Assembly (NCBI GenBank): GCA_903916565.1
Contig: CAIWXH010000229.1
Span: forward strand, 1-40,080
Direction of reading: 5' to 3'
From: an uncultured Oscillochloris sp.
Lineage (GTDB): Bacteria; Chloroflexota; Chloroflexia; Chloroflexales; Chloroflexaceae
DNA length: 40,080 bases
How positions within the stretch are numbered: the first letter of the stretch is position 1; every line of letters starts with the position of its first letter. Both the position numbers and the translations under genes were made by a program. Positions 1-40,080 of the stretch are shown one piece after another. Below the pieces are notes generated by a model. It was given only the letters and a program-made list of their open reading frames with translations, searched no databases and was not told the origin of the DNA.

Positions 1-244
<244 letters not shown>

Positions 245-254
245 CTGGTTTTTT

Positions 255-287
255 CAGTAGGGCGGAGGGAAATGCTCCGCCCTACTG
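255..287 (+). terminator. 13-bp stem-loop just after the tuf stop (possible terminator or attenuator; no downstream T-tract)
   Basis: CAGTAGGGCGGAG (255-267) pairs perfectly with CTCCGCCCTACTG (275-287), loop GGAAATG. A T6 run precedes it rather than following it. Confidence 0.35.
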
Positions 288-307
288 TATCGTGATAGAG
301 GAACACT

Positions 308-616
308 ATGGCCAAGCAGAAGGTGCGTATTCGCCTAAAGGCGTATGACCACAAAATTCTAGACCAATCAGCCCGCCAGATCGTCGAGGCCGCTGAACGA
401 ACTGGAGCCCTTGTCGCCGGGCCGGTGCCGTTGCCCACCAAGATCGAGAAGTACAGCGTGATCCGCTCGCCCTTCATCGACAAAGACTCGCAGGAGCAGT
501 TCGAGATCAGGACCCACAAACGCCTGATTGATGTGCTTGACCCGAGCCAGCAGACGATTAATGCCCTGATGAAGCTAAACCTGCCGGCTGGCGTAGATAT
601 CGAGATTAAACTCTAA
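308..616 (+). CDS. rpsJ: 30S ribosomal protein S10
   Basis: 102 aa, [27 protein letters not shown]...; first gene of the S10 operon after tuf. Confidence 0.97.
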
Positions 617-752
617 AGCGTTTAACCCTCGCATTGGTGAGAGCCCCGCAAAAAACGGCCCGTTAGGCTCTCTCAGATCACCTTAAGAGCGCAAGGAAGC
701 CAGAGAAAAAGGCAGCCGCTGCGCGGAGACGCATGCTGCGGAGGTAGCAGTA

Positions 753-1382
753 ATGGTTAATGGTTTGTTAGGTCGCAAGGTGGGCATGACGCAAGTCTTC
801 ACCGAGAAGGGTGAGGTTGTGCCGGTAACGGTGATTAACGCCGGGCCGTGCGTGGTCACCCAGGTGCGTATCGCTGAGCGCGACGGCTACAATGCGGTGC
901 AGCTCGGCTACGAGCAGGTCGAGGCCCGCAAGCTGACGAAGCCCCAGCAGGGCCACCTGAAGGCCGCCGGGACGCTCGTTCGGTTCTTGCGCGAGTTTAC
1001 CGCCGATGACCCCCAGGCGCACAGCGTCGGCGAGATTATCAACGTCGCGTTGTTCCAGGCCGGTCAGAAGGTGGACATCTCGGGGAACTCGAAGGGTCGC
1101 GGTTTCGCCGGTGTGGTCAAGCGGCACCACTTTCGGGGTGGCCCCAAGACCCACGGTCAGAGCGACCGCCACCGCGCCCCTGGCTCGATTGGCGCCGGTA
1201 CGACGCCAGGCCGCGTGTGGAAAGGCCAGAAAATGGCCGGTCGCATGGGCGGCAAGCGCGTGACGGTGCAGAACCTTGAGGTCGTTGAGGTGCTGGCCGA
1301 CAAAAACCTGATTCTGGTCAAGGGCTCCGTCCCCGGCGCCCGTAGTGGCCTGCTCCAGATCCGCCGTGCGGTGAAGGGCTAA
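753..1382 (+). CDS. rplC: 50S ribosomal protein L3
   Basis: 209 aa, [13 protein letters not shown]...[33 protein letters not shown]; conserved operon position. Confidence 0.97.
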
Positions 1383-1394
1383 GGGGAAAAAGAG

Positions 1395-2063
1395 ATGCAG
1401 GCGACACTCTATAACCAGGGCGGCGAGCAGATCGGCTTGATCGATCTCAATGACTATCTCTTCGGCGTGACGCCGAATGTGCCCCTGATGCACCAGTATG
1501 TGGTGATGCAGGCCGCGAACAAGCGCCAGGGCACCCAGAGTACCAAAGGGCGCGGCGAGGTCAAAGGGAGCACGCGCAAGATTTACCGCCAGAAGGGCAC
1601 TGGCCGGGCACGTCAGGGGACGATCCGCGCCCCTCACCACATGGGCGGCGGTATTGCTCACGGCCCGCACCCACGCTCGTATCGGCTCAATATGCCGCGC
1701 AAGATGCGCCGCCTGGCGGTGCGCTCGGCGCTTTCAGCCAAGTACGCCGCAGCGGCGATTCGCTTTGTCGATAGCTTGGCCTTCGAGCGGCCGCGCACCA
1801 AAGATGCGCTGGCCTTGCTTGCGGCGCACGGCTTTACTACCGGCAAGACGCTCATCGTTGTGGACAGCAAGAACGAGCAGAACCAGATTGTCCAGCGCTC
1901 GGCCAACAATCTGCCGCACGTCAAGACGCTGCTTGCCAGCTATCTGAATGTGCGCGATCTGCTCCAGTTCGACCATATCATCCTACCCCAGGCCGCGATC
2001 GCGGTGATCGAAGGGATCCTGGGGAACGGCGCCGGCGCGGCGGCGGCGAGCGAGGAGGAGTAG
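1395..2063 (+). CDS. rplD: 50S ribosomal protein L4
   Basis: 222 aa, ...[41 protein letters not shown]...; short Ala/Glu-rich C-terminal tail. Confidence 0.96.
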
Positions 2064-2068
2064 CCCCG

Positions 2069-2353
2069 ATGCCTACGCCGCATGAGATTATCATCCGCCC
2101 GCTGATCACCGAGAAGAATACCGGCCTGATGGTCTACAACAAGTATTCTTTTGAGGTAATCCGCGCCGCGTCGAAGCCCGAGATCAAGCAGGCCGTCGAG
2201 ACAATTTTTAGTGTCTCGGTTTCCAAAGTTCATACCATGCACGTGCGCGGTAAGCTCAAGCGCCGTGGTCGCGAGGTGGGCTACACCCGCGAGTGGAAAA
2301 AGGCGATCGTCACCCTTGTTCCGGGCGACCGGATCGAGATCTTCGAGAGCTGA
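2069..2353 (+). CDS. rplW: 50S ribosomal protein L23
   Basis: 94 aa, [14 protein letters not shown]...NKYSFEV; operon position. Confidence 0.96.
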
Positions 2354-2362
2354 GGTAGCACA

Positions 2363-3190
2363 ATGGGTGTCCGTAAATACAAGCCAACCTCGGCTGGTCG
2401 CCGCAATATGTCGGTTTCGACCTTCGAGGATCTGACCAAGAAGCGGCCAGAGCCTGGTCTGATCGAGCCGCTGCGGAAGCGGGCTGGTCGCAATAACCGG
2501 GGTCGGATTACCACGCGCCACCGGGGCGGCGGTCACAAGCGCTTCTATCGCATCATTGACTTCAAGCGCAACAAACTCGGCGTTCCGGGTAAGGTGCAGG
2601 CGCTTGAGTACGATCCTAACCGCACCGCGCGCATTGCCCTGATCGCCTATGCCGACGGCGAGAAGCGCTATATTCTCGCGCCGGTCGGGCTGAAGGTCGG
2701 CGACGCGATCAGCAGTGGCTCCGACGCCGACATCCGTCCAGGGAATGCGCTGCCGTTGAGCGCCATCCCGCTCGGTACCCAGATTCATAACCTTGAGCTG
2801 GAGATCGGTCGTGGCGGCGTGCTGGTGCGTAGCGCTGGCACCTCGGCCCAGTTGATGGCGAAAGAGGGCGACTACGCCACCGTGCGTATGCCCTCGGGCG
2901 AGATGCGCCAGATTCATGTGCGCTGCATCGCCACCATCGGCCAGGTTGGCAACGCTGACCATCAGAACGTGCGCCTCGGCAAGGCCGGTCGCTCGCGCTG
3001 GCTGGGTCGGCGGCCTACGGTGCGCGGTACGGTGATGAACCCCCGCGACCATCCCCACGGCGGTGGCGAGGGCCGTGCGCCCCGTGGTATGAGTACCCCC
3101 AAGACGAAATGGGGCAAGCCCGCCCACGGTGTCAAGACCCGCAACAATAAGCGCACGGATCGCTTCATTGTGCGGCGGCGGAAGGTCTAA
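2363..3190 (+). CDS. rplB: 50S ribosomal protein L2
   Basis: 275 aa, [14 protein letters not shown]...[17 protein letters not shown]. Confidence 0.98.
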
Positions 3191-3191
3191 A

Positions 3192-3209
3192 GGCGCAGCA
3201 TGCTGCGCC
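3192..3209. repeat. Perfect 18-nt palindrome GGCGCAGCATGCTGCGCC, 2 nt after the rplB stop
   Basis: Self-complementary 9+9 nt centred on GCATGC. Related copies occur at 8361-8378 and 13759-13778, each right after a stop codon. Confidence 0.8.
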
Positions 3210-3229
3210 CCAACAACTGAATGGTCTTT

Positions 3230-3272
3230 GGCGATAGGTCGTAAATCCCCTCTAGGGATATGACCTATCGCC
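3230..3272. repeat. Nested stem-loop in the rplB-rpsS spacer
   Basis: GGCGATAGGTC (3230-3240) pairs with GACCTATCGCC (3262-3272). An inner stem ATCCC (3245-3249)/GGGAT (3255-3259) sits inside. The arms carry the CGATAGG word that recurs elsewhere in the window. Confidence 0.7.
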
Positions 3273-3303
3273 TAAAGGCCGTAGCCCGTAGGAGGCATTA
3301 GCG

Positions 3304-3591
3304 ATGTCCCGTTCCTCGAAGAAAGGCCCTTACGTTGACATCAGGCTGCTCGAGCGCGTGGAGGACATGAACCGCGCCAGCGAGAAGCGGGTGTTGCGAA
3401 CGTGGTCGCGTGACTCGACCGTCTTCCCGCAGATGATCGGCCACACGATTGCTGTCCACGACGGTCGCCGCCATGTGCCGGTGTACCTCACCGAGAATAT
3501 GGTCGGCCATAAGCTCGGCGAGTTTGCGCCCACCCGGCTCTTCCGTGGCCACGGTGGCAAGAAGGCCGACAAGCGCGGCAAAATGAAGTAG
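3304..3591 (+). CDS. rpsS: 30S ribosomal protein S19
   Basis: 95 aa, [12 protein letters not shown]...[30 protein letters not shown]. Confidence 0.97.
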
Positions 3592-3652
3592 CGACGCCCG
3601 GGGCTCATACCCGGTGCGGCCCGTCCAGGTCGCGTACACAACTCGTGATGTG

Positions 3653-3661
3653 TGGTACAAT
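3653..3661 (+). promoter_or_regulatory. Candidate extended -10 promoter element (TGgTACAAT) inside the rpsS-rplV spacer
   Basis: The sequence TGTGGTACAAT resembles TGTGGTATTAT at 11542-11552. No clear -35. Motif evidence only. Confidence 0.3.
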
Positions 3662-3723
3662 GGTCGGGTTTGCTATGCGCGCCGCACCTGCCGGTAGCGC
3701 CCGGAGCGCAGACGAGTAAAACG

Positions 3724-4065
3724 ATGGAAGTCAAAGCTATAACGCGCTTGGTGCGAATCTCGCCGCTGAAGGTTCGCCTGGTGATGGATGTGGTGCGGGG
3801 CATGCCAGTTGCGAAAGCCCTGGCAACGCTGAACTACATGCCGCAGAAGGCAGCTCGCGAGGTGTCCCGCACGATCAAGTCGGCGTCGGCCAATGCCGAG
3901 CACAATTTCGACCTTGACCCCAATGTCTTGGTGGTCAAGCGCATTTTCGCCGACCAGGGTCCGGTTTTGAAGCGCTCTATGCCGCGAGCTCGCGGTATGG
4001 CCAATAAGATCCGTAGGCCGACGACCCACATCACGGTGATCGTTGACGACGGATCAGACTACTAG
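3724..4065 (+). CDS. rplV: 50S ribosomal protein L22
   Basis: The track ORF starts at 3652, but the conserved L22 N-terminus [20 protein letters not shown] begins at the ATG at 3724. Confidence 0.93.
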
Positions 4066-4088
4066 GCTGCCAGCAGTAGGAGGCACTC

Positions 4089-4817
4089 TTGGGACGCAAG
4101 GTTCATCCGATCGGCTTTCGCCTCGGCTACATCAAAGACTGGCAGTCGAAGTGGTTCGCTGAAGGCGACGCCTACACTACCCAGCTCCACGAGGATCTTG
4201 CGCTACGCAAGCTCATCGCGAAGGAACTCGCCAACGCCGGTGTGTCGCGGATTGAGATCGAGCGCTCGGCCAATAAGGTCGAGGTGACGGTCTTCACCGC
4301 TAAGCCCGGTATCGTGATCGGCAAGCGCGGCGCAAATGTCGATCTGCTCAAGAACGCCCTTGAGAAGCGCACGGGCAAGAAGATCAAGCTGAACATTCAG
4401 GAGATCCACCAGCCCGAGCTTGATGCCCAGCTTGTGGCTGAGAGCATCGGCGAGCAGATTAACAAGCGCGTTAGCTACAAGCGTGCGATGAAGCAGGCTG
4501 TCCAACGCGCCCGGCGCCTGGGTGCTCAGGGCGTTCGCATCAAGTGTTCAGGGCGCCTTGGTGGGGCCGAGATGTCGCGCATCCAGAGCGAGAGCGAGGG
4601 CCGCGTGCCGCGCCATACGCTCCGTGCCGATATTGACTACGCCACGGTTCACGCTCACACCACCTACGGACGGATCGGCGTCAAGGTCTGGATCTACAAG
4701 GGCGAGGTCTTCCCTGATAAGCTTGGGAAGGCGCTGGTCGAGCAGCAGGTGAGCGCCCCTGAGCGCAACGAGCGTAGCGAGCGTCGGCCAAGGAGGGGCG
4801 ACAATGCTTCTTCCTAA
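4089..4817 (+). CDS. rpsC: 30S ribosomal protein S3
   Basis: 242 aa, TTG start after [30 protein letters not shown]...; basic/acidic C-terminal extension. Confidence 0.96.
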
Positions 4818-5247
4818 GCGCACGAAGTATCGCAAGATGCAGAAGGGCCGCAGCGAGGGTCTCTCGTATCGCGGCAACAGTGTGGCCTTCGGTGACTACG
4901 GTCTGATGGCGCTTGAGCCAGTCTGGATCACCAGCCGTCAGATTGAGGCCGCCCGCCGCACGATTACGGGCTACATCAAGCGCGGTGGCAAGGTCTGGAT
5001 TCGGATCTTCCCCGACAAGCCGGTGACCCAGAAGCCCGCCGAGACCCGCATGGGTGGCGGTAAGGGCAGCGTCGATCACTGGGTGGCGGTGATTAAGCCT
5101 GGGCGCGTGCTGTTCGAGCTCGGTGGCGTAAAAGAGGATGTCGCCATTGAGGCCCTGAAGCGAGCGGCCCAAAAGTTGCCGATCAAATGCAAGATCATTG
5201 GGCGCGATGATGTTGAGCCGGAGGTGAGCAGTGGCGACAGCGAGTGA
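4804..5247 (+). CDS. rplP: 50S ribosomal protein L16
   Basis: 147 aa, [16 protein letters not shown]...; overlaps the rpsC end by 14 nt. Confidence 0.97.
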
Positions 5248-5431
5248 ACTGCGAACCCTTGATGAGACGAGGCTGCGCGACCAGATCAAGGGCTACTACG
5301 AGGAGTTGTTTAACCTGCGCTTCCAGAAGGTCACTGGACGCCTGACCAACACAGCCCGTTCGCGCCAGGTGAAGAAGGAGATCGCGCGGATTAAGACCGT
5401 TCTGCGCGAGCGCGAACTGGGGCAGGAGTAG
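5231..5431 (+). CDS. rpmC: 50S ribosomal protein L29
   Basis: 66 aa, [27 protein letters not shown]; operon position. Confidence 0.93.
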
Positions 5432-5436
5432 CAACT

Positions 5437-5712
5437 ATGAGTGAGATCGAGCAGCCGCGCACCGTTCGCAAGACCCAGAAGGTCGGGCGTGTGGTGAGCG
5501 ATAAGATGACGAAGACGGTGGTGGTGGCGGTGGATTATCTGAAGCCGCACCCGCTCTACCGGAAGATTATCCGCAAGACGAGCAAGTTCCACGCCCACGA
5601 CGAGGAGAACACCTGCAAGGTGGGCGATGTGGTACGTATCGAAGAGACGCGCCCCCTGAGTCGCACCAAGCGCTGGCTTGTGATCGAGATCGTTCAGCGC
5701 GGCGAGGAGTAA
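5437..5712 (+). CDS. rpsQ: 30S ribosomal protein S17
   Basis: 91 aa, [42 protein letters not shown]. Confidence 0.96.
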
Positions 5713-5717
5713 CGGCC

Positions 5718-6086
5718 ATGATCCAGCCCCAGACCCGCCTGAAGGTTGCCGATAATACCGGCGCCAAAGAGATTATGTGCATCCGCGTCCTTGGTGGCTC
5801 GGTGGTGCGCTATGGCCGCGTTGGCGACGTGATTGTTGCCAGCGTTAAGCATGCCACCCCCGGCGGCACCGTGAAAAAGGGCGAGGTCGTGCGTGCGGTG
5901 ATTATTCGCACGGCCAAGGAGTACGGTCGTTCCGACGGCTCACATATTCGCTTCGATGATAACGCCGCCGTGATTATCGGTAAAGAGAATAATCCACGCG
6001 GCACCCGTATTTTTGGCCCGGTCGCCCGTGAACTCCGCGAGAAGCAGTTCATGCGGATTGTGTCCCTGGCGCCTGAGGTACTGTAA
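5718..6086 (+). CDS. rplN: 50S ribosomal protein L14
   Basis: 122 aa, [27 protein letters not shown]. Confidence 0.98.
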
Positions 6087-6133
6087 GGCCTTCGGCCCAG
6101 TCGCGGGCCGGGCGAGTAAGAGTAGGTGTCCTT

Positions 6134-6466
6134 ATGCACGTCAAGACTGGTGACGAAGTCCTCGTCATCGCCGGGAAGGATAAGGGGCGGAAAGGCAAAA
6201 TTAAGCAGTCGATTCCTACACGTGGGCGTGTGGTGATCGAAGGGCTGAACATTGCCAAGCGCCACATGAAGCCTCGTGGCCCCGGCAAGCCCGGCGGGAT
6301 CATCGACATCGAGGCGTCACTCGATGTCTCGAACGTGATGCTGATTTGCCCCAGTTGCGGTCGTGCCGCGCGCACGGGTCACCGCTTTCTGGAAGAGACC
6401 GACCATAAAGGCCGCCCGCGTAAGGTGCGCTTCTGCAAGGCCTGCGACGCGGCAATCGATAAGTAG
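6134..6466 (+). CDS. rplX: 50S ribosomal protein L24 (C4 zinc-ribbon form)
   Basis: 110 aa, MHVKTGDEVLVIAGKDKGRKGKI...; C-terminal CPSCG...CKAC, as in Thermus-type L24. Confidence 0.95.
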   Translation: MHVKTGDEVLVIAGKDKGRKGKIKQSIPTRGRVVIEGLNIAKRHMKPRGPGKPGGIIDIEASLDVSNVMLICPSCGRAARTGHRFLEETDHKGRPRKVRFCKACDAAIDK

Positions 6467-6526
6467 GCCACGCCCTCAGGGCCGGCGACCGCCGCATGAG
6501 CGTCGCCAAGCCCCTGGAGAAGAACT

Positions 6527-7069
6527 ATGCCAGTCCGTTTGCGCGAAAAGTATCAGCAGGAAATTGTCCCTGCCTTGGTGCAGGAGTTCAAGTTTACGTC
6601 GGTGATGCAGGCACCCCGCCTGAGCAAAATCGTCGTGAATGTGGGCGTCGGTGAGGCCGTACAGAACTCGAAGGCACTGGATGCTGCCGTCGGTGACATC
6701 ACGATCATCACGGGCCAAAAGCCGGTGGTCACCAAGGCCCGCAAGTCGATTGCGGCCTTCAAGCTGCGCGAGGGGGTGCCGATTGGGGTCATGGTTACCC
6801 TGCGCGGTGATCGGATGTACGACTTTTTTGATCGGCTCGTCCACTTAGCCCTTCCCCGGCTCCGCGATTTTCGTGGGGTCAGTCGGCGCTCATTTGATGG
6901 GCGCGGCAACTATAGTCTGGGTTTGCGCGAGCAGATCGTCTTCCCCGATATTGACTACGATAAGATTGATAAGCTTCGGGGTCTTGAGGTCGTGATCGTG
7001 ACGACCGCCACCGACGACGCGCAGGCGTATGTCCTGCTGAAGCGCCTTGGGATGCCCTTTAAGGATTAG
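6527..7069 (+). CDS. rplE: 50S ribosomal protein L5
   Basis: 180 aa, [17 protein letters not shown]...[20 protein letters not shown]. Confidence 0.97.
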
Positions 7070-7120
7070 TCTGGGCCAGGAGCAGAGGCTCACCAGCCCA
7101 ACACTTTAGGAGGAACGACT

Positions 7121-7306
7121 TTGGCGAAGACGTCCTGGATCGTGAAGGCGAGCCGCCCGCAGAAGTTTAAGGTGCGCGAGTACAACCGTTGCAAGACGTG
7201 TGGTCGCTCGCGGGCCTACATGCGTAAATTCGGCATGTGCCGCATCTGCTTCCGTGAGAACGCCCTGAAGGGCCTCATCCCGGGTGTGGTGAAGTCCAGT
7301 TGGTAG
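7121..7306 (+). CDS. rpsN: 30S ribosomal protein S14, type Z (zinc-binding, 61 aa)
   Basis: TTG start after AGGAGG; [23 protein letters not shown]...W; operon position between rplE and rpsH. Confidence 0.95.
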
Positions 7307-7379
7307 CAGGTGTACGCTTGAATAGGCACATGGCGCATGAGCCGGCTCTGGCCGGCATCCGAGGTGTGAGGAGGCTCTT

Positions 7380-7778
7380 GTGAGCGTTAATGATCCCATC
7401 GGCGATATGCTGACGCGCATCCGTAACGCCTGCATGGCGCGGAAGATTGTCGTAGACATTCCTGCGTCGAAAATGAAGCTGGCGATTGCGGAAATCCTGA
7501 AGCGCGAGGGGTTCATCAGGGAATACAGCGTGGTCGAGGGCAAGCCCTGTAGCACCATTTCGATCACGCTCAAGTATACGTCGGATCGGCGACCGGCCAT
7601 TACCGGCCTACGCCGCGTTAGCAAGCCTGGCTTGCGTATTTACAGCGGGCGCGACGAGATTCCTCGGGTGCGCGGTGGCCTGGGGTTGAGCATCCTCTCG
7701 ACGCCGAAGGGCGTGCTGGCTGGGCACGATGCCTGGCGCGAGCACGTAGGCGGCGAGGTGCTCTGCTATGTCTGGTAG
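7380..7778 (+). CDS. rpsH: 30S ribosomal protein S8
   Basis: 132 aa, GTG start, [14 protein letters not shown]...GGEVLCYVW. Confidence 0.97.
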
Positions 7779-7795
7779 GGCACAGGGAGGCTGCA

Positions 7796-8359
7796 ATGTC
7801 GCGTATTGGTAAGAAACCCATCACCCTGCCGAAGGGTGTGGATGTGACTGTGGGCGAGGGGAACTTGGTTACGGTCAAGGGGCCGAAGGGCACGCTGATC
7901 CAGCAACTTCACCCTGACATGGTGATCGCGCATGAGAGTGGCGATCTCATCGTCAATCGGCCCTCGGACGGTAAGCTGCATAAGGCGCTCCACGGCCTGA
8001 CCCGCACGCTGATCAGTAATATGGTCGTCGGGGTCACTGATGGCTGGCAGCGCGCCCTTGAGATTAACGGGGTCGGCTACCGTGCGGTGCTGGAGGGGAA
8101 GACGCTGGTGTTGAGCCTCGGCTTCTCGCATCAGGTGCGCCTCGAACCGCCTACGGATGTGCAGTATGTGGTTGGTGAGCGCAAAAGCGCCAACGACCCG
8201 CTGGCCCTCTTCGTGCGCGGGATTGACAAGCAGGTTGTTGGTGAGCAGGCGGCCAAGCTCCGTGGCCTGCGCCCGCCCGAACCCTACAAGGGCAAGGGTG
8301 TCAAGTACGCCGAAGAGAAGATTCGCCGTAAGGCCGGTAAGGCTGGTAAGGCGAAGTAG
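7796..8359 (+). CDS. rplF: 50S ribosomal protein L6
   Basis: 187 aa, MSRIGKKPITLPKGVDV...PEPYKGKGVKY. Confidence 0.97.
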   Translation: MSRIGKKPITLPKGVDVTVGEGNLVTVKGPKGTLIQQLHPDMVIAHESGDLIVNRPSDGKLHKALHGLTRTLISNMVVGVTDGWQRALEINGVGYRAVLEGKTLVLSLGFSHQVRLEPPTDVQYVVGERKSANDPLALFVRGIDKQVVGEQAAKLRGLRPPEPYKGKGVKYAEEKIRRKAGKAGKAK

Positions 8360-8360
8360 G

Positions 8361-8378
8361 GGCGAAGCATGCTACGCC
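8361..8378. repeat. Imperfect GCATGC-centred palindrome GGCGAAGCATGCTACGCC, 2 nt after the rplF stop
   Basis: Same family as 3192-3209; one mismatch in the 9-bp arms. Confidence 0.7.
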
Positions 8379-8452
8379 TCTGTAAGGTTGTTGAGCGGCT
8401 GTCTCTGGCGATAGGGGATAGAATCTCTGTCGCGTCAGTGAGGATATAGATT

Positions 8453-8818
8453 ATGGGTAGGCGATCTCCCCGCGAGCTGCGTGTCCGGCGCCACTTTCGC
8501 CTGCGGAAGCGGGTGACCGGCAGCGTCGAGCGGCCACGGCTGAATGTCTTCCGCAGCAACGTGCATATCTACGCCCAGGTCATTGACGACGTGAAGGGTC
8601 ACACCTTGGCGGCGGCCTCGACCAACGAAAAGGGCTGGGGTGCCGAGGACGAGGCGAAGACCAAGACTGAGCAGGCCACCATCGTCGGTCGGCTGCTTGC
8701 CGAGCGCGCCTTGGCCGCCGGCGTGACCAAGGTCGTGTTTGACCGTGGCGGCTTTAAGTACCACGGGCGGGTGAAGGCGCTGGCCGAGGCTGCGCGCGAG
8801 GCCGGCCTGAACTTCTAG
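8453..8818 (+). CDS. rplR: 50S ribosomal protein L18
   Basis: 121 aa, [35 protein letters not shown]...[26 protein letters not shown]. Confidence 0.97.
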
Positions 8819-8845
8819 GCCCAGTGGGCCCCTTTTGGAGGCAAC

Positions 8846-9394
8846 GTGAAGCGAGAACGCATTAACGCCGACGCGCTGGAACTTGAGGAGCGCGTGGTCC
8901 AGATTAACCGCGTCTCCAAGGTGGTGAAGGGCGGCCGCCGCTTCAGCTTCAGCACCGTGGTAGTCGTCGGCGACGGCAAAGGCCACGTCGGCGTCGGTAT
9001 GGGCAAGGCCGCTGAGGTTCCCGAGGCGATTCGCAAGGGCACCGAGGCCGCTAAGCGTAATCTCATTCGTATTCCGCTCGTGGGCACCACGGTGCCCCAC
9101 GATGTGATCACTAAGTTCTCGGCCACGAAGGTGATGCTCCGTCCGGCAGCCCCTGGTACCGGCGTCATCGCCGGTCGTGGGGTGCGCCCGGTCGTCGAGG
9201 CTGCCGGGATCAAGGACATTCTGTCTAAGGTCTATGGCAGCAACAACCCGGTCAATGTGGTCAAGGCGGCGTTCCAGGCGCTCAGCGAGCTGAGTTCACT
9301 GAGCGAGATGGCCCGTCGGCGTGATTTGACGCCGCAGGAGTTGATCGCCCGCCGTGCCCGCCGCGAGCCGGTCGTTGAGGAGGCTCAGCCGTGA
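8846..9394 (+). CDS. rpsE: 30S ribosomal protein S5
   Basis: 182 aa, GTG start after [44 protein letters not shown]. Confidence 0.97.
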
Positions 9395-9588
9395 GCAAGC
9401 TCCGCATCACCTATAAGAAGAGCATGATCGGGTACGCCAAGAATCAGAAAGAGACGATCAAGTCGCTTGGTCTGCGTAAGCTTGGCCATTCGGTGATTAA
9501 GCCGGATAACGCCTCGGTGCGGGGCATGATCTTTACGGTCAGGCACCTCGTGGTGATCGAGGAAGTCGGCGACGAGGTGACGGCATGA
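9391..9588 (+). CDS. rpmD: 50S ribosomal protein L30
   Basis: 65 aa, [28 protein letters not shown]; 4-nt overlaps with both neighbours. Confidence 0.93.
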
Positions 9589-10109
9589 AACTCCACGATC
9601 TCAAGCCCGCCGAGGGCTCACACCGTAAGACCAAGCGGATTGGTCGCGGTCACGGCTCCGGCAAGGGCAAGACCTCGGGCAAGGGTATGATGGGCCAGAA
9701 GGCCCGCCGTGGCCCCGGCCCCTATCGCACCTTTGAGGGCGGTCAGAACCGCCTCGTGAAGCGCATGCCGTTCAAGCGTGGCTTCACGAACATCTTTCGC
9801 GTCGAGTATCAGGTGGTCAACCTTGAGGTCTTTGAGGCGTGGCCTGCGGACGTGGTGGTGACGCCCGAGGTGCTGCTTGAGCGGCGGATCATTCGCAAGA
9901 AGACCCTGCCGCTGAAGATCCTTGGCCAGGGCGAACTGGGTCACGCCGTAACGGTGCAGGCCCATAAGTTCTCGGCCAGCGCCAAGCAGAAGATTGAGGC
10001 TGCGGGCGGCACCGTCGTCGAGTTGCCCTGGATCATAGAGCGCCACTCGCGCTCGCGTGGGCCGAACCCCTCGGCGCGCAACGCCGAGGCTAAGAAGGCG
10101 AAGGCTTAG
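9585..10109 (+). CDS. rplO: 50S ribosomal protein L15
   Basis: 174 aa, [34 protein letters not shown]. Confidence 0.96.
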
Positions 10110-10167
10110 GTTATTCTACGCACACCACGGTGGTGTAGCCGCTGTGGTGTGCGCGAGGAAACGTTCG

Positions 10168-11520
10168 ATGCTCCAGGCTCTTGTTCGCGCCATTCAGTTG
10201 CCCGACCTGCGTCGGCGTGTCCTCTTTACGCTGGGGATGCTGCTGATCTTTCGCCTGATCGCGCACATCCCGGTGCCTAATATCAATCCCGCCTCGCTCG
10301 CGCAGTTGCAACAGGCGCTATCGACCAATCAGCTTGCTCAGCTCCTCAATATCTTCGCCGGAGGCGCGCTCCAGAATTTCTCGGTCGCCGCGATGGGCGT
10401 TTACCCGTACATCACGGCGTCGATTATCATGCAGTTGCTCCAGCCGCTGATCCCGGCACTTCAGGAGTTGCAGAAAGAGGGCGAGCAGGGCCGCGTCAGG
10501 CTGAACCGCTACCAGATGTGGCTGACCATCCCCCTGGCCTACCTCCAGGCGTATGGGCAGACCCTGACCCTTGAGCGTTCGGTCAACCCGACCGGGGTGC
10601 TGGCCTCGTCGCTGTTTCGCTCAAACTTCGACATCATTGGTAATTTTCTGCCGACCTTTACCATCCTGACGGCGATGGTGGCCGGGACGATGTTGTTGGT
10701 CTGGCTTGGTGAGCAGATCAACGAGCGTGGGATCGGCCAGGGCATCTCGGTGATCATCTTCGGCGGAATTGTCTCGCGCCTGCCTGGTCTGATCGTCCAG
10801 GGTTTCCAGATCAGCACAGCGGGTGATTTCGGGACGATCCTGGGCATCATCGGTTTCCTGGCGATTGCGTTGCTGACGATTGTCGGCATCGTGCTGATTC
10901 AGGAAGGGCAGCGCCGGATTCCCGTGCAGTATGCGAAGCGGGTGCGGGGCAACAAAGTCTATGGCGGGCAGAGCAGCCATGTTCCGCTGAAGGTGAACAT
11001 GGCGGGCATGATCCCGCTGATCTTCGCCCAGAGCATCATCATCTTCCCAGGGATTGTGGCCTCGTGGTTCTATCGCCCCGGCACCGAGGGGTTCGGCAAC
11101 GCCGTAGCTAGCTTCTTCTACAACACCTTCAACCCGACCGGCGCTGGCGGTGGTTGGCTCTATATGACCTTGCTCTTCCTGCTGACGGTGGGCTTCACGT
11201 ACTTCTACACCGTCGTGCTTTTCCAGCAGCAGGACATCCCAGATAACCTTCAGCGCAACGGCGGCTTCATCCCAGGCATTCGCCCTGGCAAGGCTACTGA
11301 GCAGTACCTGGGCCGTGTGCTGAACCGGATCACGTTGGCAGGGGCGTTGTTCCTGGGTCTGATCGCGGTGCTGCCGTTCCTAACCCAGACGATCACGGGT
11401 GTTCAGCTTGGGTTGGGCAGTACCGCCCTGCTGATTGTGGTGGGTGTGGCCGTCGATACCATGCGGCAACTCGAGTCGCAGTTGATTATGCGCGACTATG
11501 AGGGCTTTCTGAGCCGCTAG
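10168..11520 (+). CDS. secY: Preprotein translocase subunit SecY
   Basis: The track ORF starts at 10057 and overlaps rplO. The conserved SecY N-terminus (MLQALVRAIQLPDLRRRVLFTLGMLLIFRL) starts at the ATG at 10168. Multi-pass membrane protein. Confidence 0.95.
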   Translation: MLQALVRAIQLPDLRRRVLFTLGMLLIFRLIAHIPVPNINPASLAQLQQALSTNQLAQLLNIFAGGALQNFSVAAMGVYPYITASIIMQLLQPLIPALQELQKEGEQGRVRLNRYQMWLTIPLAYLQAYGQTLTLERSVNPTGVLASSLFRSNFDIIGNFLPTFTILTAMVAGTMLLVWLGEQINERGIGQGISVIIFGGIVSRLPGLIVQGFQISTAGDFGTILGIIGFLAIALLTIVGIVLIQEGQRRIPVQYAKRVRGNKVYGGQSSHVPLKVNMAGMIPLIFAQSIIIFPGIVASWFYRPGTEGFGNAVASFFYNTFNPTGAGGGWLYMTLLFLLTVGFTYFYTVVLFQQQDIPDNLQRNGGFIPGIRPGKATEQYLGRVLNRITLAGALFLGLIAVLPFLTQTITGVQLGLGSTALLIVVGVAVDTMRQLESQLIMRDYEGFLSR

Positions 11521-11543
11521 ACGCCCGTGTCTTGGCGGGAATG

Positions 11544-11552
11544 TGGTATTAT
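11544..11552 (+). promoter_or_regulatory. Candidate extended -10 promoter element (TGgTATTAT) in the secY-adk spacer
   Basis: TGTGGTATTAT lies about 140 nt upstream of the adk ATG and shares TGTGGTA..AT with 3651-3661. Motif evidence only. Confidence 0.3.
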
Positions 11553-11690
11553 CGGGGATGACACGCAGCATCATGTAGTGGGCTGTGTGTCGCCCAGCAT
11601 CAGATGGACACCCCTTCTGGGCCGCACACGAACAGCCTTGGGGCGCGCAAAGAGGCGCGCAACGTATAGCTGAGCGAAGAGAGCGCCGAC

Positions 11691-12371
11691 ATGACCACCA
11701 ACGTAATCTTGCTTGGCCCTCCCGGAGCAGGGAAGGGCACCCAAGCGAAGACCCTTGCCGAGCGAACTTTATTGACTCATGTGGCGAGCGGCGACCTCTT
11801 TCGGGCGGCGCTGCGCGAGGGTACGGAGCTTGGCATGCTCGCCAAGTCATACATGGATCGCGGTGAACTGGTGCCGGATGAGGTCGTGATCCGAATGATT
11901 CTAGAGCGGATCAAGGCCCCTGATTGCGAGCTGGGCGTGATCTTTGACGGCTTCCCGCGCACGCGGGAGCAGGCTGTGGCGCTTGGGGCCTCGATGGCTG
12001 CACATAACAGCAAGATTGACGGCGTGCTCTACCTGAGTGTGCCGAATGATGTGTTGCTGCGCCGGATCGCCGGGCGCCAAACCTGCAAAACTTGTGGGGC
12101 CACGTTCAACATCTACTACTTCCCGTCGCATAAACCGGGAATTTGTGATGCATGTGGCGGTAAGCTCTACCAGCGCAGTGATGACTCGATGGAAACGGCC
12201 CAACATCGCCTGGATGTCTACTTCGCTCAGACGATGCCGCTGATTGAGCATTACCAGCGGCAAGCCATTCTGTACGAGATTGATGGTCAGCGCGAGATTA
12301 CATGGGTGAATGAGGCGATGCTGCGGGCCTTGAGCCAGTTTATGGTGACATCAGCGCAGCCGAAGGAGTGA
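11691..12371 (+). CDS. adk: Adenylate kinase (C4 zinc lid)
   Basis: 226 aa, [15 protein letters not shown]...SGDLFRA; lid CKTCG...CDACGG; position after secY. Confidence 0.96.
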
Positions 12372-12372
12372 T

Positions 12373-12594
12373 ATGTCGAAAAAGAAGGATGTGATCGAGA
12401 TGGAGGGCACCATCACGGAACCATTGCCAAATGCGATGTTCCGGGTGGAGTTGGAGAATGGACACGAGGTGCTCGCCCACATCTCGGGCAAGATGCGTAT
12501 GAACTATATTCGTATTTTGAAGGGTGACCGGGTGTTGGTGGAACTCTCACCGTATGACTTAACCCGGGGCCGCATCACGTACCGCTACAAGTAG
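12373..12594 (+). CDS. infA: Translation initiation factor IF-1
   Basis: 73 aa, [50 protein letters not shown]. Confidence 0.97.
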
Positions 12595-12672
12595 GCGGAT
12601 CTCTGTTCGTGACCGTTGTGCACTAGGCGGGTATAGATCGGCGGTCGGAAGTTCGCCGATAGGAGGACTGTT

Positions 12673-12789
12673 GTGAAAGTACGCGCTTCGGTCAAGCCCC
12701 GCTGCGAGTACTGCAAGGTGATTAAGCGCAAGGGTGTGATCCGCGTGATCTGCTCGCGCACGCCGAAGCACAAGCAGCGCCAGGGTTAG
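12673..12789 (+). CDS. rpmJ: 50S ribosomal protein L36 (38 aa; below the ORF-track size cutoff, found by hand)
   Basis: GTG start 7 nt after AGGAGGA. It translates to [38 protein letters not shown]. Canonical position between infA and rpsM. Confidence 0.93.
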
Positions 12790-12879
12790 GGACGCAGGGG
12801 CAGCCGTCGGACAACGCAGCCGTGGGCTGTGCGGATGGGCTGCAGTAGAGCCGGTACGTATAGCAGGACGAGGATCTTC

Positions 12880-13263
12880 ATGGCACGTATCGCTGGGGTT
12901 GATATCCCCCGCAACAAAAAAATTGGGATCTCGATCACCTACATCTTCGGGATCGGGCACTCCAATGGCGCTGATATTCTGCGTAAGGCCAATGTGAACG
13001 CCGAGGCCCGCGTCCGTGACCTCACCGAGGAGGAGGTTGGGCGTATCCGCGAGGTGGTGGATCGCGAGTATCGGGTCGAGGGTGATCTGCGCCGCGAGGT
13101 GCAGTTGAACATTAAGCGGCTTATGGATATTGGCTGCTATCGGGGGTTGCGCCACCGTCGCGGCATGCCGGTACGCGGCCAGCGCACCCGCACGAATGCG
13201 CGCACCCGCCGTGGTCGCAAGGGCCAGGCGATTGGGATCAAGAAGAAGACGGCAAAGAAGTAA
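12880..13263 (+). CDS. rpsM: 30S ribosomal protein S13
   Basis: The conserved N-terminus [14 protein letters not shown] begins at the ATG at 12880 (the track ORF extends to 12829). Confidence 0.96.
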
Positions 13264-13341
13264 CAGCCTCTACTGCTCTGTTACGCACAGGTGAGGGCCT
13301 GAACCGCCCGCCTGTGCTGACTGTGTGTTAAGGAGAATGGC

Positions 13342-13758
13342 ATGCCCCCGAAGGGACAGAAGGGTGGAGCGGCGGCGGCGAGGCAGCGCGGAAAGCGCCG
13401 TGAGCGCAAGAATGTGCCGCGTGGTCAGGCCCATGTGCTCAGCACCTTTAACAATACGATTGTGACAATCACTGACCCCCAGGGTGCGGTGGTCTGCTGG
13501 GCCAGCGCTGGACAGTCTGGCTTCAAGGGTTCGCGCAAGAGTACCCCGTACGCGGCCCAGGTGACGGCGGATACCGCCGCTCGCAAGGCGATGGAAAACG
13601 GGATGCGCTCGCTTGAGGTGTTTGTGAAGGGCCCTGGCTCCGGTCGCGAGGCCGCTGTTCGTTCGTTGCAGTCGGCGGGGCTGCAGGTGTCGTCGATTAC
13701 CGACGTGACCCCGATCCCCCACAATGGCTGCCGCCCACCCAAGCGCCGCCGCGTGTAG
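13342..13758 (+). CDS. rpsK: 30S ribosomal protein S11
   Basis: 138 aa, [43 protein letters not shown]...[13 protein letters not shown]. Confidence 0.97.
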
Positions 13759-13778
13759 GGGCGCAGGATCCTGCGCCC
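13759..13778. repeat. Perfect 20-nt palindrome GGGCGCAGGATCCTGCGCCC abutting the rpsK stop codon
   Basis: Self-complementary. Same GGCGCAG...CTGCGCC arms as 3192-3209 but with a GATC core. Confidence 0.8.
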
Positions 13779-13948
13779 TTGCACATGCGCCGGGTATCGG
13801 TATCGGTCTGTGACAACTTGACGGTGAGACGACCGTGGATGGTTCCGCAGGGCACAGCTCCCTGGCGCCCCCTACGGTGGAGACGCCCCGACTGGGCGTC
13901 GAGCGCCCGTCTCGTCGTACGAAAGATGAAGAGAGGACTCCCCACGAT

Positions 13949-14569
13949 ATGGCGCGTTTTCATGGTCCTGTCGGCAAAGTAAGCCGACGCCTCGGTATCG
14001 GTATCACTGAGAAGGGTACCCGCATTCTCCAGAAGCGGCCCTTTCCCCCTGGTCAGCACGGCCCCACTGCGCGCCGTCGCCAGGTCTCTGACTATGGGCT
14101 GCAACTGCTTGAGAAGCAGAAGGTGAAGTATATCTATGGTGTGCTGGAGCGTCAGTTCCGCCGCACCTTCGAGCAGGCCTCACGCCGTAGTGGTGTGACG
14201 GGTGAGTATCTGCTCAGCTTGCTCGAGCGCCGCCTTGACAATGTGGTGTATCGGCTGGGCCTTGCGACGACGCGCTCTCAGGCCCGCCAGTTGGTCACCC
14301 ACGGCCACATTGTGGTTGATGGTCGCAAGACCAATATCCCCTCGTATACCGTGAAGGTGGGCCAAGTGATTGCGGTGCGTCCCGAGAGTCGCCGTCGCGC
14401 CTACTTCAAGAATTTGGTCGATAGCGGCGAACTCAATAAGTATCGGGCGCCCGACTGGCTGCGCCTAACCCCCGCCGAGATCTCTGGCTCGATTGTGTCG
14501 TTGCCACGACGCGAGGACGCCGAGGCTGGCATTAACGAGCAGCTGATCGTCGAGTTCTACAGCCGCTAG
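13949..14569 (+). CDS. rpsD: 30S ribosomal protein S4
   Basis: The conserved N-terminus [16 protein letters not shown] begins at the ATG at 13949 (the track ORF extends to 13835); ...[34 protein letters not shown]. Confidence 0.95.
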
Positions 14570-14679
14570 GATTTCTCTCAGATAACGGCGTGTGGGGGTG
14601 TGGGCTGTTGACCAGGCTGACGCCGGTTCGGCCCGCCCCCCCGGCTGTTGTCTGCGACCGATAGCTAAGGAGGCGTGAC

Positions 14680-15633
14680 GTGCTTGACATCGCCATGCCC
14701 AAGATCGAGGTTGTGCAGGCCGCAGAGAAGTTCGGGCGTTTCAAGATTGAACCTCTTGACCCCGGCTATGGGCACACCCTGGGCAATGCGCTCCGGCGGG
14801 TGTTGCTTTCGTCGATCCCTGGGGCGGCGATCACTAGGGTGAAGATCGATGGCGCGTTTCATGAGTTTGCCACGATTGAGGGTGTACGCGAAGACGTTAC
14901 CGAGATTGTGCTGAATATCAAGGGTATCCGCGTGCGGTCGTCGTCTGAGCACCCCGTCAAGGTGCGGCTGACCCGGCGCGGGCCCGGACGGGTCACGGCG
15001 CGCGATATTGAGCTGTCGGGCAGTGTTGAGTTGGTTAATCCAGAACACCACATCTGCACGCTCGACAACGACACGGCCCGCATCGAGATCGAATTGACGA
15101 TTGAGCGGGGGCTTGGCTATCTCTCGGCTGACCAGCGTGACCTGCTGCCGATTGGCGAGATCCCGGTTGATGCGATCTTCACGCCGGTGCCACGGGTGAA
15201 CTATGTGGTTGAGAATACCCGCATCGGCCAGGCTACCGACTTCGACCGTCTGCTGCTCGAGGTCTGGACGGACGGGACGGTGAAGCCCGGTGATGCGCTG
15301 AGCTATGCGGCGCAGGTGCTGGTGCAGTATAGCCAGACCGTTGCCGACTTCAACCGGCTGGCGGTCGAGCCAGATGAGCAGCCGGTGCCGAGTGGGCTGA
15401 GCATTCCCGCCGAGGTCTACGATACGCCAATCGAGGATCTTGACCTCTCGACGCGCACATATAACTGTCTCAAGCGGGCTGATATTACCAGGGTCGGCCA
15501 GGTGTTGCAGTTGGACGAAAAGGCGCTGCTCTCGGTGCGGAACTTAGGGCAGAAGTCCATGGAAGAAATCCGCGACCGGCTGATCGAGCGTGGGTATATC
15601 CCACGCACGACGGCCACACTGAGCGGTGAGTAG
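14680..15633 (+). CDS. rpoA: DNA-directed RNA polymerase subunit alpha
   Basis: 317 aa, GTG start after AAGGAGG, FKIEPLDPGYGHTLGNALRRVLLSSIPGAA...; C-terminal DLDLSTRTYNCLKRADI. Confidence 0.97.
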   Translation: MLDIAMPKIEVVQAAEKFGRFKIEPLDPGYGHTLGNALRRVLLSSIPGAAITRVKIDGAFHEFATIEGVREDVTEIVLNIKGIRVRSSSEHPVKVRLTRRGPGRVTARDIELSGSVELVNPEHHICTLDNDTARIEIELTIERGLGYLSADQRDLLPIGEIPVDAIFTPVPRVNYVVENTRIGQATDFDRLLLEVWTDGTVKPGDALSYAAQVLVQYSQTVADFNRLAVEPDEQPVPSGLSIPAEVYDTPIEDLDLSTRTYNCLKRADITRVGQVLQLDEKALLSVRNLGQKSMEEIRDRLIERGYIPRTTATLSGE

Positions 15634-15728
15634 CAAACGCTGAATCTGGCGATTGGATACGGGACGAGCGAGGGGGTAGGTACGGTGGTCGTAAACCGCC
15701 CCCTGGTTCGCCATAAAGGGATACGAGG

Positions 15729-16079
15729 ATGCGACACCGACACGCTGGTAAGCTCTTGGGCCGCTCGTATGAGCACCGCAAGGCCCTCTACCGCAACCTG
15801 ATGATCGCGCTGATCGAGCACCGCAAGATCACGACGACCATCGCAAAGGCCAAGGCTGTGCAGCCTGAGATCGAGCGGCTGATCACCATCGCCCGCGAGG
15901 ACACGCCCCACACACGGCGCATCGCGCTGTCGAAGCTGGACAGCAAGGACGCGATGCGGAAGCTGTTCACCTTTGCGCCCCAGGATTACGGTAGCCGCAA
16001 TGGCGGCTACACCCGCATTACGAAGCTCGGCCCGCGCCTCGGCGACGGTGCCCAGATGGCGCAGATAGAGTTGGTCTGA
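15729..16079 (+). CDS. rplQ: 50S ribosomal protein L17
   Basis: 116 aa, [31 protein letters not shown]. Confidence 0.96.
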
Positions 16080-16861
16080 TGCGGAATGTCGCCCTGCGCG
16101 TGGCCTACGACGGCACTGACTTTGTTGGCTCACAACTGCAAAGCCAGGGCCGCACGGTGCAGGGTGCTATTGAGCAGGCATGGGAGGGACTGACCCAGGA
16201 GCGGCGACGCTTCACGTTGGCCGGTCGCACCGATGCTGGCGTGCATGCCCAGGGCCAGGTCGTCAATGTGCGCGGCGAGACGCGGCACACGCCGGATACA
16301 ATCGCCCGTGCGATGAACGCGCTGCTGCCAGATGATGTGCGGGTGCTGGCAGCACGGGAGGTTGGGCCGGACTTCCACGCACGGTATAGTGCGCTACGGC
16401 GCGACTACCGCTATCTGATCGACCTGGAGCCAACGCCCCTGCCGACCCTTCGCCACATCGCGCTTCACGTCGCGGGTCGCATTGACACGACGGCGATGGC
16501 CGAGGCGCTGCCCCAACTGGAAGGGACTCACGACTTCGCCGCGTTCACGGTGCAGTCGCCAGACCAGAAGAGTACGGTGCGTACGGTCTACGTGGCACGG
16601 CTCGTCGAGACAGAACTGCTTGGGCGACGGCTGATCGCAATTGACCTAGCGGCAAACGCCTTTCTTCAGCACATGGTTCGGGTGATTGTCGGAACCGTGC
16701 TGCTGGTAGGGCGAGGACGGATGACGGGGACGGAGTTCCGGCAGGTGCTGGAGCGCCACGACCGTAAAGCGGCGGGGCCGACCGCCGTGGCCCACGGGCT
16801 GACCCTGATGTCGGTGCGCTACCCGCCTGAGCTTGTGTGTTGGGACGACGAGCGGGCGTGA
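16079..16861 (+). CDS. truA: tRNA pseudouridine(38-40) synthase TruA
   Basis: 260 aa, [14 protein letters not shown]...[15 protein letters not shown]...FLQHMVR; the ATG overlaps the rplQ TGA. Confidence 0.92.
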
Positions 16862-16890
16862 GGATACAAACGGAACGTAAGGAAACTGCT

Positions 16891-17340
16891 GTGAAGACGT
16901 ATCATCAGAAAGCTTCTGAGATTCAGCGCGACTGGTATGTGGTTGATGCGACGGACGAGGCGCTCGGGCGCTTAGCCACGCAGATCGCCACACTGCTGCG
17001 CGGCAAGCACAAGCCCACCTACACCCCCTCGAACGATGGCGGCGATTTCGTGGTTGTGGTCAACTGCGAGAAGATCCGCATCCTGGGGAAGAAGGCCGAC
17101 CAGAAGGTCTACTACCGCCATAGTGGCTATCCGGGCGGCATCATCGAGGTGCCCTACCGCATGCAGATGGCTAAGCACCCCGACCGCATTCTGCGGATCG
17201 CGGTAAAGGGGATGCTGCCCAAGACCCGCATGGGTCGCCGCCTGATCGCCAAGCTGCGGGTCTACGCTGGCCCTGCCCACCCGCACGCTGCCCAGCAGCC
17301 GAAGGTCTGGAAGCCGCGCTACCCGACGGTCACGCAGTAG
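16891..17340 (+). CDS. rplM: 50S ribosomal protein L13
   Basis: The GTG at 16891 gives MKTYHQKASEIQRDWYVVDATDEALGRLATQIATLLRGKHKPTYTP. The track ORF's longer start at 16837 overlaps truA. Confidence 0.94.
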   Translation: MKTYHQKASEIQRDWYVVDATDEALGRLATQIATLLRGKHKPTYTPSNDGGDFVVVVNCEKIRILGKKADQKVYYRHSGYPGGIIEVPYRMQMAKHPDRILRIAVKGMLPKTRMGRRLIAKLRVYAGPAHPHAAQQPKVWKPRYPTVTQ

Positions 17341-17405
17341 GCAGCGGTTAGGCGTCGAGGGATTAGACCCGGCGCGTGGCCCTGCTACCAAGGAGCTTAA
17401 AGCGA

Positions 17406-17804
17406 ATGGATGCGAAACGCTATTACCAGGGCACTGGTCGTCGCAAGACGGCGGTGGCCCGTGTGCGTCTCTTCCCCGGCAATGGGGAGTTTGTGGTGAA
17501 TGGCAAGAAGCCGGAGGATTACTTCGGCCCCCGCGACCTGCTGCAGCGCGAGATTCGCCACCCGTTGCAGATTACCAGCAATCTCAGCAGCTTCAATGTG
17601 CTGGTCAAGGTGCAGGGCGGCGGCGTGCATAGCCAGGCCGGGGCCGTGCGCCACGGTGTGGCACGTGCGCTGCTTGACCTTGACCCCGACCTGCGGGCCG
17701 TGATGAAGAAGGTGGGCCTGCTCACCCGCGACCCTCGTATGAAAGAGCGCAAGAAGCCCGGCCTCAAGCGCGCCCGTAAGGCACCGCAGTACACCAAGCG
17801 CTAA
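17406..17804 (+). CDS. rpsI: 30S ribosomal protein S9
   Basis: The ATG at 17406 follows AAGGAG; YYQGTGRRKTAVARVRL...RDPRMKERKKPGLKRARKAPQYTKR. Confidence 0.95.
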   Translation: MDAKRYYQGTGRRKTAVARVRLFPGNGEFVVNGKKPEDYFGPRDLLQREIRHPLQITSNLSSFNVLVKVQGGGVHSQAGAVRHGVARALLDLDPDLRAVMKKVGLLTRDPRMKERKKPGLKRARKAPQYTKR

Positions 17805-17848
17805 ACGTAGCGAGTCGCTGCGCTGGACGCTTGCCACCTCGGCCTTTG

Positions 17849-17885
17849 CCCCCTTCCCGTTAGCGGGGAGGGGGTGGTTGTTTCC
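17849..17885 (+). terminator. Intrinsic terminator after rplM-rpsI
   Basis: CCCCCTTCCCG (17849-17859) pairs with CGGGGAGGGGG (17864-17874): an 11-bp stem with one G-U pair. It is followed by TGGTTGTTTCC. Confidence 0.6.
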
Positions 17886-17928
17886 GCCGAGCGGCGTAGG
17901 TGCGCCCCGGAAGGGGTTATGCGTTTTA

Positions 17929-17937
17929 TGCTACAAT
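17929..17937 (+). promoter_or_regulatory. Candidate extended -10 promoter (TGcTACAAT) for rsmD-coaD
   Basis: It lies in an AT-rich patch 23 nt upstream of the rsmD ATG and downstream of the terminator. Confidence 0.4.
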
Positions 17938-17959
17938 AAAAAACGTTTTAGGGGGTGCT

Positions 17960-18580
17960 ATGCGCGTAATCACCGGGCGGGCTAAGGGGCATAAACTGAA
18001 GGCACCGGAGGGCCTTGGTACGCGACCAATGCTCGACCGGGTCAAAGTCTCGCTCTTCTCGGTATTGGAGGGTTACGGGCGCTTTCATGGGCGCGTACTT
18101 GACCTCTACGCTGGCACTGGCTCACTGGGGATCGAGTTCCTGTCACGCGGGGCCAGCAAGGCTGATTTCGTCGAGCAAAGTGCCCACGTCTGTGGAATTA
18201 TCCGCGATAACCTGCGGCACACTAAACTCGATGCCCAGGCCCAGGTGCATACACTGCCCGTCGAGCGTTTTTTACGTAGTCACAGGGGTGGCGGTCACTT
18301 TGACTATATAATGATGGATCCGCCCTACGCTGATCCGGCGATTGAGCAGATGATCAACTTGGTGGTCGAGATGGGTATGGGCCACGTGGGGAGCTTGCTG
18401 ATCGTCGGACACTCGCCCCGCGTACCCCTGGCCGACACCTACCCGAGCCTCACGCGCATAAAATTCCGCCACATCGGCGACTCGTGTTTTTCGATCTACG
18501 TGTGGGGTGAGCGTGTCGCCCCGCCCACCGTTGAGGGTGACGTGGACGTGTTGGACAGGGCCGAGGAGAAGTCGCTGTGA
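17960..18580 (+). CDS. rsmD: 16S rRNA (guanine966-N2)-methyltransferase RsmD
   Basis: [34 protein letters not shown]...[19 protein letters not shown]...MDPPY. Start chosen at the internal ATG at 17960. Confidence 0.88.
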
Positions 18581-19071
18581 CTGCAGTCCGCATCGCCGTC
18601 TACCCTGGCAGCTTTGATCCTGTCACTTACGCGCATCTCGATATCGCTGCGCGGGCCTGTCAGGTGTTCGACCGTGTGATCATCGGCGTTTTCGACCGGC
18701 CCAAAAAGAACCTGCTCTTCACGACCGACGAGCGCATGGCGCTGTTGCGTGAGGCGATTGCCGATTTGCCACAGGTTGAGGCGGTGACCTACAATGGGCT
18801 AACCGTGGACTTCGCCCGTTCGGTTGGGGCGGTGGCGATGGTGCGGGGGCTGCGGACGGTGAGCGATTTCGAGGTCGAGTACAATATGGCGCAACTCAAT
18901 CAGACCCTTGATGCTGAGGTTGAGGTGGTGGTGCTGATGGCGAGCCGACGCTATGCCCACATCAGCTCGAGCGCGGTGCGCGAGATCGCGGGCCTGGGGC
19001 GCGACCCGGTGGAGTTCGTGCCGTCGCACATTGTCGCGGCGCTGCGGCAGAAGTTCGCGCAAAGGGGGTGA
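18577..19071 (+). CDS. coaD: Phosphopantetheine adenylyltransferase
   Basis: 164 aa, [22 protein letters not shown]...; 4-nt overlap with rsmD. Confidence 0.94.
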
Positions 19072-19511
19072 CGGCCATCGAGCTGGACGACTTGATCGAT
19101 GAGTTAGAGGACGCACTCGCCGAGGGTCGGCGGGTGCCGTTCAGCGGTCGCCTGCTTGTCGCTGAGGAGCGCATCCTCGACATCATTGATCGCATGCGCG
19201 TTGCGATTCCTGAGGAGCAGAAGCGCGCACGCCGCATCGTCCAGGAGCAAGAGCGCCTTATTGCCGAGGCCCAAGCGCGGGTGCAGCAGGTTCTCGATGA
19301 GAAGGGGCTCCTCGATGCGGTGGAGGGCGAGCGCACCAGGCTTTTGCAACGCGCCGAGTATGAGGCGACGCAGGTGCGGGCGGGCGCCGATGAGTACGCC
19401 CGTCAAGTCCTTGAGGAGCTTGACGAGCGGCTGACGAAGCTGGTTACCAGCGTGCGGAATGGACTCGGCACCCTTGGCACCCAGCCTGATGAGCAGAGCA
19501 AGCCAACCTGA
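19068..19511 (+). CDS. Hypothetical coiled-coil protein (147 aa, charged/helical), translationally coupled to coaD
   Basis: GTGA overlap with the coaD stop. Heptad-like E/R/L/A-rich sequence ([31 protein letters not shown]...). I recognise no named family with confidence. Confidence 0.6.
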
Positions 19512-19541
19512 GGCGCCGTTGGTCACTGGTCATGGCGAAGC

Positions 19542-19571
19542 TTGACAAGCGCCGGTCGTCTCGCCTATAAT
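19542..19571 (+). promoter_or_regulatory. Consensus sigma70-type promoter for yceD-rpmF(-fab)
   Basis: TTGACA (19542-19547), 18-nt spacer, TATAAT (19566-19571), 44 nt upstream of the yceD ATG. Confidence 0.65.
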
Positions 19572-19615
19572 GCGGCGTTTGTAGCATCAGGCCGCAGCGC
19601 CGCCGCACGTAAACA

Positions 19616-20167
19616 ATGACAGACCTGAAGTTTAACGTCGCACAGTTGCTTCGCGCAGAGATGGGCACGCGCAGGGACTACACCTTCACTGAGGGGACGT
19701 TGGCCCTGGACGAGACCCTGACGCTGCGCGACTTTAAGGGGAGCGTGCGCTTCACTCGCACTGCCACTGGGGTGTGGGCGAAGGTTAAGGCTCGTGGAAC
19801 GGTTCGGCTGATCTGCGTGCGCTCGCTGGAGGAGTTTGACTACCCAGTGAGTGTTGAGTTCGCCGACCAGTTTCACTCGGTGGTCGATGTGTTCAGCGGT
19901 GGCACGCTGGAGCAGCCGATTGAGGATGATCCGTTCTTCCTCACTGAGTTGCACATGGCTGATGTCGGCGAGGCGCTGCGCGAGTATACGCTCCTTGAGT
20001 TGCCCCTTAATCCGGTCAGCCCGGCCTATCGGAACCAGCCGGTGAGTTACACGGTTCAGTCGGATGGGATCGAGGACGATGAGGAGCCGAGCGACCAGGG
20101 TGAGGCAGCAATCGATGCCCTGAAGGCCTGGGCTGAGCGACATAATCGACGAAACGGTAGGAGTTGA
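19616..20167 (+). CDS. yceD: YceD/DUF177 family protein (large-subunit rRNA accumulation protein)
   Basis: 183 aa, acidic. The motif DPFFLTELHMADVGEALREYTLLELPLNPV and the position immediately upstream of rpmF are typical of YceD/YlbN. Confidence 0.85.
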   Translation: MTDLKFNVAQLLRAEMGTRRDYTFTEGTLALDETLTLRDFKGSVRFTRTATGVWAKVKARGTVRLICVRSLEEFDYPVSVEFADQFHSVVDVFSGGTLEQPIEDDPFFLTELHMADVGEALREYTLLELPLNPVSPAYRNQPVSYTVQSDGIEDDEEPSDQGEAAIDALKAWAERHNRRNGRS

Positions 20168-20173
20168 CGACCT

Positions 20174-20365
20174 ATGGGTGCATTACCGAAACGAAAAGTC
20201 TCGCGCCATCGCCGTGGCAATCGCCGCCAGCACTTGGCGATCACGGCCCCAACACTGGTGACCTGCCCGCGCTGCAGTAAGCCGATGCGCGCCCACTACG
20301 CCTGCAAGGCTTGCGGCACCTATAAGGGCCGCCAGGTGATCAAGGTACCCCCGGCGGCAGAGTAG
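20174..20365 (+). CDS. rpmF: 50S ribosomal protein L32 (C4 zinc form)
   Basis: 63 aa, GALPKRKVSRHRRGNRRQH...CPRCSKPMRAHYACKACGTY. Confidence 0.95.
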   Translation: MGALPKRKVSRHRRGNRRQHLAITAPTLVTCPRCSKPMRAHYACKACGTYKGRQVIKVPPAAE

Positions 20366-20392
20366 CGCCACAAACGCGGTTTAAGAATCTGA

Positions 20393-20431
20393 AGGGGGCG
20401 CTCGGCCGAGCTACTTGGACCGGCGCCCCCT
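20393..20431 (+). terminator. Stem-loop between rpmF and fabH (possible attenuator or terminator)
   Basis: AGGGGGCGC (20393-20401) pairs with GCGCCCCCT (20423-20431). No clear T-tract follows. Confidence 0.3.
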
Positions 20432-20453
20432 CTGCGCTATGTAGGAGGCGCGT

Positions 20454-21458
20454 GTGAGCAGCCCACGCTACGCGGCCATCATGGGCTGGGGTATGGCGGT
20501 CCCCCGGCGGGTCGTTACCAACGATGAGCTCGCCCAACGGATCGATACCTCCAATGAGTGGATCCTCACGCGCACAGGCATTACCCAGCGCCATGTGGCT
20601 GGCCCCGATGAGTTCACCTCAGTCCTTGCGACTGCTGCGGGCCGCGAGGCGCTGGAGCGCGCCGGGGTTGCGCCTGAGGCCGTCGATACGCTCATTGTGG
20701 CGACCTGTACCCCCGACCGACCGTTCCCTGCGACCGCTTCGGCTGTCCAGCGGAACCTTGGCATCCCGCGAGCCGGTGCCTTTGACTTGGCGGCGGCTTG
20801 TAGCGGCTTTGTCTACGGTCTGAGTGTCGGCACTGGCTTGATCAAGAGCGGGATGAGCCAGACACTGCTGCTGGTGGCCGCTGATGTCTTCACCAGCCTG
20901 ATTGATTGGGAAGACCGCAACACCTGTGTCCTCTTCGGCGATGGGGCCGGGGCGGTGGTGCTGCGGGCAACCGAGCAGCCCTATGGACTCCTCGCCTCGA
21001 ATATTGGCTCGTGGGGTGAGGGTGAGACGATGATGGCCGTCGATGTCGGCGGCACCCGGGAACCTGCCACCCCCGCCCTGCTCGAACAGCGCCGCCAGTA
21101 CGTCTATATGCACGGTCGTGAGATTTTCAAGCACGCTGTGCGCGGTATGTGTGAGTCGGCTGAACGTGCCGTGGCCGACGCTGGGGTGAGCCTTGACGCG
21201 ATCAAGCTGGTCGTGCCGCACCAGGCGAACTTGCGGATCATTGAGGCAGTGGCGAAACGGCTTGCGCTGCCAATGAATCGCTTTTTCGTCAACCTCGACC
21301 GCTATGGCAATACCTCGGCGGCCTCGGTGCCCATTGCGCTCTATGAGGCCGTGCAGCAGGGACGCCTCGTGGCGGGCGACCTTGTGCTGCTGACCGCGTT
21401 TGGCGGCGGCCTGACCTGGGGTTCCTGTGTCGTGCGCTGGGGAATGTCGCCTCAGTAG
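20454..21458 (+). CDS. fabH: 3-oxoacyl-ACP synthase III
   Basis: 334 aa, GTG start after AGGAGG; ...VVTNDELAQRIDTSNEWILTRTGI..., AAACSGFVYGL (active-site Cys), HQANLRI, GNTSAAS. Confidence 0.94.
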   Translation: MSSPRYAAIMGWGMAVPRRVVTNDELAQRIDTSNEWILTRTGITQRHVAGPDEFTSVLATAAGREALERAGVAPEAVDTLIVATCTPDRPFPATASAVQRNLGIPRAGAFDLAAACSGFVYGLSVGTGLIKSGMSQTLLLVAADVFTSLIDWEDRNTCVLFGDGAGAVVLRATEQPYGLLASNIGSWGEGETMMAVDVGGTREPATPALLEQRRQYVYMHGREIFKHAVRGMCESAERAVADAGVSLDAIKLVVPHQANLRIIEAVAKRLALPMNRFFVNLDRYGNTSAASVPIALYEAVQQGRLVAGDLVLLTAFGGGLTWGSCVVRWGMSPQ

Positions 21459-21503
21459 GCTTCAAGCGAAGCCTTTTCATTATATGGTTCACATCTAAGA
21501 TTT

Positions 21504-22460
21504 ATGAGTACAGCGTGGGTCTTTCCAGGTCAGGGTTCGCAGACGGTTGGGATGGGCCGCGACCTCTATGCGCGCTCACGGGCGGCCCGAGCAGTATTTG
21601 ACGAGGCTGACGCGGTTCTCGGCTTGTCAATCACGCGCCTCTGCTTCGAGGGGTCGGAGGGGGAGTTGACCGCGACCGAGAACGCGCAACCCGCTTTGCT
21701 GACGATGTCGATAGCGCTGCTACGGGCGCTTGAGGAGGCGCGGGGCGAACCGCTGCCAGCGCCAAGCGCCGTGGCTGGCCATAGTCTTGGCGAATTCTCT
21801 GCCCTGGTGGCAGGGGGGGCGCTCGACTTTGCGACGGCACTGCGGTTGGTGCGTCGCCGTGGCGAATTGATGGCCGAGGCCCAGGAAGGCAGCATGGCTG
21901 CCGTGATTGGGATGAGCGACGGCGATCTCGACCAGGTCTGCCGCGAGGTGCGCGACTCGCTTGCGACACACCCCGAGGCGCTGAACACGGTGGTGGTGGC
22001 GAACTATAACGCGCCTGACCAACTCGTGATTAGTGGCAGCGCCTTGGCCGTCGAGCACGCCGGCCTATTGGCGAAGGTGCGCGGGGCGAAGCGCGTGGTT
22101 CCGCTCAAGGTCAGTGCGGCCTTTCATTCGCCCTTGATGGTTCACGCCGCCGCAGGGATGGCGCGGACGATTGAGACTGCCGCCATCAAGGCGCTGCGCG
22201 TGCCGCTGATCGCGAATGTTACCGCGAAGCCCTTAGTGACGCCCGACGATGTGCGCCGCGAGGCGGTCGATCAGGTGACGTCGCCCGTGCGCTGGATCGC
22301 CTCGGTGCAGCACATGGCCCACGATGGGGTGGCCGCGTTCCTTGAGTTTGGCCCCGGGAAGGTGTTGACTGGCCTGATTAAGCGTATTGTGCCCCACGCC
22401 CGCCTGGTGAATATCAGCAACGCGGATGATGTGCGGGCCTTCAACGTAGAGAATAGCTGA
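21504..22460 (+). CDS. fabD: Malonyl-CoA:ACP transacylase
   Basis: 318 aa, VFPGQGSQTVGMGRDL...GHSLGEFSALV...AFHSPLM. Confidence 0.95.
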   Translation: MSTAWVFPGQGSQTVGMGRDLYARSRAARAVFDEADAVLGLSITRLCFEGSEGELTATENAQPALLTMSIALLRALEEARGEPLPAPSAVAGHSLGEFSALVAGGALDFATALRLVRRRGELMAEAQEGSMAAVIGMSDGDLDQVCREVRDSLATHPEALNTVVVANYNAPDQLVISGSALAVEHAGLLAKVRGAKRVVPLKVSAAFHSPLMVHAAAGMARTIETAAIKALRVPLIANVTAKPLVTPDDVRREAVDQVTSPVRWIASVQHMAHDGVAAFLEFGPGKVLTGLIKRIVPHARLVNISNADDVRAFNVENS

Positions 22461-23206
22461 TGGTGCTCTCCAACCAGGTGGCAGTGGTCACAGGTGGCTC
22501 ACGGGGCATTGGTCGGGCGGCCGCACTTGAGTTGGCTACCCAAGGTGCCCGTGTGCTGGTGAATTACCAGCGCAGCGCTGCTGCCGCTGAAGAGGTGGTG
22601 ACCCTCATTACGGCTGCCGGTGGTGAGGCTTTCACCATCGCTGCTGACGTGAGTGATGAGGCGGAGGCCCAGGGTGTCGTTGACGCCGCGCTTGAGCGCT
22701 GGGGGCGGCTCGATATTCTGGTGAATAATGCCGGTGTGACGGACGATGCGCTGCTGGCTCGTATGCGCCCTGAGCAGTGGCACCGCGTGATCGAGATTGA
22801 TTTGACCTCGGTCTTTCTGTGCTGTCGTGCGGTTCTGCCTACCATGCGCCGTCAGGGCTATGGGCGCATCATTAATATTGGCTCGCTGGCGGGGTTGGCG
22901 GGGAATGTTGGACAGACCAACTATGCGGCGGCCAAGGCTGGGCTGATCGGCTTCACCAGGGCGCTGGCCCGCGAGTCAGCCGCGTTGGGCATCACGGCGA
23001 ATGTGGTGGCACCGGGGTATATCGAGACGGACATGTTCGAGACGGTGTCGCCGGCGGTGCGTGATTGGGCCGTGGGCATCATCGCGATGGGGCGCTTCGG
23101 TCGCCCCGAGGAAGTTGCCGCCACGATTGCCTTCCTGGCTTCGCCACGGGCTTCGTACATCACCGGGCACGTGTTGACGGTGGACGGTGGGTGGGTCATG
23201 CCATAG
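22460..23206 (+). CDS. fabG: 3-oxoacyl-ACP reductase
   Basis: 248 aa, VTGGSRGIGRA...NNAG...NYAAAKAGLIGFT...; the ATG overlaps the fabD TGA. Confidence 0.92.
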   Translation: MVLSNQVAVVTGGSRGIGRAAALELATQGARVLVNYQRSAAAAEEVVTLITAAGGEAFTIAADVSDEAEAQGVVDAALERWGRLDILVNNAGVTDDALLARMRPEQWHRVIEIDLTSVFLCCRAVLPTMRRQGYGRIINIGSLAGLAGNVGQTNYAAAKAGLIGFTRALARESAALGITANVVAPGYIETDMFETVSPAVRDWAVGIIAMGRFGRPEEVAATIAFLASPRASYITGHVLTVDGGWVMP

Positions 23207-23242
23207 GGGCGGAGCATACTCTGGCCTCTGGTTTGGGGAAAC

Positions 23243-23992
23243 GTGATGGACTTTAGCGGCCAGGTGGCGGTCGTGACGGGTGGGTCGCGAGGAATAGGGC
23301 GGGCGGTCGTGCAGGGCCTCGCCCGGCGCGGGGCGCGGGTGCTGTTTTGCTACCGCGAACGGATCGATGCCGCCGAGGAGACGTTGGCCCTGGCGAGTGC
23401 TGACGGCGGTGAGGTGGTGGCGCTGCGTGTCGATGTCACCGATCCGACGGCTGGCGCGGCGTTGGTGGGCGCGGTTCAAGCGCGCTGGGGGCGCCTAGAT
23501 GTGCTGGTAAACTGCGCCGGCATGGCTGCGTTCGGTTCGATTGAGACCATGAGTCTGGAGCGCTGGCACGCGACCCTGGCGACTAATCTGACGGGGGTCT
23601 ACCATGTGTGTCGGGCGGCCTTGCGTCCGATGATGCAGCGGCGCTATGGGCGGATTGTGAACTTGGCTGCGTTCCACGCGATGCGCGGCTTCCCGGGCCA
23701 GGCCGACTATTCGGCGGCCACCGGGGGTGTGCTGGGGATGACTCGTGCGTTGGCCCGCGAGGTGGCGGCGTGGGCGATCACCGTCAATGCGGTGGCACCA
23801 GGCTTTATCGCGACCGAGTTGCTTGAGGCAACCCCCCCCGAGGTGCAGGTCTGGGCCGAGCAGATTATGGCGATGCGCCGCGCTGGCACGCCAGAGGAAG
23901 CCGCCGCGCCGATTCTCTTTCTGGCCTCGCCGTTAGCCTCGTACATCACTGGGCATACGCTGGCGGTGGATGGCGGCTGGGCGATGGTGTAA
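23243..23992 (+). CDS. Second short-chain dehydrogenase/reductase (FabG paralogue)
   Basis: 249 aa, VTGGSRGIGRAVV...NCAG...YSAATGGVLGMTRALA.... The catalytic tetrad context resembles FabG but has diverged. Confidence 0.85.
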   Translation: MMDFSGQVAVVTGGSRGIGRAVVQGLARRGARVLFCYRERIDAAEETLALASADGGEVVALRVDVTDPTAGAALVGAVQARWGRLDVLVNCAGMAAFGSIETMSLERWHATLATNLTGVYHVCRAALRPMMQRRYGRIVNLAAFHAMRGFPGQADYSAATGGVLGMTRALAREVAAWAITVNAVAPGFIATELLEATPPEVQVWAEQIMAMRRAGTPEEAAAPILFLASPLASYITGHTLAVDGGWAMV

Positions 23993-24018
23993 CGTCGGCC
24001 AAAATCGTGGGCACGGCA

Positions 24019-24045
24019 AAGGCCGGAGGTTTTACCTCCGGCCTT
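24019..24045. terminator. 11-bp perfect hairpin after the SDR gene (possibly a bidirectional terminator)
   Basis: AAGGCCGGAGG-TTTTA-CCTCCGGCCTT. The minus-strand reading is followed by TTTGCC. Confidence 0.5.
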
Positions 24046-24143
24046 GCGCTGAACCACGTATCGTTGATTCCAACCTACAGCGTCCGACAAGTTCCGACGA
24101 GCGTACAGGCCCCGAAAGGCGCTGACGAGCAAATGGCGCGTCA

Positions 24144-24223
24144 GGCTCCGACGTACGATCAGTTCCCGATAGGCTCCGACGTGCGTACAGTTCCCTTCTG
24201 GCTGCCGACGTGCGTGCAGTTCC
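24144..24223. repeat. 28-bp tandem repeat, 3 units (GGCTCCGACGTRCG.. ..CAGTTCCC)
   Basis: Units start at 24144, 24172 and 24200. Units 1 and 2 match at 21 of the first 24 positions. A degenerate relative (GTTCCGACGAGCGTACAGGCCCC) sits at about 24091-24113. Confidence 0.8.
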
Positions 24224-24820
24224 TTGTACCTGTGCGTTGATCTCCTTTGGGCTTAGTACCTCAAGGGTCAGACGCGACCAGCAACACCGATTCCCAGCTT
24301 ACTTATCTCGTAGCAGATCCTGAGCTGCTCTGCCTCTGACGGCGCTTGTGCGGCCCCGCCTAGGCTAGCTTTTGCTTTCGGGTGTGGCTCTTGCGGTGCG
24401 CGGGTTTGCAACTTGTGCCTCGCGCGATGAGCTTTGCTATGAGAGACAGTCACGCCACTCGCAGAGCAGCCAACCGCTCCCTCAGCGGTTCGGCGCTTGT
24501 CTGTCAGGCTCCCTGGAGTGACCACTCGGTGTCAGTTCCATTTCCCCTGACGTACGCCTCTCCCCCTCAATCGTGAATTTTTTCTTTACACTCTGGGGTA
24601 GACGCTTGTCTTGTGACTGTGCGTTTTCAACTGTTCAAGTGCCTTGGTGCTTCGTCGTTTCCTTCAGGCTTCAACGCTATGATAGCATTGTTATGCCCTG
24701 AAAGCAAGCACTTAATCGTTTCTTAACGATAATAAAGATAATCAAGCGGGAGAATGAGCGTACTACGCGCTGGTATACGGAAAGAAAAGCTTGGCTTCTT
24801 GCGAAGATGTGTAAAGCGTT

Positions 24821-26296
24821 TTACGGATTATCGCGGGACACCCGCTCGGCGACGGCGCGCCCCGAGAGCAGTACGAGCGGGATGCCGCCACCAGGGTGGG
24901 TGCCTCCGCCGACGAAATATAGGCCACGCACACCTTGGGCGCGTAGGGGTGGGCGCATAAAGGCCGCAAAGGGATTATTTGACGCGAGGCCGTAGATGGC
25001 ACCTCCGGCGGCGTTGTAGCGCCCCTCAAGGTCGGCGGGCGTCCAGGTTTGTGCGTAGGTGATGTGCTGGCCGAGTCCGGTGAGGCCCATACGTTCGAGC
25101 TTGGCGACCACCAACTCGCGGTACGGTGCCGCCTCGCGTGTCCAGCATACGCGCTCGGTGAGCGCGGGCGCGTTCACCAGGACGAAGAGGTTCATGTGGC
25201 CGGGGGGCGCATGCGCTGGGTCGCTTACGCAACTGGCGGCAACGTAGACGGTCGGGTCGGCGGCGGGGACGCCGTGGTCAAAGATCGCGGCGAACTCGCG
25301 GGGGTAGTCGTGGCTGAAGAAGATGTTGTGGTGGGCCAACTGGGGGTAGCTGCGCTTGACGCCCAGGAAAAGGATAAAGCCGCTGCACGAGGGTTCAAGA
25401 CGCGCTAAATGCCGTGCCGTACGCGCTTGGCCGGGAATGAGGGTCGCGTAGGCGTAGCGCGGGTCGGCGTTGACGACCACTTGGCTGGCGGATAGCGCTT
25501 CGCCGCAGGTCAGACGTACGCCGTGGGCCACCCCGTGCTGATAGAGAATTTGGGCGACCGGGGCGTTGAGGCGCAGCTCGACGCCAAGCTCGGTGCAGAG
25601 TTGGGCGAGGGCCACGGCCAGACCGTACATGCCGCCGCGCACGTACCAGCCGCCCTCGGCAAATTCGATGTAGCTGATTACATTGAAGGTGGCGGGCGAG
25701 CGGTAGGGCGACGAGCCATTGTAGGTGGCGTAGCGGTTAAAGATCTGGCGCAGGTACGGGCTGTGGAAGAAGGCGCGCACGGCGGCATCAACGCTGCGGA
25801 GGGCGTCAATGCGCGGCCCATCGCGCAGCAGCCGTGGGGTAAGCAGCTCGCGCAGCCCGTCGAAGGGTTTGAGCAGAAAGTTATCGGCGACGGCATCGTA
25901 GATCGTCGCGGTGTGGGCGAGGAAGCGGAAAAAGCCCGGTACGTCGCTCGGACTGAGGCGCTCAACCGCTTGAATGAACTGCGGCAGGCGCTGCCATGCG
26001 TTGAAGGTGGTGCCGTCGGGCCAGGTGTAGCGGCAGGTGGGCTCGATCTGATCGATCTGGAGGTAGTCGGCGGTGCGGCGTCCCGCTGCGGCGAACAGTT
26101 CGTCAATCACCCAGGGCATAGTGAGCAGCGAGGGGCCGGTATCGAACGTGTAGCCCTGGGCGCTGAGCAGGTTGAGTTTGCCGCCTACGCGCTCGTTCTG
26201 CTCAACGATGGTGACGCGGCGCCCCATGGCGGCAAGCCGGATGGCGGTGGCGAGGCCGCCTAAGCCTGCGCCAACGATGATCACTCGATCAGACAT
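24821..26296 (-). CDS. Phytoene desaturase-family FAD-dependent oxidoreductase (CrtI/CrtD-like)
   Basis: 491 aa. N-terminal dinucleotide fold VIIVGAGLGGLATAIRLAAMGRRVTIVEQNERVGGK. C-terminal LYFVGGGTHPGGGIPLVLLSGRAVAE is typical of the CrtI family. The exact substrate cannot be assigned. Confidence 0.85.
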   Translation of the reverse strand: MSDRVIIVGAGLGGLATAIRLAAMGRRVTIVEQNERVGGKLNLLSAQGYTFDTGPSLLTMPWVIDELFAAAGRRTADYLQIDQIEPTCRYTWPDGTTFNAWQRLPQFIQAVERLSPSDVPGFFRFLAHTATIYDAVADNFLLKPFDGLRELLTPRLLRDGPRIDALRSVDAAVRAFFHSPYLRQIFNRYATYNGSSPYRSPATFNVISYIEFAEGGWYVRGGMYGLAVALAQLCTELGVELRLNAPVAQILYQHGVAHGVRLTCGEALSASQVVVNADPRYAYATLIPGQARTARHLARLEPSCSGFILFLGVKRSYPQLAHHNIFFSHDYPREFAAIFDHGVPAADPTVYVAASCVSDPAHAPPGHMNLFVLVNAPALTERVCWTREAAPYRELVVAKLERMGLTGLGQHITYAQTWTPADLEGRYNAAGGAIYGLASNNPFAAFMRPPLRAQGVRGLYFVGGGTHPGGGIPLVLLSGRAVAERVSRDNP

Positions 26297-26320
26297 ATCG
26301 CAGTCCTATACTGGTCGTGA

Positions 26321-26431
26321 AGCCGGGGGGCTGAAGCCCCCGGCTCTTGGGTGCGAAGCCTGCCTTCGCAGGCTCGTTGAGGCCGCGCAGGCGGCCTTCG
26401 TACCCCGTAGCCCGTGGCTTCAGCCACCGGG
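26321..26431. repeat. Cluster of four consecutive GC-rich hairpins sharing the GAAGCC/GGCTTC word
   Basis: Stems at 26321-26345, 26357-26374, 26380-26397 and 26411-26431, with tetraloop-like CTTC, GCAG and TTCA loops. TGAAGCC or CGAAGCC appears four times, once inverted. Confidence 0.7.
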
Positions 26432-26477
26432 CGGACGCTCAACAACCCCTGTAGGATTGCTATATAGCTCACACAAC

Positions 26478-26504
26478 GGAGGGACGCCCAGGGGGCGTCC
26501 CTCC
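26478..26504 (-). terminator. Terminator hairpin 26 nt downstream of the cpaF-like stop
   Basis: GGAGGGACGCC/GGCGTCCCTCC form an 11-bp perfect stem. The minus-strand reading is followed by GTTGTGTG. Confidence 0.55.
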
Positions 26505-26529
26505 GCACTTAACGCTTTGGGCTGTGCGC

Positions 26530-28014
26530 CTACCAGCCCTTTTTCTGGCCGGGGACTTGGGCGCCGAAGATGCTGGGCGGCAGTTTGAAGCCGTGGGCTT
26601 CGAGGCGGGGCGTGAAGCGCGGGCGCACGCCGGTCGGCTTCATCTCGCACTGGATCTTGCCCTCAGGGGTCTTGCCCAAGATTTCGAGCTTGAAGATGTC
26701 CTGGAGCACCACCGTCTCACCTTCCATGCCCTGCACCTCGGTGATGTAGGTGACCTTGCGCTGGCCGTCATCAAGGCGCGACTGCTGGACGATGATATCA
26801 ATGGCCGAGGCGATCTGCTCGCGAATAACCTTGAGCGGCAGATCCATACCCGCCATCATCGACATCGTCTCCATACGGGCGAGGGCGTCGCGGGGAGTAT
26901 TGGCGTGGAGCGTGGTGAGTGAGCCGTCGTGGCCGGTGTTCATCGCCTGAAGCATGTCGAGCGTCTCGCCACCGCGACACTCGCCGATGACGACACGCTC
27001 GGGGCGCATACGTAGCGAGTTAATCACCAAGTCGCGGATCTGGACGCGGCCACTGCCGTCAACTTCGGCGGGCTTGGCCTCAAGGCGCACGACGTGATCC
27101 TGACCGAGTTGAAGCTCGGCGCTGTCCTCAATCGTGACGATGCGCTCGTCTTCGGGGATGAAGTTCGAGAGCACATTGAGCAACGTCGTCTTGCCGGAGC
27201 CAGTCCCACCGGCGACGACAATATTCAGGCGGCTGACCACGCACGCCCGCAGGAACTCGGCCATCTCGGGGCTCATCGAGCCGAAGCGCACAAGGTCGTC
27301 AATCTTGAGCTTATTCTTCGAGAACTTACGGATGGTGATCGTGCAGCCATCAATCGCGCATGGCGGAATAATCGCATTCACGCGGGAGCCGTCGGGCAGA
27401 CGGGCGTCCACCATCGGCCACTTGCGGTCCACGCGGCGACCGAGGGGGCGGATGATGCGGTCAACGATTTTCAGCACATGCTCGTCGTTGGCGAAACGGA
27501 TGGCGGTCAGTTTTAGCTTGCCCTTCGACTCGACGTAGACCCGGTTCGGGCCATTGACCATGACCTCGGAGATCGCATCGTCGTTGAGGAGTTGCTGGAT
27601 GGGGCCGAAGCCCATCAGTTCATCGCAGACCATGGTGAAGAGTTGCTTGACTTGTTCGCCAGGGAGACTGACGCCCGCCTGCTGATAGACGCGGGCGAAG
27701 CGTTCCTGGAGCAACTTTTCGGTTTCAGGCGAGCGCTTGAGTTCATTCTGATTGCCGAGCGAGGCTTGGATGCGGTCAACGCACCAGAGCGAGAGATCGA
27801 GGATTTGCTGCTGGCCGTTCGGCTGCGCGGCCTCCTCGAAGGGGATGCTGCTAATCGGCTGGCTGCGCGGCTCCGCGCTGCCTGGGGCGGCGGGTGCGGC
27901 GGGTGGCTGGGGCGGTGGTGCGATGGGGGTCAGGGTTGGGATGGCGACTGGGGCTATCGCTACGGGTTCGTTTGGCTGGGGGGAGCCGCCGCCAAGACGT
28001 TTCAGCAGAGACAT
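26530..28014 (-). CDS. cpaF: CpaF/TadA-family type II/IV secretion ATPase with a Pro/Ala-rich N-terminal linker
   Basis: 494 aa. Walker [16 protein letters not shown]; Asp box and Walker [13 protein letters not shown]...[14 protein letters not shown]; His box [23 protein letters not shown] lies upstream. Confidence 0.9.
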
Positions 28015-28056
28015 AGGATTATGCTTCCTTTACGCGACGGGTGGAGCGTTCTGGAG

Positions 28057-29442
28057 CTACCCGAGTTTAACGAAGTACGCCTCGCAGGCGCGGTCGATCA
28101 GTTCCTTGGACATCGAGGGTGGCAGATTGCGGTACTTCGCCTCGTCAAGAATCTGGTCGCAGAGATCGCGCGGGTGGCAGGCGCGCAGGTCACGCCCGAC
28201 CTTCATATAGTGTTCCTGGAGGAGGTGGCGCAGCCCTTCATCGCTATACGGGATCTTTTTGCCCTTGCAGACAAGTTGAAAGATCGAGCGAAACTCGGCG
28301 GGCGAGGGGTTGGGCACCTCGATCTTGTGGCGAATACGGCGCAGAAAAGCGTCGTCCACCAGGTCTTTCGGGTTGAGATTGGTCGAGAAGATAATCAGGA
28401 CATCGAAGGGCACCTGGATCTTCTTGCCAGTCTGGAGGGCGAGGAAGTCAACCTTCTTCTCAAGGGGGACGATCCAGCGGTTGAGCAGATCCTGGGGGCG
28501 GCACTTCTGGCGTCCAAAGTCGTCGATCAGGAAAATGCCGCCGTTGGCCTTGAACTGAAAGGGTGCCTCGTAGACCTTCGAGCCGGGATCAAAGACCAGT
28601 TCAAGTTGCTCCAGGCTCAACTCGCCGCCCACGACAACCCGAGGGCGTTGGCAGACCAGCCAGCGCGCATCAGGGAAGGTCACAACCGTGCGAGTGCCTG
28701 CGGTGGGGCCGCCGAAAGGGGTGCTGCTCTCGGCGTGGCCAACCTCGTGTTGCTTGACGATCTGATGGTTGAGCGGGTCGTAAAACTTGATAATCTGCCC
28801 GTCGATCTCAATCGCGTAGGGGATGATTACATAGCCGCCAAGCATGTTTGAGATGCCCTCGGCGATGGTCGTTTTCCCGTTGCCTGGGGGGCCGTAGAGG
28901 AAGAGCGAACGGGCCGAGTTTGCAGCGGGGCCGATCTTGTCGAGCATCCGCTCGTTGACAATAATATGGTCGAAAGCCTTACGGATGGCGGCTTGGTCGA
29001 TGACCATATCGCCGATCTGTTGGCGCTTGCACATCTCAAGATACTGGTCAAGGGTCACGGGGGCGGGGCCAGCGTACTGTGACCGCTCGAGAATTTCGTT
29101 GACCTTGAGGCGGCCTTTATTGGTAATGATGTACTGGAATGAGCGCTCGCTGAAGCCACCATCGGCACCGATAATATCGGTGAACTCCTCAAGTTTGAGG
29201 AACTCCAGGATCTTGTCGATGACGCCCAAGAAGGGCAGTTTGGTTACTTCTTCAAGGCGCTGGCCGGTAATTGCGCCGGTGAAGTAGATCACCTTGGCGA
29301 TCAAATCGGTGAGGAAGCCCATCGTCAGCCCGGTTTCGGCGACGGTGGTGGGCTGCGTGGGGACATCGGGCAGCGGGGTGCTGTCACGCGCAGCGCTGGC
29401 CGCCGCCTGAGCGGTGGCAATTTCGTGCAGCCGGAATGACAT
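28057..29442 (-). CDS. AAA+ ATPase of unassigned family (about 190-aa unknown N-domain plus a single AAA+ module)
   Basis: 461 aa. Walker A LFLYGPPGNGKTTIAEG; Walker B GGIFLIDDFGRQ; sensor-1 and Arg region IIFSTNLNPKDLVDDAFLRRIRHKIEV. RBS GAAGGAGG. It ends 42 nt upstream of cpaF. Confidence 0.8.
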   Translation of the reverse strand: MSFRLHEIATAQAAASAARDSTPLPDVPTQPTTVAETGLTMGFLTDLIAKVIYFTGAITGQRLEEVTKLPFLGVIDKILEFLKLEEFTDIIGADGGFSERSFQYIITNKGRLKVNEILERSQYAGPAPVTLDQYLEMCKRQQIGDMVIDQAAIRKAFDHIIVNERMLDKIGPAANSARSLFLYGPPGNGKTTIAEGISNMLGGYVIIPYAIEIDGQIIKFYDPLNHQIVKQHEVGHAESSTPFGGPTAGTRTVVTFPDARWLVCQRPRVVVGGELSLEQLELVFDPGSKVYEAPFQFKANGGIFLIDDFGRQKCRPQDLLNRWIVPLEKKVDFLALQTGKKIQVPFDVLIIFSTNLNPKDLVDDAFLRRIRHKIEVPNPSPAEFRSIFQLVCKGKKIPYSDEGLRHLLQEHYMKVGRDLRACHPRDLCDQILDEAKYRNLPPSMSKELIDRACEAYFVKLG

Positions 29443-29552
29443 TGGGCCTCCTTCTGCAAAGCTGTGCTGAACTTCTGAGCGCCGCTGGCAGGGCGCGGTC
29501 GCCTGCCATGATCAAATCGCGTATGGATTTCCAGACTGCACAGCCACTAGTA

Positions 29553-29581
29553 AGTATAAACCTGCCCACGGGTGATCGCAA
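29553..29581 (-). promoter_or_regulatory. Near-consensus sigma70-type promoter for the AAA+/cpaF pair
   Basis: On the minus strand: TTGCGA (29581-29576), 17-nt spacer, TATACT (29558-29553). This is about 105 nt upstream of the AAA+ ATG. Confidence 0.55.
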
Positions 29582-29615
29582 GGTAGGAAGGTCTTTTTAC
29601 GCGCAGAGACAGCAA

Positions 29616-29640
29616 CGCGGGGGAGGTTCACTCCCCCGCG
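29616..29640 (-). terminator. Terminator-like hairpin after the TPR gene
   Basis: CGCGGGGGAG/CTCCCCCGCG form a 10-bp stem with a 5-nt loop, 20 nt past the stop. The minus-strand reading is followed by TTGCTGTCTCT. Confidence 0.5.
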
Positions 29641-29659
29641 CTGTGAGGTGCGCCTAGCG

Positions 29660-30502
29660 CTATTCCTCGATATTCTCGTCCTCGTCGCCCATATCCTGGT
29701 CGATCTCTTCGAGGCCCAACTCCTCTTCGTCGTCGTTGCCGCTGAAATCCTCGTCGGCGGGGTCGGTATCATCGGCCCCGTCCTCATCGTCCAGCACGTC
29801 CTCGTACTCTTCGTAGCGCAGACTAGAGACGTAGGCGGCACCTTCGCCAAGCTTGCCGGGGAAAGAGATGCGGTTGCGCTGGCTGGGGTCCTGGTAGGTT
29901 TCGCGGATGAGCAGGCGCACCTGGCGCGGGTCGTTCTGGGCAATGGCGGCGAGGTAGCGGTTGCCGCCGCCGATCAGCTCGGCGAGGCGCTGGCCGAGTT
30001 TGGGCTCAAGCCGCCCAACGACGGTGCCGTCGGCGTCGATGACGTAGACGTTGCGGCCCTCGACGCGGAAGGTCATCTTCTCGCCGGTGACGAGGGCGTC
30101 CACGGCGGGGCTGCGGGGCACATCAATCAGGGCCGTGATCGCGGTGCGCCCGGTCTCGGTGATGAACATGCGGAGGTCAACCTGCTGGCGGGCCTTGCGG
30201 TTGACCTGGCCGCTCCCGTAGCCACGAGCGAGCAGGGCTTCGAGGCGGGCGACATTCTTGCGCCCGATGGAGTTGGTCGGGATGAGGCGCAGGGTGTGCA
30301 GATAGGCTTCGTGCGACTCGGTGAACTGGCCGAGTTCCATCAGCGCCTTGCCGATCCGATTGTAGGTGTCGGTATCTTCGCCGAGCTGGAGAATCTGCCG
30401 GTTGGATTCGAGTGCCTCGTCCCAGCGGTTCATCGCCGCCAGCTCGACGGCCTTTTCCTGAAGCTTGCGCTTGATGCGCTGCTTTTCGTCTTGCTTCGCC
30501 AA
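29660..30502 (-). CDS. TPR-repeat protein with an unknown central domain and a poly-acidic C-terminal tail
   Basis: 280 aa, TTG start 8 nt after AAGGAGG. N-terminal TPR-like helices (WDEALESNRQILQLGEDTDTYNRIGKALMELGQFTESHEAYLHTL). The last roughly 50 aa are D/E-rich (EEYEDVLDDEDGADDTDPADEDF...DEDENIEE). Confidence 0.75.
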   Translation of the reverse strand: MAKQDEKQRIKRKLQEKAVELAAMNRWDEALESNRQILQLGEDTDTYNRIGKALMELGQFTESHEAYLHTLRLIPTNSIGRKNVARLEALLARGYGSGQVNRKARQQVDLRMFITETGRTAITALIDVPRSPAVDALVTGEKMTFRVEGRNVYVIDADGTVVGRLEPKLGQRLAELIGGGNRYLAAIAQNDPRQVRLLIRETYQDPSQRNRISFPGKLGEGAAYVSSLRYEEYEDVLDDEDGADDTDPADEDFSGNDDEEELGLEEIDQDMGDEDENIEE

Positions 30503-30556
30503 GAGGGAATCCTCCTTGAGCCTAAGCGCGCACCAGCGTGGCGCTGAGGCTGCGTG

Positions 30557-31912
30557 TTAGACCGCCTGGCCCTGGAGTGACCAGGGGCTGGTCTGGGTGA
30601 TGCGTACCGGCACAAGTTGGCCGGTGAGATCGTCGGGGTGGGGGAAGAAGACGAGTTTGTTATTGGGGCTACGCCCGCGCCACTTGCCCTTGCTCTCGCC
30701 CTCGACAAGCGCCTGGACGGTCTGCCCGAGCATGTTGGCGCTGTGCTCGGTGGCGATCTGTTCCTGGGCGGATTCAAGCTCGCGCCGACGGGCCTCTTTC
30801 TCGGCCTCGCTGACGGCCAGCGCCGGGTCGGCCTCTTGCGTAGCGGCGAGCGTGCCGGGGCGGGCCGAGAAGGCGGCGATATGCACCTTATCGAAGCGGA
30901 TCGCCGCGCAGAGGGCCAGCGTCTGCGCGAAGTCCTCGCGGGTTTCGCCGGGGTGCCCAACAATGATGTCGGTGGTCAGCGAGACGTTGGGAATGGTGGC
31001 GCGGATCTTTTCGACCAGGGCCGTGTAGCGTGCGACGGTGTAGCCACGGCGCATCAGCTTGAGTACCTGGTCGGAGCCTGACTGCACGGGGAGGTTGATG
31101 TCGGGCATACAGCGGGGCAGGCTGGCGACGGTAGCAATGAGTTGGTCGGTCATCCAGGCTGGGTGCGAGGTGAGAAAGCGCAGCCGCTGGAGGCCAGGGA
31201 TGGCGTGAACGGCCTCGATGAGGTCGCCCAACTGGGGGCGACCGGGCAGGTCGTGGCCCCACGAATCGACGATCTGGCCGAGGAGCGTAAGCTCGCGGGC
31301 GCCACGAGCGACGAGGCGCTGGCACTCGTCAACCAGTTCGGCGAGGGGGCGCGAGCGCTCGTGGCCGCGCCGCAGCGGAATGACGCAGTAGGCGCAGCTC
31401 CGGTTGCAGCCGTATTGAATGGGGACGTGTACGGCGACGGGCGGGTGTTCCCAGTTGGCGACGGGGAGGGCCGGCTCGTCGAGGGTGTACACGGCGTTGG
31501 GGGCCAGAGCGACCACCGCGTCAACGGCGGAGGGCGAGACGAAGTAATCCACCATCGGCAGTTGCTGCGCGAAGATCGACTGATTCTGCGGGCCGACCAT
31601 GCAGCCCCAGAGGACGACGCGGGTGTCGGGCTGGGCGCGCTTCACGCGAACGAGTTCGCCAAGCTTGCCGAAGATGCGTTCCTCGGCGCTGGCGCGTACG
31701 CTGCACGAATTGAGTACGATGAAGCTGGCCTCCTCGGGGTGGGCGGCGGGGCTGTAGCCCACATTCTGAAGGGCGGCCTCAAGGCGCTCGGAGTCGGAGA
31801 CATTCATTTGGCAGCCGACCGTCCAGAGATAGTAGCGCCGGGAGCGCGGCGTCGTATCGCGGTCGGGCCGCTGGGCGGGGAACAGCTTATCAAGGAACAG
31901 AAGGTCTTGCAT
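30557..31912 (-). CDS. miaB: tRNA-i6A37 methylthiotransferase MiaB
   Basis: 451 aa. N-terminal three-Cys domain (TVGCQMN...NSCSV...WGCM), radical-SAM CNRSCAYC, C-terminal TRAM-like segment. Confidence 0.85.
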   Translation of the reverse strand: MQDLLFLDKLFPAQRPDRDTTPRSRRYYLWTVGCQMNVSDSERLEAALQNVGYSPAAHPEEASFIVLNSCSVRASAEERIFGKLGELVRVKRAQPDTRVVLWGCMVGPQNQSIFAQQLPMVDYFVSPSAVDAVVALAPNAVYTLDEPALPVANWEHPPVAVHVPIQYGCNRSCAYCVIPLRRGHERSRPLAELVDECQRLVARGARELTLLGQIVDSWGHDLPGRPQLGDLIEAVHAIPGLQRLRFLTSHPAWMTDQLIATVASLPRCMPDINLPVQSGSDQVLKLMRRGYTVARYTALVEKIRATIPNVSLTTDIIVGHPGETREDFAQTLALCAAIRFDKVHIAAFSARPGTLAATQEADPALAVSEAEKEARRRELESAQEQIATEHSANMLGQTVQALVEGESKGKWRGRSPNNKLVFFPHPDDLTGQLVPVRITQTSPWSLQGQAV

Positions 31913-31917
31913 AACGA

Positions 31918-32541
31918 CTACCAGACGATGATCGGCAGGCTGGTTTTAATGCTCTTATCGGCAGCCTCGCGGAGCAGTTCGAGGCAGCGGTACGCCTCGG
32001 CATTGGGGCTTACGCCAGCCTTGATCAGCAGTGGCCCCAGCTCGGCCAGTTCGCGCTGAAGGTGGTGCGACGAGCCAAAGTAGGCACTGTCTTCCTCGCC
32101 CTCTTCGTTCTCGAACGAAAGCCAGACCGGCAACTCGAAGTCGGCGGGCAGAAAATAGCTGTTGATGCCCTGAAGGTTGATCAGGTGGCTGAAGCGCGTC
32201 TTGGTCAACTCGTCCCAAATATCGGTGACCGCACGGTCGAGATCCTCGTAGATCACGGGGCCGTCCTCAAGCACCTCGCTCAGATCGTCGTCACGCTCGA
32301 TGTGGACAGCGATGCGCGAAAGCTGATACAGCGCGCCCATATTCTGGAGGCCGCCCTCCCAGACTTGGGTACCGGGCATACTCAGCAGATCGACATCGAT
32401 CCCCTCTTCGCGGAGCTGATCCTGAACGGCAGAGACGGAGTCGTGCTCCTCAGTATAGGTAATCCGATCTTCGTCGGGGCGCACCGTGATCATCGAGCCA
32501 ACCGCAAGGTCGAGCTCGGTAGGCTGGTCGTAGTCGCTCAT
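31918..32541 (-). CDS. Hypothetical acidic protein (207 aa)
   Basis: Start chosen at the ATG at 32541, 4 nt after GGAGGA (the track ORF extends to 32631). The stop lies 5 nt before the miaB ATG. No recognisable motifs. Confidence 0.6.
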   Translation of the reverse strand: MSDYDQPTELDLAVGSMITVRPDEDRITYTEEHDSVSAVQDQLREEGIDVDLLSMPGTQVWEGGLQNMGALYQLSRIAVHIERDDDLSEVLEDGPVIYEDLDRAVTDIWDELTKTRFSHLINLQGINSYFLPADFELPVWLSFENEEGEEDSAYFGSSHHLQRELAELGPLLIKAGVSPNAEAYRCLELLREAADKSIKTSLPIIVW

Positions 32542-32766
32542 CGTTCCTCCATTACGCACGCAAGGCACGCATCCCAGTATACCATACTGATTCTGAGGGC
32601 TTGCTGTACGGGCCATTTGCCGCGCTGGCATGGGCGGGCGAACCGCTCACATTGCCCGTAGGATGCCCCTATGGTAGAATATTTGGGCAATCAGTTCAGG
32701 TGTTCAAGAAGCCGGCCACAAGTCAGCGATGCGGCTGTCGGAGCCTTAGGTAATAGGGGTGAGGTT

Positions 32767-33648
32767 ATGGAGAAGTCTACCTGGACGACACGGGTCGGCC
32801 TGGCCCAGATGCTCAAGGGTGGCGTGATTATGGATGTGGTCACGCCGGAGCAAGCCCGTATCGCCGAGGAGGCCGGTGCCGTCGCGGTGATGGCGCTTGA
32901 GCGCGTCCCCGCTGACATTCGCGCCCAGGGCGGCGTTGCGCGCATGAGCGATCCCGAGCTTATTCTGGCGATCAAAGCGGCGGTGACCATCCCCGTGATG
33001 GCGAAGGCGCGCATCGGCCATTTTGTCGAGGCTCAGGTGCTTGAGGCGCTTGGCATTGACTATATTGATGAGAGTGAGGTGCTGACCCCGGCGGACGAGG
33101 AGCACCATATCAATAAGCATAAGTTCAAGATACCGTTTGTCTGTGGCTGCAAGAACATCGGCGAAGGGCTGCGCCGCATCACCGAGGGCGCGGCGATGCT
33201 CCGCACCAAAGGCGAGGCTGGCACGGGCAATGTGGTCGAGGCGGTGCGCCACGCGCGGGCCGTCAACAGTGAACTGCGCCGCCTCCAGAGCCTCGATGAG
33301 GACGAACTGTTCGTCTACGCCAAGAATATCCAGGCGTCCTACGAATTGGTCAAGCAGGTGGCTGCGGCTGGACGTCTGCCGGTAGTGAACTTCGCGGCGG
33401 GCGGCATCGCCACCCCTGCCGACGCCGCGCTGATGATGCAGCTTGGCGTTGATGGGGTGTTTGTCGGCTCGGGCATCTTCAAGAGCGGCGACCCGGCCAA
33501 GCGGGCGCGGGCGATTGTGGAGGCCACGACCCACTTCAACGACCCCGAGATTATCGCCCGCGTCAGCAAGAGCTTGGGCGAGCCGATGGTTGGGATCGAG
33601 ATCAGCAAGATTCCCGCTGAGCAACTGATGGCGCAGCGCGGCTGGTGA
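32767..33648 (+). CDS. pdxS: Pyridoxal 5'-phosphate synthase subunit PdxS
   Basis: The start at ATG 32767 gives [25 protein letters not shown]...[15 protein letters not shown]...[14 protein letters not shown]. Confidence 0.96.
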
Positions 33649-33653
33649 CGTTA

Positions 33654-33734
33654 TTTTAGATTGCCGATTTTGGATTTTAGAGCGTGGGTTTGCCTGCGGG
33701 CAACGCTAATCTAAAATCCAAAATCTAAAATCAG
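33654..33734. repeat. Long imperfect inverted repeat built from heptamer repeats (GATTTTR / YAAAATC)
   Basis: GATTTTGGATTTTAG (33666-33680) pairs perfectly with CTAAAATCCAAAATC (33711-33725), 15 bp. Inner stems are GCGT/ACGC and TGCC/GGCA. Extra TTTTAGA and TAAAATC units flank it. Confidence 0.85.
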
Positions 33735-33743
33735 AAATCCACA

Positions 33744-34316
33744 ATGACAGTTGGCGTCCTCGCCCTTCAGGGCGACTTCCGCGAACATAGTGCGATCCTC
33801 CGCCAGCTTGGCGCCGACCCGCTTGAGGTGCGGCTGCCCAGACAACTCGCCTCGGTCAACCACCTCATCATTCCTGGCGGCGAGAGTACGACCATCGGGC
33901 GGCTGCTGGCGCTGTACGGGATGCTTGAGCCGCTACGGGCGCGGGCCGGGCGCGACTTGGCGGTCTGGGGCACCTGCGCCGGGGCGATTTTGCTGGCCCG
34001 TGAGATCCTCGACCAGAAGCAGGGTGGTCAGCCTACGCTCAGCGTGATGGATATTACGGTGCGCCGCAACGCCTACGGCGGGCAACTCAACAGCTTCGAG
34101 CTACCCATTGACGCGCCAGCCTTCGGTGAGGGGCCGCTCCACGGCGTCTTTATTCGCGCCCCGCTGATCGAGGCGGTAGGCCAAGGCGTCGAGGTTCTCG
34201 CCAGACTGCCTGATGGCGCAATCATCGCCGCACGCCAGGGTCGCCTGCTTGCGACCACCTTTCACCCTGAGCTCACCGCTGACGCCAGGGTTCATCGCTA
34301 CTTCCTTGAACTATGA
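33744..34316 (+). CDS. pdxT: Pyridoxal 5'-phosphate synthase glutaminase subunit PdxT
   Basis: 190 aa, [13 protein letters not shown]...[10 protein letters not shown]...GTCAG...FHPELT. Confidence 0.95.
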
Positions 34317-35305
34317 TTCGCTCTGTCGCGCCGGGTGACCTCTGGTCGCTCCGCCGCAAGCCGCGTAATCAGGTGGTGCTCTACACCGAGGGGCTGTTGG
34401 CCCAGGCACATCGGCCCGCTTGGTTCGCGCTGCGCTGTCTGCTGCAGGGCAATGGCCGCGATCACAGCACGGTGGTTTACCAGGAGCGCGGGGCGGGGGC
34501 GCTTATCCAGGCCCAGGGGCGCGGCGGGCGACCCGAGCAGGATATTGTCTACCTCGCGACGGCGGGCGCGCAGGTGGTCGGGTTGCCCAGCGACTATGAG
34601 CTGTGGTATCGCCTGCTTGAGCGGATCAGCATCAACGCGGGTCAGCATCAGGTGCAGCGTCTGTACGCGGCACCACCGCGCCACCAGAACGAGCTGCGCG
34701 AAATCTTCCGCCAGATGGGCTTTCAGGCGTTTGCCCACGCCACGCTCTTGCAACTCTCTGGCCCCGACTGGGATCAGGGCACCACGCTGGCCCCGATGCG
34801 CGTTCAGTCGCGCCGTGACCACTGGGCGATTCACAAGCTTTATGGGGCGACCACGCCCCATACGGTGCAACTCGCCGAGGTGCGGAACGCCCGCCATTGG
34901 GCGCTGCCGCTGACGCAGCGCTGGGGCGGCCCGCGCCGTATGGCCTGGGTAGTTGGCCCCGATGATGATCTGGCCGCCTACCTGCGGCTCGTCAGCGGCC
35001 CGGCGGGGCACGTCTTTAGTCTGCTGATTCGCTCGGACACCCGCGAGACGGCGGTAGACGTGTTGCGCTTTGGGCTGGCCCAACTCAGTGACACGCGGCC
35101 TGTCTATCTGCTGCTGCGCGAATACCAGGGCGAACTGCTCGCCCCCGCGCAGGATCTCGGCTTTCAGCCGATTGGCGAACAGGCGCTCCTCGTGAAGCAA
35201 ACCGTCGTGCCGGTGCGCCGTAGGTTGCTCGTCCCATCCCTAGAGCCAAGCCGCGATGCGCGGGTGCCTGCCTCCAGAATCACTGCGCCGAGAGAGGAGA
35301 CCTAA
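34313..35305 (+). CDS. Hypothetical protein, possibly tandem GNAT-like acetyltransferase folds
   Basis: 330 aa, with ATGA overlap to pdxT. Two segments end in ...[12 protein letters not shown] and ...[12 protein letters not shown], reminiscent of GNAT C-terminal motifs. The assignment is weak. Confidence 0.5.
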
Positions 35306-36999
35306 TGGTTGATCGTCGTGAAGTCACTAACGACATTGAGCTACTGCTCAGTGCGCTGCCGCCCCACATTACGGCGTCAATTCGTGATGGCGCGGATGAG
35401 GCCGCCGATCTGCTTGAAATCGTGATGGATCTTGGGCGGCTGCCCGAGGCGCGCTATCGCGGGAAGGAGCGCTTTCTCAGCGACCGCGAAGTGACGCTTG
35501 AGGAAATCAACACGGTGATGGCGCAGATTGGCGAGTTTGGCGAGGATAATCGGGCGGGCATCCCGCGCACGCTGCACCGCATCTCGGCCATTCGCAACCG
35601 CAAAGGCATCGTGATCGGCCTCACCTGCCGCGTCGGGCGGGCGGTCTTTGGCACGGTCGCGATTATCCGCGACCTGGTCGAGACCGGGAAGAGCATTCTG
35701 CTGCTGGGCAAGCCCGGCACCGGCAAGACGACGCTGCTGCGCGAGACGGCCCGTGTGCTGGCCGAGGAGCTGCGGAAGCGGGTTGTGATTGTGGACACCT
35801 CGAACGAGATTGCGGGCGACGGCGACATTCCGCACCCCGGCATTGGGCGGGCGCGCCGCATGCAGGTGCCGCGCCCCGCCGAGCAGCACGCGGTGATGAT
35901 TGAGGCGGTCGAGAACCACATGCCCGAGGTGATCGTGATTGACGAGATCGGCACCGAGCTTGAGGCGATGGCGACGCGCACGATTGCCGAGCGCGGCGTG
36001 CAGCTTGTTGGAACGGCCCACGGCAACACGCTCGACAACCTGATGGTCAACCCGACGCTTTCGGATCTGGTGGGCGGCATTCAGGCGGTGACGCTGGGTG
36101 ACGAGGAGGCCCGTCGCCGGGGCACGCAGAAGACGGTGCTTGAGCGCAAGGCGCCGCCGTCGTTCGAGGTGCTGATCGAGATTCAGAGCTGGGATAAGGT
36201 GACGGTCTACGATGATGTGGCGGCGGCGGTGGATGCGATTTTGCGCGGCGAAGATCCGCCCGCCGAAGAGCGCTCACGCGATGCGGATGGCAATGTGGTC
36301 GCCGAGGCGGTGCATCGCGAGGTGATTGACGCCCCGGCGCTGGGGCGGCGCAGCGGCAGCCAGCGCGGCGGTGAGCGGCTGAATCCCCGCGCTGGCGCTG
36401 CGCGCCCCGGCGAAGTGATGGGCACCGCTGGCCCGCGTCTGCGTGAGCGCACGAGCGTCGGCGCAAGCACCGGCAGCCCGATTGCAGCGCAGCCGACGGC
36501 CCCGACGCAGCGCATCTTCCCCTTTGGCGTCAGCCGCAACCGGCTCGAGTCGGCCATCGAGCGCCTGCACGTCCCGGCGGTGATTGTGCGCGAGATGAAG
36601 GACGCCACGCTGGTGATGACGCTCAAGAACTACTATCGCCAGAGCGCCCAGCGCCTGCGCCAGGCCGAAGAGCAGGGCGTCCCGGTCTATGTGCTGCGGA
36701 ATAACACGATTACGCAGATGGAGCGCCAGTTGGCCCACGTCTTCAACCTGCGTGAAGTTGATGCCGATGAGAGCATGCCATCGTCGCGCCGGAATGATGA
36801 TAGCAGCGTGGTCGAGGAGGCGCTGCTTGAGGTCGAGACGGCGATTACCCAGGTGATGAACGGCGAACGTACCACCGTCGAGTTGGCGCCGCGCAGCAGC
36901 TATATTCGCAAGCTGCAGCATCAGATGGCCGACCGCTACAACCTGCGCTCGGAGAGTCGGGGCGAGGAGACGAACCGGCGGGTGAAGATTTTTCGCTAG
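35305..36999 (+). CDS. SpoIIIAA/Ycf45-like AAA ATPase with a C-terminal R3H domain
   Basis: 564 aa. Contains [16 protein letters not shown] (Walker A), VIVIDEIGT (Walker B) and [10 protein letters not shown]. The C-terminus [31 protein letters not shown] is R3H-like. The ATG overlaps the upstream TAA. Confidence 0.85.
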
Positions 37000-37001
37000 G
37001 C

Positions 37002-37090
37002 CAAGGTTTCAGGTTTCAGGTTTCAGGTTGAGCGCATCAGCAAGCGCTGCAAGTACCAGAACGGTAAAGCTGCTCCGAACCTTGTCTAAG
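37002..37090. repeat. Dispersed about 90-nt intergenic element, copy A, starting with (AGGTTTC)x3.7
   Basis: The 60-nt core 37031-37090 matches 38747-38806 at 58 of 60 positions. CAAGGTT (37002-37008) is complementary to AACCTTG (37078-37084). The heptamer array spans 37004-37029. Confidence 0.85.
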
Positions 37091-37120
37091 CGCATGCTCC
37101 CCTGATTGGTCTCAATCGAG

Positions 37121-37126
37121 TATAAT
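37121..37126 (+). promoter_or_regulatory. Perfect -10 hexamer TATAAT upstream of tmk (no clear -35)
   Basis: It lies 35 nt upstream of the tmk ATG, just downstream of repeat copy A. Confidence 0.3.
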
Positions 37127-37161
37127 GGCGCTAGAGTCTAAGTGCGCTAGCGAGCTATTTT

Positions 37162-37857
37162 ATGGGCGTGTTCATCACCTTCGAGGGGCCAGAGGGCAGC
37201 GGGAAGAGTACCCAAGCACGGCTGCTGTACGAGCGGCTGCAGGCGCTTGGCTACCCGGCGATCCTCACCCGCGAGCCTGGCGGCACGCGCATCGGCGAGA
37301 TGATCCGGCGCATTCTGGTTGACCTGCGCCACACCGAGATGGCCCCAACCACCGAGACGCTGCTCTTCGCGGCGGCACGCGCCCAGTTGGTTAGCGAGTT
37401 GGTGCGCCCGTATTTGAATACCGGCGGCATCGTCTTGTGCGACCGCTACGCCGACTCGACCTTCGCCTACCAGGGCTACGGCCTGGGGCGCGACCTCGAC
37501 GAGCTACAGGCGATTACGGCGGTGGCTACCGGTGGGCTGCTGCCCGACCTGACCTTTTACCTTGACCTCGATGTTGAGGCGGGCCTACAGCGCAAGCGCA
37601 CGGCCCGCGACCGCGCCGTCGAGGCGGCCAATCCCGGCTCCACCTTCACCACCCCGCCCGAGTGGAACCGCCTGGACGCCCGTGACCTGGCGTATCACCA
37701 GCGGGTCGTCGCGGGCTTCGCCGAGCTGATGCGGAGCGACCCGGCGCGCTGGCGCCGCTTCTCAGCCGAGCAGCCGGTTACGACTCTGGCTGAACAGATC
37801 TTCCACGAAGCTGACCTGGTCTTACGGCGGGCGCTGCGCCTGGAGACCCACGGATGA
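37162..37857 (+). CDS. tmk: Thymidylate kinase
   Basis: 231 aa, FITFEGPEGSGKSTQARLL...TREPGGT...DRYADSTFAYQG. Confidence 0.94.
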   Translation: MGVFITFEGPEGSGKSTQARLLYERLQALGYPAILTREPGGTRIGEMIRRILVDLRHTEMAPTTETLLFAAARAQLVSELVRPYLNTGGIVLCDRYADSTFAYQGYGLGRDLDELQAITAVATGGLLPDLTFYLDLDVEAGLQRKRTARDRAVEAANPGSTFTTPPEWNRLDARDLAYHQRVVAGFAELMRSDPARWRRFSAEQPVTTLAEQIFHEADLVLRRALRLETHG

Positions 37858-38180
37858 AGTTAGTCCTCGCCATTGTGCAGCATCAGGATGCGGGCAACCT
37901 CGTTGATGCGCTCACCGAACAGGGCTATCGGGTGACGCGCCTCAGCAGCCAGGGCGGCTTCCTGCGCGAGGGCAACCTGACGCTGATGCTCAGCGTCGAG
38001 GATCATCAGGTCAACCTTGTGATCAAGACGGTGCGCGAACACTGCTCGACCCGCACCCGCTACGTTTCGCCGATGCCGCCTATCGCCGAGTCGGGCGAGT
38101 TCTACCCGCCTGCGCCACTTGAAGTGCAGGTCGGCGGGGCCACGGTGTTTGTCCTCAAGGCCGAGACGGCAAAGCTCTAA
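37854..38180 (+). CDS. darA: PII-like cyclic-di-AMP receptor DarA/PstA (DUF970)
   Basis: 108 aa, MKLVLAIVQHQDAGNLVDALTEQGYRVTRLSSQGGFLREGNLTLMLSVED...VQVGGATVFVL aligns closely by eye with Bacillus DarA (YaaQ). tmk-darA synteny supports the call. Confidence 0.88.
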   Translation: MKLVLAIVQHQDAGNLVDALTEQGYRVTRLSSQGGFLREGNLTLMLSVEDHQVNLVIKTVREHCSTRTRYVSPMPPIAESGEFYPPAPLEVQVGGATVFVLKAETAKL

Positions 38181-38183
38181 CTG

Positions 38184-38708
38184 ATGCAAGCCATTCAGGA
38201 CTTTCTTGCGAATCTTGTCCCGCTGCTTCAGATGTTCGGCATCTTCATTGGAGCCTACTTGGTGCTGCTGTGGGCCGCTGCGGTCTTGTGGACGTACCGC
38301 GACATTCGTCGCCGCAGCGAGGATGTCTCGGTGCAGGTGCTGGCCGTGAGCCTGGTGCTGCTGCTGCCCTTTGTCGGCATTCCGCTGCACCTTATTCTGC
38401 GCCCGCCGCAGACCCTCGCCGAAAAGTACGAGCATGAGCTGGAGCAAGAGTATTTGCGCCGCGACATTGAGGAAAAGTACGTCTGCCCCGAGTGCCAGCG
38501 CCCGATTGAGGCCGACTTTGTGCTTTGTCCCCATTGTCAGGCCGCGCTGCGGCGCCGCTGCAGTAGCTGCGAGCGGGTGGTCGATCTGACCTGGAGCGTC
38601 TGCCCGTACTGTGGGAACGACGGCACCACGGCGGCCTCGCGTCAAGCGCCCACGGTGCAGTCGGCGACCTACCCGGCGCGTACTCGCCCAGAGGAAGCCG
38701 TGCGTTAA
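38184..38708 (+). CDS. Membrane protein: two TM helices (PLD-nuclease-N-like) plus a double zinc-ribbon
   Basis: 174 aa. Hydrophobic N-terminus with LWTYRDIRRR between helices. C-terminus has CPECQ...CPHCQ...CSSCE...CPYCG. Confidence 0.75.
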   Translation: MQAIQDFLANLVPLLQMFGIFIGAYLVLLWAAAVLWTYRDIRRRSEDVSVQVLAVSLVLLLPFVGIPLHLILRPPQTLAEKYEHELEQEYLRRDIEEKYVCPECQRPIEADFVLCPHCQAALRRRCSSCERVVDLTWSVCPYCGNDGTTAASRQAPTVQSATYPARTRPEEAVR

Positions 38709-38806
38709 GACAAGGGTTCAGGTGCCGGGCTTCAGGTTTCAGGTCAAGCGCATCAGCAAGCGATGCAAGTACCAGAACGGTAAAGCTGCTGCGAACCTTG
38801 TCTAAG
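38709..38806. repeat. Dispersed intergenic element, copy B
   Basis: GACAAGGGTTC (38709-38719) is complementary to GAACCTTGTC (38793-38802) with a 1-nt bulge. Degenerate heptamers (GGTTCAG, GCTTCAG, GTTTCAG) precede the core 38747-38806, which matches copy A at 58 of 60. Confidence 0.85.
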
Positions 38807-38813
38807 AGCGCCT

Positions 38814-39785
38814 ATGCCCCCCTCAATCACCGCTGTACCTGGAATCACCGTCGGCCACGCCCACGACCTTGCGGCGCTGACCGGCGTCACCGTCGTGCTG
38901 ACGCCCCATGGCGCGGTGGGCGGCGTTGATGTGCGCGGCGGCGCCCCCGGCACCCGCGAGACGGATCTGCTCGCCCCCGAGGCTGCGGTGCAGGAAGTGC
39001 ATGCCGTGGCGCTCTGTGGCGGCAGCGCGATGGGCCTCGCCGCCGTGACGGGCGTGGTGGATTGGCTGCGGGCGGGCGGCTTTGGCTTTGATGTGGGCGT
39101 CACGCGGGTGCCGATTGTGCCTGCCGCTGTGATCTTCGACCTGTCAATCGGTGCCAGCGACCGCTTCCCCGATGCGGCGATGGGCTACGCCGCCTGTGTC
39201 GCCGCCGGTATGTCAGTTGAAGAGGGCTGCCTCGGCGCGGGGGCGGGGGCCACGGTGGGCAAAATCCTTGGCATGCCCTGGGCGATGAAGAGCGGCCTCG
39301 GCACCTGGAGCGAGACGCTGCCCGATGGCACGACCGTGGGTGCGCTGGTGGTGGTCAATGCGTTCGGCGATGTGCGCTACGAGGCGGGGCCGCCCATCGC
39401 TGGGGTGCGCGACCCCGCGACGGGCGGGCTGGCGAACACGATGGCGCTGCTACGCGCCCCACAGTCGCCACCAAGCTTCGGCGGCGGGCGCGAGGGTGCC
39501 AACACGACCATCGCCGTCGTCGCCACCGACGCCACGTTGACGAAGGCCGAGGCGCGCAAGCTGGCCCAAATGGCCCAAGACGGCTTGGCGCGCACCATCA
39601 GCCCGTTGCACACGCCCTTCGACGGCGATAGTGTGTTTGCGCTGGCGACTGGTTTGCGCCCGGCGCCGCCAATGGTCATCCTGGGCAGCATCGCCGCCGA
39701 GGTGCTGTCCAGGGCCGTCGAGCGGGCGGCCCTGGCGGCGACGGGGCTAGGCGGGCTGCCTGCCGCCCGCGACCTTCACCGATAG
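38814..39785 (+). CDS. DmpA/S58 (P1) family aminopeptidase-like protein
   Basis: 323 aa, ITAVPGITVGHAHD...TGVTVVL...GGVDVRGGAPGTRETDLL...NTTIAVVATDA, typical of the L-aminopeptidase/D-esterase family. Confidence 0.85.
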   Translation: MPPSITAVPGITVGHAHDLAALTGVTVVLTPHGAVGGVDVRGGAPGTRETDLLAPEAAVQEVHAVALCGGSAMGLAAVTGVVDWLRAGGFGFDVGVTRVPIVPAAVIFDLSIGASDRFPDAAMGYAACVAAGMSVEEGCLGAGAGATVGKILGMPWAMKSGLGTWSETLPDGTTVGALVVVNAFGDVRYEAGPPIAGVRDPATGGLANTMALLRAPQSPPSFGGGREGANTTIAVVATDATLTKAEARKLAQMAQDGLARTISPLHTPFDGDSVFALATGLRPAPPMVILGSIAAEVLSRAVERAALAATGLGGLPAARDLHR

Positions 39786-39836
39786 CCGATAGCCGATAGC
39801 CGATAGCCGATAGCCGATAGCCGATAGCCGATAGCC
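39781..39836. repeat. Perfect heptanucleotide tandem array (GATAGCC)x8
   Basis: I counted eight uninterrupted units. The first unit contains the TAG stop (39783-39785) of the peptidase gene. The array ends 20 nt before the next ATG. Confidence 0.95.
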
Positions 39837-39855
39837 GTACACCAGGAGATGCACG

Positions 39856-40080
39856 ATGCCCGTTGCCACGATACCGTTGTCCACCCGCCCCGTCACGCAT
39901 CCGTCCGTCGTCTTCGCCAAGCGGCGCGGCCAGATGATCCCCCTGACGGCGATCATCCTGCCGGTCATCCTCGCCTTCACGCTGCTGGTGGTGGAAGTGT
40001 CGGAGCGCTGGCTGGAGGTGGCGATGCTGGAGGACGCGCTGCAAGCGGCCACGCGCTCGGCGGTGCAGCGCCTCGACTAC
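39856..40080 (+). CDS. TadE/TadG-like (Flp-pilus assembly / pseudopilin-like) protein, N-terminal fragment running off the window
   Basis: The ATG at 39856 lies 6 nt after CAGGAG. The sequence ...KRRGQMIPLTAIILPVILAFTLLVVEVSERWLEVAMLEDALQAATRSAVQ shows the N-terminal hydrophobic helix typical of TadE/TadG-like N-terminal domains. The frame is open to the window end. Confidence 0.6.
   Translation, partial: MPVATIPLSTRPVTHPSVVFAKRRGQMIPLTAIILPVILAFTLLVVEVSERWLEVAMLEDALQAATRSAVQRLDY

Follow-up and report, generated by a model that had tools for sequence, protein, structure and literature searches.

A conserved gene pair encoding a second CpaF/TadA-family ATPase and an uncharacterised AAA+ ATPase in Chloroflexia, possibly an accessory module of the Tad pilus

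We identified, in a 40-kb window (the whole stretch of 40,080 nt that was analysed, from an uncultured Oscillochloris sp.), a two-gene unit that joins a second CpaF/TadA-family ATPase, CpaF2, to an AAA+ ATPase of an uncharacterised family. The AAA+ gene (28057-29442, minus strand, 461 aa) lies 42 nt upstream of the CpaF2 gene (26530-28014, minus strand, 494 aa), both open reading frames being positioned as in the original prediction. Since the pair is conserved across Chloroflexia and sits ~10 kb from the probable start of a tad cluster, it may provide an extra motor and regulator for those pili.

Results

A sigma-70-type promoter-like site, TTGCGA-17-TATACT (29553-29581, minus strand), is located ~110 nt before the start codon of the AAA+ gene. 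The promoter scan alone is weak, with 4 sites where 1.6 ± 1.2 were expected; the more specific pattern TTGCNN-N17/18-TATACT has its single occurrence in the 40 kb, both strands included, at this site. In 9/9 modules (the window and eight relatives), exactly one TTGNNN-N16-18-TANNNT is found at -70 to -139 of the first gene. Upstream of the promoter, directly past the stop codon of the preceding TPR gene, is a GC-rich hairpin with no U-tract that resembles a terminator or insulator (29611-29645, minus strand; -38.6 kcal/mol, z = -4.8 against shuffles). The near-consensus promoter and the terminator-like hairpin before it had both been predicted and both were confirmed, and the conservation of the promoter across relatives bears out the view of the pair as an autonomous two-gene unit. 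The 42-nt spacer between the genes (28015-28056, minus strand) carries, 8 nt ahead of the CpaF2 ATG, the ribosome-binding site AAGGAAG, and the scan reported no terminator-like site in it.

Twenty-six nt past the CpaF2 stop begins a terminator-like 12-bp GC-rich hairpin followed by UUGUGUG (26478-26504, minus strand; z = -5.1 against shuffles). Between this hairpin and the gene downstream of the pair, which by profile match belongs to the phytoene-desaturase/CrtD family, lies a cluster of four short GC-rich hairpins (26300-26445, minus strand; z = -4.1 against shuffles). Folding and profile matches thus agree with the predicted downstream order of terminator hairpin, hairpin cluster and carotenoid-desaturase-family gene. 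Rfam gave no match at the gathering threshold in the whole window, and an E-value scan of 26250-29700 returned chance-level matches only, those in the hairpin cluster being CRISPR-DR matches to palindromes; the leader and trailer therefore contain no known riboswitch or sRNA.

The surroundings of the pair consist of ribosomal, SecY, RpoA and fab genes at 1-24 kb and of pdxST, tmk and an S58 peptidase gene at 32-39.8 kb. Among the genes of the window we found no tadB/C, tadZ, flp or prepilin peptidase gene, in agreement with the claim that tad platform genes do not flank this copy. The TPR protein encoded upstream (29660-30502, minus strand, 280 aa, with an acidic tail) is a syntenic neighbour outside the operon, present upstream of the pair in the window, L001, L005 and L087. 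It was rejected as a third component: it is absent from that position in L004, L006, L084 and L086, and the hairpin and promoter separate its gene from the pair. Scanned with PADLOC, the pair, the TPR protein and a 237-aa neighbour yielded only P-loop-local IetA/TRIP13 matches, which do not support a defence system.

Whether the AAA+/CpaF adjacency is conserved had been left as a question, and comparison of gene neighbourhoods answers that it is. The order AAA+ then CpaF2, with its own promoter, was found in 9/10 of the other Chloroflexia genomes that were sampled and also in three further Chloroflexota MAGs, covering Oscillochloris, Chloroflexus, Roseiflexus, Herpetosiphonaceae and Kallotenue in addition to the MAGs. 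In the 11 linked loci (the window, L001, L004, L005, L006, L084, L086, L087, L010, L058 and L083) the two genes share a strand and are ~10-210 nt apart. Their flanks vary and include TPR/MiaB, RuvA with a defence island, histidine kinases, ClpB, or a Ser/Thr kinase. In none of the 11 does a platform gene adjoin the pair. In L058 the pair is next to a gene for a TadZ-like REC-ParA protein, and the L058 CpaF2 itself carries a receiver domain. A small gene encoding DUF6812 precedes the AAA+ gene in four related linked genomes and is found only where both genes are present; it is absent from the window and was rejected as a part of the window's module. The CpaF-linked AAA+ proteins group in one part of a neighbour-joining tree. 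Literature searches on DUF6812, AAA+/CpaF pairing and orphan CpaF paralogues turned up no account of the AAA+/CpaF2 module, and the supplements of PMC7332563 hold no tad gene lists.

In the AAA+ protein, a GPAPV linker connects a winged-helix-like N-terminal domain (~residues 30-120) to an AAA+ core. Its Walker A (GPPGNGKT), Walker B (IDDFGRQ), sensor-1 (STN) and FLRRIRHK motifs are invariant or nearly so across two sets of homologues, 41 diverse ones and 32 closer ones. Walker A and B, sensor 1, an arginine finger and an alpha-helical lid, with roles assigned to the motifs by analogy, place it in the AAA+ superfamily, as does its fold match to AAA+ rings. The Walker B has DD rather than DE, and hydrolysis may therefore be slow or regulatory. 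TadZ/CpaE, which normally precedes tadA, is a ParA/MinD-like localisation ATPase. The AAA+ protein is likewise a P-loop NTPase encoded directly upstream of a CpaF gene, but it has an AAA+ fold and another architecture instead of the ParA/MinD (SIMIBI) type, and it gave no ParA, CbiA or AAA_31 match, as expected from the original prediction that the partner is not a TadZ. Genuine REC+ParA TadZ proteins are encoded in a relative's tad locus (L089) and beside the L058 pair.

Profile searches of Pfam, NCBIfam, PADLOC and the PDB assigned the AAA+ protein to no characterised family, which settles a point that had been raised with the prediction. Pfam AAA matches around the P-loop only (28 bits), and the search of the PDB gave P-loop-level matches only. 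MoxR, bEBPs, ChlI/BchI, classical AAA and IetA/IteA gave no cutoff-level match over the length of the family model in Pfam, NCBIfam or PADLOC, all matches there being P-loop-local or sub-threshold; Sigma54_activat, Mg_chelatase, AAA_5 and bpMoxR matched in Pfam below threshold. The predicted structure is of moderate confidence (pLDDT 70). Its closest fold is 8P49, the solved hexameric ring of the uncharacterised Pyrococcus furiosus protein Q8U0N8 (Foldseek E = 4e-9, probability 1.0), and by this match the AAA+ protein would also assemble as a hexameric ring. Q8U0N8 resembles it in that its AAA+ ring carries a flexible N-terminal domain and that Pfam assigns it to no family, but differs in sequence (14-15% identity), is not among the top PDB matches of the profile sequence search, and gives TM-scores of 0.26-0.36, which are low because the AAA+ model is only partly confident. 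The next-best folds are MCM, sigma-54 activators (bEBPs) such as PspF and NtrX, BchI, and MoxR/NorQ (E ~1e-4 to 1e-3), a group with a pre-sensor-1 beta-hairpin. The segment LLNRWIVPLE...VPF...STN resembles the MoxR/bEBP region between Walker B and sensor 1. Unlike these proteins, the AAA+ protein has a DD Walker B and an N-terminal winged helix, and it has no vWA partner, no GAFTGA loop for sigma-54 contact and no C-terminal DNA-binding domain.

The AAA+ family comprises 3754 clusters at 50% identity (E ≤ 1e-3) and ranges over Chloroflexota, Myxococcota and beyond. About 65 of ~80 homologue loci, in Anaerolineae and Myxococcota, are without an adjacent CpaF and lie amid housekeeping genes: GDPD, GH3, GT2, RecJ, ClpX and Obg in Anaerolineae, and patatin, DHH, aminotransferase and ADH in Myxococcota. 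These neighbourhoods of Myxococcota and Anaerolineae contain no functional clue. The Thermoflexia homologue (L085) is likewise without an adjacent CpaF, and in Kouleothrix a different gene follows the AAA+ gene. With most homologues lacking an adjacent CpaF, the AAA+ protein is not intrinsically a pilus protein, and the stand-alone members and the Kouleothrix case indicate that the function of the family does not require one. Some family members are fused to FHA, HDOD or PAS domains, which suggests that the AAA+ protein responds to signals.

The size of this family, its mostly stand-alone genes, the uninformative Myxococcota contexts and the Kouleothrix locus are what would be seen if the pairing were conserved synteny without functional coupling, a duplicated TadA having landed by an independent AAA+ gene in the Chloroflexia ancestor, where the two share a promoter and serve unrelated processes. 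We regard this as unlikely. The adjacency has outlasted complete turnover of the flanks across at least three Chloroflexia orders, with short gaps and a shared, conserved promoter. It recurs in three distant MAGs of Chloroflexota with AAA+ proteins that are only ~50-56% identical, accompanied there by two-component genes twice and by a TadZ-like gene once, and the DUF6812 gene is restricted to loci with both genes.

At the right end of the window, divergent from the pair, is the 5' end of a TadE/TadG-like pseudopilin gene (39856-40080, plus strand; PF13400 E = 0.0076, below the cutoff). A homologue search with its 75-aa TadE-like fragment gave no match. The prediction had named it as the only other Tad-like gene, ~10 kb away; a gene is indeed there, with its Tad/TadE identity weakly supported by the sub-cutoff PF13400 score. 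In a Chloroflexales relative (L001/L089), the gene in the same position and orientation opens the series tadE-tadE-tadG-kelch-rcpC-tadZ-tadA, a tad locus that encodes RcpC, TadZ (REC+ParA) and TadA beside a homologous AAA+/CpaF2 pair; its tadA and the AAA+ gene have their starts ~18.6 kb apart. The gene at 39856 therefore probably marks the start of a canonical tad locus. Such proximity is seen only in the window and the L001 lineage; in O. trichoides, Kallotenue and Chloroflexus sp. (L087) no tad locus is present within ±10 kb of the pair. The description of the window's CpaF as an orphan thus holds for its immediate neighbours, none of which is a tad gene, but not for the wider region, given that the relative's tad locus starts at the position of the TadE-like gene.

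CpaF2 is 54% identical to the tad-locus TadA of L001/L089, which makes the window gene a paralogue, and both proteins begin MSLLKR[LI]GG. Across Chloroflexia the CpaF2 orthologues are 61-88% identical, versus 53-60% to TadA. The original prediction had envisaged that a complete tad locus with a second cpaF might reduce this copy to a diverged paralogue with no partner dependence. Paralogy is what we find; the conserved AAA+ linkage argues against the absence of partner dependence.

CpaF/TadA is the bifunctional motor ATPase of the Tad (type IVc) pilus, and CpaF2 belongs to this family by its T2SSE motifs (PF00437, E = 4e-68), full-length similarity and platform-contact residues. A phmmer search of the PDB aligned residues 9-477 to residues 22-490 of Caulobacter CpaF (9E24, E = 2e-123). 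CpaF2 opens with the MSLLKRLGG peptide and then has, like CpaF (9E24, 8RJF), a disordered NTD0, here Pro-rich, a three-helix NTD1, NTD2 and the CTD. The alignment to Caulobacter CpaF shows that it retains the Walker A K287, the Asp box, the Walker B E357 and the His box, together with R217, R223 and R347, and by this motif retention CpaF2 is predicted to be catalytically competent. The platform-contact positions are also kept: the Loop-8 Asp (Cc D208), the hinge GxG (Cc G147/G149) and, at Cc EGSG 331-334, a central loop DGSG. The roles of the Loop-8 Asp, the central loop [E/D]GSG and the hinge GxG are taken from PMC11300603, and their conservation points to a putative contact with the TadB/TadC (CpaG/CpaH) platform. 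CpaF2 differs from the family in its setting: it is a second copy outside a tad operon, predicted to be co-transcribed with an AAA+ ATPase, and tadZ and tadB/tadC are not adjacent to it in the window or in the 10 related loci. The domain layout is that of TadA with no PilT-like truncation, and the score against TIGR01420 (PilT/PilU) is 52 bits, below the cutoff of 319.

The pair could instead be a cytoplasmic two-ATPase machine that acts on nucleic acid or protein, in DNA uptake or transfer or in unfolding, with no TadB/C platform. The lack of platform genes beside the pair in all linked loci would fit such a machine, as would the winged helix of the AAA+ protein and the MCM and bEBP folds, nucleic-acid-associated rings, that follow 8P49. 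The best NCBIfam model of CpaF2 is TIGR03819, the 'conjugal transfer-associated' TadA family, at 326 bits, below the 373 cutoff, and the helicase gene expected for that family is not next to the pair. The canonical TadA of L089 scores higher on this model (350 bits, also below the cutoff), so the match does not discriminate, and NCBIfam models in general do not separate CpaF2 from TadA. With the Loop-8 and central-loop residues for a CpaG/CpaH-type platform kept, the L058 pair adjoining a TadZ-like gene, and the window and L001 copies adjoining a tad locus, we give a pilus-independent role a low probability. It is similarly improbable that CpaF2 is a redundant or condition-specific spare motor, an isofunctional TadA backup under another promoter with the AAA+ protein merely co-expressed, for example as a chaperone: its identity to TadA, shared architecture and N-terminal peptide, intact motifs and separate promoter would suit a backup, but the CpaF2 orthologues form a group distinct from TadA across orders, which suggests long-term selection for a separate role and not drifting redundancy.

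Discussion

Tad (type IVc) pili are generally regarded as machines with a single motor. Type IVa pili have separate extension and retraction ATPases, PilB and PilT, that work on one platform. The arrangement in Chloroflexia resembles the latter in that two paralogous hexameric T2SSE-family ATPases occur with apparently one pilus machine per genome, and the gene of the second ATPase lies away from the core locus. It differs in that CpaF2 is not of the PilT family and keeps the N-terminal domains that PilT is missing.

We tentatively favor a reading in which the pair is an accessory motor-plus-regulator module of the neighbouring Tad pilus machine, a possibility that we rate at somewhat under even. 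The pair would form a self-contained operon of a second CpaF-type hexameric motor and a ring-forming AAA+ ATPase. CpaF2 would dock on the TadB/TadC platform that is also used by the canonical TadA of the tad locus that probably begins at the right end of the window, and would act as an alternative motor or an auxiliary one, for example with a bias toward retraction or with a use limited to particular conditions. The AAA+ protein would be a dedicated regulator or remodeller of CpaF2 that controls its assembly, docking or exchange in response to signals. An interaction between the AAA+ protein and CpaF2, the use of the Tad platform by CpaF2, and any role in retraction or motility are inferences.

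In Chloroflexales, Tad pili are reported to be the only pilus type and have been proposed to drive gliding, and Tad systems are reported to be normally without a dedicated retraction ATPase (PMC7332563, PMC11300603). Tad retraction and the gliding of Chloroflexales by Tad pili alone are open questions (PMC7332563, PMC11300603). A bolder form of the accessory-module reading, which we consider a long shot, is that the Tad pili of filamentous gliding Chloroflexia are run by two dedicated motors, the tad-locus TadA and a CpaF2 whose loading, exchange or switching depends on a winged-helix AAA+ ring that responds to signals. If true, these bacteria would have a Tad equivalent of the PilB/PilT pair in which the AAA+ protein is a new 'motor-exchange factor', and this would explain surface motility by a pilus class thought to have no retraction ATPase. 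For tests of motor specialisation or regulation in Tad pili, the AAA+ and cpaF2 genes are a concrete target of two genes, and the pair would give the very large, uncharacterised AAA+ family its first functional handle.

A predicted transcription unit

ORF prediction placed the AAA+ gene (461 aa, 28057..29442, minus strand) and the CpaF gene, here CpaF2 (494 aa, 26530..28014, minus strand), exactly where the original prediction had them. The 42-nt spacer contains an AAGGAAG ribosome-binding site and, by our scan, nothing resembling a terminator. Upstream, the gene of a 280-aa TPR protein ends at 29660 and is followed by a strong hairpin (29611-29645, −38.6 kcal/mol, z −4.8), which precedes the promoter-like sequence TTGCGA-17-TATACT (29581..29553, minus strand) found by consensus scan. 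The ribosome-binding site GAAGGAGG lies between this sequence and the AAA+ gene. The CpaF2 stop codon is followed, in the order first described, by a 12-bp GC hairpin with a UUGUGUG tail (26478-26504, z −5.1), a cluster of four GC-rich hairpins (26300-26445, z −4.1) and a CrtD-family desaturase gene. On both strands the hairpin cluster matched a CRISPR repeat model weakly and at chance level, and no similar copy of at least 25 nt was found elsewhere in the window.

The consensus scan returned 4 sites in 8.5 kb versus 1.6 ± 1.2 in shuffled sequence, which is unconvincing alone. In the window and eight related loci, we compared the 300 nt preceding the first module gene. All nine modules have exactly one TTGNNN-N16-18-TANNNT, at −70 to −139, usually in the form TTGC..-17/18-TATACT. 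TTGCGA-N17-TATACT is common to the window and an Oscillochloris MAG although the DNA around it has diverged, and the 40-kb window has a single copy of the strict TTGC/TATACT motif. The conserved promoter-like site and the flanking hairpins support the prediction that AAA+-CpaF2 is an autonomous transcription unit. The original description is accurate, and the operon it proposed is supported.

CpaF2 as a paralogue of the tad-locus motor

CpaF2 clearly belongs to the CpaF/TadA family of ATPases (Pfam T2SSE, E = 4e-68) and aligns with the solved Caulobacter CpaF (E = 2e-123, residues 9-477). We mapped its motifs through this alignment, using the hinge, Loop-8, central loop and catalytic residue roles of Hohl et al. 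(PMC11300603, section 12). The hinge-1 glycines (GFGP), the Loop-8 aspartate (Caulobacter D208), R217, R223, R347, the P-loop lysine, the Walker B glutamate (Caulobacter E357) and the His box are all kept; the central loop is DGSG, compared with EGSG (331-334) in Caulobacter. By these residues CpaF2 looks like a working motor still able to bind a platform. NCBIfam models do not separate CpaF2 from TadA, whose domain layout it shares; by the same models it is not PilT-like.

Outside the pair and an ORF at 39856, the window is housekeeping: a ribosomal-protein/SecY/Adk/RpoA block with fab genes in the first 24 kb (1-24 kb), and on the right side a MiaB-like radical-SAM gene, pdxS/pdxT, a SpoIIIAA/R3H ATPase gene, tmk and an S58 peptidase gene. 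The 564-aa SpoIIIAA/R3H protein (35305-36999) combines a SpoIIIAA-like P-loop ATPase with PTPase-like and R3H domains, and its position between pdxT and tmk recurs in a contig carrying the window's own genes. A 90-nt repeat occurs in two 90% identical copies (37004-37093 and 38720-38809), each starting with AGGTTTC-type heptamer repeats and shortly preceding a gene on the plus strand (tmk at 37162, the S58 peptidase at 38814); at the gathering threshold, Rfam gave no match to it.

The truncated ORF at 39856 is, as predicted, the sole other Tad-like gene in the window, with a TadE/G-type N-terminus of weak statistics (PF13400, E = 0.0076). A run of eight CCGATAG heptamers in perfect tandem (39779-39834) begins at the S58 peptidase stop codon and ends ∼20 nt before the ribosome-binding site and ATG of this ORF, a position that makes it a candidate for a length-variable control element of the first tad gene.

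A related Chloroflexales contig, JGI Ga0207864_1000015 (L001/L089), has the same unk-MiaB-TPR-AAA+-CpaF arrangement, with an AAA+ protein 78% identical to that of the window and a divergent TadE gene in the position of the 39856 ORF. A metagenome scan supplied the next 10 kb, so that the locus was seen as far as tadA, where the fetched DNA ends. It encodes TadE (167 aa), TadE-like (450 aa) and TadG-like vWA (882 aa) proteins, a Kelch protein, RcpC/CpaB, TadZ of the REC+ParA type and, last, a T2SSE ATPase of 466 aa. That ATPase is the canonical tadA product; the starts of its gene and of the AAA+ gene are ∼18.6 kb apart. This content agrees with the description of Chloroflexales genomes as encoding a single pilus system, made up of rcpC-tadZABC, tadEEG and flp (PMC7332563), from which we infer tadB and tadC of this locus.

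The window CpaF2 and this TadA share 54% identity and an N-terminus that reads MSLLKR[LI]GG; TadA is slightly closer to Caulobacter CpaF (464 bits versus 416 bits). Across Chloroflexia, CpaF2 copies are 61-88% identical to one another and 53-60% identical to TadA. Judged by these identities, CpaF2 is shown to be a conserved paralogue of the tad-locus motor. No tadB or tadC lies beside the pair in any linked locus examined, including the Anaerolineales MAG locus L058. The label "orphan" needs changing: CpaF2 is not a true orphan, and the window copy probably lies ∼10 kb from the start of a tad locus.

Conservation of the adjacency

The window and ten other loci have AAA+ followed by CpaF2 in the same orientation, ∼10-210 nt apart. 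The ten are in the L001 genome, an Oscillochloris MAG (L004), O. trichoides DG-6 (L086), Chloroflexus sp. (L087), Roseiflexus sp. (L005), a Herpetosiphonaceae MAG (L006), Kallotenue papyrolyticum (L084) and three other Chloroflexota MAGs (L010, L058, L083) with AAA+ proteins 49-56% identical to that of the window. The flanks differ locus by locus, and include RuvA and a restriction/defence island in O. trichoides, histidine and Ser/Thr kinases in Kallotenue, ClpB after the pair in L001 and GAF histidine kinases in L083. The L058 pair lies within a signalling cluster (103-6936) of hybrid HK/REC, TadZ-like REC-ParA, REC-HK, AAA+ and CpaF, followed by RNase P protein, YidC and Jag. Its CpaF has its own N-terminal receiver domain, and its REC-ParA protein aligns full-length with the L089 TadZ (E = 2e-20). 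The linkage has been kept across orders despite this flank turnover.

A DUF6812 (PF20660) gene of ∼100 aa lies directly upstream of AAA+ in L001 (9666-10004), L005 (two copies, 7309-7614 and 7663-7974), L010 (3669-3971) and L083 (7627-7893), and the conserved promoter-like site precedes it in all three DUF6812 loci checked. Every locus with this gene upstream of AAA+ also has CpaF2. As the window lacks it, the ancestral module may have comprised three genes.

The adjacency on which the original prediction turned is kept in one lineage, but not across the wider AAA+ family. AAA+ stands alone in ∼65 Anaerolineae loci, among genes such as GDPD, GH3, GT2, RecJ and ClpX, and in Thermoflexia and Myxococcota. 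The single exception among Chloroflexia loci is Kouleothrix aurantiaca (L007, 1383-2459), where AAA+ is followed by an unrelated 358-aa gene without a family match. In a neighbor-joining tree, linked AAA+ proteins fall in the Chloroflexia clade and a neighboring small group, and the large Anaerolineae clade is entirely unlinked. The many stand-alone homologues favor a shared transcript of functionally unrelated genes, a reading we consider unlikely. In most Anaerolineae (∼46 loci among L009-L081, e.g. L069 2848-3600) a glycerophosphodiester phosphodiesterase gene follows the stand-alone AAA+ at a median of 7 nt, often with a GH3 glycosidase next; in 10 loci a receiver-domain protein is encoded there instead.

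The AAA+ partner family

The AAA+ protein was described as unclassified, and it remained so in profile searches: the Pfam AAA match covers only the surroundings of the P-loop, no curated NCBIfam or PADLOC family was reached at cutoff, and a profile search against PDB sequences gave P-loop-level matches only. By its homologue counts the family is very large, with at least 8000 matches in a word-index search and, in an exhaustive search, 3754 clusters (50% identity) at E ≤ 1e-3, of which 809 reach E ≤ 1e-30; almost all of these align end to end. An alignment of 41 diverse members showed as invariant a GPAPV linker, Walker A GxxGxGK, DxRW...RP...GGEL, KANGG-x4-IDDFGRQ (Walker B being DD, not DE), LLNRWIVPLE, STN (sensor 1) and FLRRI (arginine-finger region).

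The AlphaFold model is of moderate confidence (mean pLDDT 70), with a confident N-terminal winged-helix-like domain (∼30-120) and poor beta-hairpin inserts. The top Foldseek match in the PDB was 8P49 (E = 4e-9), the hexameric Q8U0N8 of Pyrococcus furiosus, an uncharacterized protein that resembles the window AAA+ in its flexible N-domain and lack of a Pfam assignment. MCM subunits, NtrX/PspF/FleQ, BchI and NorQ followed, a ranking that places the modeled protein among AAA+ proteins with a pre-sensor-1 hairpin. The winged helix and MCM/bEBP-like fold could fit a cytoplasmic machine of two ATPases that works on nucleic acid or protein without a platform; the platform-contact motifs retained in CpaF2 and the Tad context make this improbable.

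Some family members carry N-terminal FHA, HDOD or PAS domains, suggesting a signal-responsive ATPase. We found no characterized member. The partner belongs to an uncharacterized ring-type family with signalling-domain fusions and is not intrinsically a pilus protein.

Possible role of the pair

The operon, the paralogy, the intact motifs, the kept linkage and the signalling fusions of the AAA+ family lead us, tentatively, to one mechanism as the likeliest: CpaF2 would serve the neighboring Tad machine as an accessory motor, and AAA+ would be its dedicated regulator or remodeller. It is doubtful that CpaF2 is a redundant spare motor. The related contig does have a tad locus with a second cpaF, the TadA paralogue, but the AAA+ linkage of CpaF2 persists across orders amid changing flanks, which speaks against a diverged copy with no partner dependence. 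Neither the AAA+/CpaF pairing nor DUF6812 was described in the papers searched. What genomic inference alone provides is a putative Tad-type motor paralogue with an AAA+ partner, and on that footing the accessory motor and its regulator would be a clean, testable candidate bearing on Tad retraction and on gliding in the Chloroflexales.
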